The notes under the pieces were generated by a model. It saw only the letters and a program-made list of their open reading frames with translations. It did no database searches and had not been told where the DNA came from. From a virus (taxonomy: Duplodnaviria; Caudoviricetes), in the IMG/VR virus record IMGVR_UViG_3300027542_000004, positions 1 to 64,000 of that record: a DNA stretch of 64,000 nt; one strand, written 5' to 3'. Each line of letters begins with the position of its first letter. Positions within the stretch are counted from its first letter, which is position 1. This document shows, piece by piece, positions 1 through 64,000 of this stretch. The translations under genes were made by a program, and so were the position numbers.

Positions 1-46
1 TTCAATGGCAAATGGCTGGCAAGAGACACTGCCGGAAGGGCATGAA

Positions 47-80
47 AAAACCTCAGAACTGTCTGACAGTCTGAGGTTTT
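47..80. terminator. Inverted repeat, probable host terminator downstream of the tRNA 3' end (minus strand)
   Basis: AAAACCTCAGA...TCTGAGGTTTT, 11-bp stem with A/T tails. Confidence 0.6.
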
Positions 81-113
81 AAGGTTTTGCGGACTTTTTT
101 ATGATCCGTGGGT

Positions 114-127
114 TGCGGAAAGACAGG
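114..127 (-). mobile_element. Probable prophage att core (duplicated 3' end of a host tRNA, likely tRNA-Ser)
   Basis: Minus strand reads CCTGTCTTTCCGCA, resembling a T-stem/acceptor 3' end as I recall it for Bacteroidales tRNA-Ser; ~110 bp beyond the integrase stop. Confidence 0.6.
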
Positions 128-235
128 TACTCTACCACATTTTTCCACTTTCTCGCGCTTATTTCTACACCGAAGCATATCACTGATTTATTGTTTTCTT
201 CCATTATTAAAACTTGCATACACTTTCACACAATA

Positions 236-1633
236 TCAATTTTCTGCCCCACTTTTTGCCCCACGATTATTTTTAACAGATTCATCACCATCTACCCCAA
301 ATTTTTCTATTCGGTTGAAAGCGGTCATAGCGGAACGTCTAACATCATCCGCAATATCAAGGTAAGGCTTCATCGTTGCGTAATCTGAATGACCAGTCCA
401 TTTCATCACGATATTGGTAGGAATACCAAGCATGATGGCATTGCAGACAAAAGTACGCCGGGCGCAGTGTGTTGACAGAAGTTCATATTTCTTATACGTC
501 TTGTCATATCGTTTTGTTCCTTTATACCTCGTTATGGTAATTGGCGCATCGATTCCACAAATCTTACCCATCTCTTTAAGGTAATCATTCATCTTCTGAT
601 TGGTAATAACCGGCAAAGCCTTGTCATCGGGGAATGGAATATCAGCATACTTATCCAGTATGGCGCGTGAATACCTATTAAGTTCTATCGTCAGAGAGTC
701 ATGCGTCTTGATGGTGGTGATATGAATTTCAGTATCCGTGATGTTTGACCGGCGGAGATTATAAACATCGGAATACCTTAAAGACGTAAAACAGCAGAAA
801 CAGAAAACATCCCGGACTTGTGAAAGATAGTTTTTTTGACCGAAATCAAAATCATACACTTTCATCAGTTCATCCTTAGTAAGAAAGATGACAGGTTTCT
901 CAGCCGTTTTTAACTTCACTTTCTGATATAGGAAAGGTGAAGCATCGCAATAGCCATGCTCCTGCGCCCATCTCAAGAATACTTTTACAAATGCAATATC
1001 ATTCTTGATGGTAGTATTGGCAAGACCTTTATTCTTGAAATTGTCAAGAACTTTCCCAAAATGCTCAATGAAAAGATTGACTCCACCTTTAATAATGTCA
1101 TTCAATGATAATTTAGGCGATATACTGCGAAGATGTTTTCTTATGGTTCTACATTTTACCAGAGTTCCCTCACTCCATCGTCCGCTTGTAGTACCATCCT
1201 TAATAAATTCATCATATATCTTAAAGAGCGGTTCATCGGCAGGATTAGCTTCCTTTTCTTTTTCAATGTATTTTTCAGGATTAACCTGTCTGTCGTATGC
1301 TTCCGAAAACTCTTCTTTTGTTGGTATGTGGTCAGCTTCTTCAAAACGCATAAAGATGGAGTTAATCAAATCCTCCATATCTTGTAGGTCTTTGTTTATA
1401 ACTGATGCCGGTGTCTTATTCTTTCCATGTGTGCTTTTCGCCTTGCAGCGTTGTATTGATTTCTCCCAGTTATCAGGATTGACATTGTGATTTACACTCA
1501 AGCGCACACGTTGACCCTGCCAGACGATAACACACCTTACGCGACCCTCCGGCTTCTTATTCTTCTTTTCCGCTGTTTCCGGTTTCTTCTTTACTTCTAC
1601 ACCAAAAGATATACTACGCTTGATTGCTATCAT
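236..1633 (-). CDS. int: Tyrosine site-specific integrase
   Basis: Catalytic motifs LRYSD, KT, HCARR, GH, Y; N-terminal arm-binding region. Confidence 0.95.
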   Translation of the reverse strand: MIAIKRSISFGVEVKKKPETAEKKNKKPEGRVRCVIVWQGQRVRLSVNHNVNPDNWEKSIQRCKAKSTHGKNKTPASVINKDLQDMEDLINSIFMRFEEADHIPTKEEFSEAYDRQVNPEKYIEKEKEANPADEPLFKIYDEFIKDGTTSGRWSEGTLVKCRTIRKHLRSISPKLSLNDIIKGGVNLFIEHFGKVLDNFKNKGLANTTIKNDIAFVKVFLRWAQEHGYCDASPFLYQKVKLKTAEKPVIFLTKDELMKVYDFDFGQKNYLSQVRDVFCFCCFTSLRYSDVYNLRRSNITDTEIHITTIKTHDSLTIELNRYSRAILDKYADIPFPDDKALPVITNQKMNDYLKEMGKICGIDAPITITRYKGTKRYDKTYKKYELLSTHCARRTFVCNAIMLGIPTNIVMKWTGHSDYATMKPYLDIADDVRRSAMTAFNRIEKFGVDGDESVKNNRGAKSGAEN

Positions 1634-1638
1634 AGACC

Positions 1639-2280
1639 TTACACCTTATTTATATCATTCGCCTGTGGATAGATGTAGCCAAGCACGTAAAACATCCTGC
1701 TGACCGAATCAATGGGGATTTCAAAAGGCTCATAAATCATTTTCCCGTCCGGATATGTAGCACAGTTTGAAGAATACAAAGCGATGTGAGCATTATCCTT
1801 TCCTTTCTGCAACCTTTTTACTGTAACAAATTCATTAGTTTCTATAAGGTAGTTATTGCCCGGTATTAACAACTTCATATCCATTACGCGCTTCATAACA
1901 AGTATGCAGCCTACTGGATACTCAGCCATGCTATCACTTGTATTCCTAATAGCTATTTCCGCTTTGGGAAAACAAGACCCCACATTTATATAGTCTGGAG
2001 AAGATTTGCTATCGGTTATTTCTTCAACCGAATTGAACATTGCAATCATCCCCTCTGCTTCTTTATGCGTCATCGGCCCACTCTCAAACATTAGCCATTC
2101 CTTGCGTATCTCAGGAAATGCCTCAATAATCTTGTTGGCAAGTTTCATGCTTATACCATGTCGGCCTCCCCGGATGTCTGTAAAAGTTTGCGCAGAAGCA
2201 ATCCCCACTTTATCTGCAAGGTCTTTCCACGTTAATCCGGTCATTTGCTGGATTTCGATAAGTTTTTCTCCGTCAGTCAT
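1639..2280 (-). CDS. CI-like repressor (XRE HTH plus S24-like domain)
   Basis: HTH LTWKDLADKVGIASAQTF; C-terminal SDSM...TVKRL; divergent from early operon. Confidence 0.8.
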   Translation of the reverse strand: MTDGEKLIEIQQMTGLTWKDLADKVGIASAQTFTDIRGGRHGISMKLANKIIEAFPEIRKEWLMFESGPMTHKEAEGMIAMFNSVEEITDSKSSPDYINVGSCFPKAEIAIRNTSDSMAEYPVGCILVMKRVMDMKLLIPGNNYLIETNEFVTVKRLQKGKDNAHIALYSSNCATYPDGKMIYEPFEIPIDSVSRMFYVLGYIYPQANDINKV

Positions 2281-2400
2281 AATGTTAACGATTGTTAAAT
2301 ACTGATTTTACTATTGCTTCAATCAGTATTTTGTTGTACTTTTGCAGTGTCAATACTGATTAACTACTTAATCAATCAATGTAAAAACAATGATTAAATA
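2281..2400. promoter_or_regulatory. Divergent immunity promoters with repeated AATACTGAT operator-like sites
   Basis: TACTTTTG -7-like element near 2338; AATACTGAT at ~2298, ~2352 and inverted at ~2322. Confidence 0.55.
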
Positions 2401-2665
2401 CTTAATCGGCATTACAGATGCAAAGTTAATACTTATTTTTGAAATAAGCCAAATGGAACAGAGAAAAATTAAGCGTGGCGACCGATTGCAAGTTGCTCTT
2501 TTAGAGTTGAATGTGGGGGAATCAGTAAAAGTACCTTACCGGCACTATTCTGAAAACTCTATACGGTCAACTGTAACGCAACTCAAGAAAGGCAGCGAAG
2601 ACCCTATTGGGTATGATATAGATGCGCGGTCTAACGTAGCCGCCATTATAACACGTACTCAGTAA
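2390..2665 (+). CDS. Small DNA-binding protein in Cro-like position (start may be 2453)
   Basis: ORF position opposite the repressor. Confidence 0.5.
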   Translation: MIKYLIGITDAKLILIFEISQMEQRKIKRGDRLQVALLELNVGESVKVPYRHYSENSIRSTVTQLKKGSEDPIGYDIDARSNVAAIITRTQ

Positions 2666-2667
2666 TT

Positions 2668-2991
2668 ATGGAAAATGTAGGAACATTTACTATTGGTCTT
2701 GACACCCCTATTCATCTGCTGACACCCCGACAATTATTTGAAATGTTGGGCGAATGGCAAGCAAAGACAAAACAAGTAGAAGAAAAACCCCAGAAGCCTG
2801 AGCGATGGTATGCAAATAGCATTGGTGAACTTGCTGAAATCCTCGGAACATCGGAATCAACAGTCTATCGTATGAAAGCAAACGGAGTGCTTGATGACTG
2901 CATCAGCCAATATGGGCGATGGATGATGATAGATGTAAACAAGGTGTTTGAGAAGTTCAAGCTATCCAACAGGCGTAGGAAAAAGAAATAG
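2668..2991 (+). CDS. Excisionase-like HTH protein (DUF3853-like)
   Basis: SIGELAEILGTSESTVYRMKANG motif. Confidence 0.7.
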   Translation: MENVGTFTIGLDTPIHLLTPRQLFEMLGEWQAKTKQVEEKPQKPERWYANSIGELAEILGTSESTVYRMKANGVLDDCISQYGRWMMIDVNKVFEKFKLSNRRRKKK

Positions 2992-3076
2992 GATGAGCCA
3001 AGAGAGGCAGTCCTTTGGCGAAAGCCATAAACATCAACATTCTAACGCCCGGTTTATGCAAGCAGCCGGGCAACTT

Positions 3077-3200
3077 GAAGACATAGCGAAAATTGGTAGG
3101 CGCATCACTTATTCAACATAAAGCCCGTAGTCGGGAGGTGCCGAGTGGATAAGGAAGTATGGTAGGCGATACAATGTGGGTTCGACTCCCACTGTCTTCA
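3077..3200 (+). ncRNA. tRNA-like RNA with expanded anticodon arm
   Basis: Acceptor GAAGACA/TGTCTTC+A, D arm GCG..TGGTA..CGC, T arm GTGGG-TTCGACT-CCCAC; ~70 nt between D and T arms. Confidence 0.65.
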
Positions 3201-3250
3201 CTAATGCAAGGCCGGAAGCAGTAAGACGGCATTAAAAAACATTCTTCATT

Positions 3251-4207
3251 ATGATAGAAGAAATTCAGGGATATGAGGTCGCCCGTCTGAATGACCCTAC
3301 GCCAGCGCAGTTGGTTGAAACCATCGACCATTCGGAACGCGCAAACATTGATATGCAGGTAGCAACTGCGCATCAGTATCCACGAAGCATCAGCCGTTGC
3401 GTGAACAATTCTATCGCCATAGCAACGATGGATATGGAAACGGCACAGTCGTGCGGATATGCTCTCCCCCGTGGTGGCAAACCTATTACCGGCCCATCGG
3501 TGCATCTTGCAAAAATTATCGCACAGCAATACGGCAATATGCGAGCCGAGGCGCGTGTGGTTAATGTGACCGCGACACAGGTCGTTTCACGCGGCACCGC
3601 TTGGGATTTGGAAAACAACTATGCCGTAGCCTTTGAGGTGCGTAGGTCTATCCTTACTTCAAAAGGTGGTCGTTTTTCGGAAGACATGATAACCGTTACT
3701 GGCAATGCGGCAAATGCAATCGCTTTTCGTAATGCGATTTTCACCCTTGTACCTAAAGCTATCACCGACAAGGTGTATAAGGCAGCGCAGAATCTTATCA
3801 CGGGTGATTTATCTGACGAGGAAAAACTCGTCAAGCGTCGCGCAGGTGCAATCAAGCATTTCAATGATATGTACGGCATATCAGAGGAAGAGGTTGTCAA
3901 GTTGTGTGGCAAGCATACCATCAATCAGATTCAGGCAAATGAAATTGCCCTATTGCTTGGAATCGTTCAGTCACTCAAAGACGGTGATACAACCATTGAA
4001 GAGGTGATGGCTCCTATTCGGAATAGCAAGGAAGCAAAATCAAGCAAGCTCAACGACATTGCCAGCCGTGCAGCCAAAGGCAAAAACAAGCAATCTGCCC
4101 CGGCTGAATCAGAACAGCCGCAGAACGCCCCCACTGAACACGTAGATGAAGAAACGGGCGAAGTGAAAGAAGATGGCATTTTCTCAGCACCCAACCCTGA
4201 AATTTAA
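3251..4207 (+). CDS. Putative single-strand annealing/recombination protein
   Basis: 318 aa ORF next to YqaJ exonuclease and SSB-like gene; acidic tail. Confidence 0.5.
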   Translation: MIEEIQGYEVARLNDPTPAQLVETIDHSERANIDMQVATAHQYPRSISRCVNNSIAIATMDMETAQSCGYALPRGGKPITGPSVHLAKIIAQQYGNMRAEARVVNVTATQVVSRGTAWDLENNYAVAFEVRRSILTSKGGRFSEDMITVTGNAANAIAFRNAIFTLVPKAITDKVYKAAQNLITGDLSDEEKLVKRRAGAIKHFNDMYGISEEEVVKLCGKHTINQIQANEIALLLGIVQSLKDGDTTIEEVMAPIRNSKEAKSSKLNDIASRAAKGKNKQSAPAESEQPQNAPTEHVDEETGEVKEDGIFSAPNPEI

Positions 4208-4212
4208 GTATC

Positions 4213-4917
4213 ATGGCAAATATAAACTTTAATCAGGAACAGCGCAGTTTGGACTGGTACCGCGCTCGCTTAGGCTACATTACCGGTAGTCAGGTAGGTT
4301 CGCTTATGAAAAGCGGACGTGCAAAGGATAAGGTTTTCAGTGAAACCGCTCTGACATACCTTTATCAACTTGCAGGGGAACGCTCCCTTAATCCCGAAAT
4401 CGTGAAAGATGACAATATGTTTTCTTTCTACATCGACACCACCACATCAACCTCTAAGGCTATGCGCTTCGGCACTGAGCAGGAGGAACACGCCCGAAAC
4501 ACATATATACAAATCACCGGGCGCGAAGTCAAGGAGGTGGGTCTTTGCAAGCATCCCAAAATCCCATTTTTGGCTTCATCGCCTGACGGAATTACAAGCG
4601 ATAAAAACGAGGTGGGTTGTGTAGAAATCAAATGCCCCACATTGTCAACTTATAGCAAATATGTTGCTGAAATCCACGATAACGAATCACTGAAAAAAGT
4701 CAATCCTGACTATTTCTACCAGTGCCAGAACCACATGGCTTGCACCAACACCTCTTTTTGCGACTTCATTGCCTTTTGTCCTTTTGTGGAGAATCCTATC
4801 CACATTGTACGCATCACACGCGATAATGACGAAATCGCCCTCATTGAGGAACGTGTCGCACTTGCAGAAGACGTAATCAAAGCAAACTATTCACAACTTA
4901 ATCCCCAAAGAGCATAA
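4213..4917 (+). CDS. YqaJ/lambda-type exonuclease
   Basis: W..AR.G.ITGS, SPDG, EIKCP, YQ.Q motifs. Confidence 0.9.
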   Translation: MANINFNQEQRSLDWYRARLGYITGSQVGSLMKSGRAKDKVFSETALTYLYQLAGERSLNPEIVKDDNMFSFYIDTTTSTSKAMRFGTEQEEHARNTYIQITGREVKEVGLCKHPKIPFLASSPDGITSDKNEVGCVEIKCPTLSTYSKYVAEIHDNESLKKVNPDYFYQCQNHMACTNTSFCDFIAFCPFVENPIHIVRITRDNDEIALIEERVALAEDVIKANYSQLNPQRA

Positions 4918-4919
4918 TC

Positions 4920-5249
4920 ATGGCAGATAACAACACTTTTCTTACGGGCAGCATTTGTCTTACTGACATACCCGTAAGCCAGATGAAAAAAGTAATGTGC
5001 AAAGACGGTAAGGAACGTGTGTTTCTTAATGTCGCAATCTTCGCAAAGAAGCAGCCTCAGACTTTTGGCGACCGCACATATACCCACTTTATATCCTGCG
5101 CACCTAAGAAAGAGGAGCGCATAGAGGGTGAAAACTACATCATGGGCGACCTTGAAACAAGGTCATCCAAACCTCAGACACCGACAACGGAAGACGTTGC
5201 AAATGCTCCCAGCTTCGCACCAAACGAAAAACCAGACCTACCATTCTAA
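4920..5249 (+). CDS. SSB-like protein
   Basis: Small beta-rich ORF ending in DLPF. Confidence 0.55.
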   Translation: MADNNTFLTGSICLTDIPVSQMKKVMCKDGKERVFLNVAIFAKKQPQTFGDRTYTHFISCAPKKEERIEGENYIMGDLETRSSKPQTPTTEDVANAPSFAPNEKPDLPF

Positions 5250-5310
5250 GAATCACTTTCACTCGGCTATATCGTGGCAAACCCACGGTATAGCCATAAA
5301 TAAACATAGA

Positions 5311-6897
5311 ATGAACTCAGCTTTATTAACTGATGGCTATAAATTAGACCATCGCAGACAATATCCGGCAGGAACGGAATATGTCTATTCAAACTGGACT
5401 CCACGCAGTAACGAGTATCTCAAGGAAGCCGAAGATGGTGCAGTGGTGTTCGGTATTCAGTATTTCATCAAGAAATATCTGATAGAGAACTTCAATCGCC
5501 ACTTCTTTAACAAGCCGGAAGATGAGGCAGTCGCATCATTCAAACGCCGCATCGATACATTTCTTGGCAAGAATGAGGTCGGCAAGGAACATATAAGGGA
5601 GCTTCATAAACTTGGCTATCTGCCTATCAAGATGAAATCACTCCCGGAGGGTTCTATATGCCCCATTCGTGTGCCGATGGTCACAGTTATCAACACAAAC
5701 CCCAAATTCTTCTGGCTTACCAATTATTTGGAAACCATCATGTCTTGTGAGTTCTGGCTCCCAATGACATCAGCCACTATCGCCCGTATCTACCGCAAGG
5801 AACTTGAACGTCATGCCGAAAAGACCGGCTTCACACCTGACGTTAATCTTGGTTTTCTGTGCCACGATTTTTCAATGCGTGGAATGGCAGGTCTTGAAGC
5901 CGCTATTACAAGCGGTATGGGTCATCTGACATCATTCGTAGGCAGTGAAACACTCCCGGCTATTGATGCGGTAGAAGAATACTACAACGCAGATGCGGAA
6001 AAGGAAATCATCGCAATGACTGTACCAGCATCGGAACATAGCGTTATGTGTGCCGGTGGCAAAGATGATGAAATCGGCACATTCAAAAGGTTTCTTACTG
6101 AAATCTATCCCACAGGCTTTTGCAGCATCGTAAGCGACACATGGGATTTATGGCAAGTCGTTACTGACTTCTTGCCACGCCTCAAGGACATCATAATGAA
6201 TCGGGATGGTCGTTTGGTCGTTCGCCCCGACAGTGGAAACCCAGTAGATATTATCTGTGGTGTCAATCCGGAAGACTGCGTTGAAATCAATGGTAAAGAG
6301 TACCATATCCCCGGTGTAATGAGGGATGCGCAGTATTCTGAATCAATTCAAGATGCTATCAGATGCTATCCTAATGACCCTGTTTATATGGCGATGGAAG
6401 TATCACCTGCTGAAAAGAAAGGTGTGTATGAACTTCTGTGGGATATATTCGGTGGAATTACCAACGAAAAGGGTTACAAAGTCCTTGATACCCACATCGG
6501 AGTCATCTATGGGGACAGCATCACTATCGAACGTCAGAAAGAAATCTATCGCAGACTTGAAGCAAAAGGTTTTGCAGCCACAAATCTCGTTTTGGGAATT
6601 GGCTCTTATACCTATCAATATCGCACCCGTGATAGCCTCGGCTTCGCTATGAAAGCAACATGGTGTCAAGTGAATGGCGAACCGCGAGAAATCTTCAAAT
6701 CGCCCAAAACTGATAGTGGAATGAAGAAGTCACTCAAGGGGCTTATCCGCGTTGACAAGGACGAAAACGGCAAATTCTATGCTACCGATTGTGTAAGCAA
6801 AGAACAGGAAGCAGGTGGTTGCCTTGAAACCGTCTTTGAAGACGGAAAGCTCGTAAAAGAAGTTTCATTTTCAGAAATCCGTGAAAGACTATGTTAA
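5311..6897 (+). CDS. Nicotinamide phosphoribosyltransferase-family protein (Namat-like, NARP1)
   Basis: TDGYK..H..QYP, HDFSMRG, PASEHS, VSDTWD, RPDSG, YGDSIT motifs. Confidence 0.9.
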   Translation: MNSALLTDGYKLDHRRQYPAGTEYVYSNWTPRSNEYLKEAEDGAVVFGIQYFIKKYLIENFNRHFFNKPEDEAVASFKRRIDTFLGKNEVGKEHIRELHKLGYLPIKMKSLPEGSICPIRVPMVTVINTNPKFFWLTNYLETIMSCEFWLPMTSATIARIYRKELERHAEKTGFTPDVNLGFLCHDFSMRGMAGLEAAITSGMGHLTSFVGSETLPAIDAVEEYYNADAEKEIIAMTVPASEHSVMCAGGKDDEIGTFKRFLTEIYPTGFCSIVSDTWDLWQVVTDFLPRLKDIIMNRDGRLVVRPDSGNPVDIICGVNPEDCVEINGKEYHIPGVMRDAQYSESIQDAIRCYPNDPVYMAMEVSPAEKKGVYELLWDIFGGITNEKGYKVLDTHIGVIYGDSITIERQKEIYRRLEAKGFAATNLVLGIGSYTYQYRTRDSLGFAMKATWCQVNGEPREIFKSPKTDSGMKKSLKGLIRVDKDENGKFYATDCVSKEQEAGGCLETVFEDGKLVKEVSFSEIRERLC

Positions 6898-7721
6898 TAG
6901 ATGGTATGCAGGTAATCAACATTACCAATCAGACCGGGTGTAAAATCACCACATTTCCCGATGGGGAAAAGCACGTCACAGTTGATGAACTGAACCGCAG
7001 AATCCCAGTGTCAATCTTTTGCCGTATAGCTTGTGCAGATGACCTTTTCTGCCTTATGCAAGTTGCTGATGTTGTCAAGCGTCAGGAAATGATTATTGAC
7101 AACCTTTTCATTGGCTACCTTATGACAATGAGATGCGACCGCCTATTTGACATCAACCGCCCGTTTTCGCTTAAACTGGTTGCGAACATCATCAATGATA
7201 TAGGCGCAAAGCGTGTAAACATCGTGGAACCTCATTCAATGGCTTCTATGCTACTTATAAAGGATTCTGTCGGCATCCTTTCTACCGCTGAGTTCTTTAT
7301 CAGAGAGATTCGTAATTCAAAGGAAAGGAATCTTGATGTAGTGCCGGTTCTACCTGACAGCGGTGCAGTAAGCCGATACCGGTTAATGATGCCCTATGTA
7401 GTTTGCAACAAAGAGCGTGACCCGGAAACAGGTAAACTACTGTCATTTTCTGTAAACGCAGGGGATGTGGATTGCAAAAACAAAGATTTGGTTCTGCTTG
7501 ATGACCTTTGCGATGGTGGCGGAACTTTTGTAGGTCTTGCACCTAAACTCCGCGAACTTGCCCCGAAATCCTTATCGCTTCTTGTTACCCACGCTATTCA
7601 GCTTGAGGGTATCAAGAAAGTTGCCGAAGCCTATGATAATGTGTTTATCACTAACTCCTACAAGGAGTGGGAAGATGAGCCATTACCCGAAAATGTAACC
7701 GTCTTTAAGGTCTTCAAATGA
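6891..7721 (+). CDS. PRPP synthetase-family protein (Adps-like, NARP1)
   Basis: FPDGE, R.DR, PD.GA, LDDLCDGGGTF, VTH motifs. Confidence 0.9.
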   Translation: MLIDGMQVINITNQTGCKITTFPDGEKHVTVDELNRRIPVSIFCRIACADDLFCLMQVADVVKRQEMIIDNLFIGYLMTMRCDRLFDINRPFSLKLVANIINDIGAKRVNIVEPHSMASMLLIKDSVGILSTAEFFIREIRNSKERNLDVVPVLPDSGAVSRYRLMMPYVVCNKERDPETGKLLSFSVNAGDVDCKNKDLVLLDDLCDGGGTFVGLAPKLRELAPKSLSLLVTHAIQLEGIKKVAEAYDNVFITNSYKEWEDEPLPENVTVFKVFK

Positions 7722-7987
7722 AAGGATTCTTTAGAAGATGGAAACGTAAAAAGTCAGAAGCACCTGCCAATCCTAAACCAGTTGCTCAATTCAGTGTGAC
7801 CATTTATAAGGATTGTGCCGAATTTCACATTGATGGTGACGAGGTTAAGATTGGTAGTGCGCTTGTGACTCTCCTACTGAATAATCAGTATGCCCACAAG
7901 ATTATTATTAACTCTGTCATTTCAGCGGAAAAGGAGCGTGAAAGACAACGTGCCTATGCTGAAATGATGGCAATAAATCTGAACTAA
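7718..7987 (+). CDS. Hypothetical protein
   Basis: Coupled ORF in early operon. Confidence 0.6.
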   Translation: MKGFFRRWKRKKSEAPANPKPVAQFSVTIYKDCAEFHIDGDEVKIGSALVTLLLNNQYAHKIIINSVISAEKERERQRAYAEMMAINLN

Positions 7988-7988
7988 T

Positions 7989-8408
7989 ATGTTTTTTGAA
8001 GCAAAAATCAAAGTAGAAAAGACCCTTGATAGTGGTGAAGTAAAGGAAGTTACGGAGCATTTCATTCTGGATGCAGAACTGTTTGGCGAAGCGGAAAAGA
8101 TTATGTTTGAGGAGTATCCCAATCATAAGGTTGATGTTTTTGCCATCTACCGTAGCAAAATCCGGGAAATAATCAATCAGAAAGAAGATGACAAGCCTTT
8201 CTTCAAGGCTACCGTTATAGACATCTTTACAGATGAAGTGACCGGCAAGGAAAAGGAAACGAAATATGAAATCCTTGTATGCGCTGAGAGCGTGGCAGAA
8301 GCGACCGCCATAACCAATGAATATCTCAAGCAAGGATATGACCTGCGTCTGGACGAAATCAAGCGTGTTAAAATCGTCGATTATATCCAATATAAGCCGG
8401 CAGCATAA
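7989..8408 (+). CDS. DUF4494-like protein
   Basis: FEAKIK...KEVTE..ILDA..F.EAE and repeated half. Confidence 0.65.
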   Translation: MFFEAKIKVEKTLDSGEVKEVTEHFILDAELFGEAEKIMFEEYPNHKVDVFAIYRSKIREIINQKEDDKPFFKATVIDIFTDEVTGKEKETKYEILVCAESVAEATAITNEYLKQGYDLRLDEIKRVKIVDYIQYKPAA

Positions 8409-8420
8409 TCAGTCATCGCC

Positions 8421-9260
8421 ATGAACCCAAGTCAATCCGAAATAGGTTGGATACGCCTTTATCGTAAGATAACGGAATGGCGATGGTATGGTGTGCCTAA
8501 TATGATGGCTGTGTTCATCCATCTACTTATCAGCGCGAACCACAAAGACGGATATTGCTACGGATTTGAGGTTAAGAGGGGTCAGCTTCTGACCTCTCAA
8601 GCTAAGATAATGGAACGGATAGACATCAAGCGTGGTGCATTACGTGAATGTTTGGATAAGTTAGTGGCATCAGGTGAAATCGTCATTGTTACAACCAACA
8701 AACATTCACTAATAACTATTTGCAATTATGATAGTTATCAAGGCGGTGAGGACAATTACAACCAACAAACCGCCAACAAACCGCCAACAGAAAACCGTCA
8801 GACCGTACCTCAAGACATACCTCAATCCGACCCTCCAACCGCCACAAACAATAATAATAAGAATAAAAAGAATGATAAGAATGAAAGAATGGAAGAAGAG
8901 GAAAAAGAGAGTAAAACTCTCCAAAAGGCGAAAGAAGATTTTGATGCTTTTCGCAAAGCATATCCCGGCACTAAGCGAGGATTGACTACGGAATTTGAAA
9001 ATTTCAAGCGAAAACATAAAGACTGGCGCGATGTAATCCCGCTTCTGCTCCCTGCGGCTAAGGCGTATGCTGAACAGACAAGGGGAACACCAAAAGAATA
9101 TATCAAGCATCTCCAGACGTGGATAAATAACCGCTGCTGGGAAACCGAATATCAACCCAATAAACAACCCATCTATGGAATCAATAGACCTTATCAACCA
9201 AATGGTGTATCTCCAGCCGACAATGGCCTCAAGATGCCAGACGGAAGTCAAATCCACTAA
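8421..9260 (+). CDS. Replication initiator (lambda O-like) with internal iterons
   Basis: GWIRLYRKI.EW.WY, RGQL; internal AACCGCCA repeats then A-rich tract; C-terminal F...YP..K and TWIN..CW. Confidence 0.8.
   Translation: MNPSQSEIGWIRLYRKITEWRWYGVPNMMAVFIHLLISANHKDGYCYGFEVKRGQLLTSQAKIMERIDIKRGALRECLDKLVASGEIVIVTTNKHSLITICNYDSYQGGEDNYNQQTANKPPTENRQTVPQDIPQSDPPTATNNNNKNKKNDKNERMEEEEKESKTLQKAKEDFDAFRKAYPGTKRGLTTEFENFKRKHKDWRDVIPLLLPAAKAYAEQTRGTPKEYIKHLQTWINNRCWETEYQPNKQPIYGINRPYQPNGVSPADNGLKMPDGSQIH
8755..8910 (+). repeat. Probable replication origin (iterons plus A-rich tract) inside initiator gene
   Basis: CAAACCGCCAA tandem copies, AACCGCCACAAAC, followed by purine/A-rich run. Confidence 0.55.
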
Positions 9261-9861
9261 GGCGTTGTTTCTTGACTGCATAAAGTCATATTGCAAGGAT
9301 TTCGTTGTGGATGACAGAAACAAGCAAGTCGTTACCGACCTCTTTCATTGGTGCATCCGTGATAAGAAAGGCGCATATAATCCTGAAAAGGGATTGTGGA
9401 TATATGGCAATATCGGTACAGGCAAAAGCACCCTGATGAAAGCCATCCTGCTATTCGTCACAAAGTATTGGCTTCGGGATAGCGGTGAGGGTGTAAAGCC
9501 TAAATGGGTTAATGTACCAACATTCTGTGGAACATACGCCACTGACGGATTTTCGGTGTTTGATTCAATCCCTATGGGTTTTGATGAATTGGGTACTGAA
9601 ATAGCCCCTACAAACCACGTAGGCAATAAACTGAACGTTGTGGCGCATCTGATAAATACTATCTACGACAACAGAAGTGACATCCCTAAAATTATAACTA
9701 CCAACAGTTCATTATCCGGAATACTCAGTCTTTATGGCCCAAGAACAGTTGACCGAGTGGCACAACTTTTCAATCTTGTGGAACTGAAAGGAATGTCAAG
9801 GCGTGGCACTGAGGATATTTGGAAAATGATTCAAAAAGAACAAAACAAAGACAAGGAGTAA
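9175..9861 (+). CDS. DnaC-like P-loop ATPase (start uncertain)
   Basis: Walker A GNIGTGKS, FDELG.E, ITTN, SRR. Confidence 0.8.
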   Translation: MESIDLINQMVYLQPTMASRCQTEVKSTKALFLDCIKSYCKDFVVDDRNKQVVTDLFHWCIRDKKGAYNPEKGLWIYGNIGTGKSTLMKAILLFVTKYWLRDSGEGVKPKWVNVPTFCGTYATDGFSVFDSIPMGFDELGTEIAPTNHVGNKLNVVAHLINTIYDNRSDIPKIITTNSSLSGILSLYGPRTVDRVAQLFNLVELKGMSRRGTEDIWKMIQKEQNKDKE

Positions 9862-9869
9862 CAATCTCT

Positions 9870-11759
9870 ATGAAATCTTATAGCGACTTTGGTATAGACA
9901 TCCCATCTGGACGCAATAGCGGCAAGATAAAAATGATATGCCCTAAATGCCATGAGCAACGGAAGAATAAGCGAGATAAAAGTTTATCCGTTGACTTGGA
10001 TAAGGGCGTATGGCACTGCCATTATTGTAGCTGGAGCGGAACTATTCACGTTGGTGAAAGGTCGCATGATGCTCCGAAGAAAGAATACCGCAGACCAACA
10101 CCACGCCCCATCACCACACTTTCACGCAAATTAGTTGATTGGTTCAATAGTCGTGGTATTTCGGAAAGCACCCTCAAGAAAATGAAAATAAATGAGGGTG
10201 AACATTTCATGCCTCAGAAAGGTAAGAAGATGAATACCGTACAATTCAACTATTATCTGAATGGCGAACTTATCAACGTTAAGTATCGCACAGGGCAAAA
10301 GGATTTTATGCTTGAAAGCGGTGCGGAACTGATACCTTACAATCTTGATGCCATCACCGGTGAAAGCGAGTGCATTATCACTGAGGGCGAGATGGATTGC
10401 CTTTCATTCGTGGAAATCGGAAAGGCAAATTGCATAAGCGTACCCAATGGAGCGAATAGTAATCTATCATATCTTGATGACTTCATTGATGGATGGTTTG
10501 AAGATAAGGAAACAATCTATATAGCCTCAGATACCGATACTAAAGGACTGCAACTTCGCGATGAACTTATTCGTAGATTTGGTGCAGAACGATGCCGAGT
10601 GATAACTTATGGCGATGATTGTAAGGATGCCAACGAACATCTACAAAAATACGGTAAGGAAAGTCTTGAGAAGTGTCTTCGTGATGCAAAGGAAGTAAAG
10701 GTAGATGGAGTATTCTCGCTGAATGATTACGAGGAGGAACTTGACTCAATCTATAAAAATGGTCTGAAAAAGGGTTTTCTTGTAGGTCATCCCAATCTTG
10801 ATGCTTTAATCAGCTTTGAAACCAAGCGACTCGCTATCGTGACCGGCATACCGGGTAGCGGTAAATCGGAATTTATCGACGAGATGTGTGTGCGTCTGAA
10901 TATTCTTTACGATTTCAAGGTCGGTTTCTTCTCACCGGAGAATATGCCGATGGAATATCATGCCGTCAAATTGATTGAAAAGTTATGTGGAAAGAAACTG
11001 CAAGCCTATTCTAACAGTGATGAGAATATCACTCTAGACCAGTACTCAAATGCCAAGTCTTATTATCGGGATAACTTCTTTCATGTTATGCCGGAAGACG
11101 GATATACAATAGACAACATTCTGGCAAAGGCTAAATATCTTGTAAGACGCAGGGGCATAAGAATCTTCGTTCTTGACCCATTCAACCGAATAGAGCATGA
11201 GCAATCCAGCCGCGAATCGGAAACCCAATACATATCACGGGTTCTTGACCGGATGTCATCTTTCGCAATCCAGAACGACATTCTTTTTGTGTTGATGGCA
11301 CACCCCACAAAAGTGCGCAAGGATAACGGAAACGGTGGAATCCCTACTATGTATGACATCAATGGTTCGGCTAACTTTTTCAACAAGGCTGATTATGGTA
11401 TCATTGTGCATCGCGAGCGTGATGAAAGTAAGAACTACACGCTTGTAAGGGTGGAAAAGGTAAAGTTCAGACATCTCGGTCAGCCGGGTGATGCTACTTT
11501 CAAGTTCAACGTCATCAATGGTAGATATATACCGTGGAAGCAAAGCGATGGTATAGTCGTGAATTTCAAAGCTGATATGGTAGATATGATAAAGCAGAAG
11601 CAGAATGATGAAATCACCATACCTCAGACTCAGATAGAATTGCCGTGGAATAATCTGCCAAGTTCGCCACCATTAACACCTTTCTCCCAGACAACATATA
11701 ATCCTGACCCGGATTTCCCATTTGGGCCGACTGACCCAGATGAACCATTACCATTCTAA
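9870..11759 (+). CDS. Primase-helicase (T7 gp4/Twinkle-like)
   Basis: Zn finger CPKC..CHYC, TOPRIM EGEMD/DTD, KDANE, Walker A GIPGSGKS. Confidence 0.92.
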   Translation: MKSYSDFGIDIPSGRNSGKIKMICPKCHEQRKNKRDKSLSVDLDKGVWHCHYCSWSGTIHVGERSHDAPKKEYRRPTPRPITTLSRKLVDWFNSRGISESTLKKMKINEGEHFMPQKGKKMNTVQFNYYLNGELINVKYRTGQKDFMLESGAELIPYNLDAITGESECIITEGEMDCLSFVEIGKANCISVPNGANSNLSYLDDFIDGWFEDKETIYIASDTDTKGLQLRDELIRRFGAERCRVITYGDDCKDANEHLQKYGKESLEKCLRDAKEVKVDGVFSLNDYEEELDSIYKNGLKKGFLVGHPNLDALISFETKRLAIVTGIPGSGKSEFIDEMCVRLNILYDFKVGFFSPENMPMEYHAVKLIEKLCGKKLQAYSNSDENITLDQYSNAKSYYRDNFFHVMPEDGYTIDNILAKAKYLVRRRGIRIFVLDPFNRIEHEQSSRESETQYISRVLDRMSSFAIQNDILFVLMAHPTKVRKDNGNGGIPTMYDINGSANFFNKADYGIIVHRERDESKNYTLVRVEKVKFRHLGQPGDATFKFNVINGRYIPWKQSDGIVVNFKADMVDMIKQKQNDEITIPQTQIELPWNNLPSSPPLTPFSQTTYNPDPDFPFGPTDPDEPLPF

Positions 11760-11770
11760 ATCAAAAACAA

Positions 11771-12607
11771 ATGAAAGATATAGAACTTTTTAATGACCAT
11801 TTTCAGAACTTCAAGGGTTATGGCATACCCAAAGCGCAGTTAATCATTGCAGATGTGCCATACAATCTTGGAAACAACGCATACGCCTCTAATCCGAAAT
11901 GGTATAAGGATGGGGATAACAAGAATGGTGAAAGTGAATTAGCTGGTAAGCAATTCTTTGATACCGATAAGGATTTTCGCCCGGCTGAGTTCATGCACTT
12001 TTGTTCGCAAATGCTTGTAAAAGAGCCAAAGGAAACCGGGAAAGCACCTTGCATGATTATCTTTTGTGCGTTCAATCAGCAGATGTATTTCATTGAATTA
12101 GGGGAACGCTACGGTTTCAAGAATTATATACCATTGGTTTTTCGTAAGAACTATTCGCCACAAGTACTCAAGGCAAATATGAAGATTGTCGGTAATTGTG
12201 AGTATGGCATTTTGCTTTATCGTGATAAACTCCCCAAATTCAACAATGATGGGCGAATGGTTTTCAACTGCATGGATTGTCCGCGTGATACGAAGACACC
12301 AAAAATTCATCCTACGCAGAAATCAGTGCCGTTGCTTGAGCAACTTATCCGTATCTTCACAGACCCCGGCGATGTTGTCATTGACCCGTGCGCCGGCAGT
12401 GGAACTACATTGCTCGCAGCCCGAATGTGTGGACGTAGGGCTTACGGATTTGAAATAAAGAAGAATTTTCATGCGGATGCAATCAATCTTCTGAACACCT
12501 ATAACCCTCCTTTGTCGATGTTTGATGTTGCCGACTTGGACGCGAAAAGGGCAAAAGGAAAACAACATAAACAATCAACACTCTTTCAGGATGAACCCCA
12601 AAAGTAA
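11771..12607 (+). CDS. N4/N6 DNA methyltransferase (beta class)
   Basis: DVPY, HPTQK, DPCAGSGTT. Confidence 0.9.
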   Translation: MKDIELFNDHFQNFKGYGIPKAQLIIADVPYNLGNNAYASNPKWYKDGDNKNGESELAGKQFFDTDKDFRPAEFMHFCSQMLVKEPKETGKAPCMIIFCAFNQQMYFIELGERYGFKNYIPLVFRKNYSPQVLKANMKIVGNCEYGILLYRDKLPKFNNDGRMVFNCMDCPRDTKTPKIHPTQKSVPLLEQLIRIFTDPGDVVIDPCAGSGTTLLAARMCGRRAYGFEIKKNFHADAINLLNTYNPPLSMFDVADLDAKRAKGKQHKQSTLFQDEPQK

Positions 12608-13286
12608 CATCATTCTTGGCGATAGCTTTGAATTACTGAAATCGATGGCAGACAAAAGCGTTGACCTTGCCCTATGTGATTGCCCTTACGGAATCGACAT
12701 TTGCTCAAGTGGCAGATTGATTAAGGAAAAAGGCCGACAATATAAGGCTTGGGATAAACAAGCCCCATCAACGGAATTTTTTCAAGAGCTTTTAAGAGTC
12801 AGCAAGAACGCCATCATTTTCGGTGCAAACCATTTCATTGAACGTATCCCCATCAATTCAAAATGCTGGATTGTGTGGGATAAGGAACAGCCGGAAGCAC
12901 TGTCTTTCGCTATGTGTGAACTTGCGTTGACAACCTTTGACCGCTCCGCAAAGATATTCAGATATAGCGCAGCACGTCAGAACGTAAAGGAAACTCGCAT
13001 ACATCCGACCCAAAAGCCGGTAGCATTATATGGCTGGATATTCAGAAACTTTGCAAACCCCGGTGATTTAATACTTGACACCCATTTAGGCAGTGGAAGC
13101 AGTCGTATCGCTGCCTATCAGATGGGATTGGATTTCATCGGTTGTGAAATTGACCCTGAATATTTTTCAGCGCAAGAAGATAGATTCAAGCAGGAATGTA
13201 TGGGCGTAACCCGTAGGGGAGATAAGATATTCACCCAATATAACCTTTTCAACGAAGACCAAAATGGAGAAGATAACAGTATTTGA
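12591..13286 (+). CDS. Second N4/N6 DNA methyltransferase (beta class)
   Basis: DCPY, HPTQKP, DTHLGSGS. Confidence 0.9.
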   Translation: MNPKSNIILGDSFELLKSMADKSVDLALCDCPYGIDICSSGRLIKEKGRQYKAWDKQAPSTEFFQELLRVSKNAIIFGANHFIERIPINSKCWIVWDKEQPEALSFAMCELALTTFDRSAKIFRYSAARQNVKETRIHPTQKPVALYGWIFRNFANPGDLILDTHLGSGSSRIAAYQMGLDFIGCEIDPEYFSAQEDRFKQECMGVTRRGDKIFTQYNLFNEDQNGEDNSI

Positions 13287-14397
13287 AGCCTTTGCCGGAT
13301 ATGGCAGTCAGTCTATGGCATTGGAAAAACTCAAACAAGACATAGGACTGGATTATGAAGTCGTAGGCATCAGCGAGATAGACCCAACCGCCATCAAAGC
13401 CTATTATGCAGCGCGTGACCCTGAACTTACCTCGCGTTGTGATACGGTTTTTGACTTGGAAAATGTAATCCGGGGGGGGTATCAACCACCGAAAGAACTT
13501 GTAGAAAAGTATCCCAACTATGGGGATATTACACTTATAAACTGGGAGGAAGTCCCGGATTTCAATCTTTTTACCTATTCATTTCCCTGCACCGACATCA
13601 GCAATGCCGGGTTGCAGAAAGGACTTGCCGAGGGGTCTGGAACCCGTTCATCACTTCTATGGGAGTGCGCAAGGGCAATAGAATTGAAACGCCCCAAATA
13701 TCTCTTGATGGAAAACGTCAAGGCACTCGTCAGCGACAAATTTATGCCCGATTTCAAGAAATGGGCAAAATACTTGGAAAACCTCGGTTATTCAAATCAC
13801 TATCAGGTACTGAACGCAAAAGATTATGGTGTGCCGCAGAACCGCGAGCGCGTCTTTATGGTCAGTATCTTAGGCGAAGCCATATACTATTTCCCCAAAC
13901 CATTCAAGTTAGACCGCCGCCTCAAGCACGTATTGGAAACAGACGTGGATGAGAGCTACTATCTGTCTGATGAAAAGATTCAGGCAATAATCGACCATTG
14001 CGAGCGCAAGCAAGCAGAGGGTTGTGGCTTCAAGACGAACTTCCAAACCGGGGGTATTGCGGAACAATCACAGGCAATTATGGGCAACGAGAAACTGACA
14101 CTTACATCAGAGAATGAAGATGGGATTATCGTTGTGGGTAAAATGAACAATTCACAGGACGGAAAAATCGTGGATGCAGATGGCATAGCACCGACACATA
14201 CAAGCGGACACGGAAACTGCCCTAAAGTATTAGTAAATACCCCACCCAAAACAATTTGTCTGAACTCAAAGGATGAAACAGGAAAACAACCGAGTATCCA
14301 TGACCGGGTATATGACAGTAATGGAATAGCAACCGCACTGACTACCGGGTGGCATCCTTGTGTTACCGAATACCCAAACAATCAAGATAATGATTAA
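13264..14397 (+). CDS. C5 cytosine methyltransferase, N-terminal part (motifs I-VIII plus TRD modules)
   Basis: FAGYG, FPC, ENV, Q.RER motifs. Confidence 0.9.
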   Translation: MEKITVFEAFAGYGSQSMALEKLKQDIGLDYEVVGISEIDPTAIKAYYAARDPELTSRCDTVFDLENVIRGGYQPPKELVEKYPNYGDITLINWEEVPDFNLFTYSFPCTDISNAGLQKGLAEGSGTRSSLLWECARAIELKRPKYLLMENVKALVSDKFMPDFKKWAKYLENLGYSNHYQVLNAKDYGVPQNRERVFMVSILGEAIYYFPKPFKLDRRLKHVLETDVDESYYLSDEKIQAIIDHCERKQAEGCGFKTNFQTGGIAEQSQAIMGNEKLTLTSENEDGIIVVGKMNNSQDGKIVDADGIAPTHTSGHGNCPKVLVNTPPKTICLNSKDETGKQPSIHDRVYDSNGIATALTTGWHPCVTEYPNNQDND

Positions 14398-14427
14398 AAA
14401 TCGCCATTTACCCCCCCCGAAATAGTC

Positions 14428-15732
14428 TTGATAGGTAATATAATGCCGTCAGGACATCGTGCCGGAAACGTATTTGACCCTAATGGAATATCTCCAACCA
14501 TTATGGATAATCATGGCTACCCGGCTTTCGTGATAGAAAAAATTAAAAATGAAGATATGAATCAGCTCATTCAAGTTGCACAGATTTATGACAAGGAAAA
14601 GAATCCCACCAATGGCAGGGTTTATGACCCTTGTGGTATATCGCCAACACTGACAACTCCGACTGGAGGTAATTCGATGCCGCTGATAATGACAATGGAA
14701 GAAAACGTAATGAACTCACGCCTGAAAGAAATGCTTGAAGATGGTCAAATCCCATTTATGGATGGTCTTTGGATTGATACCTACAACAAGGGTGTTAATC
14801 CAAACGTAGCCGGAACACTCAGAACGACCATTGATAGCGCAAATATGCACTATGTTATGGAACAGATACCTTTCAACACAGCCGACAACGGATTAGCCTA
14901 TACAATCACTACTCGTTATGGCGCGATGTGCGCGAGCAATCTGATTGATGGAAATTTCCCTATGACCGGCATCTTAACAATCGACAATCCAACAGAAGAA
15001 ATGAAACGACAAATTGAAGACGGAATCCTTAACTTTGACAAAGGTATGCCGAAACAGTCAACTGCTAAGTCTTGTGCAATGCGAAGACGTGGCACTGAGG
15101 GTGCTTATCGTCAAGAAGTGGAAATTGGCGATGATGTAGCCAACGCCCTCACCACCGTTCAGAAAGACTCTATGATTCTTGAGGGCGAAGACCCATCAAT
15201 CATCAGCCTTATGTCTTGGAATAGACCCGGCGGCGACGTAGGCGACGTTTCGCCGGCAATTACCACAAGCGCATGGGAACAGAACAACTTCGTAAAACTC
15301 CCGGACGGTGACAGCCCTATGGTTATGGCCGACCCACGGAAGAATTACGGCAGATTACAGCCATCGGCTGAATCCTCGCCCACGCTTCTCAGCACTGACT
15401 ACAAATCGCCCCATCTTGTAGTGGAAAGAGGCGACGGTGAACTTGATATGTCTGACCCAGAAACGCGCATCATCAAGCGAGCCGCAGACCATGTGGCGCA
15501 GGAGTACGGAACGCAGACGCGCTTTCGCATACGCAAGCTGACCCCACGCGAGTGCTACCGCCTTATGGACGTGCCGGAAGAATATATCGACCGCCTGTTA
15601 GCGTCTGGCATATCCAAATCCCAACACTACAAACTGGCGGGAAATTCTATCGTGGTATCATGTCTTTATCACATCTTCAAGAATTTATTTACCAATGAAA
15701 TCCCAGTTAATCAACAGCTATCCCTTTTCTGA
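14428..15732 (+). CDS. C5 methyltransferase, C-terminal part (TRD modules plus motifs IX-X); start uncertain
   Basis: RKLTPRECYRLM, LAGNSIVV; repeated G..PTL.T modules; same frame as 13264 ORF. Confidence 0.85.
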   Translation: MIGNIMPSGHRAGNVFDPNGISPTIMDNHGYPAFVIEKIKNEDMNQLIQVAQIYDKEKNPTNGRVYDPCGISPTLTTPTGGNSMPLIMTMEENVMNSRLKEMLEDGQIPFMDGLWIDTYNKGVNPNVAGTLRTTIDSANMHYVMEQIPFNTADNGLAYTITTRYGAMCASNLIDGNFPMTGILTIDNPTEEMKRQIEDGILNFDKGMPKQSTAKSCAMRRRGTEGAYRQEVEIGDDVANALTTVQKDSMILEGEDPSIISLMSWNRPGGDVGDVSPAITTSAWEQNNFVKLPDGDSPMVMADPRKNYGRLQPSAESSPTLLSTDYKSPHLVVERGDGELDMSDPETRIIKRAADHVAQEYGTQTRFRIRKLTPRECYRLMDVPEEYIDRLLASGISKSQHYKLAGNSIVVSCLYHIFKNLFTNEIPVNQQLSLF

Positions 15733-15733
15733 T

Positions 15734-16471
15734 ATGCTTGACGGCATAAAGCTCCCAGAATCGGTCATTGCCGAAATGGAAAAGCGAGGGATAAGTGCAA
15801 ACCCCATACCCATAAAGCCGATGATTGACACCGGCATCCACTTCAAGAAGCGCGAACCAATGCGCGAGCGTGAGTTATCTACGGAAGAATTTCTGAATCT
15901 TTTTGAACGTCAGGAATCCTTGAGAATGGCATACATCCCTCATTTCATAACCCAATGCGTAGTCTATTATCTGGACTTGCTTGTAGCGTATGCAAGGGAT
16001 AACCGACTTTCTGATTACAAGAAGCAGACACGTAGGCTAAGGGAAATAAAAGAAGAATATCTCACGGCACTCAAACATGAAATGCCGACTCATGTTTTTC
16101 AGAAGTTTCTTGACCAGCGCGATGAATACCTTGCAAGTTGTGGAGCTAATCTGAATTTGATGTATTTCACGTTCGGAAACCAGATTCTCAAGTATCACGG
16201 GCGCATTGAACACGAAAGTATCTTCTGCTATGCCAATATCATAGTCGCTTTCATAGACTATGTAGAAGACTTTGACCGACAGGTTAACAAGCGAATTGCT
16301 GAAAAACTTGGGATGCCTTGTCGGAATCATGGGGATGCAAGACTGACAGCTATCAAAAGTGTTTGTATGGCTATCAAGAATCAGTATCCCATAAAACCTA
16401 ACGAGCAGACTAACCTCTGTGTAAACGTGATGGCAAATAAAGCCAGCGCAATGATAAATGATATGTTATAA
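15734..16471 (+). CDS. Hypothetical protein
   Basis: Long ORF in operon. Confidence 0.7.
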   Translation: MLDGIKLPESVIAEMEKRGISANPIPIKPMIDTGIHFKKREPMRERELSTEEFLNLFERQESLRMAYIPHFITQCVVYYLDLLVAYARDNRLSDYKKQTRRLREIKEEYLTALKHEMPTHVFQKFLDQRDEYLASCGANLNLMYFTFGNQILKYHGRIEHESIFCYANIIVAFIDYVEDFDRQVNKRIAEKLGMPCRNHGDARLTAIKSVCMAIKNQYPIKPNEQTNLCVNVMANKASAMINDML

Positions 16472-16491
16472 ACAACCCCATCATCAACAAT

Positions 16492-17235
16492 ATGGAAAAA
16501 ACCATTATTGACATCATCGACAAGAAAGCCCAACGTCAATACCGTGGTATGACGGAAACAAAGCGTAAGGCTTACCTGGCAATGCTCTACGCAGGTACCC
16601 AGATAACCCAGAATGGGTGTTCAGTAAGGGATATTGCTCCTGAAATTGGATATTCTGAAAGCGGAACATCCAAACTTGTGCAGAAGTGGATAGAGCTTAT
16701 GGAGAAAGGTGACATTACAGTAAATCTGATTATCACTGCTATTCATAAGTTACCGAGGAATAAGCGATTTCAACTTAAATCTGTGGAAAAAGTGGAAGAT
16801 GCCCCCAAAAAGCCAATCGTGGCCGTCAAGGAAGAGCCGCAGATAGTTGAAAAGGTCATCGTCAAACCATCTAAGCCACGAGTTAAGAAAGTCCTCGGTT
16901 TTCTTATCACTCCAGAAGATGAAATGCGTGAAAGAGCTGCAATCAGAGCATCCATACTTTACTTTCAGAATTACGGAAAAGGCAGAGAACCACGTCTGAA
17001 TGGTGAATACTATACACCCGGCACCAATCCAGATGATGCGCCAAAAGATGATAGTAAATGGTTGCCCCTTGATACAGCCGCCCTTTACTGTGGTTGTAAA
17101 GAGGAAGTTATCAATAGAGCCGGTCAGAATGGCATCATTGCAAGGCGTGTATATAGAAGCACCTCCAATCGTAAATACTACGAATATAAGATAGATGATT
17201 TAGACCAGTTTATACGTGACAATCATCTTCTTTAA
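16492..17235 (+). CDS. Hypothetical protein with possible HTH domains
   Basis: SVRDIAPEIGYSESGTSK and C-terminal AALYCGC...INRA. Confidence 0.6.
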   Translation: MEKTIIDIIDKKAQRQYRGMTETKRKAYLAMLYAGTQITQNGCSVRDIAPEIGYSESGTSKLVQKWIELMEKGDITVNLIITAIHKLPRNKRFQLKSVEKVEDAPKKPIVAVKEEPQIVEKVIVKPSKPRVKKVLGFLITPEDEMRERAAIRASILYFQNYGKGREPRLNGEYYTPGTNPDDAPKDDSKWLPLDTAALYCGCKEEVINRAGQNGIIARRVYRSTSNRKYYEYKIDDLDQFIRDNHLL

Positions 17236-17309
17236 GCCGTGAATAAAAGTGTCAGGTCAAAAGATCTTAAAGAGTGAATAAGAGTTAAAAGTTTTATTCG
17301 CTCGGCACT

Positions 17310-17350
17310 TTTATTTGCATAATTAAACTAATTGGTTTAACTTTGTGTTA
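17310..17350 (+). promoter_or_regulatory. Bacteroidetes sigma-A-type promoter
   Basis: TTTG ... TAACTTTG. Confidence 0.6.
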
Positions 17351-17383
17351 TAAAATATAGTAAATAATTTAATCAAATAATAT

Positions 17384-17881
17384 ATGAAGCAAGAGAAACC
17401 GCCTCAAGATGGTGTTGAGAAATGGGCTGAATGGCTTGATGCGCAGCCTAAGAAAACACGCCTGAATAATGAGCAAATGGATATTTTCATTGCTATGACA
17501 ATGAAAGAAAATGATGTTGAAACGGATTCAGACGCATTGAAGCTTGTTGCCCCAAAACAACAAAACTATGCTTCTATGTTCTTCAACAGAGTAAAAGCCT
17601 GTCACACCTATACAGTCAGCGTGGCAGTTGCAATCTTTATGTCAACGCTTATCAAGCGACCCGGTGAAGCCGTAATCTATTCTAACTTTCTTCAATATAA
17701 AGCCTTTAAGATGGGCAAAAAGAGGATGACGATGCGTGAAATAGCGTTGATATGGGCTTGGGGATTTTTCTCTCAGGAAACCTTGCAACTGGCATGGGAT
17801 AGACAGAAGTATGCCGGATGTTATGCTTCAAATATGCTTGACTCTTACGAAGCACAGAAATCCATTGAAATCGCAGATTGA
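17384..17881 (+). CDS. Hypothetical protein
   Basis: ORF after promoter. Confidence 0.65.
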   Translation: MKQEKPPQDGVEKWAEWLDAQPKKTRLNNEQMDIFIAMTMKENDVETDSDALKLVAPKQQNYASMFFNRVKACHTYTVSVAVAIFMSTLIKRPGEAVIYSNFLQYKAFKMGKKRMTMREIALIWAWGFFSQETLQLAWDRQKYAGCYASNMLDSYEAQKSIEIAD

Positions 17882-17883
17882 CT

Positions 17884-18159
17884 ATGGCAAATAAAAAGCA
17901 TAAAAGGAGAAAGAAAGGTCTATATCAGACCAATAAGGAAGCAAAGGTGCATGAAATAATAGAATGTCCTGTCTGCCATACCAAGTTTGAAAAGATTCAA
18001 TGGATGCAGGCGTTTTGTTGCAGCCAATGCAAAGACAAGTTTCACAATATGCGATGCAAAGACCGGCACCGCTATTATGAACCAGAGGATGATAACCCAT
18101 ACGATAGTTTTTCAGATGAAGCTATGGATTTGGGAATTGCTGACTTTAATGATGATTAA
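17884..18159 (+). CDS. Zinc-finger protein
   Basis: CPVC...Q.FC...CK.K.HN. Confidence 0.65.
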   Translation: MANKKHKRRKKGLYQTNKEAKVHEIIECPVCHTKFEKIQWMQAFCCSQCKDKFHNMRCKDRHRYYEPEDDNPYDSFSDEAMDLGIADFNDD

Positions 18160-18160
18160 A

Positions 18161-18592
18161 ATGGATAAGAATCTATCATCACAAATGGCTTTGTCGATTG
18201 AGCAAATGCTGGAACTCCAAACGGTCGGTGTTGACATATCGGATACTCGTTTGGCGTGGTGTCCTTTATATAGTCAGGCACATCCAACTACACTTATTGG
18301 ATATTACCTGATGGATAAAGATATTGCGGAATCCGACATCTGCGCAACCATCTGGCCTACTTATACGCTTGAGGATATAATGCTGAAAATGCCGCTCGCA
18401 GAAGTCAGGTATAATGAACTTATGCCGAAAGATAGGAACTGGGTTGCATCGGTATGTATGAAAGACCAACATTTTTTTAATAAGAGCCATGCAGATAAGA
18501 CTCCTTTAGGGGCTGCGTTTTTGGCTTTGAAATGGATGGCAATAGCATATCCAGAAAAAATCATCATACTGCAAAACGACACCAACAAATGA
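18161..18592 (+). CDS. Hypothetical protein (paralog of 52120-52617)
   Basis: IEQM..LQ..G and P.YT..DIM.K.P motifs. Confidence 0.65.
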   Translation: MDKNLSSQMALSIEQMLELQTVGVDISDTRLAWCPLYSQAHPTTLIGYYLMDKDIAESDICATIWPTYTLEDIMLKMPLAEVRYNELMPKDRNWVASVCMKDQHFFNKSHADKTPLGAAFLALKWMAIAYPEKIIILQNDTNK

Positions 18593-19566
18593 AGTATTTT
18601 AGGATTGTTAAGGAGTCTCCCACTATCTACCGGATAGACCAAAGACATTCGCTTCTATTTGGTCTAATCAAATTTTGGGATAATGGTGCATCAGACCTTT
18701 GCCCTAACATCAGATTTGAACGTGGCGTTGATGCTTTACACTATATAATACGAACCTACCCGGATAGTCGTATCACCCTTAAATATACTCATATATATGG
18801 CTTCTGAAACAACATCCCCGATAATCGACCCCGTGACTCTGAGCGAGGAACAACGAGATACAATTTCAGCAATGTATTCTACTGAAAAACAACTTGAGTT
18901 TTCAGGTGAAACTGAAAATGAGAAGACAGTTGGACGAAGTATTTGTATGACACTTGATGGCTTTTCGGCTATAATTATTTTAACAAAGAAGAATAACAAT
19001 GGATGTTCAGATACCGGTTATCTATCCCTCAACTCTTACAGAGGAGCAGAGGAAGATAATCAAAGCAATGTTTCATCATTATGAAAAGAGAATAATACAT
19101 TCTTCAGATGATATGAATGGTTTTATAGCCGAGGGTCATGTAGATGCCTTTCTATGGCTTTTTGGTGAGGATTTTTTTGAAAAAGGAGAATAATATGGAA
19201 AATGGTATTCTTTTCAATCGAAAAGACCGCGTAAGGCTCAAGAAATACCGCGATATTATTTGTGACGGTCAGCTTACGGATATTGGGCCGGAAGATATTG
19301 GCGAGGTAGTCGCTGATTGTTGGGGTGGATATGTAAAAGTTGATAATCCCCAATACGACCGATATAGCAATGTTGTGGCATACGAGAATGGTATCCCATC
19401 AAGAATCAGGTGTAAAAGATGTGGTGGTGAAGGATATTTCGTAGGAAACGTGAAAGAAGCTATTGATATGCTCAAAGCGTCTATCGCAAATCGTAAAGGC
19501 TTATCAGTAAAAGAATCAAAGCAATTACTAAGGATATTAAATAATTACAATAATGGAACTCAATGA
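18589..19566 (+). CDS. Run of small hypothetical ORFs (18589-18807, 18797-19084 uncertain, 18999-19193, 19194-19566)
   Basis: Tightly packed plus-strand ORFs. Confidence 0.5.
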
Positions 19567-19879
19567 TTATCAGAAAGCAGCCCTTTCAACTGCAATATAT
19601 CCGAATGATGGTAATATCAGTTATCTCGCACTTGCTATATGCGGTGAAGCCGGTGAACTTGCTGATAAGGTCAAAAAGGTTTTACGTGATAAAGACAGCA
19701 ATTTTACGGAAACCGATAAACGCGCATTGGCATTGGAACTTGGTGATGTGATGTGGTATGCTGCAAATCTCGCCTATGTTCTTGGCTATGACCTGTCCGA
19801 AATAGCACAGATGAATAGAGAAAAGGTAGCAGAGCGCATTGAACGTGGAACACTTCATGGAGATGGAGATTATCGATAA
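19553..19879 (+). CDS. MazG-like NTP pyrophosphohydrolase
   Basis: GEAGE...KK..RD, ELGDVMWY, G.GD.R. Confidence 0.9.
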   Translation: MELNDYQKAALSTAIYPNDGNISYLALAICGEAGELADKVKKVLRDKDSNFTETDKRALALELGDVMWYAANLAYVLGYDLSEIAQMNREKVAERIERGTLHGDGDYR

Positions 19880-19884
19880 TACTT

Positions 19885-20388
19885 ATGGCAGCAGATACAC
19901 CTTTTTCTATCACGCAGATAGAACTTGCTCTTGCGCAATACTTCAACTATCGCACAAATTTGATAGTACCGAAAGTATCATGGGGTCTTCTCAATCACGA
20001 AGCTGACCTATTGATTATGAACAGGACTGGTTATTTGACGGAAATTGAAATTAAAAGAAGTTGGGCTGATTTTCTTGCGGATTTTCGCAAAAGTCATACT
20101 CATGATGATTCAAAGGTGTCATGGTTTTATTATGCCGTGCCTGAATCTATCGTTGAAAGGTGTAAGGCAAAGTTGATGGAAATAGACCCCAATAAACGAT
20201 GGGGATTGATAAGTTACTTTACCGATAGAATGGGTGAATGTTGGCCGAATATCGTTTGGTATCCATCAAACTCTACAAAACACAATCCATCAAAGAAACT
20301 ATCACTTGAGGAACAATACCAACTTGCGCGACTCGGTGCTATGCGCACATGGCCGCTGAAAAATAAAATAATAAGCAATGGAAAATAA
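19885..20388 (+). CDS. PD-(D/E)xK nuclease-fold protein (MmcB-like)
   Basis: EADLL...EIEIK.S.ADF..D. Confidence 0.7.
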   Translation: MAADTPFSITQIELALAQYFNYRTNLIVPKVSWGLLNHEADLLIMNRTGYLTEIEIKRSWADFLADFRKSHTHDDSKVSWFYYAVPESIVERCKAKLMEIDPNKRWGLISYFTDRMGECWPNIVWYPSNSTKHNPSKKLSLEEQYQLARLGAMRTWPLKNKIISNGK

Positions 20389-21022
20389 ATATGACATCAT
20401 AGTAAAGAAGCATACCGGTGTGGAACTTGTGCAACTTGCCGCCAGTTTTACATCCGGTCACGAAAGTAAGATAACCCTGAAACGTGCCTACAAAACGGAA
20501 CACTCCATCATAAGGACACAAATCTTCACGGTGGAATGTTACAATATCCCTCTTTTTGTAAGCACCCATTTCATCCGTCATCATGTGGGTTCACAGCCTT
20601 ACCAATTAACCTGTCGTATCGACCGCCCCGGCGGTGGTAATCCCCATCTCAAGGAACGTATCGCAGAGGTCAACGAATTGCTCGCAGATGGAAGAATTGA
20701 AGAAGCCTGTGATATTCTGAATTGGCTTGCAGAAAATTCAGACCGCTACACAAAGGTGAATCTTCTGCTTTTTGGAAATGCGCAAGCATTTATTGATATG
20801 GCAAAACTCCGTCTTTGTACCACTGCTTCACCTGAAACAAGAGAAATCTTTCAGGTTATAAAGTCCAAGATTGCAGAAGTTGACCCCGACTTAGCTCCAT
20901 TTCTTGTAAAGAAATGTGTTTATCGTGGAGGTATCTGCTGTGAACTTAAATGTTGCGGATACAACAAATCTGATATGTTTCAGAAAGAACTCGCCCAGTA
21001 TAAATTACTTTTCTCCAATTAG
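20378..21022 (+). CDS. ThyX-like flavin-dependent thymidylate synthase homolog
   Basis: EHS.IR, H..RH, N...F...A.LRLC..A..E.R. Confidence 0.7.
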   Translation: MENKYDIIVKKHTGVELVQLAASFTSGHESKITLKRAYKTEHSIIRTQIFTVECYNIPLFVSTHFIRHHVGSQPYQLTCRIDRPGGGNPHLKERIAEVNELLADGRIEEACDILNWLAENSDRYTKVNLLLFGNAQAFIDMAKLRLCTTASPETREIFQVIKSKIAEVDPDLAPFLVKKCVYRGGICCELKCCGYNKSDMFQKELAQYKLLFSN

Positions 21023-21025
21023 GCT

Positions 21026-21451
21026 ATGGATGACGATGGAATCCAATATATCAAGTTTATGAATGAAGAATGTAGGCTACGTTACCTTATCGATAAGTAT
21101 AAGGAACATGATAAGAAACGTAATCGGTACATCGCACATCTATTGCGAATGAATGACCAGCAAGCCGAAAAGATAAAACGACTTGAGGCTCTTTCGGAAC
21201 GTCAGCATGAAGAAATAGATGAGTTGATGGATGCCTACGATGGTGCGAAGCCTTTAATTGCAGACAAGGCACACCGGGCAAACGTCTATGAACTTATCAA
21301 AAGGGCAAATGAAGCGAAAAAGAATAGACGGGTGGTGGAAAAGCTCACAACCGAAAATACCCGTCTATCCGAAGAAAACAAAGGTCTGAAAGACCGGGTA
21401 AAAGCACTTGAAACAATCATCAAAAATCTACATAATGGAACAAAACAATAA
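21026..21451 (+). CDS. Coiled-coil hypothetical protein
   Basis: Heptad-rich ORF. Confidence 0.6.
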   Translation: MDDDGIQYIKFMNEECRLRYLIDKYKEHDKKRNRYIAHLLRMNDQQAEKIKRLEALSERQHEEIDELMDAYDGAKPLIADKAHRANVYELIKRANEAKKNRRVVEKLTTENTRLSEENKGLKDRVKALETIIKNLHNGTKQ

Positions 21452-21773
21452 TCCCCGTGTCATTGACTTCTCCAATGATTTAGAATCAGTCAATGACGAC
21501 AAATCTCCGGATGTAAAGGCGTTTAAGAATACCGTTAGCAAAATGACCGACATCTTTATCGCTAAGAACCATGATTATGGCAATTCATTTGGGGAAACTG
21601 TGCGCGAGCTTGGTGTTGTTGCCGGCTTCGCTCCTATCATGCACAAGTTCAATCGCCTTAAAAACATCATTAAGGGAAACACTCCCCTTGTAGAGGGCGA
21701 AACCATCGAGGATACTCTGCTTGATATGGCAAACTACTGTATCATGCTTAATATGGAAATAAGCCAAAAGTAA
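21435..21773 (+). CDS. DUF1599 / nucleotide-modification-associated domain protein
   Basis: KNHDYGNSF...K..R...E...DTLLD.ANY. Confidence 0.85.
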   Translation: MEQNNNPRVIDFSNDLESVNDDKSPDVKAFKNTVSKMTDIFIAKNHDYGNSFGETVRELGVVAGFAPIMHKFNRLKNIIKGNTPLVEGETIEDTLLDMANYCIMLNMEISQK

Positions 21774-21778
21774 ATGAT

Positions 21779-21997
21779 ATGACCATTCAATATTTCAAGT
21801 TATATCTTGCTGGCATCATCTTCGGAATAATTCAGATGAGCGCAGATTTATTAAAGGCTGTCTATGAAACAGATTATTTTATGATAGCTTTTATGGGTCT
21901 TATGTTTATCGTGATGATAAGGCTATTGATTTGGGCGATGCGTGAACATAAACGAGAAAGAATGAAATATGGCAATCAATCCCAATCTCATAAATAA
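21779..21997 (+). CDS. Small membrane protein
   Basis: Two hydrophobic stretches. Confidence 0.55.
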   Translation: MTIQYFKLYLAGIIFGIIQMSADLLKAVYETDYFMIAFMGLMFIVMIRLLIWAMREHKRERMKYGNQSQSHK

Positions 21998-22394
21998 CCT
22001 GCTTGATGTTTTCGCAGAAGCGGAAAAAGTCAGAGAAAAGGGTATTATGCCCGGTCTGAATGAGCAATATAAGCAATTTGGAATAAAGTATTTTGTATCT
22101 TACAAGGAGGTGGAACATATCAAAAATATGTTTCACCGGATAGGTAGGTATGATGAATCAGAATCATTGAAACTGCTGAATATTTCACCGGCAGAAAGAT
22201 ATGTCTTTAACCAAAGTCTGAAAGATATGGTAGAGGAAATGGTGATGAAGATGATTCAGGATGGAGTCATTGTTCTTGAGATAAAGGATTCTGATTACGG
22301 CAAACCATCATCGGAACTTACATTGACGGTTCGTGTTGTAAATCCCAGACCAACCATAAGGCGCATTGATATTCAAAGAAAAGATAAGGATTAA
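21969..22394 (+). CDS. Hypothetical protein
   Basis: Last ORF of early arm. Confidence 0.6.
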   Translation: MAINPNLINNLLDVFAEAEKVREKGIMPGLNEQYKQFGIKYFVSYKEVEHIKNMFHRIGRYDESESLKLLNISPAERYVFNQSLKDMVEEMVMKMIQDGVIVLEIKDSDYGKPSSELTLTVRVVNPRPTIRRIDIQRKDKD

Positions 22395-22430
22395 ATAAAG
22401 GGCGATTGGATAATACCGACCGCCCTTTAT
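22395..22430. terminator. Bidirectional terminator between convergent arms
   Basis: ATAAAGGGCG...CGCCCTTTAT. Confidence 0.7.
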
Positions 22431-22448
22431 AGTTATGGAAAAGTATGT

Positions 22449-22877
22449 TTATGTACGATTAGCAGGATTTGGCTCTACGAATTTAAGCATCATGTGGCAG
22501 AATGTACGTTGTGCATTCATTCCATAATCAGTGCCTTTACCACGATATATCAGATGATACACATCCGGGCTTTCTTGAGGTACTTGCAACGTGATTTCAC
22601 CCTTATACATAAGAGCAAGAAAACTATTTTTCTTTTGCAGAAAGTCTTCTTTGGAACTACCGGTAATGGTAAAATCCAGAAGCAACTCACGGGATGCAAT
22701 CTTTGGATTAGCATCTACAATGATGCGTTTTCCGTGTTCAAGGCGCGACTCGTTTTCGATATTTTCCTTTAATGTCAATGGCTCGGTCAGCGCATCAAGA
22801 AAACCATCCCCCATACGCACCCCAAAGGTATCATATACAGAATATTTGTTGATTTTAAGTTCCGGTATTTTATTCAT
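22449..22877 (-). CDS. Putative distal tail protein
   Basis: Directly follows tape measure; ENESRLEHG and EPNP.NR motifs. Confidence 0.65.
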   Translation of the reverse strand: MNKIPELKINKYSVYDTFGVRMGDGFLDALTEPLTLKENIENESRLEHGKRIIVDANPKIASRELLLDFTITGSSKEDFLQKKNSFLALMYKGEITLQVPQESPDVYHLIYRGKGTDYGMNAQRTFCHMMLKFVEPNPANRT

Positions 22878-22879
22878 GC

Positions 22880-25800
22880 TTAGAGATTTTTAGTATTTTT
22901 CTTGATTTCAGCAATGTCAGCTTGCATCGTCTGAATAGGCTTGACAATCGCCCCAGTGTTTTCACTGATAGTCTGCAATTCGATGTAGATTTTTGCAAGC
23001 TGACGCTCGATGTTATCCTGATGAACGTTGAAACGGCTATATTCCATTGCAATCTGGATAAGTTCATCGGTCATGTCCGCAAGAGTCATTGCAGAAATGT
23101 TGTCGGTAGCCTTGATTGATTCCACAGCTTCCTGCATTGCCGTCATCCTGCCAATGATGGCAAGACCCGTATCTTCCGTAATGGTAGTAACACCGGCTTT
23201 TGATGCCTCCTGCGAATACGCACTCCCGGCATCCCATCCCATAGCCTTTTTAAGACTATCGCGGTCAGTTATGGCACTATTTACGATGCTGTCCCACTCC
23301 TTTTTCAGTTTGGCTTGCTCTTCTTCGGTCAGACCATTGTCATCATTCATAGCATCTGCAAACCCCTCATACCACTTTTTCAAGAGGTCATTATATTTGG
23401 AGTTCATAAGGCTATTGATAACGGCCTGCTGCATCATCTTTTCCCAGTTGCTTGCGAAATCTTTAGAATCGGATTCCATATCAAGCAACAGGGATTTGAA
23501 GTCATCCTTGACGCTATCAAAAGAAACATCGGTCAACGACTCCCTGAAAGCGGTCTCAAGCTCTTCCAGTTCCTTGTAGTATTCGATGTATTCATCCATG
23601 AACTGAGCCGCATCTTTGTAGCCATCATCGGCAAGACCCTTGATTTTGGCGTAAAGGTCAGGTGCGCTCTGTGCAATCTTAGCCATCTGTTCTGACGTGA
23701 GTTTCCAGAAGTCACCGGCACTCTGCACGGATTTACCAACAATGGAGGATATGCGCGACCAGTCAGAACCGCTCATTCCTTTGTTGATTTTGTTATTAGA
23801 CGACTTATGACCACCAACGCCTAAGAAGCCATTTGAATATGCTGCACCAGAACGCTGCATCATTTCTTGGGTATTCTTCATTGACTGCTCAATATCGGCT
23901 TTCTGCTGACGATACAAGTCACCCATATCGGCAGTAGCAGCTTCCCTCATTTCCGTAGCAAGGTTATCCACAGCCTTACGAAGAGCCTCATTGGTTGCTG
24001 TCAGGCGTTCAATATCTTTTTCAAGATTCTTATCACTTTCACCGTTACCCCACCAATCAAACAGACCACCCATTGTGAAGACTGACTTGAATATTCCGAG
24101 AATACCTTTGTATAGGCTTTCTCCAATCTGTTTGAAGATTTCACCAGATAGGATATTGTCGATAATACCGCTTATGGCATTGAATACAGAATCAAGAATG
24201 GAAGATATAAGCGTACCCACACCATCCTTGAGGATGTCAAGGATTTTAAGAACTGCGGCAATAATCTGACCGATAAGACCGGCTTTACTAAGACCCTCGG
24301 TAAGTTCTGCCGGCATTTCCTTTGCTATCGCGGCACCTGCTTCTGCCATGCCGTCGTTCAGTTCCTTTGTGTCTTTCCCAATATCCTTGAGTGCTTTCAG
24401 TCCATCGATGCCTCCTTTAAGTTGGTCAAATGCGCCCCATAGTTCAGCCAACTGTGAAAGACCTGCGCCACTGAGGAACGTATAGATTTCACTGACAGGT
24501 TGCATCACATTCTTAGCGGTCATTGATAATAGTGTGCCACTGCTTTGAACCTGATTCTGTGCCTCCTGCATAGCCTGATTGTTTGCAACGACAGTGGCGG
24601 CATAATTATCCATCGCTGCTTGAGCGGCTTCAACGGCATCGGTATATTCTTTCAACTGAGCCGGAGTTGTATCTGCATTATTTCTTGCCTTTTCAAGATT
24701 GATGTCAGCCGTATTCTTAGCCTCGGTCAACTTTGCAAGTTCCTCGTTTACCCTTGTATCGTTTTCAGTCGCAACCCTTAATTCATTAAGGGCGTTCTGA
24801 TAGTCTGCAAGGGCAGAAGAAAGGTCTTTCCATGATTCAGTTGTGCCGAGTTGGGTACGAAGATTCTTCATCGCATTGATAACCGTCTGCTGATTGTCAG
24901 CTCCGGACTTTCTGAAAGCATCTGACTTGACATATTCCTGCAACTGCTTATAGAGTGGCTCAAGCTGACCACGCATAATGACACCGACATTATCAAAGAC
25001 TGAATACCAATCAATCTTACTGGTCATAGCCTTTGATTCAAGATTTCTTATTTCCGTGTCGCGTTGGGCCGTAAGAGTCAATTCTTCACCCTTATTCTGG
25101 GCATTGCGAATCTTTTCAGCATATTCTTCTGCAATGGCAAGCTTCTTCTGCTGAAATGTTCCATACTCCCTAAGATAATCACGCATCGCAGTGACATCGG
25201 TCTGATAGATTTTCTGCAATTCAGATGCCTCATTGTTGGCGATAAGAGAAAGCTGGGTATCATAGCCGACATTCTCCCTTGCCTGTTCCTGATATTGCTT
25301 GCGCATTTCAGCAAGCTGGGTATCGGAGAATTGAGCATAATACTGATATTCCTTGCGGTCTTTACCGCCTTTCATCCATTCTTGAAGGGCATTTTTCTCA
25401 AGAGTGGACGCTTCCTTTTTCAATTCAGCCTCAAGAGCCTGACGTTTCTTTTCAGACGTGAATTTAATGGTGGCTATTTCCTTTTCGGAATTATCCTCCA
25501 TCTGTGCAATTTCAAGTTCACGCTGACGATTCTTTTCAGCCTGTAAAAGTTCCGTAGTGCGCTTCTCTTCCTCAAGCTGTGCCTTGCGAAGTTCATAGGC
25601 TCTCTGCTTGGGGTCATCCTTTCCGTTTTTCTTATCCTTTTTAGTCTTATCCCTTTTATCAAGGGCTTTCAACTGCTTTTCATAATACTTATAAAGTTCA
25701 CTGCTTTGGTCAACCTTTTGCATCTGAGCGTTGATGGACTTGCGGATTTCAGAAAATTCCTCGGTTGTTTTGGCGTTCTGAATCTGGCTTTCAAGGGCGG

Positions 25801-28800
25801 TCTTGATAGACTGCATAGCCTGACTCTGATTGCCTTTATTTCGGTTGTATTCGCCCACCATTAAGTCGTTTTTTAACTGACGATACAATCGCTTATCAAC
25901 ATCAGACATTGCACCCTCGCCCAACTGCGTACCATAACGGTCAATAAACTGCTGCAATAGTGCCGACTGCTCGGAATTAAGATGGTAGTTCTTGCCGCCC
26001 ATCTTGAAATTGCTTCGTAGACGGGCGTTCCGTACAATCGCGTTATAGGCATCCAAATCGGCTTTTGCCATCTTTGTGCCGGGAGTGATTTTGCCGTTCT
26101 TTCCATACTTGGCAAGAAGATTCTGCAAGGTCTGACGTTCTGCGCCGGTCGTATTCAAGACCTGACCGCCCACATCACGGAGCGTAATCTTGATTTTGTC
26201 AAGTGTATTTAGTGCAATATCAAGATATTTGGTGTCAATGTAAGGCGTGGCTACGGCGTTGTCAACGTCTTTCATCTTGTCTTCCGCTTGCGCTGCCTTA
26301 ACCGACGTTTCATCCAGCGCAGTGTTGTCGGTTGTCGGCGTAGCTGACGATTCATCGACATCGCCAATCTTGCCTTCCGTTTGTTCGGCGGCTTCAAAAA
26401 GTTCATGTATGTTGATAGGGTCTGCCAAAGGTTTGACCGGTTTTGCATTGATTTCATCAACCTCTTTCGATACCTTTGTCAGCTCCTCGGTCAATTTCTT
26501 GGAATCAAAGGTGGAATAATCAATTTCCGGCTGTGCCGCAGCCGCACGTTCAGCGGCATCCGCAGCGGCATTTGCTTGGGCTTGCGTCTTCTCGGTCAGT
26601 TTATCAAGCGTATTGGTTTTGTTAATAAGCTCGGAAACAAGTTTGGATGTATCCTTGATGTCAAGAACATACTGCTCGGCAAATCCCATCTGTTTCGCCA
26701 GTGCCTTTGCATCCATGTTTGCGGTTTGGGCAATTTCCGTCTGCAAGCGGGCAATTTCTTGACGTGCCTTTACAGCGGCTGCGTTTTCAATCTTTTGACC
26801 ATTCTCGGTATAGGTTACATTAGCGGCATATTCCTTTTCAGCATCCTCAAGGAGTTTGACCATTTCAGTAAGTTCAGCCTTTTTGTTTTCCACCGTACTT
26901 GCTATGGTGTCGGCCATAATCTTGGATACTTCGGCAGCTTCCCCGGATGAATCGTTTTCAATGATTTCTTTCATTTCATCCTTGAAAGATGTAGTGGCGG
27001 CATCCTTTTCTTCCTGAATAGTTGCAAGACGATTGGCGGTCTGTCGTGCTTCGCCCTCTGCCAGAATCAGTTGGTTAAGCTGCGCACGGGCTTCATTTAA
27101 CTGCTCAATCTTATCCCTTTCCTTGTCGATGTGGATACCGTATTCTTCCGCCATCTTGATAAGCTCCTCTACGGCATCCTTGTGTACCCGGCTATCCTTG
27201 TTCACGGAGTTCATTACGGCGTATAGCGTATCGATGTTGTTTTTCAGCTTCAACGTGGATTCGCCAAATCTTTCAGACATAGCGGATGATTCCTCAGCTT
27301 CGTCCTTAAACGACATAAATAGACCGATGACGGTTGTCAGGGCGGTAATTATCATGCCGAAGGGATTGGTCATAAAAGCGACCTTGAGGCTATTCCATGC
27401 GTTCTTGCAGGCGTTGGTGGCCGCAGTCAGCGCATACTTTCCGATGGTCAATGCTTTATCCTTTGCCGTGGCAAGTGCGGTCACGATTGTGCCGCGACTG
27501 GTTGCGGCGGTATTTACGTTTGTGGCCGCAGTATTGGCGGTGGTTGCGGTTGTTTCTCCAATGACGGCGGCTGTGGCGGTCTGTTTCTGCACGGCTTGCT
27601 GTGCGGTAATCGCGCCATTCAGTTCCTTTTCTGCTGTGTTTATACCCTCGGCTGCTGACTGCTGGGCGGTTATAGCGGAAGCCAGCTCCTCTACTGTCGC
27701 CATGTATTCTTCGGCGGCGGCTTTCTTATCGTCGGCATCGCCGGCGGCTTCTGCCATCTCCATCAGTTCTTTTGCAGACTCAACGCGCCTTTCCGCAGCT
27801 TCTACAAGTTGGTCGCTTGCGGCTTTCTGCATGTTCGCGCTTTCAAGTGCCGCCTGCTTTGTATCAACGAGTGCCTGTGCATAGTCGCGCTCATTCTGCA
27901 AGCGTTCAGCGGTATCATTCGTGATTATTCCGTTGGCATTGGAGTCGTTGATGTCGGCATCAAGGCCACGCCCGGCTTCTTCGCGCTGGGTCTGCATGTC
28001 CTTGAGATGCGTTTCGTAGGTCTTCTGCGCTTCTTCTGCGATACGACGCTCATTCTCGGCGATGCGCTGCTGTTCCTGCTGCCATAAACGCCCCTGCTGG
28101 ATTGAGTCGGCATACGTCTGGTCGATAGACCCTTCCTCAAGAGCCTTGCGTATGTCATCGTCGTAACCCTCCATCATCTTGGCGTTCTGCATTTCCTGTA
28201 TCTTGGCAAGTTCGGCATTGAAGCCATCCACGATGCCCTTTGAAGCGTCGATAACGGATTGCTTGGCTGCGAAATTGGAAAGCATCACGGAGGTCTTGTA
28301 AACACCGAAAGCCGCCGCAGCGGTGGCGAGTACCGGAATGATTCTGCCGATATTGTCAACAATAGTGGAAGCCGCGTCAATAACGCCCACAAGCGCACCC
28401 TCCATATTCTGACCCATGTCATTAAACATCAAGTCCATCGAGTCATTCAGCTTGGCGATTGCACCCGGTATGGTCTTCGATGCCGTTTCCGACATCTTGT
28501 AGTATTTGCCTCCCTCGCTTGTTGCGTCAAGAAAAGCCTGCTGAACCATCTCGGCTGAAATCTTGCCCTGCGACATTTCTTCCTTGAGCGCACCGATAGA
28601 TTTGCCGGTCTTTTCGGATATGACCTGCAATGGCTGGAAGCCTGCGTTTACCATCTGCATCAAGTCCTGACCCATCAGCTTGCCCGCTGCCGACATCTGC
28701 GAAAACGCAAGCGAAAGCGACTGAAAGCGGCGGGTATCGCCCATAGCAATATCGCCGATAGCCTGCAAGTATCGCGGAACTTTGTCAGCGTCGATGCCGA

Positions 28801-29302
28801 AGCCGAGCATCATCTGTGCAGTGGAAACAGTAGGTGCAAATTCAAGCGGCGATATTTTGGCAAACTCCTGTAATTCGGCGTTCAGCTTCTCGCCCTTACG
28901 CTTGCCAATCATCGTTTCGATAGATGCGTTCATCTGCTGGAACTGACCGCGTATGCTTGTGATTTTGGTAAGGAACTCACCCAGACCATACACGCCGGCA
29001 AGACCGCCCACGGCCATCATCGGTCGCGTCAGTAAGTCCTGTATGCGGTTGACCTCGGTAAATATTCCACTGAGGTTTTTCTTGATGCCAAATTCCATTT
29101 CCGCACCACTGCGCATTGCGGCCTGTGCAAGCTGACGATAACGCGCCGTGCTTTCGGCGAGTTTCTTGTTCAGTGCATCAATCGACGCGCCGGCCTGCCC
29201 CGGCCTAAAATTCTGAATTTGGGTCTTGGTCTTTGCGATTTCCTGTTGTAAACGTATCAGTTCGGAGTAATCCGCATCTACGTCAAATGCTAAATATGGC
29301 AT
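22880..29302 (-). CDS. Tail tape measure protein
   Basis: 2140 aa helical, Ala-rich ORF; tape-measure domain (FSQMSAAGKLMGQDL.Q...AG); hydrophobic segments. Confidence 0.92.
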   Translation of the reverse strand: MPYLAFDVDADYSELIRLQQEIAKTKTQIQNFRPGQAGASIDALNKKLAESTARYRQLAQAAMRSGAEMEFGIKKNLSGIFTEVNRIQDLLTRPMMAVGGLAGVYGLGEFLTKITSIRGQFQQMNASIETMIGKRKGEKLNAELQEFAKISPLEFAPTVSTAQMMLGFGIDADKVPRYLQAIGDIAMGDTRRFQSLSLAFSQMSAAGKLMGQDLMQMVNAGFQPLQVISEKTGKSIGALKEEMSQGKISAEMVQQAFLDATSEGGKYYKMSETASKTIPGAIAKLNDSMDLMFNDMGQNMEGALVGVIDAASTIVDNIGRIIPVLATAAAAFGVYKTSVMLSNFAAKQSVIDASKGIVDGFNAELAKIQEMQNAKMMEGYDDDIRKALEEGSIDQTYADSIQQGRLWQQEQQRIAENERRIAEEAQKTYETHLKDMQTQREEAGRGLDADINDSNANGIITNDTAERLQNERDYAQALVDTKQAALESANMQKAASDQLVEAAERRVESAKELMEMAEAAGDADDKKAAAEEYMATVEELASAITAQQSAAEGINTAEKELNGAITAQQAVQKQTATAAVIGETTATTANTAATNVNTAATSRGTIVTALATAKDKALTIGKYALTAATNACKNAWNSLKVAFMTNPFGMIITALTTVIGLFMSFKDEAEESSAMSERFGESTLKLKNNIDTLYAVMNSVNKDSRVHKDAVEELIKMAEEYGIHIDKERDKIEQLNEARAQLNQLILAEGEARQTANRLATIQEEKDAATTSFKDEMKEIIENDSSGEAAEVSKIMADTIASTVENKKAELTEMVKLLEDAEKEYAANVTYTENGQKIENAAAVKARQEIARLQTEIAQTANMDAKALAKQMGFAEQYVLDIKDTSKLVSELINKTNTLDKLTEKTQAQANAAADAAERAAAAQPEIDYSTFDSKKLTEELTKVSKEVDEINAKPVKPLADPINIHELFEAAEQTEGKIGDVDESSATPTTDNTALDETSVKAAQAEDKMKDVDNAVATPYIDTKYLDIALNTLDKIKITLRDVGGQVLNTTGAERQTLQNLLAKYGKNGKITPGTKMAKADLDAYNAIVRNARLRSNFKMGGKNYHLNSEQSALLQQFIDRYGTQLGEGAMSDVDKRLYRQLKNDLMVGEYNRNKGNQSQAMQSIKTALESQIQNAKTTEEFSEIRKSINAQMQKVDQSSELYKYYEKQLKALDKRDKTKKDKKNGKDDPKQRAYELRKAQLEEEKRTTELLQAEKNRQRELEIAQMEDNSEKEIATIKFTSEKKRQALEAELKKEASTLEKNALQEWMKGGKDRKEYQYYAQFSDTQLAEMRKQYQEQARENVGYDTQLSLIANNEASELQKIYQTDVTAMRDYLREYGTFQQKKLAIAEEYAEKIRNAQNKGEELTLTAQRDTEIRNLESKAMTSKIDWYSVFDNVGVIMRGQLEPLYKQLQEYVKSDAFRKSGADNQQTVINAMKNLRTQLGTTESWKDLSSALADYQNALNELRVATENDTRVNEELAKLTEAKNTADINLEKARNNADTTPAQLKEYTDAVEAAQAAMDNYAATVVANNQAMQEAQNQVQSSGTLLSMTAKNVMQPVSEIYTFLSGAGLSQLAELWGAFDQLKGGIDGLKALKDIGKDTKELNDGMAEAGAAIAKEMPAELTEGLSKAGLIGQIIAAVLKILDILKDGVGTLISSILDSVFNAISGIIDNILSGEIFKQIGESLYKGILGIFKSVFTMGGLFDWWGNGESDKNLEKDIERLTATNEALRKAVDNLATEMREAATADMGDLYRQQKADIEQSMKNTQEMMQRSGAAYSNGFLGVGGHKSSNNKINKGMSGSDWSRISSIVGKSVQSAGDFWKLTSEQMAKIAQSAPDLYAKIKGLADDGYKDAAQFMDEYIEYYKELEELETAFRESLTDVSFDSVKDDFKSLLLDMESDSKDFASNWEKMMQQAVINSLMNSKYNDLLKKWYEGFADAMNDDNGLTEEEQAKLKKEWDSIVNSAITDRDSLKKAMGWDAGSAYSQEASKAGVTTITEDTGLAIIGRMTAMQEAVESIKATDNISAMTLADMTDELIQIAMEYSRFNVHQDNIERQLAKIYIELQTISENTGAIVKPIQTMQADIAEIKKNTKNL

Positions 29303-29470
29303 GGCTGTTGAGTTGTTATTTTCAACCAGCCAATTTACCGCTCAAGTGCGCGTTACACATTATTTTCCGCGCACGTATAGCAAACTATCAGAAAAAAGTC
29401 GTAACTTTGTATTGTAAAAGAGAAAAATTGTGCAGAAAGGGTGTAAATAACCTTTAACCCTACTGCCAAA

Positions 29471-29923
29471 ATGAACGAAAGTGCAAAAATCAACATTGGA
29501 AAGGTAGCAGCGTTGAAGAAGCTGCGAGAAAAAGTGAGCGAGCTTTCCGATGTAATGAAAGAATTGGGCGAGCCGATTCTTGATGACCTTGCTCTACTAC
29601 CAGCAATCTACGAAGCATACAAACGTGTGTTCCAACGTCGCGGATGCCCGGATGAAGCCACAAGCGTCCGCAACCGCAAGAAATTTCTCATGGTCGTGTT
29701 GTATCTCTATTCGCCGAAAGCACTCGCCGGCGACAGGATGCGCATGGGATTACGAAAAAAAGTGTCGGAATTGTTCGGCTTGACTACAAGCACCCCAATA
29801 TCCGACAACTGCGCGGGTCTTATCGTGCAATATCACGCTTATGCGGATTTCAGACGCGACGTTGACCTTATTTTCCAAGAGGTTCTGAATACTCTTGAAG
29901 ATAAACTCATTGTTACTGACTAA
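29471..29923 (+). CDS. Hypothetical protein, possible regulator
   Basis: ORF after TAACTTTG promoter at ~29402. Confidence 0.65.
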   Translation: MNESAKINIGKVAALKKLREKVSELSDVMKELGEPILDDLALLPAIYEAYKRVFQRRGCPDEATSVRNRKKFLMVVLYLYSPKALAGDRMRMGLRKKVSELFGLTTSTPISDNCAGLIVQYHAYADFRRDVDLIFQEVLNTLEDKLIVTD

Positions 29924-30213
29924 ATAGCGGAATACGCCGGCATCTTGATAGCATCTGCCGGATAGCCTACCATCGCTAACGCCTCGGAAAGATAAGCATC
30001 CATATTGGCGATAGCGGTGCGCCCCGACATACCCAGTCGCCAGAAGTACGACTGATATTCTTCCATGCTTTGATTAAGGTCAAGATGATACTTGTCAAAA
30101 AGTCCCTTAATGACGGCGCAATCCTCGTATCGTTCAGTGGATAAGGCGTATTGGAAAATGACGGTCAAAATCTGACTGCCGTAATCCATCAGTGCCTTTT
30201 CAAACTTATTCTC
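29920..30213 (-). CDS. Hypothetical protein
   Basis: MENKFEKAL... overlapping the upstream HTH gene. Confidence 0.6.
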   Translation of the reverse strand, partial: ENKFEKALMDYGSQILTVIFQYALSTERYEDCAVIKGLFDKYHLDLNQSMEEYQSYFWRLGMSGRTAIANMDAYLSEALAMVGYPADAIKMPAYSAI

Positions 30214-30505
30214 CATCGACGGGAACAACTTTAAGCTGCGCTCCGCATTTGGGGCAAAGGAACTCGTCCGCAGGTCTTTCTTTATTCGGCGCGGTGGCAC
30301 GGATAGCGTCAAGCTCTTCATCTGACAAGAGCAGACTCCATGCCGGAACACCGAGGGCTTCGGCAATCTTCACAAAGGTTTCAACTTTGGGCATCGTGCC
30401 ACGGATAAGCTGATTAAGACCTACGGTGGTCATGCCCAGTCTTTCCGCAAGGTCTTTCTGCGTCACACCGGCTTCAATGATGCGCTCTCTGATTCTGTTC
30501 TCCAT
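30206..30505 (-). CDS. XRE-family HTH regulator with C-terminal zinc ribbon
   Basis: VTQKDLAERLGMT...P.VET..KIA.ALGV; CPKCG. Confidence 0.88.
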   Translation of the reverse strand: MENRIRERIIEAGVTQKDLAERLGMTTVGLNQLIRGTMPKVETFVKIAEALGVPAWSLLLSDEELDAIRATAPNKERPADEFLCPKCGAQLKVVPVDGE

Positions 30506-30614
30506 TTCCTATTTTTCGGGTTAAAGTAAACTGTTTGCAAAGTTAACAAAAGAGGAATACAATTAAAGTATTCAATATATTAAATAGTGTTAAGACAAAG
30601 CAAAAACTTATATT

Positions 30615-30685
30615 GTTATTTGGTGGATTAAATTATTTACTTTAACTTTGCATCGTAATCAATAACACCAATAAAAGTAAAAGGC
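30615..30685 (+). promoter_or_regulatory. Repeated promoter cassette, copy 1
   Basis: TTTG..TAACTTTGCATCGTAATCAATAAC; related copies at ~39855, ~42025, ~43242. Confidence 0.75.
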
Positions 30686-31021
30686 ATGAAACTGATAACA
30701 AAAGCACTTGAAAAGACCTTTGCAAAATATCCCATGTATTCGCAGGATGGCAAAGGCAACGATGCGGTAGTAATCGCAAAATTCTTTCTGCCGGGTAGCG
30801 GCTTCACATGGTACGTCACAGAAGCAGAAAAGCAGGCCAACGGCGACTACATGTTCTTTGGCTATGTAGAGGGCTTGGATAGCGAGCTTGGCTACTTCAC
30901 ACTATCGCAGCTTCAAAACGTGCGCGGTCGCTTTGGCTTGCGCGTTGAACGCGACATGTATTTCAACAACGGCAAGACCACACTTGCTCAAGTGAAACGC
31001 GAAAACGAAATGGCATACTAA
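30686..31021 (+). CDS. DUF2958-family protein
   Basis: KFF.P....TWY..E...FFG.V.G...ELGYF.L..L...VERD.YF. Confidence 0.85.
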   Translation: MKLITKALEKTFAKYPMYSQDGKGNDAVVIAKFFLPGSGFTWYVTEAEKQANGDYMFFGYVEGLDSELGYFTLSQLQNVRGRFGLRVERDMYFNNGKTTLAQVKRENEMAY

Positions 31022-31087
31022 ACAACATCGACGGGCGAGCCGGTCATTAGATGGCATGGCTTGCCCGCCCTAACACCCACAAAAGCA

Positions 31088-31652
31088 ATGATACTCAAAC
31101 TTAAATATATCGGCGTTAACGACTGGAGCTATCGCGTGTATGAAGACCAGAATGGCCGTCGCTACGGCAATATAGAATTAGAAGATAGCAACGACATTAG
31201 CGCAATCTATCTCTTGACGGCTGACTACGAAGAGCCACTTTGCCCCATAACTGACTGCAAAGATTTGGAGGCGGTTGAAATCACGCACCGCGATGGCAGT
31301 GTAAACACAATCACAATCCCCAACAAATAAAATCCGAAAGCTATGGCAACAAGTCAGGAACTACCGGAATGGATGACCGAGGCGCAGATGGATGAACTTG
31401 CCGGCATCATCGACAATATCATCGGCGAGGGCGAAGAAGCCAACGCACCGCAATGGCGAATTGACAACGAGGTCAATAAAGCCACGGCGCGGTATATCGC
31501 CAAACATCACCCCAACGATTAAGCAGCAGAACCATGAGAACGATTAAATACAATAGCTTTGAAGAGGCATTTGCCGCGATGCTTGAATTTATCGACAAGG
31601 GAATCAAGTGCAAAGGCATCGGTCTGACAACCCTCGCTGTTTGGGATGACTG
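31088..31652 (+). CDS. Three small hypothetical ORFs (31088-31330, 31343-31522, 31534-31652)
   Basis: ATG ORFs with A/C-rich leaders. Confidence 0.5.
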
Positions 31653-31755
31653 ACGGAAAAAGACCTATTTACGACTTTGTGTAATAGGTCGTAAGAGAAC
31701 GACACCGAAATGTTTTGCGATGCGGAAATAACAGTAATTTAGCATCGTAAAACAT

Positions 31756-31828
31756 CGCGGGTTGGAGCAGTTGGAAGCTCGCCAGTTTAACTTGCTGGAG
31801 GTCGTCGGTTCGAGTCCGACACCCGCTA
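31756..31828 (+). tRNA. Initiator-like tRNA body with AAC anticodon (reads GUU)
   Basis: C1/U72 mismatch, GCGGGT/ACCCGC stem, A73, D stem GAGC/GCTC, anticodon arm CCAGT-TTAACTT-GCTGG, T arm GTCGG-TTCGAGT-CCGAC; CCA not encoded. Confidence 0.88.
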
Positions 31829-31856
31829 CAAATAAAATCACTTACAAACAAAATCA

Positions 31857-32228
31857 ATGAAAAAGTTAACCCTACAAATTGACAAAAAGTGCTTTCAGGC
31901 AATTCTGAAAGGCGAGCAGAAAGTCGAGCATCGGAACGTGTATCCCAATAACGCCAAGAAGTATGTCATCGAAGAAGACAAGACTGATGAAAACGGCGAA
32001 GCCATCACGGTTGTAACACCGGTTCACTACGATGCCCTCACCCTTATCAATGGTCGCCGCAAGGATGCGCCCCGTCTGACCGTGGAGGTCGTATCGGCTG
32101 AATTTGTCGTACTGACCGACGAAGACGGCAATGATTTGACCTTTGAAGAGAATGGCGAAGTGTACTATGTTTGTCAGGTATGGTACACCCTCGGAAAGGT
32201 TCTTGAAACCGCCAACATCAACGAATAA
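31857..32228 (+). CDS. ASCH/PUA-like domain protein
   Basis: LTLQI.K..F.AIL.G.QK.E.R motif. Confidence 0.7.
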   Translation: MKKLTLQIDKKCFQAILKGEQKVEHRNVYPNNAKKYVIEEDKTDENGEAITVVTPVHYDALTLINGRRKDAPRLTVEVVSAEFVVLTDEDGNDLTFEENGEVYYVCQVWYTLGKVLETANINE

Positions 32229-32255
32229 TCATTAACCCTTTAACACTATAAGTGA

Positions 32256-32456
32256 GTTAAACGTAGAATTGATAACAACTATGGCCCCCGTCGGAACATG
32301 AACGGTGCCGGTGTCGGTGGCCGACTCGTAGCCCGTCGCACCCCTGCGGGCGTAGTTGCTGGTCGTAGCCAGCTCGGAAATCGTGAACAGCGACGCGCTG
32401 ACCTCCGTGCGGCCTTTGCAAAAGAGATTCGCGCCGCTGGTGGAACAACCGGCTAA
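32256..32456 (+). CDS. 66 aa Arg/Gly-rich protein with proposed GTT start (absent from ORF track)
   Basis: TGA-GTT-AAA opens VKRRIDNNYGPRRNMNGAG...GGTTG*; fills the gap between ASCH and PAPS-reductase genes. Confidence 0.65.
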   Translation, partial: VKRRIDNNYGPRRNMNGAGVGGRLVARRTPAGVVAGRSQLGNREQRRADLRAAFAKEIRAAGGTTG

Positions 32457-32468
32457 CGCGACTTTTGC

Positions 32469-33230
32469 ATGAATAGGTACGAAGAAACTATGCAAATAAT
32501 CCGGGGTATCCGTCAACAGACGGATACTGCCGTTTTATTTTATTCAGCCGGTGGAAAAGATGGCATCGCGTTGCTTGATATGCTTTCGCCTATCTTCAAC
32601 AAGGTCATTTGCTATTATATGTGGCTTGTACCGGGTCTTGACCACGTGAAACCCTATCTTCATTGGGCGATAACGAAATACCCGAATGTTGAGATACGTC
32701 AGATTCAGCACTATCAGCGTGATTTCTATGACCGATACGGATTCTTTCAGGAGGGTGATGGCAATCCCGATATTAAGCCTCGCAAGGTAGGCGAAGTTGA
32801 GGAGATGGTGCGTCAGGAAACCGGCATAAAATGGGCTTTCAGTGGGATGAAAGGCGTAGATGGCTATATGAAACGGATGCGTCTTCTGACATTCAAGAAA
32901 CGGAATGGCACATATATCACTGATAAAGGCATGGTCTATCCGCTCGCGGTCTGGACTAACAAAGAAGTTTTGAAATACATAGAGATGCGGAATCTTATCA
33001 AGCCTTTCGTTTACAATCCGAAAGATGTAAGTCAGGGCTTCGGTGTCGATTTGCGCTCGCTCCTTATCCTGCGTCAACGCTTCCCACGCGATTATCAGCG
33101 AACCATACGCGAGTTCCCATTCTGCGAGAAATTGATTTTTGATTATGAAAACGGCATCCTGCCACATGGTCAGGAAAAGGAGGTCGCAGAAATAATCAAG
33201 CGCATTGAAAGAGAATCAGAAGCCGAATAG
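32469..33230 (+). CDS. PAPS reductase-family (PP-loop) protein
   Basis: SAGGKDG, G.K..D...R, YPL..WT..EV..Y. Confidence 0.8.
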   Translation: MNRYEETMQIIRGIRQQTDTAVLFYSAGGKDGIALLDMLSPIFNKVICYYMWLVPGLDHVKPYLHWAITKYPNVEIRQIQHYQRDFYDRYGFFQEGDGNPDIKPRKVGEVEEMVRQETGIKWAFSGMKGVDGYMKRMRLLTFKKRNGTYITDKGMVYPLAVWTNKEVLKYIEMRNLIKPFVYNPKDVSQGFGVDLRSLLILRQRFPRDYQRTIREFPFCEKLIFDYENGILPHGQEKEVAEIIKRIERESEAE

Positions 33231-33234
33231 AGAA

Positions 33235-34119
33235 ATGAAAGAAAATAAGATTAAACAGGCTGAGCAGCGCACGGTAAAAAGAAGCGAAATCAACTTCGCT
33301 TCCTACAATCCGCGTGTCATCAGTGATGATGCAAGAAAGAAGCTCAAGAAAAACTTGCAGACTGTCGGCTTGCTTGGCGGTGTGGTCTGGAACGAGCGCA
33401 CCGGCAACCTTGTATCAGGTCATCAGAAAGTCGGCATCATGGATGCGGTCAACCGCTATGATGCGGAAACGGGCAATAATGATTACGAATTTCGTGTTGA
33501 GGTCGTTGACTTTGACGATAAGACGGAAAAAGAGCAGAACCTCTTTATGAACAACCGAGCCGTGCAGGGTACATACGACGATGATATGCTGCGCGAGCTT
33601 CTTCAAGGAATAGACTATACCAATGCCGGCTTCGACGATACCGATATGCAGCTCCTCGGTCTTGGCGATTTCGGCGACTATGATATGGGCGACATGTTCG
33701 GCGACGATGGCGAAGATGCCACGGATGGCGGCGATGCTGACGCGCCGGGCGAACCCACGGAAAGCAAAGACTGGTCAAAGGGCGATGTTGTCGGCGAGCG
33801 TGAAGACCTTGCAATCCACGATGAAATGACAAAGGAAAGCGGCGAGAATCACAAGCTCGACCGCAGCGCGGATTTTTATCAGGATAGCGAGGCCAACCAG
33901 ATAGCCCGCCACAACGAAGTGCAGAAAATCAAAGACCGCATCGCAAGTCAGAACGACGTGAACAAGGACGGCGGCATGTTGTCCTATGTAGTCATCAGCT
34001 TCAAGACACCGAGCGAGAAAGTCCGCTTCATGGAAGATTACGGCTTCGACCCTATGGCCAAGTACATCAACGGCGAAGAATTTGTAAACAAATTGGAATT
34101 TGGCGATGATGAAGATTAA
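33235..34119 (+). CDS. ParB/Srx-like protein
   Basis: YNPR.I, VWN.RTG.LVSGHQ; acidic linker. Confidence 0.82.
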   Translation: MKENKIKQAEQRTVKRSEINFASYNPRVISDDARKKLKKNLQTVGLLGGVVWNERTGNLVSGHQKVGIMDAVNRYDAETGNNDYEFRVEVVDFDDKTEKEQNLFMNNRAVQGTYDDDMLRELLQGIDYTNAGFDDTDMQLLGLGDFGDYDMGDMFGDDGEDATDGGDADAPGEPTESKDWSKGDVVGEREDLAIHDEMTKESGENHKLDRSADFYQDSEANQIARHNEVQKIKDRIASQNDVNKDGGMLSYVVISFKTPSEKVRFMEDYGFDPMAKYINGEEFVNKLEFGDDED

Positions 34120-34212
34120 CGCAAAAATTTAACTTTATTCTTTAATTTAGTATTGCGCAATTAAAGAATTTTGTTTAACTTTGCATATTATACAGACACT
34201 GACAACAGAGAT

Positions 34213-34668
34213 ATGAACTACCGATTTTTAAGCAGCATAACCGACGCGGAGGTTGCGGATTTTCGCAACAGGCTCGCGGCTGAACTGGCGACACGCATGA
34301 CCGGCGACGGCAAGCGTGTTATCAGTGACGAGGCCATCGGGCAGGAGGTCAACCTTAACATCTCCACGGAAGATGCGAAGAAATATCTGCAAAGCAACGA
34401 CGCGGAGAATTATGACTACGCGCAGCTTGCAGACGTTATCGCGGCCAAGTACCGCACATTCAGCGATGAAGACATCATGGCCACGCGCAAGGCGATGGTC
34501 GATAAATTCATGGCTCTTGCCGATGAGTATGGCTGGGATAAAGAACAGGCACGACGCGATGCCAAAAAGGAGTTTTACGACAACCTTTCTGACGGAACTA
34601 TCCTTGAACTTCTGCGCAATGGCGAGTCGATTGAGGATTATGTCGAATATGTAAGTATTTACGACTGA
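34213..34668 (+). CDS. Acidic hypothetical protein
   Basis: ORF after TAACTTTG promoter at ~34177. Confidence 0.65.
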   Translation: MNYRFLSSITDAEVADFRNRLAAELATRMTGDGKRVISDEAIGQEVNLNISTEDAKKYLQSNDAENYDYAQLADVIAAKYRTFSDEDIMATRKAMVDKFMALADEYGWDKEQARRDAKKEFYDNLSDGTILELLRNGESIEDYVEYVSIYD

Positions 34669-34674
34669 TAGCGA

Positions 34675-35370
34675 GTTAAAAAGCCACGTAAGACAGATTA
34701 TAACGCGAGAGTCACAAAGGCACTCAAGGGAAAGGGCGTACCTCACCTTGAAGAGCCGATGTACCGCGTATCCGCGTCGGCTTTTACAAAGGCTATAAGA
34801 CGCGGCAAGGCATCGCAAGGCAGGAACGGCTGGATGGTTGACCTGCATAGCAAAAGCGAATACAAGCGGATGCGATGCTTTCTTACTCCGGACGGAAAGA
34901 CAGGTGTAGCGATAAAACGCGATGGGGATGTAGTGTCTGTATTCTCCACCAGCGGAAAACGAGGCGCAATGGCAAAAATCATACCGTTTGCGGTCGCTAA
35001 TGGTGGTCGCAAACTGGATTGTTATGCTTTCTCGGATGGCCGCAGTTCACTTCACAACATGTACGGAAGATTCGGCGCAAAGGCTCACGGCAAAATGACC
35101 TTTGACCCGCAATATAATCCTGTTTTCCAACGCACGGCGCAGGCCAATCCCGGTATGCGCAGACCCTCTCATGTCGTGGCGATGACGCTGCCGGGCAGTC
35201 TTGCCGGTGTCATGCGGGCTTACAACGCTGACAGGAAGATTGACCTTGGGCGCGTGAGGTCGTATAATGATTACGACAAGATGATGGATGACTTTCCGCG
35301 CATCTTGCACTACGCGGAAAGTCAAGCGGTGTCAGAGGCGCACTTGGCGGCGGTAAATAACCAACCCTAA
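34675..35370 (+). CDS. Basic protein with GNAT-like domain; proposed GTT start (ORF track starts at ATG 34759)
   Basis: TAG-CGA-GTT-AAA adds 28 in-frame codons; DGDVVSVF...GG.KLDC...Y.RFG resembles a GNAT fold. Confidence 0.65.
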   Translation, partial: VKKPRKTDYNARVTKALKGKGVPHLEEPMYRVSASAFTKAIRRGKASQGRNGWMVDLHSKSEYKRMRCFLTPDGKTGVAIKRDGDVVSVFSTSGKRGAMAKIIPFAVANGGRKLDCYAFSDGRSSLHNMYGRFGAKAHGKMTFDPQYNPVFQRTAQANPGMRRPSHVVAMTLPGSLAGVMRAYNADRKIDLGRVRSYNDYDKMMDDFPRILHYAESQAVSEAHLAAVNNQP

Positions 35371-35382
35371 CACTACAAGAAT

Positions 35383-35976
35383 ATGGCAAAGATTGAAGAA
35401 ATCATCCCGTTCATCCTTTACTTTGAAGCCGGCGTAAACAAACGCTATCTTTCACTTCCTCCCGAACAGATATTTGAGCAGGCGAAAAAGACGGGCTTCG
35501 CAAATGACCCCGACGATGCCGGCGGCGCGACCATGTGCGGTATCACGATAGCGACCTACAAGGCGTACTGCAAGCGGAAAGGCTATCCCGTACCTACGGT
35601 GTTCAGCCTGCGTAACATCACATACAAGCGTTGGCGCGACGTACTCAAGACGCTTTTCTGGGACAGATGGAAAGCCGATGAAATCAAAAGCCAAGCCCTT
35701 GCGAACAACCTCGTCGATTGGGTGTGGGCAAGCGGCGTGAACGGCATCAAGATACCGCAGAGGCTTCTCGGCGTGACACAGGACGGAATTGTCGGCCCAA
35801 AGACGATAGCCGCAGTCAACGCAGCCAACGAAGCGGAACTATTCACGAAGATTTACGAAGCCCGCATCAATTTCGTGGATGGCATCGTGCGCAGAAAGCC
35901 GAGCCAGAAGAAATTCATCAAGGGCTGGAAACGACGTATCAACGCAATCACCCTATCCGGGCTGAAATTCACATGA
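35383..35976 (+). CDS. Endolysin, glycoside hydrolase 108 with peptidoglycan-binding domain
   Basis: E...GFANDPDD.GGAT..GIT, DGIVGPKT, KF.KGW..R. Confidence 0.9.
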   Translation: MAKIEEIIPFILYFEAGVNKRYLSLPPEQIFEQAKKTGFANDPDDAGGATMCGITIATYKAYCKRKGYPVPTVFSLRNITYKRWRDVLKTLFWDRWKADEIKSQALANNLVDWVWASGVNGIKIPQRLLGVTQDGIVGPKTIAAVNAANEAELFTKIYEARINFVDGIVRRKPSQKKFIKGWKRRINAITLSGLKFT

Positions 35977-36251
35977 TGACTTTACGCAAGAAATCCATAG
36001 ATGACATTTACCGACAAGCTCAGTCAATCAAGGTTGAGCTTGCTGGTGGATGTCATTCCAACTGGGTATCATTGATTGATAAAATCTTATATCGCTATAT
36101 TGACAATATTAAAAAATCAGCGGCATACCTACATTGCAAAATAGCCAACCATAGCAGAGAATTAAACTTCAGCGCAGCCGACTTTATCAGGATTAGGAAT
36201 ATTGCTAATAGCCTACAAGTTTATTCCCCGGTTTACATGGGTCTGATATAA
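35973..36251 (+). CDS. Hypothetical protein
   Basis: Coupled ORF (ATGA overlap). Confidence 0.55.
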   Translation: MMTLRKKSIDDIYRQAQSIKVELAGGCHSNWVSLIDKILYRYIDNIKKSAAYLHCKIANHSRELNFSAADFIRIRNIANSLQVYSPVYMGLI

Positions 36252-36263
36252 TCCAATACGACG

Positions 36264-36935
36264 ATGCCGAAGAAGCGAATTAGTAGCAAAACACCGCGCA
36301 AGCCCAAAGCCACACCCTCGTTTGATTACGAGAGTGAGGAATTTTTGTCGCAGGTCGATGCGCTTGCTTTTGAGGGCTTTTACAATACGGAAATTGCTGA
36401 CGAACTGAACATTAGCCGATACGAGTTGGAAATGGCGATTTCACAATGCGAAAAATTGCGCAACACGATAGCGTCTGCACGCGAGCGTGCGCGTGCGCGA
36501 GGCGCAGAAATGCCATCCCCGGCAATGTTTGCAAAAGTCTGGGCGAAGTGCAAGGGAAAGCGCACTCAGCTGATGAAAGAATTTGGAATCGGCTGGACGA
36601 AGCTGCAATCGTGGTTAGCGCAAGAGCCTATTTTCGTCGATATTATGGCGGAACGCGACCTTGAATTTCTGGAACAGATAGACACCGCCAGTCGCATACT
36701 TGCGTTGGGCGGCGTAAAAGGAAAGGATGAATTTAAGGGCTGGAGTCGCTACCCTGACAGTTGGATGATACGCTACCATCTGAATACGCTTGGAAGACGC
36801 TACGGCTATGGCGAGAATCCCATACAGCCGGAAGTCGCCGATGACACTATTCCAAAGGATATTGAACAGGGTATCGACATTGATAGCTGGATTCGTCAAG
36901 AAGTGGAACAAAAGAAACGGGATAAAGAAGAATGA
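36264..36935 (+). CDS. Probable terminase small subunit
   Basis: HTH-like segments; coupled to TerL. Confidence 0.65.
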   Translation: MPKKRISSKTPRKPKATPSFDYESEEFLSQVDALAFEGFYNTEIADELNISRYELEMAISQCEKLRNTIASARERARARGAEMPSPAMFAKVWAKCKGKRTQLMKEFGIGWTKLQSWLAQEPIFVDIMAERDLEFLEQIDTASRILALGGVKGKDEFKGWSRYPDSWMIRYHLNTLGRRYGYGENPIQPEVADDTIPKDIEQGIDIDSWIRQEVEQKKRDKEE

Positions 36936-38230
36936 TTATCAACCATGAGATATATTACCCCCTTTATACTGACAAGGAACATTTCATCATCCTTGTCACG
37001 GGCGGTCGTGGCTCCGGTAAATCATTCGGAATCGGCGGTTTCTTGGAACGCCTATCATTTGAACTGAAACGCAAAGGTCTATCAAAAGCGGAATCGGACA
37101 AGATTGTGCATAAAATCCTCTATACGCGCTACACTATGACCAGTGCGAACATTTCCATTATACCTGAATTTTTGGAAAAGATAGAGCTTGACGGCACGAC
37201 CCGGTACTTCCATACGACCAAAACCGACATCATAAACAAGATGACCGGTAGCCGTATTATGTTCCGTGGCATCAAAACATCATCCGGCAATCAGACCGCA
37301 AAGCTGAAATCCATCCACGGCATCACAACCTTTGTGTGCGACGAGGCCGAGGAGTGGACTTCCGATAGGGAATTTGAAACAATCGCCTTTTCAATCCGTC
37401 AGGTTGGAATCCAGAACAGGATTATCATCATTATGAACCCTACGGATAGCAACCACTTCATCTATCAGAAATACATCAAGGACACGCACAGGATAGAATA
37501 CTTTGACGGAGTGCCGGTGCAGATTTCCACACATCCGCAAGTGCTTCATATCCATACGACGTATCTTGACAACAAGGAAAATCTTTCGGAAGAATTTATC
37601 AGGTCAGCCCAAGAAATGAAAGAGCGCGACCCGGAACGCTACGGCCACATCTTCATGGGTAGATGGGCAGACGTAGCCGAGGGTGCGGTCTTCAAGAAAT
37701 GGGGTATCGTCAGCGAGTTTCCAAAGAACTGCAAGCATGTGGCTCGCGGTCTGGACTTCGGATATTCCAACGATGTCAGCGCATGTGTAAAATGCGGCGT
37801 AGTAGGTAATGACCTATACATCGACGAGCAGATTTTTGAAACCGGACTACTTTCCAAAGACCTCATAAGGAAATTAAGCGAGGATGACTCGTTTGTCTTC
37901 GCCGACAGTGCCGACCCGCGACTGATTGATGAAATCGGGCTGGGTGGTGTAATCATCTACCCTGTGGCGAAGCCAGCCGGAAGCATCATTGCCGGTATTG
38001 AAAAGATGAAATCCTTTGACAACATCTTTGTCACGAAGCGGTCATTGAACGTGCAGGAAGAATTGCGCAACTATGTGTGGGCAAAAGACAAGGATGGCAA
38101 CTACATCAACATGCCGGAAGATGCCAACAACCACTCCATCGACGCGACCCGGTATTACGTGCTTGGCTGCATCCTCGGCAAGATTCTCAAGCCGAAGAAA
38201 GTCAAGAAATCAGATTTAGGAATATTCTAA
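36932..38230 (+). CDS. terL: Terminase large subunit (PBSX-type)
   Basis: GGRGSGKS, DEAEE, NP, GLDFGY, ADSA, NH.IDA.RY. Confidence 0.95.
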   Translation: MIINHEIYYPLYTDKEHFIILVTGGRGSGKSFGIGGFLERLSFELKRKGLSKAESDKIVHKILYTRYTMTSANISIIPEFLEKIELDGTTRYFHTTKTDIINKMTGSRIMFRGIKTSSGNQTAKLKSIHGITTFVCDEAEEWTSDREFETIAFSIRQVGIQNRIIIIMNPTDSNHFIYQKYIKDTHRIEYFDGVPVQISTHPQVLHIHTTYLDNKENLSEEFIRSAQEMKERDPERYGHIFMGRWADVAEGAVFKKWGIVSEFPKNCKHVARGLDFGYSNDVSACVKCGVVGNDLYIDEQIFETGLLSKDLIRKLSEDDSFVFADSADPRLIDEIGLGGVIIYPVAKPAGSIIAGIEKMKSFDNIFVTKRSLNVQEELRNYVWAKDKDGNYINMPEDANNHSIDATRYYVLGCILGKILKPKKVKKSDLGIF

Positions 38231-38241
38231 CAACGCCAGAT

Positions 38242-39699
38242 ATGAATAACTACTTACAGCAAATCTTAACCTATTTCCGCAACCTCACGCTAAATGCGTC
38301 CGGGGTTAGCCGCGACCTGTATCAGCTTTTGCAGGATAAGGACATCAGCCGCGCATTGGATATGCTCCAGAACCGCGATGATGAAGTTGACCAAGCAATC
38401 AAGGAGTATAATCCGCAGACGCATGACGTGATGAAACGCCCCAACAAATTCCGTAAAGGCGATGACCCCTATATCACGGAAAAGTTGCCACGCACACGCG
38501 CCCGCTACATCAACGACATCGAGCTATTCTTCTTGCTCGGCAATCCTATTGAATGGAAGAAAGAAGAGGGCGACGATGAAGCCTTTTCGCTATTCACAGA
38601 TTTTCTGGAAGAGCAGCACTTCAATTCACGCATCCGTCAGGCGAAACGACTTGCCGGCGCGGAAACCGAGTCAGCCCTTATCGCGCACATCTACCGCGAT
38701 GATGATACAGGCGAGCGTCGCGTCAAGCTGAATGTATTGGCGCGTTCCAAAGGCTATCGCCTGCGCCCACTGTTCGACACCATCGGCAACATGACCGCCT
38801 TTGCATACGGATACGTGACGAAAGAACATGGCCGCAGTATTCAGCACTGGGATTTCCAAACACCCAAAATCCTTGCTTACTGCCGTAAGGCGCAAATCGG
38901 ATGGGAAATCGAAATCTATCCCAATCCCACCGGCAAGATAAACGTCATCTACTTTCAGCAGCCAAAGGCATGGGATGGCGCGGAAGCCCGCATCAACCGC
39001 GAGGAGATGCTTGACAGTAAGACCGGCGACACCAACAATTACTTTTCCGACCCCATCGCCGCCGCCACTGCCGACGTCATTCAGACCATGACCGACCCCA
39101 ACAAGCCCGGAAAGCTCATTCAGCTTACAGGCGAAAAGTCAAGGTTTGAGTACGTCAACCCACCGCAGGCATCGCAGACACGCGACGCGGAAAAATCCGA
39201 CCTTTCAAAGAGCATCCTTTTTGATACCTACACCCCGGATTTTGACACCGAGGCCATGCGTGGCTTCGGCACGCTTTCCGGTGTGGCAATCCGCAACGCT
39301 TTCATTCTTGGCTACATCAAGCGCGACAACCGCAAAGAAATCTACGATGAACTTGTGGGCCGTTTCCGCAATATCGTTATCGCCATACTTGCATACGAGC
39401 ATCCCGATAAGAGAAAAGCTCTGGAGTCACTCAAAATCAAATTTGAATTTGCGGAACCATTCGCCGATGACAAGCAGGCGAAGTGGCAGTCCATCGCAAG
39501 CCTGTATCAAGCCGGTCTGATTTCGTTGGAAACCGCCGTGACCATGTTGTCGCTGACCGATGCACCAGAAGAAGAAATCGCTCGCCTCCTCGCGGCTTCC
39601 GCACAGAAGCAACAGCAGGGTCAGCAGCCTTCCGCAAACAAAGAAGACAATCCGGCACAACCCCCTGTAAATATTCCGCGAGAACCTATATCAGCATAA
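38242..39699 (+). CDS. Portal protein (SPP1-like)
   Basis: Follows TerL; 485 aa; LSGVA and G.ISLETA motifs. Confidence 0.85.
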   Translation: MNNYLQQILTYFRNLTLNASGVSRDLYQLLQDKDISRALDMLQNRDDEVDQAIKEYNPQTHDVMKRPNKFRKGDDPYITEKLPRTRARYINDIELFFLLGNPIEWKKEEGDDEAFSLFTDFLEEQHFNSRIRQAKRLAGAETESALIAHIYRDDDTGERRVKLNVLARSKGYRLRPLFDTIGNMTAFAYGYVTKEHGRSIQHWDFQTPKILAYCRKAQIGWEIEIYPNPTGKINVIYFQQPKAWDGAEARINREEMLDSKTGDTNNYFSDPIAAATADVIQTMTDPNKPGKLIQLTGEKSRFEYVNPPQASQTRDAEKSDLSKSILFDTYTPDFDTEAMRGFGTLSGVAIRNAFILGYIKRDNRKEIYDELVGRFRNIVIAILAYEHPDKRKALESLKIKFEFAEPFADDKQAKWQSIASLYQAGLISLETAVTMLSLTDAPEEEIARLLAASAQKQQQGQQPSANKEDNPAQPPVNIPREPISA

Positions 39700-39854
39700 T
39701 ATCTGCCATTGTTGTCATATCTGGATGCGTCACGTCTGAGTTAAAGGCGTGGCGCATTGTTTTACGCTATCAGCGCAAAATCAGCGCGTTAAAGCAAACA
39801 CTTTTATTAACAATAGTTAAAAGTAAGTATTTACTTTAATATTTTCGCTAAAAT

Positions 39855-39925
39855 ATTTGGTGGATAAAAGTAAAAGCATTAACTTTGCATCGTAATCAAT
39901 AACAAACCCCAATAAGTAAGAAGTT
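39855..39925 (+). promoter_or_regulatory. Repeated promoter cassette, copy 2
   Basis: ATTTGGTGGAT...TAACTTTGCATCGTAATCAATAAC. Confidence 0.75.
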
Positions 39926-40189
39926 ATGAAACTTAAAGACAATGGCCAAATCGCAATCGACTCGGCAGACATACTGAAACAGAATCGCTATCGTTTTGAA
40001 ATCGATACAGAAGACATCGTGATGGGCTTCGCTAAAACGATGAAAACGACAACGCGCAACGTTCAAAAAGCAATCAACATGATTAAAAAGGTGTGCAACG
40101 ACTGCGGCACTTTCATCTCGCCCAGTGTGCGCATTGTAAGCGTCAGAATGTATCAGAACAACGAACTCGTTAAATCCCTTAACGCTTAA
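39926..40189 (+). CDS. Hypothetical protein
   Basis: First ORF after promoter. Confidence 0.65.
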   Translation: MKLKDNGQIAIDSADILKQNRYRFEIDTEDIVMGFAKTMKTTTRNVQKAINMIKKVCNDCGTFISPSVRIVSVRMYQNNELVKSLNA

Positions 40190-40194
40190 TCAGT

Positions 40195-40419
40195 ATGGCA
40201 AGAAAACACGACTACATGCTATTAGGTCGCCTTTTGTGCGACTGCAAGTATTATCTTGGCAACGGCAATCGTAAGGCCAAACATCTATGGGCTGGCGACG
40301 AGCAAGAGCAGATAGATAAGATGCGCGAGCTATGGGATGCAATGCCGGCAGACGGCAAACCAGAATGGCTCACAAGAGAACAGATTGACAACTACGCCAA
40401 ACAGATGGGCGTTAAATGA
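40195..40419 (+). CDS. LPD11 (large polyvalent protein domain 11) protein
   Basis: LL.RL..DC.YYLGNG.R..KHLWAG....QI.KMRELW...KPEWLT. Confidence 0.75.
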   Translation: MARKHDYMLLGRLLCDCKYYLGNGNRKAKHLWAGDEQEQIDKMRELWDAMPADGKPEWLTREQIDNYAKQMGVK

Positions 40420-40421
40420 TA

Positions 40422-40934
40422 TGGCTATGGCAAAAGCAAAATACAACCTCGTTACAACGACAAGAACAACCGCCGGCGCGGAGTCGCAGTACGTCAACCC
40501 GCTTGGCTCGGTTGAAACCGACGGAATGGAAGATGTTATCCTTGCATGGTGCATCATCGACTATTCAAATGCCCTTATGAAGAAGCTCAGGAGTGAGGGC
40601 TACAAGGTCGCCAATGTTGAAGACTATCAAGATTTTCAATGGCGCAAAATTACCCTGTCTGACGGCACGACAATGACCATAACCACTCAAGCAGCGTAAT
40701 ATGTTAGCCACGGATAAGCAAATCAACTATCTGCAACAGTTAGCGGATAAGGTAGAGCGGATGCACAAGGCGCACCCCGGCGCGGTCAAGTGCAAAACCC
40801 CATACATCGACTGGCATACGGAACGACACAAGGGCGTGACAACACTGGATGCCTCAATCAGAATCAAGGCATACAAAACCATAATTCGGGAAACCAATTT
40901 TGCTTTCATGCTTCTTGGTTTCGCCCAGATGTAA
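40422..40934 (+). CDS. Two small hypothetical ORFs (40422-40699, 40701-40934)
   Basis: Packed ORFs; second has ATDKQI.YL motif. Confidence 0.55.
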
Positions 40935-40953
40935 CCCCAAAGAACAACGAACA

Positions 40954-41214
40954 ATGGCAACACTTATAAAGGCAGACGGAACGCAGACCGTCGTACACCC
41001 GCAAGCCGGCATCGGCAAAAAGTTTACCCTCAAAGAAATGCAGACCTTTGTTGATGGCTACGTGCAATACATCTACCTTGAAAGCGGAAAGATAGCCGTG
41101 GTCAATGAAGAGGGGCGCATCATAGGGCTTAAACCTAACGCCCGCGCAAGCCTTGTAACCGGCTACAATCTTGTTGGCGATGTCTTAATTTGCGATAATG
41201 GCGAATTAGATTAG
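40954..41214 (+). CDS. DUF3846-family protein
   Basis: LKEMQ..V.GY.Q, VNEEG...GL.PN..AS, LVGD. Confidence 0.75.
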   Translation: MATLIKADGTQTVVHPQAGIGKKFTLKEMQTFVDGYVQYIYLESGKIAVVNEEGRIIGLKPNARASLVTGYNLVGDVLICDNGELD

Positions 41215-41271
41215 GTCAAGAGCAAGAAAATCACTAATTTTGCAGTACAACTAAACGAGAAAAGTACAATC

Positions 41272-41876
41272 ATGGTAACAATCAAGATAGAATTTGAATA
41301 CGAGGGCAAGCAGCACAACCTCAAGGCGATGCTTAACAACGACCTGTCAAAGTTAAGTAAAAGTAAAAATAACAACGCCACGGAAATTGTTGATGACTTC
41401 GGCGATGATGGGCGGTGGTCTTTGTATTTTGCCGATTTCGATGATGAGCACGATGTCGAAGTGATGATGTATCGTGATGCTGATGGCGATAAACAGCTTG
41501 AGGCTGATTATGCAATTATTTGGAACAAAGGCAATAATGGTGTCATAGAAGATGAGATTGATGTAAAATCCAGCGTTAAACACACCTAAAGCATATCATG
41601 GAATCCGATAATTATTACGAGGTGTTTACCAATGTCAATCATGCTGCAAGTAAGCTCTATGTGGTTGAAATGGCTTTTTCGCTTGAAGAAGCACACGAAA
41701 CGCTTAAAGGCATGAAATCAAGGGTATGCGGAAAGCGACCTCGCAAATTCAAAGGTACATACGCCGATGATGAAGATGCGCCACTCGTTAACTTTGAAAT
41801 TGTGCGCGTTATTGATGGCTGCGCCGAAGAAGATGCCACGTATCAGACAGATTGGTATCACGCATTACGAAAATAG
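41272..41876 (+). CDS. Two hypothetical ORFs (41272-41589, 41598-41876)
   Basis: Follow TAATTTTG promoter at ~41235. Confidence 0.6.
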
Positions 41877-41935
41877 AATTACTTGATGAAACAAAGATAT
41901 TGATTACAAGCGTCTTCATACGCACTTATTGGGTA

Positions 41936-41966
41936 GCCTCGGCACTGCGCCGGGGCTTTTCTTTTG
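41936..41966 (+). terminator. Intrinsic terminator
   Basis: AGCCTCGG..CCGGGGCT followed by TTTCTTTT. Confidence 0.6.
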
Positions 41967-42024
41967 CACTGGCGTTCCGCGATTAAATTTGATGCTTATT
42001 TTTCTTGAAAAAAGTTGCTGAAAA

Positions 42025-42085
42025 ATTTGCACAATTAAAGTATTTACTTTAACTTTGCAGTGTAATCAATAACACCAATATAAGT
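42025..42085 (+). promoter_or_regulatory. Repeated promoter cassette, copy 3, with palindrome TTAAAGTA-TT-TACTTTAA
   Basis: Direct reading. Confidence 0.75.
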
Positions 42086-42092
42086 GAACAGT

Positions 42093-43092
42093 ATGGATAC
42101 GACTAAAGAACTGAACGCAAGACTTGAGATAGTAAACCTCAAGGGATACAGATTCAACACGCCCAAAGGCATCTGTACGATGCGCGGCTTCGCCTTTTTC
42201 ATCAAGGGCAAGGGCTTTGTAAGATTCAAACATGACCTCCCCGGCGTACCTTATGCGCCATGTGGCGGCAGAAAGGCGTTACTTTCAATCCTGAACAGTG
42301 GCGGCTTCGTGAACTATGACGGCTTAGAATTTACCAACCCTATCAGCGAAAACTAAACGACCATGACAACAGAACAGCGCAAAGCGATAGCTGCGGAAGC
42401 AAAGATACCATTCTGCAACGTGGCAGCTTTCAGAAATCCCGACAATGCAAAGAGTTATCTTCGGCACACGGTCAAGATGAACATGATGATGCGCGTCAAG
42501 GGCGAATACTGGATAGTGTCGCCTGCGGAAGCTGAACGCCTCAATAAACTTGGTTACGAATACGCTAAATTTTAATCGCCATGACAGCAAAGCAATCCCT
42601 TAAAAATTACATAGCCTATCTTATCGGCAAGGGTCAGAGCATCGGCTTACTTGAAGCAGTCAAGACAGACGTACCACGCGCCGACGGCATCGCCGGCACA
42701 CGCGAATTTGAAATCACGGAACTTTACCGCGATGGTCGCGGTGTTTGCCACATCAGCGACGGCATCAATCGCCGCAGTGTTCACGAACTTACGGAAAGCC
42801 AGTGCAAGCATATTCTTGTTAACCTTTAATCAGCAGCATCATGGGTATATTAAGACTTAAACGAGTCCACGGAACGGATTACGAAAATTTCAATGCCGGC
42901 TATGCGCTCTACGAGGATGAAGCCGGTCGCCAGTATAGCGGATATGTAGGTCGCGGAAACACGCCAGACCCTCGTTTCTGGGCTACACTTAATCAATATT
43001 GGGAACGCGACCTCAGTATCTTCACACGCGAATATTGCGAATATCAGGGCATCGACCGCCCACAGTACACGCAGATTGAAATCATCGGCTAA
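42093..43092 (+). CDS. Array of four small hypothetical ORFs (42093-42356, 42363-42575, 42581-42829, 42841-43092)
   Basis: Tightly spaced ATG ORFs. Confidence 0.65.
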
Positions 43093-43241
43093 CAATCTCG
43101 TCATCAGCGAAAAGCGGAAGCCGACAGCCATAATCGGCTTATAATGGGCATGTAGTCACGTCTGCCGGGATTTGAATAGCAAAAGTTAAAGCATTTACTT
43201 TGTTAAATAATCTTAAATAAAAGTATTTTTCTTATATTATT

Positions 43242-43300
43242 ATTTGGTAGATTAAAGTATTTACTATAACTTTGTAACCGTAATCAAAACCCAATAAGAT
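43242..43300 (+). promoter_or_regulatory. Repeated promoter cassette, copy 4
   Basis: ATTTGGTAGATTAAAGTATTTACTATAACTTTGTA. Confidence 0.75.
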
Positions 43301-43504
43301 ATGAAGACTACAAACAACCCCTACAAGATTGAACATGTCAGCGATTTTGGCATGGCCTATTATCAGGTAGTGCGCAAGCGCGATGAAGCCATTCTCTACG
43401 CCAATAGCAACATTGACAACATCGCCTCTTTCATTCTTGACGAGGGCATCGACGTGGCCGGCTTTGACGCAGTGCCTGAATTTGCAAACAATCACGTTTT
43501 CTAA
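43301..43504 (+). CDS. Hypothetical protein
   Basis: First ORF after promoter. Confidence 0.6.
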   Translation: MKTTNNPYKIEHVSDFGMAYYQVVRKRDEAILYANSNIDNIASFILDEGIDVAGFDAVPEFANNHVF

Positions 43505-43516
43505 ATCTGAACGACC

Positions 43517-43777
43517 ATGACCGCTACAATAGAACTTATACAGGAGGCAACCCCAAGGGGCGAATACAAGCCCACAACGCTTGACGAGCTAAAGGCTAAA
43601 GCAGACATTCTCGTTACGGCGATTGATAGCCACTATGAAATCGTGGTAAAGAACCCAAGCATAAAGCTCAATGGGCGCGGCATCAAGCGCAGCACGTACA
43701 TCGGCAACATCTTCTATGTGACCGAGCGCGTCTATAAGCAGCTATGCAAAGAATATAACGTAATGTGCGACTTCTAA
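43517..43777 (+). CDS. Hypothetical protein, duplicated at 48004-48291
   Basis: C-terminal ~60 aa identical between copies. Confidence 0.75.
   Translation: MTATIELIQEATPRGEYKPTTLDELKAKADILVTAIDSHYEIVVKNPSIKLNGRGIKRSTYIGNIFYVTERVYKQLCKEYNVMCDF
43622..43722 (+). repeat. 101-bp perfect inverted repeat, left copy (partner 48059-48159)
   Basis: Base-by-base comparison. Confidence 0.88.
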
Positions 43778-43788
43778 TTTTCATCAAC

Positions 43789-45690
43789 ATGGCATCAACT
43801 CACTTCATAATATACCACAAGCAGCATGAAGACGAGGGCATCGTACTTGACGGCTTCAAATGCGCTTACAAGGGCGACAAAGATGATATGGCAAGAGTCT
43901 ATCGTGAATTTTTCAACAAGGCTAAAAAGCTCGTTGAACTGGGACAGGCAACAGACCTAAAAGAAAGTTATGACGATGATGGAACGCTTTCTTTCAAGTT
44001 TACCCGCAACGGTATCGTGATGAAGACTTTCTCATGTGAACGCAAGCGAGCCGCATGGCTTCTCGCATAATACACCCGGTTATGACATCAAAAGAGAAAA
44101 TATACGCGCAAATCCTTGAAACGCGGAACGCGATTGACAAGCTGAACGGCAACGCACCCCGTTACGACATCGACAAGTGCCTACGCACCAACTATGCGCA
44201 GACACACACAAGGGCAGAACTTAATACAGAACTGGGCATCGCCCAATCCTGCCTACGGAACACCCGGAGCAAAAAGGCGATTGAAAAATGGTACGGCACA
44301 CCCGCCGGCATCGCCTACCGCGAAGAGCGTGAGGCCAAAATCAAAAGCCTGCGGCGCGAAGTCTTGAACACCCACCGCGATACGACAAGCGACGTGCATC
44401 GCTTCATCTATCAGCACCTCGGCAAGCAGTGGCGTGTGCGCGTCATCGGCGAAAGAGCCATGACGATAGAACTACTTAACAAGGTCGGAAAGAGCCAATT
44501 CGGATACGACATTGAGTTTTACTACGGCCACGAAACATGCGACCCGGATAAGTTTGAAATCAGTTGCTCAAGTGTCGGCGGCTATGACCCAACGCAGGAC
44601 TCGCGCAGGCTTGACTATTTCATCGGCCTGACCACGCTATCAAAGTACGACGTGGCTACTGAACTGAAAAGCCTCTTGAAGTCTTTCTCGGATTATTGTT
44701 ACCGACAGGGCAATGAAATCTACCGACTTGAAAACGAACTTGAAAACCCACCTTACAATGGCTAAAAAGAAAGAACCGGTATTATGCTACTTTCATTTCA
44801 TGTATAACCAGTGGAATGAACAGACGGCACAAAAGGTATTTGCAGACGCTTCGTGCGGATGGCAGTACCTATGGGATAAATGGTGCCGCTTATGCGATGA
44901 CTATGGGATGTATGGTGCAATAACAATGTTTTACACTGAGAGTCTTGACGGCAATCTTCAAAAGATGCTTGCAGACGCTTCAAACGAATACTACAATGGA
45001 AAATAACAAACTACCCCAGATTGATTACAATCAATTTTGTGGTGATACACATATCACCACAAAGGATATGATGCCTGAACTTGTTGCCTATTCTATCCTA
45101 TGGCACAATATGGGCTACGGAAATGACCCGGTGACACAGACTGAAACATCACGCGCTCATGTGCTTTGTCTGCCTTTCGCCCTAAAGATACGCGACAGAC
45201 TGCGTGAAGATGGCAGATGGCCGGAAGATAAGAATGTAGAATACACAGGTATCATCATATCGATACTGATGATTAAGGCTGCCGGTCTGACCCCAGAGAA
45301 ACTCAAGATGCTACGCGATGTTATCACTGATGAAATCTTTAGAGCCGGTATCTTCTGATGATGTTCAACGAAAGAAAACCTATCACAACGCTTGCAGGGG
45401 TGAAAGCCTTTGCAAGCTATCTCTTCTTTGACCTTGCGACTGCCTTTCATCCTGATGATGACTTCACGGAATATGTCAAGCATGAAGATGGCGGAGCTGC
45501 CTTTGCATCGGTCAGGGCTGAAAGATTGAATCAAAGAATGTCGGAATGTCGCCAAGTGTGCGATGCCGCAGGTGTCGATATATGCGAGCAGATGGGTGTT
45601 GCATTAGATTATTTCAATGCGATAGCATCCGGGGCAACTCCTGACGAAGCAAGAAAGGCCACTTATTTTGATTTTGACGGCTCGCAATGA
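43789..45690 (+). CDS. Array of five hypothetical ORFs (43789-44070, 44082-44765, 44758-45006, 44996-45358, 45358-45690)
   Basis: Overlapping or coupled ORFs. Confidence 0.65.
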
Positions 45691-45889
45691 TGTTAGGTAG
45701 GCAGATGTACCACTTGCATAGAATAAAGCGAAATTTGGCACATCTGATGCAGAAATAAGGGTGTTTAGGATTTACGCCACGATTGTCATTGTAAGTGTGA
45801 ATGAAAAAGGATGACATTTTCGCCCGGTCATCAAGGTTGGGAATGCGCATCGCGGAAAATCGCAAATCGGTCTTTTTGTTTATTTTTTC

Positions 45890-46097
45890 ATCATACTTTT
45901 CTTTCATTCTTCTTATTCTCTTTATTCTCTTTATTCTTATTATTATTGTTTGTGGCGGTTTGACCTCCTATTGGATGGCGGTTTGACCTCCTATTGGATG
46001 GCGGTTTGGGGTGCGGTTTGTTGGTTGTAAAATTGTAGAGTAGTGGTGTAAAACACACGGAAACAATAAATTGTGTTGGCGTTTTGCTGGTTGTAAT
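45890..46097 (-). repeat. Intergenic copy of the initiator-gene iteron region with a 23-bp tandem repeat
   Basis: Minus strand shares TTACAACCAACAAACCGC and AACCGCCACAAACAATAATAATAAGAATAAA with 8757-8867; TGGCGGTTTGACCTCCTATTGGA x2.4 at 45953-46008. Confidence 0.82.
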
Positions 46098-46137
46098 AAA
46101 AAATCCACTGAATCCGGATATGGGCTCAGTGGATTTT
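46098..46137 (-). terminator. Intrinsic terminator after Rha gene
   Basis: AAAATCCACTGA...TCAGTGGATTTT. Confidence 0.75.
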
Positions 46138-46159
46138 CTTATGCAGATTGTTGTGCCGG

Positions 46160-46777
46160 TCAGGGCATACGGTTTCCGAGGATGAAAGAATGACCATCTC
46201 CAAGCTTCCGTCTGATGATGTAACCGCCCATTTCAAGTCTGTCCCACGCTTCTTCAACGTCAATCTTGTCGATTCCGAGTGCTTTTGAAATCATGTTGTT
46301 GGTGACAACGAAAGGTACTTCTCGCGACGACCTGATGCCGTTCCGCAGATATGAATATATCGCTACATCATAGGCGCTTAGTATGACATCTGTTGCCGGG
46401 ATAATCTTTCCGCTGGCAAGGTCTTCACGCATCTCGTCTGCGAGCCTACGCGATTCCGCGAATATGTCGGCCATCGTTTCCGGACGTTGGATGCTTTCAA
46501 GTTCTTTCCATCTTCGGATAAGGATTGCCCGCTGTCGGTCATCATACTTTGATGTGACGAATAGCGTTTGTTCAAATGTCAGTTCATAACATGGTCTTTG
46601 CTTCCCTTGCGAATCTGTGTATGAGGTGAGGGCAAAATTTCCCTCACCTACTTCAATCCAGACTTTCTCCATCTTACGGATGACCTTTAACAAATCGGCA
46701 TGGCGAATATCAAGAAACTGAGCTATCTCAAGACTGGTTCTTGTTGGTTGCCTGTAAATCGTTGGTACTACTTCCAT
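46160..46777 (-). CDS. Rha-family phage regulator with C-terminal winged HTH
   Basis: TSLEIA....RHADLLK.IR, SY.D.QGK.RPCYEL, I.RW.ELE. Confidence 0.85.
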   Translation of the reverse strand: MEVVPTIYRQPTRTSLEIAQFLDIRHADLLKVIRKMEKVWIEVGEGNFALTSYTDSQGKQRPCYELTFEQTLFVTSKYDDRQRAILIRRWKELESIQRPETMADIFAESRRLADEMREDLASGKIIPATDVILSAYDVAIYSYLRNGIRSSREVPFVVTNNMISKALGIDKIDVEEAWDRLEMGGYIIRRKLGDGHSFILGNRMP

Positions 46778-47019
46778 AATCCTTGATATTAGTCAAATTC
46801 AAATTCATCATCATAAAGGTCAATGGTGGTCCCGCTGCTGAACTGGATGACGAACCGGTATCCGTTTCTACCGATGATGGTGCCGCGATGGTATCCGCGC
46901 CACGGCTCTTTCAATTCTACTTGCTTTCCGTATTCAGGGAAATTTGTATCTTCTTCGTACATTGCTGATGGGTGTTATGGGCGACCCGGATTGCAGAGCC
47001 GCCCGGTTAGACATTGTAA

Positions 47020-47661
47020 TTATGCGGTCACTGATGATTCAATCAGTTCCGTGTCGATATAGGCGTTATCAACGTTGATTTCATTACCCTCATCGTCAAG
47101 AGTCCAGACACGCGATGTCAGGATTTCAAGATGTGGCTTGTTGATGCCGCCCACCGATGCGACCATATCATTTCCGATTTCCACGCTTACACAGAAATAG
47201 CCGGTCACTACCGGGGTGATTGCAGCCACCACTGCCGCCAGTGCGAGGGATGCTGCCTTTGAATTGAAACTTGTTACTTGCATTTTCATTCGCTTTATTG
47301 GTTGATTACATAAAAGTCTTTTCAGATAAACCATCCTCCCCCAACTGAGCATATCTTCCGTTTCCTGAATATCCTTTGCCTCCTGCCATGCTTCGCGTAT
47401 GCGGTATGATGCCTCCTTTTCAATGCGGTATTTATCCGGCTTGCCATAAGGGATTTCTTCATCATCTGCATTATAGTGATAGACGTTACATTCATTGATA
47501 GAAACGTCACCATCCTCATCATCAATCCATCCACTGACTTCACATGACAGGGCGTTTCCGTCTTCATCATCATATTCAACAGAAGTAAAGAATCTGCCCG
47601 GCTCACATTCATAGACGGCATTGATAATAGCATCTTCAAGGTCTTTCAGGTTGGGTATCAT
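47020..47661 (-). CDS. One frame that looks like two fused small genes (starts ~47661 and ~47289)
   Basis: A-rich leader-like linker before internal ATG; G5 tract at junction. Confidence 0.5.
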   Translation of the reverse strand: MIPNLKDLEDAIINAVYECEPGRFFTSVEYDDEDGNALSCEVSGWIDDEDGDVSINECNVYHYNADDEEIPYGKPDKYRIEKEASYRIREAWQEAKDIQETEDMLSWGRMVYLKRLLCNQPIKRMKMQVTSFNSKAASLALAAVVAAITPVVTGYFCVSVEIGNDMVASVGGINKPHLEILTSRVWTLDDEGNEINVDNAYIDTELIESSVTA

Positions 47662-47662
47662 G

Positions 47663-47992
47663 TCAAGCCATTTTATAGAGGTTGCATTTCTTGAAAGAAC
47701 GATACTCCTGCTTCTCGGTATCATAGTACACTTGCACTGTGTCTGCCGGTCTGCGACCGCTCCCCTGCGTTTCAGGGAGGCGGTGTGGGTCAAGTGTGCC
47801 GAAAGCCTGTCTGAGCGTTCCGTCAACTTTCATAAAGAAGAATTGTACGATGCCGGTGCGCATAGCTTTTGTAACTTTGGCGTTGAGCCATGCCACCTTG
47901 AGGGCTTCTGCCATTGTGAAGCCGTTGCGTTTTACGAACATCCATGCCATTCTCATAATGTTGGCGAGGGTTGATTTTCTTTCGTTGCTCAT
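47663..47992 (-). CDS. SH3 beta-barrel / DUF2693 (WYL_2-like) protein
   Basis: M..AW...EALK.AW, F.KVDGTLR.A.GTL, YYDTEK..YRSFKK.NL. Confidence 0.8.
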   Translation of the reverse strand: MSNERKSTLANIMRMAWMFVKRNGFTMAEALKVAWLNAKVTKAMRTGIVQFFFMKVDGTLRQAFGTLDPHRLPETQGSGRRPADTVQVYYDTEKQEYRSFKKCNLYKMA

Positions 47993-48003
47993 AGCCGTAT
48001 CTT

Positions 48004-48291
48004 TTAGAAGTCACACATTACGTTGTATTCTTTGCAGAGCTGCTTGTAAACTCTTTCAGTCACATAGAAGATGTTGCCGATGTACGTGCTGCGCTTGATG
48101 CCGCGCCCATTGAGCTTTATGCTTGGGTTCTTTACCACGATTTCATAGTGGCTATCAATAGCCGTTACAAGTATGTCTGCCTTTGCCTTTTCATCATCAA
48201 GTGTTGTGCGCTTGTATTCGCCACGCTTGATGAAATTGTCGTTAGGTACAAAGTAACCTGTTGCTGTGCCATATTCGTTTGTAGTAGTCAT
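48004..48291 (-). CDS. Hypothetical protein, paralog of 43517-43777
   Basis: Identical C-terminal ~60 aa. Confidence 0.75.
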   Translation of the reverse strand: MTTTNEYGTATGYFVPNDNFIKRGEYKRTTLDDEKAKADILVTAIDSHYEIVVKNPSIKLNGRGIKRSTYIGNIFYVTERVYKQLCKEYNVMCDF

Positions 48292-48302
48292 ATCTTATCG
48301 TT

Positions 48303-48569
48303 TTAGAAGAGTTTTACAATTACATTACCATTCTCAGCGTTGACAGAACCATCGTTGATTAAACCGCGATTCTTGGCGATTGCGATGTTAAGACCAGCCT
48401 CAGAGCAAACATCCATTGAATTTGTGAAAGGGGGCAGTTGAAAAGTAATGATTGCACCTGCCACGCCTCTCTGCCAGTTGTCGATGACGCTTGCGCGAAA
48501 AACATTCTCAAGGCGTTCAACCATGTTGGCTGATGCTTTCTTGAAGTCTATCTTATTTGTCTTTCTCAT
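48303..48569 (-). CDS. Hypothetical protein
   Basis: First ORF after minus-strand TAACTTTG promoter (~48614). Confidence 0.6.
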   Translation of the reverse strand: MRKTNKIDFKKASANMVERLENVFRASVIDNWQRGVAGAIITFQLPPFTNSMDVCSEAGLNIAIAKNRGLINDGSVNAENGNVIVKLF

Positions 48570-48789
48570 ATCGTTGGTCTTTTGTTGTCGTTTAACTTTG
48601 ATGATGCAAAGTTATAGAATAAAATCTATATATGCAAATAAAATATAGTCTAAACACTATTATTTAACAATTATTAACAATAGGCTAAAATCTATAAATA
48701 ATAAAAATAATAGCGTTTAGTCTAATTTAATTTTGTAGATTAAATTTTTTTGTTTAATTTTGCACCATTAAAAATATAGATTAAAGGCT

Positions 48790-49293
48790 ATGGATATAAA
48801 GCAAAGAATAAAAGAGGCAGGGATGACCGTCAGTGAAGTGGCGGCTCGGATGCCACGACCGGATGGAGGTGTGGGAATTGCACAGGCTTCATTATCTGCT
48901 ATAATTAATGGCAATCCGACTATAAATAAATTGAAAGACATTGCCGATATTCTTGGTATATTGCTTTCGGAACTTGTTAAGGATGAATCTTCGTTAACTC
49001 AAAGGATTCACTGCCCTTATTGTGGAAAATCAATTCGTATAACATTGACAGCAGAAAAAGAAGAGCATCGGCATACACCGATAAGGAAAACTGTTGACTT
49101 ACGTCTGAATACTGATGATGGTACAAAATATAGATATAAGCATCCCCATTCAAGAGAAGAAAGAATGGCTATTCTGGAACTTCAAACCTTACCGGGTGAG
49201 GATGGCATGGTTAGTGTCCTTAATACAAATCCCATTGATTCGGATGGAAACGAAGTATTTGATATAGAATATGACCGTTTGATGCCAATATAA
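48790..49293 (+). CDS. XRE HTH regulator with zinc ribbon and C-terminal extension
   Basis: GMTVSEVA.RM...GNPT..KL..IA..LG; CPYCG. Confidence 0.8.
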   Translation: MDIKQRIKEAGMTVSEVAARMPRPDGGVGIAQASLSAIINGNPTINKLKDIADILGILLSELVKDESSLTQRIHCPYCGKSIRITLTAEKEEHRHTPIRKTVDLRLNTDDGTKYRYKHPHSREERMAILELQTLPGEDGMVSVLNTNPIDSDGNEVFDIEYDRLMPI

Positions 49294-49316
49294 TTTTATC
49301 ACAAAAATATAATAAT

Positions 49317-49925
49317 ATGAGAATATTTTCATTATTTATCGCATTTATGTTGACTTTCAACATATTCGCGGAAGAAGTCTTAATAGGGGGTTATCACGAT
49401 AACAATGGCGATGGCGAACATAATGTTATTGCTCGGCTTAAAGAAAATGGAAGTAAGATTGATTGTATCTATATTTTTGTTGCTTCAACAATGGGCAACG
49501 GATACTATCGTATAGACAGCAATAAAATTCCGGAATTTGTGACTGCATTGAGTGAAGTAAAAACAAAATTTGAGGAATGGTCAACACAAGCAATAGACAA
49601 TGGCATAGAAAAATTTACGAAACAAATCAGTGTTAACTTTCCAAAGGTGGTAGTTTATCTATCTGGAAAATCCAATTTCAATTTTTCGCAAAAGCTCAAT
49701 GCTCTTTTTCAAGTTGACAATGGGATTCCTTGTGTTTGGATATACGCTTCAACATCAACTAATTTTTCCAAATATAATAACAAGAAGGAAGTTTTCTCAA
49801 TGCTTTTTGAGAATCCATCTGACATAGATGGACTGATTTCTATTCTACGAGATGAAGAAACAATTTTGCAGTTAGCCCATAAAAATCTTCAAATCGAAAG
49901 GAAATTCGATGACCTCTTTCAATAG
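49317..49925 (+). CDS. AT-rich exported protein (moron-like)
   Basis: N-terminal signal-peptide-like MRIFSLFIAFMLTFNIFA. Confidence 0.65.
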   Translation: MRIFSLFIAFMLTFNIFAEEVLIGGYHDNNGDGEHNVIARLKENGSKIDCIYIFVASTMGNGYYRIDSNKIPEFVTALSEVKTKFEEWSTQAIDNGIEKFTKQISVNFPKVVVYLSGKSNFNFSQKLNALFQVDNGIPCVWIYASTSTNFSKYNNKKEVFSMLFENPSDIDGLISILRDEETILQLAHKNLQIERKFDDLFQ

Positions 49926-50064
49926 TTTTCAAGAATCCCTATAAACAATTTGCGCATCAGTCATCCGATTGGTGCGCTTTCTTTTTGTGCATACATGAAA
50001 GGCGACACGCATCAACGCGCATCGCCATCCGGCAGTAAAAAAAAGAAAAATTGTGTAGAAAGAC

Positions 50065-51339
50065 TTATTGTTCAGAAGTTATTTCCTCATTATCAATGGT
50101 CAACGCGCAGAAGCCTTTACAAGCTCCACGGAAACCATTGTGGTATTCTTTGGCAGTCATACGCTTCTTGTTTGGCAACTGCAAAATATCAATCGAAAGC
50201 AACATATCCTGACAGGCGACCATCAGTTTGCCATTCTCCCAGAACCATTCTCCGGGTGCGCGGAAGCCGCGAGGAATGTCAGTAAGACTTGCCTTGTGAA
50301 TCTTCACATCGGTTGCGGAATCTGCCTCAAGCAACCTTACCGAAGTCCATGCAGTCGGCACTGACCCTGCGATAGCCGGGGTCTTTGGATATTGTTCGCC
50401 ACAAATAACTGATGAATGGGCGCGTATGAAGTTATGAACGACTTCTGCGGAATCAGTCCAACGGATAAAGGCATCATTGCGGTAGAGCTTGGGCGCATGG
50501 CTCGGTTGAAAGAAATCGCATATAAGTTCTGACTGCGGAACTCCATTGCACGAATGACCAATACGCTGGATTGCATCATCCATCATATCCGCACCGAAAT
50601 TGCGAAGTCTGATATGCACTTCTTCCGCGCTTTCTTCCGGGCCTATGTAGATTCCGAGGTTGTTGATGATTTTGCCTGTATCCACACCCTTATCGATTAC
50701 GAAAGTGGTGATGCCGGTCATCGCGCTTCCGTCCTTGATTGCGGATGTGATAGTGGATGCGCCCCGGTACATTGGAAGAAGCGATGAATGGAGATTGATG
50801 ACTCCCCATTTAGGTATGCGGAACAATTCAGATGGTAATATGCAGTATTCAACCACAACTCCCAACGTGGGATTCAGATTGCGGATTTTTTGAAGAAAAG
50901 ATTCTGATTTAAGTTGAAGATGCGATGGCTGATATACAAGAAGACCTGCCTCTTCCGCATAAACACTGACAGGTGATGGGCAACACTTGTTTCCGCGACC
51001 GCAAGGCTTATTCTCCATAGTCACGACAGCAGCCACATCATATCCCTTTTCAACGAGCATCTTTAGAGTCGGCACAGCGAAATGTCCGTTTCCGAAAAAT
51101 ACAATCCTGATATTATTCCGATTCACCGGCTTTTCTTGGTCATATTCGGGATAAGCCGATATTGCGTCTTCCGGAACAATGCTATATCCATCGGCCTGAT
51201 TGACCTTAACTAAGTAATTGCCATCTTCATCCGGGCAAAGGATTCTGCACGGCACGAAAAACTGATTTTCAAATTGGTCGCCGGCGCAATGCCCAACCAC
51301 ATTTACCAAATGACCAACGCGGTATCTTGGAGCTTTCAT
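50065..51339 (-). CDS. fmt: Methionyl-tRNA formyltransferase homolog with N-terminal extra domain
   Basis: IVFFG...FAVP.L, VVT...KP.GRG, INLH.SLLP.YRGA, G.DTG, APK, C-terminal LQLP.KKRM. Confidence 0.88.
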   Translation of the reverse strand: MKAPRYRVGHLVNVVGHCAGDQFENQFFVPCRILCPDEDGNYLVKVNQADGYSIVPEDAISAYPEYDQEKPVNRNNIRIVFFGNGHFAVPTLKMLVEKGYDVAAVVTMENKPCGRGNKCCPSPVSVYAEEAGLLVYQPSHLQLKSESFLQKIRNLNPTLGVVVEYCILPSELFRIPKWGVINLHSSLLPMYRGASTITSAIKDGSAMTGITTFVIDKGVDTGKIINNLGIYIGPEESAEEVHIRLRNFGADMMDDAIQRIGHSCNGVPQSELICDFFQPSHAPKLYRNDAFIRWTDSAEVVHNFIRAHSSVICGEQYPKTPAIAGSVPTAWTSVRLLEADSATDVKIHKASLTDIPRGFRAPGEWFWENGKLMVACQDMLLSIDILQLPNKKRMTAKEYHNGFRGACKGFCALTIDNEEITSEQ

Positions 51340-51605
51340 TTTGATGAACCGGTCTGGATGTCGATACGTGCGCCGCACTGCGGACAGATGATGATAGCGG
51401 AATTTGGCTCAAGGTAATCTGTGAATAAAGAAGATACCGGCACTTCCAGCACTTTTGCAATTCGCTCAAGCGTGGATATGTTAGGATTGCCCTTTTCATT
51501 AACGATGTTGCCGAGTGTCTGAGGGGTGATTCCCATCTTTTCCGCGAGGCTTTTAAGGGTCATGCCCTTAGCAGCGACAATGTTCTTGATTCTGAATTTT
51601 GCCAT
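51336..51605 (-). CDS. XRE HTH regulator with zinc ribbon, coupled to fmt
   Basis: GMTLKSLAEKMGITPQ...NP.ISTLERIA; CPQCG; ATGA overlap with fmt. Confidence 0.88.
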   Translation of the reverse strand: MAKFRIKNIVAAKGMTLKSLAEKMGITPQTLGNIVNEKGNPNISTLERIAKVLEVPVSSLFTDYLEPNSAIIICPQCGARIDIQTGSSK

Positions 51606-51794
51606 AGTAAAAGTAAATACTGATTTGGGTAGTTTCTTAATTTTTTTTGCAAAAATACTCTTCCATAGGTACTTATAACGAGTCTAAAGAGTGAAATATT
51701 GTTAAATACTGATTAAAACAATAGTAAATACTTGCTCAATAAATAATATTAGTGTATCTTTGCAGCGGTTTAGTTATAGACCTAATGAGAAAAG

Positions 51795-52118
51795 ATGAAC
51801 CAGACAATTTGTGACATAGAAGAAGACTGGGATGATTACGCCTACGACCATAATTATGACCTCTATGACAGTCTTGATTATGAAGATGACCCGCGTAACC
51901 TGACCGACAGACCATCGCGATTTGTCAAACGTCATATCCTGCCCGGTTTGCACCCTTTGATTGAGGAAATCCGTGCGAAGAATGGCAAGGCTAAGATGGG
52001 CGAACAATTACGATGCCCTATGTGCGGAAGAAAGTTTGTCAAGAAGTCTTATCAACAGAAATTTTGCACAAACAACTGTAAGGTCAAATACCACAACAAA
52101 CGACAGGTATGGTACTGA
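51795..52118 (+). CDS. Zinc-finger protein (paralog of 17884-18159)
   Basis: CPMC...F.K...Q.FC...CK.K.HN. Confidence 0.7.
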   Translation: MNQTICDIEEDWDDYAYDHNYDLYDSLDYEDDPRNLTDRPSRFVKRHILPGLHPLIEEIRAKNGKAKMGEQLRCPMCGRKFVKKSYQQKFCTNNCKVKYHNKRQVWY

Positions 52119-52119
52119 T

Positions 52120-52617
52120 ATGGAAACAACAATAAACAAAGTTACGCCGACAATAGAGCAGATGCGCCACTTGCAATCGCTTGGCGACAAGTGCGAGGGC
52201 GCAAGCATGGTCTATCATCCGGCATCTGCACATTCTGAAATCTTCAAGTTGGAGGTTGGAAATGTGGAACACAAGCGCGAGTTTTGGGCTGAATCCAAAC
52301 GCATTGCATTAGTGGGCGAGGGTTTCTTCGACCGGATGCACGGGCGCGATGTGCCTGCATACACCGCCGATGACATTATGGCGAAATTGCCGGAATCAAT
52401 TCTTATCAACGGTATCTGGCATCTCCTTTTCATAGGCAATAAGCATGTTGACGGCCTGCGTGTCTTCGCGGCATCATATTCTTTCAGGGATGATAGCGGA
52501 AGATTTGTGGCAGCGCGTCAGGATACCGAGTGGGAGTCCACAATCTTTATCCAGTTACTCTATGCCGTGTATCTGTGGTGCATTGAAAACAAACACATCA
52601 ATCTTACGGAAAAATGA
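52120..52617 (+). CDS. Hypothetical protein (paralog of 18161-18592)
   Basis: IEQM..LQ..G; PAYT.DDIM.KLP. Confidence 0.7.
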   Translation: METTINKVTPTIEQMRHLQSLGDKCEGASMVYHPASAHSEIFKLEVGNVEHKREFWAESKRIALVGEGFFDRMHGRDVPAYTADDIMAKLPESILINGIWHLLFIGNKHVDGLRVFAASYSFRDDSGRFVAARQDTEWESTIFIQLLYAVYLWCIENKHINLTEK

Positions 52618-52829
52618 CCATTGAAGAAGTCCTTACACTGATAAGCCGCATCGCATTTATTCGCTGTCAAGGTTGTCTGATTGCCTTTTGGATAATGCTA
52701 TGGCGACAGAACAGAGCGCGGAAGAAGCGCGAAGAAGAATACAGACGTGACTTTGAAGCCTTGCAGAATCTTTCGGGCGAGGAATATTGGAAAGCCTACG
52801 CTAAATTTAAGCAAAAGTACATCAAATAA
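52614..52829 (+). CDS. Small hypothetical protein
   Basis: Coupled ORF. Confidence 0.5.
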   Translation: MTIEEVLTLISRIAFIRCQGCLIAFWIMLWRQNRARKKREEEYRRDFEALQNLSGEEYWKAYAKFKQKYIK

Positions 52830-52837
52830 ATAATGAC

Positions 52838-53407
52838 ATGAAATTACTGTTTTTCGATTTAGAAACGACCGGTACGCTGGTCAACAAGCACGGAATACAC
52901 CAAATGTCCGGCTTCATCGTAATCGACGGCGAAATCAAGGAGAAATTCAATCTTCATGTTCGCCCCAATCCAATGGCGCAGATTGACCCCGCCGCATTAG
53001 AGGTGGCAGGTGTGACGGAAGCGCAAATCAAGGCTTACCCTCCGATGGAGCAGGTGTACGCCGGCTTCGTTGATAAGCTATCCCAGTACGTTGACCGCTA
53101 CAACAAGAAAGACAAATTCTTTCTCGTCGGCTATAACAACGCATCATTCGACAATCAGTTTCTCCGTGCGTGGTTCATTCAGAACGGCGATAAATACTTC
53201 GGCTCATGGTTTTGGGCAAACAGCATAGACGTGATGATAATGGCGACTCCTTACCTCGCTGAACGTCGCGCCGAGATGGAAAACTTCAAACAAGGCACGG
53301 TCGCCAAAACCCTCGGCATAGTCGTGGAAGATGACAAGCTACACGATGCACTCTACGACATCGAAATCTGCAAAGCCATCTACGACAAGGTTTGTGGAAA
53401 GTATTAA
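52838..53407 (+). CDS. DEDDh 3'-5' exonuclease (DnaQ-like)
   Basis: DLETTG, YN..FD..FL, HDALYD. Confidence 0.9.
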   Translation: MKLLFFDLETTGTLVNKHGIHQMSGFIVIDGEIKEKFNLHVRPNPMAQIDPAALEVAGVTEAQIKAYPPMEQVYAGFVDKLSQYVDRYNKKDKFFLVGYNNASFDNQFLRAWFIQNGDKYFGSWFWANSIDVMIMATPYLAERRAEMENFKQGTVAKTLGIVVEDDKLHDALYDIEICKAIYDKVCGKY

Positions 53408-53426
53408 CCCCTAACCATCATACCAA

Positions 53427-54209
53427 ATGAGAATCAAGAAGCAAAAATCGTTCAAGAACGGTACGGTGTACTGCCTTGAGCTGGAAGACGGAATGTTGGT
53501 TGAAACAACCGACACCTTTCTGCCTTACTACACCAAAGACGCAATCGGTCGCAAGCAGAATTTTCTTGACAACAATCAGCTCGGTAGTCGTGCGGAACGC
53601 TGGATGATAGGCGTATCCACAATGAGCGGATGCCCGGTTCATTGCAAATTCTGCGCTACCGGCAACATGAAGCGTTGGCGCAATCTTACGGCTGACGAAA
53701 TTGTCGGTCAGGTGGAATTTGCCATCGCACAGGCAGGATTCAACCCGGCAGATGCCCGCGAGTTCAAAATCAACTACACGCGCATGGGTGAGCCTTTCTT
53801 GAACATCGACGCAGTTAAAGAAGCCATTGCCCGCATCACGGAAAAATATCCGAACACACATCACTACGTTTCAACCATCGGCATCGCCGGCAGCGATTTC
53901 TCTTTTGTCAAGGGGAACGTGACGCTCCAGATAAGTCTGCATAGCTTTGACGATGACAAGCGTAACTGGCTTATCCCTTACCCCAAGAAGATGACCATCG
54001 AAGAGCTGGGGCGCATACGCACGGAAAGCAACCTTAAAACGACCATCAACCTTACACTCGTTGACGAGTCGGATTTCGATGCTGAAAAGCTGGCGAAGTA
54101 TTTTGACAAGGATTATTTCTTTGTCAAGCTATCGCCCATCAATCCCAACAGCATATCGGAAAAGAACAATCTCGGTAACGGTGTTATCGAGGGCGTGAAC
54201 ATTGTATAA
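53427..54209 (+). CDS. RlmN/Cfr-like radical SAM protein, N-terminal part
   Basis: GCPVHCKFCATG, RNLT.DEIV.QV, MGEP..N, VST.G, ISLH. Confidence 0.85.
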   Translation: MRIKKQKSFKNGTVYCLELEDGMLVETTDTFLPYYTKDAIGRKQNFLDNNQLGSRAERWMIGVSTMSGCPVHCKFCATGNMKRWRNLTADEIVGQVEFAIAQAGFNPADAREFKINYTRMGEPFLNIDAVKEAIARITEKYPNTHHYVSTIGIAGSDFSFVKGNVTLQISLHSFDDDKRNWLIPYPKKMTIEELGRIRTESNLKTTINLTLVDESDFDAEKLAKYFDKDYFFVKLSPINPNSISEKNNLGNGVIEGVNIV

Positions 54210-54229
54210 CCACTTAACACAACAACCAC

Positions 54230-54349
54230 ATGGAAGCAATCAAGAAACAGCTTGAATCTATGGGTTACGATTATGCGGTAGCAATCGCAACCAAGTCGGA
54301 AATCGAAAACGGTGCTGCCTGCGGACAGCTCGCAATCATCGCCGAGTAA
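54230..54349 (+). CDS. 39 aa peptide carrying the RlmN C-terminal AACGQL motif
   Basis: MEAIKKQLESMGYDYAVAIATKSEIENGAACGQLAIIAE, own ATG and A/C-rich leader. Confidence 0.75.
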   Translation: MEAIKKQLESMGYDYAVAIATKSEIENGAACGQLAIIAE

Positions 54350-54359
54350 CCCGGAAACC

Positions 54360-54397
54360 GGCGGCTTGAGGAGTGCTTCGGTATTCTTCAAGTCGCC
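54360..54397 (+). other. 17-bp RNA hairpin with C(UUCG)G loop
   Basis: GGCGGCTTGAGGAGTGC-TTCG-GTATTCTTCAAGTCGCC, four G-U pairs. Confidence 0.7.
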
Positions 54398-54412
54398 ATT
54401 ATCCTTGAAACG

Positions 54413-54877
54413 ATGGAAAAATTTCTATTGATACTCCCGGTGGTTGGTATGATTGTCGTTGTGGGCATCCCACTATGGGCATACCTGTCTTTCAAATCAT
54501 ACAAGCGGAAACTGCGCCGCGTCTATGACGAAATCAAGATTGGCGACCGCTACAAGTTTGAAATGCCGCCTCTACATCCGTTTGACGAATCTCATGTTTA
54601 CAAGGCGACTATTATAGGCAAGACGTTAGCCCGTGGAAAATCCCCGTGGGTGCAATATCGCTACGATGATATGCTATATCCGCAATACGAGAATAGATTT
54701 GCCAAGACCATCACAAAAGGTCTGATGGAAAGCCTTATCGAAGAGGCGAAGAAGCACATCGCCGAACACGAAAGCAACCCCAAATCAATGGTACATCCGG
54801 AGGTTCTTGCGCATTGGAAGAAAATCGCGCAAGGCATCCCTCCTTTCGGATACAAGGTCGTAGATGAAAAATTCTGA
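54413..54877 (+). CDS. Membrane-anchored hypothetical protein
   Basis: N-terminal hydrophobic helix. Confidence 0.6.
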   Translation: MEKFLLILPVVGMIVVVGIPLWAYLSFKSYKRKLRRVYDEIKIGDRYKFEMPPLHPFDESHVYKATIIGKTLARGKSPWVQYRYDDMLYPQYENRFAKTITKGLMESLIEEAKKHIAEHESNPKSMVHPEVLAHWKKIAQGIPPFGYKVVDEKF

Positions 54878-54896
54878 CTTAATATCATAAAACAAA

Positions 54897-56027
54897 ATGA
54901 AATTTACCATCAACAGTAAGGCTCTTTTGAGCCGTCTGGTTGCCGCCGGCAAAGCCGTAAGCAACCGACCCACGATTTCCATTCTGGGCAATTTCATGTT
55001 CGCCCTTGATGGGAAGACCGTCACAATCACCGCATCCGATACCGACAACGTGGTAATATCGCGCATTGAAGCCAACGATGCCGAGGGTGCTGGTAGTGTC
55101 TGCATCGATGCAAAGCGCGTCACGGAACTGCTCAAGGCAATGCCGGATTGCCCCGTGGTGTTTGACATCAACGATTCAACCCACGCAACCATCATCCGCT
55201 ACACCAACGGAAAATACAATCTGTCTGGTCTGCCCACCATAGACTATCCCATTGGCGAGGCTGACGAAACGGAAGTCAAGGGCGTATTCACAATGCCAGC
55301 TTCGCAGATTCTCAAGGCACTGGATGTTGTCGGCTTCGCTACATCCAACGATGAACTCCGCCCCATGCTGAACGGAGTGTATTGGGATATTACGGAAGAT
55401 GCCGTTACATTCGTGGCAACCGACACCCATGTACTTGCAAAGTATCGTAGTACGCAGACCGCCCCCGGCAAGGTCATGAGCTTCAATCTGCCCAGTAAGT
55501 CAATCGCGCTTATCCGTGCGTTCATCGGAAAGCAGAGCGACATAAAGCTGACGGTCAGCGAAAGATTCGTCATCTTTGAGGGTAGCGACTTCAAGGTGCG
55601 CTCTACGCTTTATAATGGAATGTACCCGAACTACAACCGCGTTATTCCCGTCAATCAGCCCATCTCTATCACGGTTGACCGCATGGACTTCGCTAACGCT
55701 ATCACACGTGTTGCCATCTGCGCTGACGCACAGACACCGGTGCTTCGCCTCAAGATTGCAGACGGAAAGATTGACATCGTGGCGCAGGACATCAGCTTCA
55801 ACATCGGCGGCGAGGAGAAAGTGACGTGCGACTACAACGGAACACCGCTTGAAATCGGATTCAGTTCAATCTACCTCAAGGGCGTACTTAACGCGATGAA
55901 CACGCAGAACGTCGTGATAAAGCTGGCGGAGGCAAGCCGACCCGGATTGTTCCTACCCGCTGAAAACGACGAATACGGCGAACTTACGCTTTTGTGTATG
56001 CCCATAAATATCCAGCAAACGACTTAA
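54897..56027 (+). CDS. dnaN: DNA polymerase III beta sliding clamp
   Basis: 376 aa; DELRP.LNGV, VATD.H.L, YPNY.RVIP, IGF, MP. Confidence 0.93.
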   Translation: MKFTINSKALLSRLVAAGKAVSNRPTISILGNFMFALDGKTVTITASDTDNVVISRIEANDAEGAGSVCIDAKRVTELLKAMPDCPVVFDINDSTHATIIRYTNGKYNLSGLPTIDYPIGEADETEVKGVFTMPASQILKALDVVGFATSNDELRPMLNGVYWDITEDAVTFVATDTHVLAKYRSTQTAPGKVMSFNLPSKSIALIRAFIGKQSDIKLTVSERFVIFEGSDFKVRSTLYNGMYPNYNRVIPVNQPISITVDRMDFANAITRVAICADAQTPVLRLKIADGKIDIVAQDISFNIGGEEKVTCDYNGTPLEIGFSSIYLKGVLNAMNTQNVVIKLAEASRPGLFLPAENDEYGELTLLCMPINIQQTT

Positions 56028-56326
56028 TGGGAAAAGAAAGAGGCGATTTAGCCGTAGGCAGAAAGTTCAATTTCAGAAACCATCACATCTATGCTTGTCA
56101 ACATGGGATTGATACCCAAGAGATGCTTAAACAGGTTATAAAGCAGGAAAAGGAATGGTGCGAAAGGAGCATATTCCTTGCAATTCAGCTCCATAATCTG
56201 ATTGAATATGACGTAGAGGTGGATGATAATTATGAAGTGACTATTCATGCACGGCTTCGGGGCGTTGTGCCGCCCGAAAAGATGGAAGATGTAAGACGCC
56301 AGTCTAATGAAGAAAGCAATAAATAA
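56027..56326 (+). CDS. Hypothetical protein
   Basis: TAATG-coupled ORF. Confidence 0.55.
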   Translation: MGKERGDLAVGRKFNFRNHHIYACQHGIDTQEMLKQVIKQEKEWCERSIFLAIQLHNLIEYDVEVDDNYEVTIHARLRGVVPPEKMEDVRRQSNEESNK

Positions 56327-56450
56327 AATCAAAGACATCCTATTTGGGATTTTCGCAATTATCGTCTGTCTTATTCTTGCCGTCGTGCTTTGGCTGACGG
56401 GAGATAAGATGGATGATGATTACGACCCGTGGGATTGCTATCAGTAAGCT

Positions 56451-56906
56451 ATGCAGAGAATCATTAAATTTCGCGGAAAATCCGTTGCTGACGGTACATG
56501 GGTCTATGGCGACTTAATCCACATGAAAGGACGCAAGGTTGCGATATGGCCCACGGAAGAGAAATACGATGGTGGCGCGATTGAGGTTATACCCGCTTCG
56601 GTGGGTCAGTACACCAATTCACGCGACTGCCTCAAGAAAGAAATCTACGAGGGTGACATTGTGCGCCAGAAATGGGAAACCACAGTGATAGATGAACACG
56701 ATGACGCATATTCAGCAAAAGGAACGCAGACCGGAATTGTGGTGCTACGCACGAGGGGAGTCTGCATGTCACCCTGCCTGAAAGAAAACGACCTTACGGA
56801 AGATGCGCTGCTGACAAAGAATGTACCTGTTACCGGGTGGCGTTCTGAAATCATCGGCAATACAACCGACAATCCCTCACTATTTGAGGAAATCTGTAAC
56901 CCTTAA
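56451..56906 (+). CDS. YopX-family protein
   Basis: IKFRGK...WVYGDL, VGQYT...D....EIYEGDIV, EIIGN. Confidence 0.9.
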   Translation: MQRIIKFRGKSVADGTWVYGDLIHMKGRKVAIWPTEEKYDGGAIEVIPASVGQYTNSRDCLKKEIYEGDIVRQKWETTVIDEHDDAYSAKGTQTGIVVLRTRGVCMSPCLKENDLTEDALLTKNVPVTGWRSEIIGNTTDNPSLFEEICNP

Positions 56907-56925
56907 CCAATTAACCCCAACTGCA

Positions 56926-57627
56926 ATGAAAAAGTACATCGGTACGAAGACGCTTAACGCCGAGCCTATGACAAAGGGCGAGGCTTATGACCGTTCTTTA
57001 CTGCGTGGTGGAATAACACCCGTAGAGCGTGAAATCCTCGGCTATCATGTCGTTTATCCTGACGGCTATGAAAGCTGGTCGCCCAAAGACGTATTTGATG
57101 CGGCCTACAATGTCGCCGACACATTACTTGACCGCCTTAACATCGAATACAAAGAGCTTGACAAGAAAGCCGGCAAAATCGTTGAGTTCAGACTGACGGA
57201 AGCCTATAAGAATCTGCGCGACACCGACCGCGCCATGCTTGATGTTCAGTTCGACACCATGATTAGCTATCTGAGCATCCTCGGTTGTCGCTCTACATCA
57301 GTGGAAACAGGTCAGGGCGGCTTCTGCGGTCTTGACTTCGGCACGGCAATCCATCTCCTTGAACGTGGATACGTCATCCGTCGCAGCGGATGGAACGGCA
57401 AGGATATTGTCGTGTTCAAGCAAGTGCCGTCAAGCATCAAGAGCGACATCATTCCCAACATGCAATCCCTGCCCCTCAAGGCTAAAGAACTTATCATGGC
57501 CGGAAACAAGCGTATAGACTACACCTCGCAGTGTCTTATCTATAACACGAAGACTGGTCGCGCCGATAGTTGGGTTCCATCTATCAGCGACGTGTTCGCC
57601 CATGACTGGGAGCTTGTAGCCGACTAA
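56926..57627 (+). CDS. Multi-domain protein with C-terminal DUF2829 (Tad2-like) domain
   Basis: DFG.AI..L..G..IRR.GWNGK...WVPS.SD.FA.DWE; N-terminal Y.DGY.SWSPK.VF..AY. Confidence 0.78.
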   Translation: MKKYIGTKTLNAEPMTKGEAYDRSLLRGGITPVEREILGYHVVYPDGYESWSPKDVFDAAYNVADTLLDRLNIEYKELDKKAGKIVEFRLTEAYKNLRDTDRAMLDVQFDTMISYLSILGCRSTSVETGQGGFCGLDFGTAIHLLERGYVIRRSGWNGKDIVVFKQVPSSIKSDIIPNMQSLPLKAKELIMAGNKRIDYTSQCLIYNTKTGRADSWVPSISDVFAHDWELVAD

Positions 57628-57665
57628 TCAATCATCCTATCTACCACGTGTAGAAAAGGAAACGG

Positions 57666-57702
57666 CGGCGTAGGCCGCGACAAGTCTGCGCCGCCTGCTT
57701 TT
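57666..57702 (+). terminator. Probable terminator
   Basis: GGCGGCGTAGGC...GTCTGCGCCGCC followed by T-rich tail. Confidence 0.55.
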
Positions 57703-57725
57703 ACCAATCACTAACATCACAAGAA

Positions 57726-59202
57726 ATGAGCAAGCAAGAACTTATAGAAGCATTGGAAAGTATGCCCGACGATGCCGTACTCTTTGTGGATGGCGGCTTT
57801 TACAATCTGGTTGAGGTCAGCAATGTAAAATACGACCCGTCGCAGAATATTATCGTCATCGAATAAAGTTATGACCGAGGAAGAAAAACGCGAGGCTTAC
57901 GTCCGCACGGTGTTTGCCGGAAATGATGGCGACGTGTTCACGCGAAGCGACCTCCGCGCCTACATTGAAGAAGCATGGTCTGCCGGCTATGATGAGGGTG
58001 CGCGTGATTTTGGCGACACGGTAACGAATTATCCATTTCCATTAAGCGTATGGCCAACGCCCCTTTCCCGTTTTCAAGCCGATAAGCTGGCTAAAGAATT
58101 TGAAGCCCTTGACGAGATATGCAAGGACAGCGGATGTCGGGATGCGCTTATAAAAACGCTTTTTGAAGAAGCGGAAAAACAAGCCGAAGCGTTTATGCCA
58201 CGTGACCTTATCGGCTCGGTTGAATACTTCGGCGACAAGTTAAAACTATTAAGACTGAAATCAAATGAACGAACAGACGGAAAACAGCAAAGCAACTCTT
58301 AAAGACTGGCTAACATTCATCATCTTCACAATAGTAATCCTTTCATTAGGTATCATAGCCGGTTTTTCAGCGGGAAGAAAACACCCGGCAGCATCGGTTA
58401 AGGATGAATGGCTGTCAGATGTGCGCAAGGAGGTTAATCTCTTGGAGTCATCTTTCAAGGAAGCGGAAGAAGAATATCAGTTTGGCATCGAACTGCGCGA
58501 CTCCATCATTACCGCCATGAAGCGCGAAATCAGAAAAGGCGACAACGCCGAAGTTCCTATCAAAGTAAATATCAACATTACCGATGATAATAGCAAATAA
58601 AGACCTTGTAAGTGGTGATTACGTCAATCTTGATGCTGCTATTGCCTTGAGTAAGGTTGGCTATGACGTGCCGACGCATACTCATTACACCGGATATAAG
58701 GGTTACGGAAGCGTCAGCCTTACATCCAACACTGAAAAGCTGACAGGTGTAGGCAGTATGGTTGATAGACCCATCTTGCAAAAGGCGGTGGAATGGCTGC
58801 GCGAGCGTCGCAACATCTGCCTACGCATCAACTACGTCATGCAGACGCGCAAGTGGTTTTTCGACTACCTGAATATGAAAGATGGGAGCTATGACGATAG
58901 CACATCCACCTACGATGACACAACGGGCTATTACGATAGTTACAACGATGCCGTCAACGCCGGAATAGTTGCCATCTGCGAACACATCAAGGACAATGAA
59001 GATACGACAGGCGAAGAAAATCCTATTGGGTAAGAATACATCCCGCGACTGCTACCGCCGTATGCGCCCCGCCTATGAACGCGAAGACGGCACTATGGTA
59101 TTTCCATCATGGCATGACATTCCACGGATAGCAAGGGTGAACAAACGACTACTCAGATACATTAACCGATTAAGCAATGAAGACAAAGAAAAACTTCTTT
59201 AA
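57726..59202 (+). CDS. Run of hypothetical ORFs (57726-57866, 57871-58302, 58265-58600, 58584-59033, 58996-59202)
   Basis: Overlapping plus-strand ORFs; 58265 has a TM helix. Confidence 0.6.
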
Positions 59203-60010
59203 GGGTAAATCCTTATACCGACCCACCGGCAAGGCTGGCGAATATTCCGCTTGGGCTTGCAACTTCTATACCGGGTGTTCAAATAACTGTTCATACTGCT
59301 ACTGCAAGCGTGGCGTTATGAGCCATGTATGGAGCGAAGAGCCGATGTTTAAAAAATGCTTCAAGGACAACGACCATGCCATAGCGGTGTTTGAAAAGGA
59401 AATGCTCGCAAACATCGACGAACTGCGTAAGACGGGCATCTTTTTCAGCTTCACTACCGACCCCATGATACCCGGCAAGACGCTTGAGCTTACGATGGAA
59501 GCGGTCAGCCTTGGGCTGCGTAATGACGTGCCGGTGCAGATACTTACCAAACGTGCGGATTGGCTTGATGCCGAGACGTGGAAAGCCATGTGCGCTACCA
59601 TCAATCCCGACTACAAGAAAATCGCCATTGGCTTCACACTGACAAGGCGTGATGACCTTGAGCCGGGTGCAAGTCCGCATACGGAACGCATAGCCGCCAT
59701 GAAGCGTTGTCACGAACTGGGATGTCACACTTTCGCAAGTATTGAGCCGATTGTCGATATAGCCAATTCGGAATGGGCGATGAGTGATGCCTATCCCTAC
59801 TGCGAACTGTTCAAGGTTGGTCTGATGAGCGGCGGCGCGAAACCCGACAAGCACGAACTGAAAACACTTGTTGACAGATGGAATAGCACACTTGACAAGT
59901 CAGGCAAGAAGATATATTGGAAGCAGAGCGTAGTTGACTATCTGGGCGATGATTTCACGTTCTGGATGGACTCCTGCGTAGATGCCGACTACAACATATT
60001 CGACTATTAG
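59177..60010 (+). CDS. Radical SAM protein (spore-photoproduct-lyase-like branch)
   Basis: N.YTGCSNNCSYCY, FTTDP, ILTK, EPGAS, SIEP. Confidence 0.82.
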   Translation: MKTKKNFFKGKSLYRPTGKAGEYSAWACNFYTGCSNNCSYCYCKRGVMSHVWSEEPMFKKCFKDNDHAIAVFEKEMLANIDELRKTGIFFSFTTDPMIPGKTLELTMEAVSLGLRNDVPVQILTKRADWLDAETWKAMCATINPDYKKIAIGFTLTRRDDLEPGASPHTERIAAMKRCHELGCHTFASIEPIVDIANSEWAMSDAYPYCELFKVGLMSGGAKPDKHELKTLVDRWNSTLDKSGKKIYWKQSVVDYLGDDFTFWMDSCVDADYNIFDY

Positions 60011-60214
60011 TATTGTTTTAAGGTAAATAAGATTGTTATTATAAATTGTACTTTTGCGGAGCGTGTCGTTGTGAAACGGTGCGCTTTTTTCGTTCTATTC
60101 CGTAGAAAGTTACGACCAAATAAATAAAGTCGTGAGTGTGCGTTTCCTTAATAATGTGGTTGCTTTATTTAGTCGTAGTTTTGCGTAGAATACTTAAACC
60201 CCAAACTACATCCA

Positions 60215-60961
60215 ATGAAAGCTAAAATCTTTGCAAAACTAAAACAGGAGTATTCCTCTCTTGGGTTAGGCGATGAATATCTGATGTCAAAAGCCGATTC
60301 CCTTGCAGCGACCGGTCTTGTGACTGACGATAACATCGATGCTGTCGTGGCTTGCCAGCGTAAGGAGCTTGAGGGTCTTCAGAAAGCCAACGATAAGCGC
60401 GTCACTGATGCGCTTGAAAAAGAGCGTAAGAAGCATGAAGAAGAAACTCGCAAAAAGGAGCAGGAAGCCGAAGAAGCCCGTCGCAAAGCCGAGGAAGAAG
60501 CCGCCGCCAAAAAGAAAGGCGAGCATACCGACCCGGTTACAAACCCCGACGTTGAAGCCCTCCGCAAGCAGGTGGAAGAGCTGACCGCCGCCGGCAAGAA
60601 GCGCGACGAAGAATATGCGGCCAACCTGAAAACGCTTACCGAATCACGTGACAGTCTTGGAAAGCAGGTCAAGGAACTTGTTGACAAGAACGCCGCATCG
60701 GAAGCAGCCGCAGCCAAGGCAGCACGCAATGCGATGATAATGGCGAAAGCCAAAGAGTTGGGCGTTCCCCAGTGGCGTATCGACGAGGGCTTCACAATCG
60801 CGGAAGACGCGAGCGAGGAGGTCATCACCGAAACGCTGACAAAGGTTGCGAACAATATCAACACAAACATCCTGCCGGGTAGTCGTGGCGGATTCCCCCT
60901 CGCCGGCAACGAGCCGACTAAGGAAGACCTCGCTTCGATAGCTGCAAGCCTTGTTAAGTAA
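60215..60961 (+). CDS. Probable capsid scaffolding protein
   Basis: Coiled-coil, Lys/Glu-rich; first head gene. Confidence 0.7.
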   Translation: MKAKIFAKLKQEYSSLGLGDEYLMSKADSLAATGLVTDDNIDAVVACQRKELEGLQKANDKRVTDALEKERKKHEEETRKKEQEAEEARRKAEEEAAAKKKGEHTDPVTNPDVEALRKQVEELTAAGKKRDEEYAANLKTLTESRDSLGKQVKELVDKNAASEAAAAKAARNAMIMAKAKELGVPQWRIDEGFTIAEDASEEVITETLTKVANNINTNILPGSRGGFPLAGNEPTKEDLASIAASLVK

Positions 60962-60983
60962 CAACTAAACCCCAACGAGAATT

Positions 60984-61430
60984 ATGAAAAATGACATCTC
61001 ACCCAACAAGGAAACGGTTGTCTTCGGTAATGATTCCTCAGTAATCCGCAAGTACATTGCCGGCATCGCCGGTGGTCGTACACTGGACTGCTCGGATTTT
61101 GTCGATGACACTGTTCTCGCCGGCCACGTCATCATCAAAAAGGCCGACGGAAAGTATGCCCCGATGCCCGTCATCGCGGCTGTTCCCGCGAAGCCCGCAC
61201 AGGGCGAAAACCCTACTGTTGCGGCTCAGCCCGCCAAGTACGGCACACTCCCTACCGGCGCATCCTACGCCGGCGTTCTCTATCGCTCAATCAGTAAGAA
61301 AAACCCCGCTGCTTCCATTATGACGATAGGTATTGTCAATCCCGACATGACCCCCTATCCCATGACAGACATCCTGACCGCGTTCACGGCTGCCTGCAAA
61401 ATTTCCTTTGAAAAGGACGAAGAAGCATAA
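60984..61430 (+). CDS. Probable head decoration protein
   Basis: Between scaffold and capsid; GGRTLD, AGH.II, GVL motifs. Confidence 0.65.
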   Translation: MKNDISPNKETVVFGNDSSVIRKYIAGIAGGRTLDCSDFVDDTVLAGHVIIKKADGKYAPMPVIAAVPAKPAQGENPTVAAQPAKYGTLPTGASYAGVLYRSISKKNPAASIMTIGIVNPDMTPYPMTDILTAFTAACKISFEKDEEA

Positions 61431-61445
61431 AAACCGAGTATCTGA

Positions 61446-62534
61446 GTTAAACAGTCATTCTATTTCGATTACGCGCAGAAATACTTCCCCGGCCTCGTTC
61501 TGGCCGTGGTTGAACGTCTGAACGAAAAGCGCAACAACTCCGCGCAGACGTATCTCTACAAAGAGAAACTTCGCCCCCAGTTCTCGCTTGATGGTCGCTG
61601 GGCTTCCATTCTTGCCGAATACACCCGTGTAGCCGCCGACGTTGTGGCACTTGACTCCGAGCTTCCGCTCAAGAGCCGTGACACGCTGGAGGTTGCTTCC
61701 GGCACTATCCCCAAGATAGGTATGAAGCTCTACCTGACCGAAAAGCAGATGAAGGACGTTGATTCGATGATTGCACAGGGTCTTCCCCTTGAAACCATCA
61801 TCAACAACATCTTCGCCGACACCCCCCGTTGCATCGAGGGCATCTGGGAGCGCATCGAAGACATCTTCCTTTCCGAGCTTTCGTCCGGCGTGGGCATTTC
61901 CGAACGTAACAACGGCACCGGCGTGCGCATCAACATGAACTTCTATGAGGCCAATCAGTTCCTCGTATCGGCTCTGTGGAGCGCAACTACCGCCACACCG
62001 CTTGACGACATTCAGAAAGTCGTTGACAAGTCCATCGAAGACTCCAACACCATCATCGACGCATACGCCGACGATACCGCCCTCCAGCTTCTTTACAAGA
62101 ACGGTCAGGTGCGTGCGCAGTTTGCCTTTGACCAAGGCATCGCCATGACTGCATCAACAGCCATCCCCGTGCTTGACCTTTCCAAGCTCCAGCAGCTTTT
62201 CCTCACCAAGTGGAACATCCGTCTGCACCGCGTTTCGCGCCGTGTGAAGACCGAGCTTAACGGAGTTAAGCAGAACCACAACCCGTGGAAGAAAGGCACT
62301 ATTACCTTTGTCTGCGATGAAGAGCTTGGCTCGCTTGTATGGACTAACGTCGCCGAAGTCAACCGCCGTGTTGATGGTGTAGTCTATCAGGTAGCCGACG
62401 AATACATCCTTGCAAAGAAGTATTCCAAGACAGACCCCCTCCGCGAGTTCACCGCTTCCGAGGCTATGGTTGTCCCCGTGTTGAACAACGTTGACCGTAT
62501 CTATACGCTCGACTCTCAGACTGTTCAGGAATGA
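61446..62534 (+). CDS. Major capsid protein; proposed GTT start (ORF track uses GTG 61506)
   Basis: ~362 aa in head operon; frame opens at TGA-GTT-AAA 15 nt after the previous stop. Confidence 0.8.
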   Translation, partial: VKQSFYFDYAQKYFPGLVLAVVERLNEKRNNSAQTYLYKEKLRPQFSLDGRWASILAEYTRVAADVVALDSELPLKSRDTLEVASGTIPKIGMKLYLTEKQMKDVDSMIAQGLPLETIINNIFADTPRCIEGIWERIEDIFLSELSSGVGISERNNGTGVRINMNFYEANQFLVSALWSATTATPLDDIQKVVDKSIEDSNTIIDAYADDTALQLLYKNGQVRAQFAFDQGIAMTASTAIPVLDLSKLQQLFLTKWNIRLHRVSRRVKTELNGVKQNHNPWKKGTITFVCDEELGSLVWTNVAEVNRRVDGVVYQVADEYILAKKYSKTDPLREFTASEAMVVPVLNNVDRIYTLDSQTVQE

Positions 62535-62869
62535 AAGCAACCGTCCTCGTACCTTTCCGCGACAAATACGACCATGCAGTCGTGTATGCGCCCGGAGATG
62601 TAAAGGAATTTGACAATGACCGCGCAGTGGCACTGGCCGCTCGCGGTCTTGTCGAACCCTTTGCAGAAGCTCCCAAAGAACCCGAAGAAAAGGCAGAAGC
62701 CGACGCGAAGCCCGCCAAGCCTAAAGGTAAGGGCAAAGGTAAATCCACCAAAAAGGAAAAGGAAGTCGCCGATGCAGCTCCCGAAGCCGATAAGGTAGAA
62801 GCCGATGCCGACACCGAAGCTGACGCGCCCGAAGAAGCAGAAGCCGAAGATTCCAACGATAACGAATAA
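62531..62869 (+). CDS. Small head-associated protein
   Basis: F.DK....Y..GD..E....RA..L...GL motif, low-complexity tail. Confidence 0.65.
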   Translation: MKATVLVPFRDKYDHAVVYAPGDVKEFDNDRAVALAARGLVEPFAEAPKEPEEKAEADAKPAKPKGKGKGKSTKKEKEVADAAPEADKVEADADTEADAPEEAEAEDSNDNE

Positions 62870-62874
62870 TACCG

Positions 62875-63216
62875 ATGACAATACGCGCTTACATAACCGA
62901 TAAGTTGAAAGCCTACGGAATCACGGAGGCGCAGCTTGTCGATTTGTATATTTCGTCCGGGTTGAAACTTGACTCCGATGTCATGGATAACGACCCCACC
63001 GCAGTAGGCATTGCACTGACGCAGACGCTTGAGGAGTGCATCCTTGCGCCGCGACTGTCAAGTGTAAGCGAAAGCGGGTTTTCGATGTCGTGGAACTACG
63101 ACTCCGTGGGCAAGTATTACCTTTGGCTTTGTCGTAAATGGGGCGTGACCCCTAACGATGATGTCTTGGGTATGCTTGGCATTTCCACTATTATAGACCG
63201 CACCGATAATTGGTAA
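62875..63216 (+). CDS. Probable head-tail adaptor
   Basis: SVSE.GFS.SW motif; position after capsid. Confidence 0.65.
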   Translation: MTIRAYITDKLKAYGITEAQLVDLYISSGLKLDSDVMDNDPTAVGIALTQTLEECILAPRLSSVSESGFSMSWNYDSVGKYYLWLCRKWGVTPNDDVLGMLGISTIIDRTDNW

Positions 63217-63220
63217 AAGC

Positions 63221-63550
63221 ATGTACTACGCACCCCACATATTGCAGAAGCGCATTATCGCCGAGGAGAAGTCGGATGAATTTGGAAGACCTATTCCAGA
63301 AGAAGCTGGCGACTCTTGGGTGGAAGTGTGCCGATGCAGATGTGACCACAATGGGGATAAAGAAGTCAAGATGCCCGATGGCACGGTCGTAACGCCGGAA
63401 TATCATGTTGTCCTTGAGGACAACGAACCGGATATTGAAGTCGGCGATTACGTGCGTTGTCTGAAAGCAGACGGAACTATCCGTGGCGAGGGTCGTGTCA
63501 TTAAGCCGAAAACATTAAACTATCTGCCTTATGCGGAGATCTATCTGTAA
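63221..63550 (+). CDS. Probable head closure protein
   Basis: DEFG.P...W...CRCD; synteny. Confidence 0.6.
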   Translation: MYYAPHILQKRIIAEEKSDEFGRPIPEEAGDSWVEVCRCRCDHNGDKEVKMPDGTVVTPEYHVVLEDNEPDIEVGDYVRCLKADGTIRGEGRVIKPKTLNYLPYAEIYL

Positions 63551-63839
63551 GTTTGACTTTAGCGACGTGCGCCCGGCTTTAGCTCGCTTTCATCGTGATA
63601 TGCGTAAGCAAGTTGAGCGCGTCGGTCAGGAAGCAGTGGATTACGCGGTTGAGCATGGCGATTACCATGATGTCACCGGCGAAACGCGCAGAAGCAATCG
63701 TTACAAGGTTGATGCCAACAACAATCTGACCATCTACAACGAGTGCGACCACGCCGCAGAACTTGAGGCAAATGGCAAAGATGTAATAGAAAATGCGGCC
63801 TTATTCGCAGAACAACGACTTAAAGAGATTTTTGAATGA
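63531..63839 (+). CDS. HK97 gp10-like neck protein
   Basis: G.Y.D.TG..R.S, A..LE..G.DV. Confidence 0.6.
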   Translation: MRRSICKFDFSDVRPALARFHRDMRKQVERVGQEAVDYAVEHGDYHDVTGETRRSNRYKVDANNNLTIYNECDHAAELEANGKDVIENAALFAEQRLKEIFE

Positions 63840-64000
63840 TTACCACCACTGACGCAGCAAACATCCTTTACACCGCCTGCAAAAATATCTTTGGGATGCC
63901 GGTCTATCAGGCTGGCAACATTCCCGCCGGTAAAGTAGGCAAGGATGGCCGTGTAGTCATCCATGCAAAAGAGTATACCCCCGGCTCTACATGGAAGAAA
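63836..64000 (+). CDS. Probable tail terminator (truncated by window edge)
   Basis: MITTTDAANILY... ORF with ATGA overlap. Confidence 0.5.
   Translation, partial: MITTTDAANILYTACKNIFGMPVYQAGNIPAGKVGKDGRVVIHAKEYTPGSTWKK

What the first reader, a model, noticed from the sequence alone, without database searches (positions are those of the whole stretch)
61431..61520. Major capsid gene lacks a canonical start at its natural 5' end
Seen: after the in-frame TGA (61443-45), twenty codons VKQSFYFDYAQKYFPGLVLA precede the first GTG (61506). The first in-frame ATG is ~90 codons into the gene. Neighbouring head genes have ATG starts with short spacers. A non-AUG start on what should be the most abundant virion protein is unusual.
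Basis: seen in the sequence. Interest (0 to 1): 0.75.

Follow-up and report, generated by a model that had tools for sequence, protein, structure and literature searches.

The report
Capsid gene starts at private GTT
This mouse-gut prophage begins its major capsid gene with the valine codon GTT instead of ATG, and it carries its own "starter" tRNA whose anticodon reads exactly that codon, which points to a natural virus-owned start codon so far known only as a laboratory design.

Summary
The capsid frame opens after TGA 61443-45 with 20 codons that have no ATG/GTG/TTG. These codons are real coding sequence. More distant homologs begin M-x-x-S-[LF]-Y-F... with their ATG aligned to window GTT 61446. 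Ten related lineages keep GTT there, always preceded by GA, and the 19 following codons evolve under purifying selection. No canonical start is conserved downstream.

The window encodes one tRNA (31756-31828). Its body is that of the Muribaculaceae host's initiator tRNA (unpaired 1:72, G2:C71, C3:G70, A11:U24), but its anticodon is AAC, which reads GUU. Across relatives the start codon follows the anticodon: AAC with GTT, GAC with GTC, TAC with GTA. This holds in the capsid gene and in other gene families.

Three more genes of this phage start at GA-GTT: 32256, 34675 and genome position 64260. The phage also carries an Fmt-like formyltransferase (50065-51378).

Best reading, about 0.8: a phage-owned initiator tRNA, probably charged with valine, starts these genes. 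No experiment supports this yet.

My four literature searches found only engineered E. coli i-tRNA(AAC). Earlier agents of this scan noted the same system on this genome and on other DNA.

The parts
61446..61448 (+). GTT, proposed start codon of the major capsid gene. It aligns with the ATG of more distant homologs.
   Evidence: GTT is invariant in 10 distinct lineages, while another Val codon in the same stretch (the V of LVLA) varies among GTT, GTG and GTA. The TAC-anticodon phage L119 has GTA here.
61444..61445 (+). GA at positions -2/-1, the conserved context of every inferred GTN start. Here it is part of the in-frame TGA at 61443-45.
   Evidence: Searches show GA before every inferred GTT/GTC/GTA start, while position -3 varies (T/A/C). 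That GA pairs with U37/U38 of the tRNA loop is inference.
61446..61505 (+). N-terminal 20 codons (VKQSFYFDYAQKYFPGLVLA), which gene callers leave out.
   Evidence: Nei-Gojobori counts on codons 2-20 give pS>pN in 44 of 45 pairs of 10 lineages, with no stops or frameshifts. The stretch aligns with the N-terminus of ATG-start homologs.
61446..62534 (+). Major capsid protein gene, lambda gpE type, 362 codons when counted from GTT.
   Evidence: PHROG 29 'major head protein' at 1.4e-30. Pfam Phage_cap_E at 24.7 bits against a cut-off of 22.9.
31756..31828 (+). Initiator-type tRNA with anticodon AAC (reads GUU). It is the only tRNA that ARAGORN calls in the window.
   Evidence: C1xU72, G2:C71, C3:G70, A11:U24, A73. 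Its best match among the 50 host tRNAs is the host initiator (73%), against 57% for host tRNA-Val. The cloverleaf is 100% paired with 12 covarying pairs, and pair 1:72 is unpaired in 18 of 18 rows.
32256..32456 (+). 'orf66', a small Arg-rich gene starting TGA-GTT. It lies 427 nt downstream of the tRNA, in an apparent 240-nt gap.
   Evidence: Its homologs start with GTT in AAC phages and GTC in GAC phages (46 GTC and 5 GTT). The 14 residues before the first ATG are conserved.
34675..35370 (+). 231-codon gene starting CGA-GTT, 6 nt after the stop of the upstream gene. Its first ATG is 28 codons downstream.
   Evidence: A 41%-identical homolog in L217 also starts AGA-GTT at the aligned residue 1. 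No homolog was found in L216, L218 or L219.
50065..51378 (-). Phage Fmt-like formyltransferase, 437 aa, with a ~90-aa N-terminal extension. It is the presumed formylase of the charged phage initiator.
   Evidence: TIGR00460 fmt scores 189 bits against a cut-off of 201.5, and PF00551 plus PF02911 both match. The gene is present in all 6 records examined that carry the AAC tRNA or the L119-type TAC tRNA, and absent in 4 of 4 GAC records.

Best explanation
The major capsid gene starts at GTT 61446. It is not initiated by the host's Met initiator tRNA. It is initiated by the phage's own tRNA (31756-31828), which has the body of a bacterial initiator tRNA and the anticodon AAC. By analogy with engineered E. 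coli i-tRNA(AAC), this tRNA is probably charged with valine by the host ValRS (A35 and C36 are the main determinants), formylated, probably by the phage's own Fmt-like enzyme, and placed in the ribosomal P site on GUU. The conserved GA just before the codon may extend the pairing to U37/U38 of the anticodon loop. At least three other genes of this phage use the same signal: orf66 at 32256, a 231-codon gene at 34675, and a phrog_14600 gene at genome position 64260. Shown here: the gene's true 5' end, the conservation of GTT, the initiator-like tRNA, and the codon-anticodon covariation. Inferred: valine charging, formylation, the role of GA, and the biological purpose. One possible purpose is to tie translation of virion genes to expression of the phage tRNA, which sits at the head of the packaging and structural gene block.
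For: (1) Homologs of 361-363 aa start with M at the GTT position. 20 of 36 related loci have GTT there and 16 have ATG.

(2) Codons 2-20 evolve as protein: pS>pN in 44 of 45 pairs. The first canonical start wanders from codon 15 to codon 66.

(3) The only tRNA that ARAGORN calls in the window has anticodon AAC. It has C1xU72, G2:C71, C3:G70, A11:U24 and A73. It is 73% identical to the host initiator, which also has C1xU72, and 57% identical to host tRNA-Val(UAC).

(4) In 17 distinct phage tRNAs plus the host initiator, all four stems pair in 100% of cells and 12 pairs covary, while 1:72 is unpaired in 18 of 18 rows, with A, U or C at position 72.

(5) Covariation between codon and anticodon. 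orf66 starts with GTC in 46 GAC loci and GTT in 5 AAC loci. The 'VRRRKS' gene starts with GTT (AAC), GTA (TAC) or GTC (GAC). The capsid gene starts with GTT in the four AAC-tRNA records checked (G001, G002, G003, G005) and with GTA in the TAC phage L119. The GAC phages L011 and L012 have ATG at the capsid gene.

(6) The phrog_14600 gene at 64260 has cGA-GTT where the ATG-clade loci L010, L026 and L032, and also L025 (whose capsid gene starts at GTT), have ATG.

(7) An Fmt-like gene is present in G000, G001, G002, G003, G014 and G015 and absent in the GAC records G007, G008, G017 and G018.

(8) Engineered i-tRNA(AAC) initiates at GUU with Val and fVal in E. coli. Charging and formylation are the bottlenecks there (bioRxiv 10.1101/2021.05.25.445580, abstract and Discussion read; bioRxiv 10.64898/2025.12.21.695813, abstract read).

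(9) Internal Val codon use does not follow the anticodon, which argues against a codon-supply role.
Against: There is no direct evidence of translation, charging or formylation; everything is comparative.

The tRNA lacks the three consecutive G:C pairs of the anticodon stem that mark initiators. The window tRNA has A29:U41, G30:C40 and U31:G39. Eleven of the 18 aligned rows, all GAC tRNAs, even have C30:G40. In E. coli, loss of the 3GC pairs makes an initiator non-functional (PMC6393288, abstract seen in a search listing).

U at position 37 is unusual for any tRNA.

The codon-anticodon association rests on few independent switches. The non-ATG capsid genes form one clade (support 92/92), and many of the 80 survey loci are near-identical.

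My tRNA survey pattern fixed A11:U24 and U37/U38, so these features are independent observations only in the six tRNAs found through Rfam.

The Fmt match is just under NCBIfam's equivalog cut-off.

One AAC phage (L043/L135) has an ATG-start orf66 variant.

The host has no tRNA-Val(GAC/AAC), so an additional elongator role is not excluded.
Confidence: 0.8

Rival explanations
1. The gene starts at GTG 61506, as gene callers annotate it (342 aa). The 20 upstream codons are an untranslated remnant of an ancestral N-terminus.
For: GTG 61506 is the first canonical start. The database cluster P0001, with 92 member sequences, is called this way. The Pfam profile alignment starts at profile position 43 against residue 60, which a GTG start would also allow.
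Against: The GTG is not conserved: the first canonical start lies at codons 15, 17, 20, 21, 39, 53 or 66 in relatives. The 19 upstream codons are under purifying selection without stops or indels in 10 lineages. GTT is invariant while other Val codons drift. Called starts of close homologs are inconsistent (MLAIVERL, MTAVVERL, MERLNEK, MAIIERL ...).
Confidence: 0.05
2. Translation does begin at or near GTT 61446, but with the host Met initiator tRNA. This would be weak non-cognate initiation or re-initiation after the upstream gene. The phage tRNA would be an elongator that supplies Val-GUU decoding, which the host lacks.
For: The host has only tRNA-Val(UAC) among its 50 tRNAs. The native E. 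coli initiator can weakly start at GUU, as stated in the Discussion of 10.1101/2021.05.25.445580. The short distance to the upstream stop (15 nt) would allow coupling.
Against: The start codon switches with the phage anticodon (GTT/AAC, GTC/GAC, GTA/TAC) in several gene families. A host Met initiator would not cause that. Pair 1:72 is kept unpaired in 18 of 18 rows, and the tRNA body is initiator-like, not Val-like. Internal Val codon use does not follow the anticodon: the cognate codon is the rarest Val codon in GAC and TAC phages.
Confidence: 0.08
3. Recoding: either read-through of TGA 61443-45 (and of TAA 61428-30), or a frameshift that fuses the capsid protein to the upstream 148-aa protein, or TGA read as a sense codon.
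For: In the window the upstream gene and the capsid gene share a frame, separated only by TAA, four codons and TGA.
Against: In relatives the upstream gene is in another frame, and the codon before GTT is AGA rather than TGA in several lineages. The capsid gene itself ends at TGA where homologs end. The window has no suppressor tRNA. ATC at -6 is absent in L019 and L021.
Confidence: 0.02
4. A sequencing or assembly error removed an ATG.
For: None found.
Against: The same junction appears in many independent contigs, and diverged relatives at 67-88% identity keep GTT. The DNA contig of run X13 is identical over 60900-62600, although it may be the source of this DNA.
Confidence: 0.01

Closest known systems
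Engineered E. coli orthogonal initiator i-tRNA(AAC) with GUU start codons (Hutvagner et al., bioRxiv 10.1101/2021.05.25.445580; Scopelliti et al., bioRxiv 10.64898/2025.12.21.695813)
   Same: An initiator tRNA body with anticodon AAC that starts proteins at GUU. In E. coli it is charged with valine through A35/C36 and gives Val and formyl-Val N-termini. Initiation improves when ValRS and Fmt are overexpressed.
   Different: The present case is natural, phage-encoded and in Bacteroidota. Its anticodon stem lacks the 3GC pairs that the engineered tRNA keeps, and the preprint discusses a rigid 3GC stem as a likely handicap for ValRS. Positions 37 and 38 are U, U. The starts carry a fixed GA context. 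The phage brings its own Fmt-like enzyme. Function here is inferred, not measured.
Bacterial initiator tRNA-fMet, here that of the Muribaculaceae host (L087)
   Same: C1xU72 mismatch, G2:C71, C3:G70, G4:C69, an identical D stem with A11:U24, an identical variable loop and T loop, and A73. Identity is 73% overall.
   Different: The anticodon is AAC instead of CAU. The anticodon stem-loop is wholly replaced and has no 3GC pairs. Positions 37/38 are U/U instead of A/A.
Phage-encoded suppressor tRNAs with stop-codon recoding of late genes
   Same: A phage-encoded tRNA changes how the phage's own, mainly late or structural, genes are read, so that standard gene calling fails.
   Different: Those systems act at elongation on stop codons. 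This one acts at initiation on a sense codon.
Ordinary non-AUG starts (GUG, UUG, AUU) read by the normal Met initiator
   Same: The gene begins at a codon other than AUG.
   Different: Those codons differ from AUG at one position and are read by tRNA-fMet. GUU differs at two positions and matches a dedicated tRNA.
Lambda gpE-type major capsid proteins (Pfam PF03864, PHROG 29)
   Same: The protein family and its position in the head module.
   Different: Only the start codon.

Membership tests
Bacterial initiator tRNA (tRNA-fMet type) | [quoted passage not shown] | tested here: met
   C1xU72 in the window. Unpaired in 18 of 18 aligned rows, with A, U or C at position 72. Defined as a hallmark in PMC5389676 (passages read).
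Bacterial initiator tRNA (tRNA-fMet type) | G2:C71 and C3:G70, the Fmt determinants | tested here: met
   Invariant in 18 of 18 rows. Their role is stated in PMC5389676.
Bacterial initiator tRNA (tRNA-fMet type) | A11:U24 in the D stem (recalled as an initiator mark) | tested here: met
   Present in the window tRNA and in the six tRNAs found through Rfam. In the 80-locus survey it was fixed by my search pattern, so that survey gives no independent support.
Bacterial initiator tRNA (tRNA-fMet type) | Three consecutive G:C pairs at 29:41, 30:40 and 31:39 | tested here: not met
   The window tRNA has A:U, G:C and U:G. Eleven of 18 rows have C30:G40. Natural au/GC/gu variants exist in mycoplasmas and alpha-proteobacteria (PMC5389676), but this tRNA departs further.
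Bacterial initiator tRNA (tRNA-fMet type) | CAU anticodon and methionine identity | tested here: not met
   The anticodon is AAC. This is therefore not a tRNA-fMet, even though it appears to work like an initiator.
Elongator tRNA-Val | Anticodon NAC with A35 and C36; A73 | tested here: met
   A35, C36 and A73 are present. Their role as ValRS determinants is stated in the Discussion of 10.1101/2021.05.25.445580.
Elongator tRNA-Val | Paired 1:72 and a body related to the host's tRNA-Val | tested here: not met
   1:72 is unpaired. Identity to host Val(UAC) is 57%, against 73% to the host initiator.
Methionyl-tRNA formyltransferase (Fmt, TIGR00460) | Formyl_trans_N plus Formyl_trans_C domains, and a score over the equivalog cut-off | tested here: inconclusive
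   Both Pfam domains are present. TIGR00460 scores 189 bits against a cut-off of 201.5. There is an extra ~90-aa N-terminal part. The substrate was not tested.
Lambda gpE-type major capsid protein (PF03864 / PHROG 29) | Profile match over the curated cut-off | tested here: met
   Pfam 24.7 bits against 22.9. PHROG 29 at 1.4e-30.
Orthogonal (private) initiation, as in engineered i-tRNA(AAC) | Start codon complementary to the altered initiator anticodon, and dependent on it | tested here: inconclusive
   Complementarity and three-state covariation are shown. Dependence cannot be tested with these tools.

The most novel reading that the evidence does not exclude
A natural, phage-owned orthogonal translation-initiation system. 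It would consist of an initiator tRNA re-aimed at valine codons, a dedicated formyltransferase, and a five-base GA-GUU start signal. Through it the phage would control translation of its capsid, a tail-module gene and other genes independently of the host's AUG/fMet initiation. The proteins would begin with (formyl-)valine.
Probability: 0.75. Interest if true: 0.95.

Novelty: categorically new. Interest (0 to 1): 0.9.

Why it matters
If this is right, initiation of protein synthesis is not bound to the Met initiator even in nature. A virus would have built a private start codon, something known so far only from synthetic biology.

It matters in four practical ways.

Annotation. Gene callers truncate or miss these genes. 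The capsid protein is filed as 342 aa and close homologs get arbitrary starts. orf66 lies in an apparent intergenic gap.

Phage biology. Virion genes become untranslatable without the phage tRNA. That could be a layer of late-gene control, or a guard against leaky expression in the lysogen.

Translation mechanism. An initiator without the 3GC pairs, with U37/U38 and a GA context, asks how Bacteroidota ribosomes, which do not use Shine-Dalgarno pairing, select it.

Engineering. Nature appears to have addressed the two bottlenecks reported for i-tRNA(AAC), namely charging and formylation, with a different anticodon stem and a dedicated Fmt.

Two carriers are cultured isolates, Muribaculaceae bacterium Isolate-036 (Harlan) and Lepagella muris NM04_E33. 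The question is therefore directly testable.

Tried and rejected
ATC at 61440-42 as the start. It looked conserved in the first four lineages, but TGA follows it in the window and in L007, and it is missing in L019 and L021.

TGA as a sense codon, or read-through. The capsid gene ends at TGA where homologs end. No suppressor tRNA is present. The codon before GTT is AGA in other lineages.

A frameshift fusion with the upstream gene. The relative frame of the two genes differs between lineages.

Further GA-GTT candidates in the genome. The candidate at 48998 (-) is antisense to an HTH gene at 48790-49293. The one at 36425 (+) lies inside another gene's frame. The remaining rows are short and have no support. 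I rejected all of these as chance.

The motif count in the 588 kb of GAC-phage loci is noisy: GTC 21, GTT 16 and GTA 11 with the GA context. It proves little by itself.

The ORF231 homolog search found only one diverged relative (L217) and nothing in L216, L218 or L219.

No peptide deformylase (PF01327) was found in the 96.6-kb record.

Sequencing runs. All four runs were laid as contigs. RNA-library contigs of X15, X16 and X17 cover parts of the capsid gene. One X16 contig spans 60900-61470, but GTT lies about 22 nt from that contig's end, and 2 of its 20 differences are not listed. This shows neither transcription (DNA may be in the library), nor a 5' end, nor absence of editing. I do not use it as evidence.

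search_dna_similar against 'phages' gave one weak unannotated hit.

Pairing of GA with U37/U38 could not be tested for covariation, because my pattern fixed U37/U38.

Literature. Searches found no natural initiator tRNA with a non-Met anticodon, only engineered ones. Subscription journals and supplementary files were not seen.

Full report
OBSERVATION. The 148-aa gene upstream of the capsid gene ends at TAA 61428-30. Four codons later comes TGA 61443-45, in the same frame. Then follow GTT AAA CAG TCA ..., which read VKQSFYFDYAQKYFPGLVLA over 61446-61505. The first canonical start is GTG 61506. The first in-frame ATG is at 61722. The immediate neighbours in the head module all start with ATG. 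The protein is a lambda gpE-type major capsid protein: PHROG 29 at 1.4e-30 and Pfam Phage_cap_E at 24.7 bits against a cut-off of 22.9. A start-less 5' extension of this length is common by chance among stop-to-stop frames, so the case rests on comparison with relatives.

THE TRUE 5' END. A protein search gave 559 homologs. Of the 25 I fetched, 10 are 361-363 aa and begin M-[EKNQ]-[KQR]-S-[LFI]-Y-..-FP-.-L, with the M aligned to window GTT 61446. The other 15 are closer relatives of 340-357 aa and begin at assorted downstream positions (MLAIVERL, MTAVVERL, MERLNEK, MAIIERL and others).

I then looked at the DNA of 36 related loci from viral and metagenome collections. 20 have GTT at that position and 16 have ATG. 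The GTT loci fall into 10 distinct lineages, down to 67% protein identity. All have GA directly before GTT. Position -3 is T or A, so the in-frame TGA of the window is AGA in others.

Codons 2-20 show pS>pN in 44 of 45 lineage pairs and contain no stop or indel. GTT itself never changes, while the Val codon of 'LVLA' drifts among GTT, GTG and GTA. The first canonical start lies at codons 15, 17, 18, 20, 21, 39, 53 or 66, depending on the lineage. The N-terminal 20 residues are therefore translated, and no canonical start can account for them.

THE tRNA. ARAGORN finds one tRNA in the window, at 31756-31829, with anticodon AAC, the complement of GUU. Rfam confirms it at 48.6 bits and flags pair 1:72 as non-standard. 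It has C1xU72, G2:C71, C3:G70, G4:C69, A11:U24 and A73.

The capsid gene occurs as a prophage gene in Muribaculaceae genomes. In one such host genome I fetched all 50 tRNAs. The phage tRNA is closest to the host initiator tRNA(CAU) at 73% identity. They share the same C1xU72, D stem, variable loop and T loop. The phage tRNA is only 57% identical to the host's tRNA-Val(UAC). An independent BLAST of the tRNA against three host genomes gave the initiator locus as the best non-self full-length match in the two genomes where a full-length non-self match was found.

In the 80 loci returned, the anticodon is GAC in 71, AAC in 6 and TAC in 3, giving 16 distinct sequences. I aligned 17 distinct phage tRNAs with the host initiator. 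All 20 stem pairs form in 100% of cells, 12 pairs show compensatory changes, and pair 1:72 is unpaired in 18 of 18 rows, with A, U or C at position 72. This is a working tRNA gene under selection to keep the initiator hallmark. It does not keep the three G:C pairs of the anticodon stem, which counts against a textbook initiator.

COVARIATION. A small Arg-rich gene ('orf66', window 32256-32456) lies in an apparent 240-nt gap 427 nt downstream of the tRNA. It begins TGA-GTT. Its homologs begin TGA-GTT in AAC phages and TGA-GTC or AGA-GTC in GAC phages, and the 14 residues before the first ATG are conserved. In the survey, 46 GAC loci have GTC and 5 AAC loci have GTT. Three further GAC loci have GTC three codons upstream of the aligned position. 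One AAC phage has a diverged ATG-start variant. 25 loci had no homolog within reach.

A second family ('VRRRKS') starts with GTT in an AAC phage, GTA in a TAC phage and GTC in two GAC phages.

The capsid gene itself starts with GTA in the TAC phage L119, on the same contig as its tRNA. In the capsid protein tree the non-ATG genes form one clade (support 92/92), with L119 as sister to the GTT rows.

The AAC tRNA is present in the records of four GTT-capsid loci: L005, L006, L008 and L009. The complete GAC-tRNA records of L011 and L012 have ATG capsids.

OTHER GTT STARTS IN THIS PHAGE. A 231-codon gene starts at 34675 with CGA-GTT, 6 nt after the upstream stop, and its first ATG is 28 codons later. 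A 41%-identical homolog in L217 starts AGA-GTT at the aligned residue 1.

A phrog_14600 gene starts at genome position 64260, beyond the window. The PHROG profile is covered from position 3. Six GTT-clade lineages have [AC]GA-GTT there (CGA in most, AGA in L005). L010, L026, L032 and L025 have ATG.

FORMYLTRANSFERASE. Following a lead from earlier notes of this scan, I found an Fmt-like gene at 50065-51378 on the minus strand. TIGR00460 scores 189 bits against a cut-off of 201.5, and both Pfam domains are present. Such a gene is present in G000, G001, G002 and G003 (AAC tRNA; GTT capsid shown for G000-G003), in G014 (TAC tRNA, GTA capsid) and in G015 (same tRNA as G014, capsid not seen). It is absent in G007 and G008 (complete GAC records with ATG capsids), in G017 and G018 (GAC, 81-84% complete), and in G016 (TAC, 62% complete).

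RIVALS. A start at GTG 61506, initiation by the host initiator, recoding or fusion, and assembly error are each contradicted as set out under Rival explanations. Codon supply is unlikely: the cognate Val codon is the rarest Val codon inside genes of GAC phages (17.8%) and TAC phages (18.5%), and is unremarkable in AAC phages (24-27%).

COMPARISON WITH WHAT IS KNOWN. Four full-text searches found initiator tRNAs with valine anticodons only as engineered E. coli tools. For i-tRNA(AAC) I read the abstract and Discussion of 10.1101/2021.05.25.445580 and the abstract of 10.64898/2025.12.21.695813. It starts at GUU with Val and formyl-Val. It is limited by ValRS charging, for which a rigid 3GC stem is discussed as a handicap, and by formylation, where Fmt Vmax is 60-fold lower for Val. 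It improves when ValRS and Fmt are overexpressed. The phage tRNA's different anticodon stem and the phage Fmt fit these two bottlenecks; that link is my inference. Natural initiators with au/GC/gu stems exist (PMC5389676, passages read).

Earlier agents of this scan reported the same system on other genomes and on this genome. I reached the tRNA and the covariation before reading those notes.

VERDICT. The most likely mechanism is initiation at GTT 61446 by a phage-encoded initiator-type tRNA(AAC), at confidence 0.8. Charging with valine, formylation by the phage enzyme, the role of GA, and the purpose of the system are inferred.

Noticed in passing
window 3077-3200 (+); relatives L039 and L041: A tRNA-like RNA with a normal acceptor stem, D arm and T arm but a large insert in place of a normal anticodon arm. 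Rfam tRNA scores 35.2 bits. 102-nt versions occur in two related records at 49-51 bits. ARAGORN does not call it.
   Followed up: partly
window 32229-32255 and genome 64233-64259 (L110:1233-1259): The 27-nt spacers before the GTT starts of orf66 and of the phrog_14600 gene share a leader of the form TAAT..TTAACCCYTTAACAC...GA. It is also seen in relatives. It could be a translation or transcription signal.
   Followed up: no
GAC and TAC phage loci L116-L195: Inside genes, the Val codon cognate to the phage's initiator-type tRNA is the rarest Val codon: GTC 17.8% in GAC phages and GTA 18.5% in TAC phages. This may reflect avoidance of internal starts, but it was not tested against host usage.
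   Followed up: no
L100 (host genome G011:C55:18421-18492): The host genome holds another odd tRNA(CAU) with an initiator-like D stem (GAGC/GCTC), an apparently unpaired 1:72 (A opposite C) and U37/U38 like the phage tRNAs. It may belong to another prophage.
   Followed up: no
window 61407-61430 and relatives: The 148-aa protein encoded just upstream of the capsid gene (phrog_38330) ends in a strongly conserved ...DEEA across both the ATG and GTT clades. In ATG-clade phages its stop overlaps or abuts the capsid ATG.
   Followed up: no
window 31857-34119: The tRNA is followed by a phrog_625 gene, orf66, a PAPS-reductase-family gene (PF01507, 25.8 bits) and a 304-aa gene. A large terminase-like 432-aa ORF lies at 36932-38230. 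The tRNA therefore heads the + strand block that runs into the structural genes.
   Followed up: partly
window 22880-29341 (-): A very long ORF of 2153 codons on the minus strand, upstream of the tRNA region.
   Followed up: no
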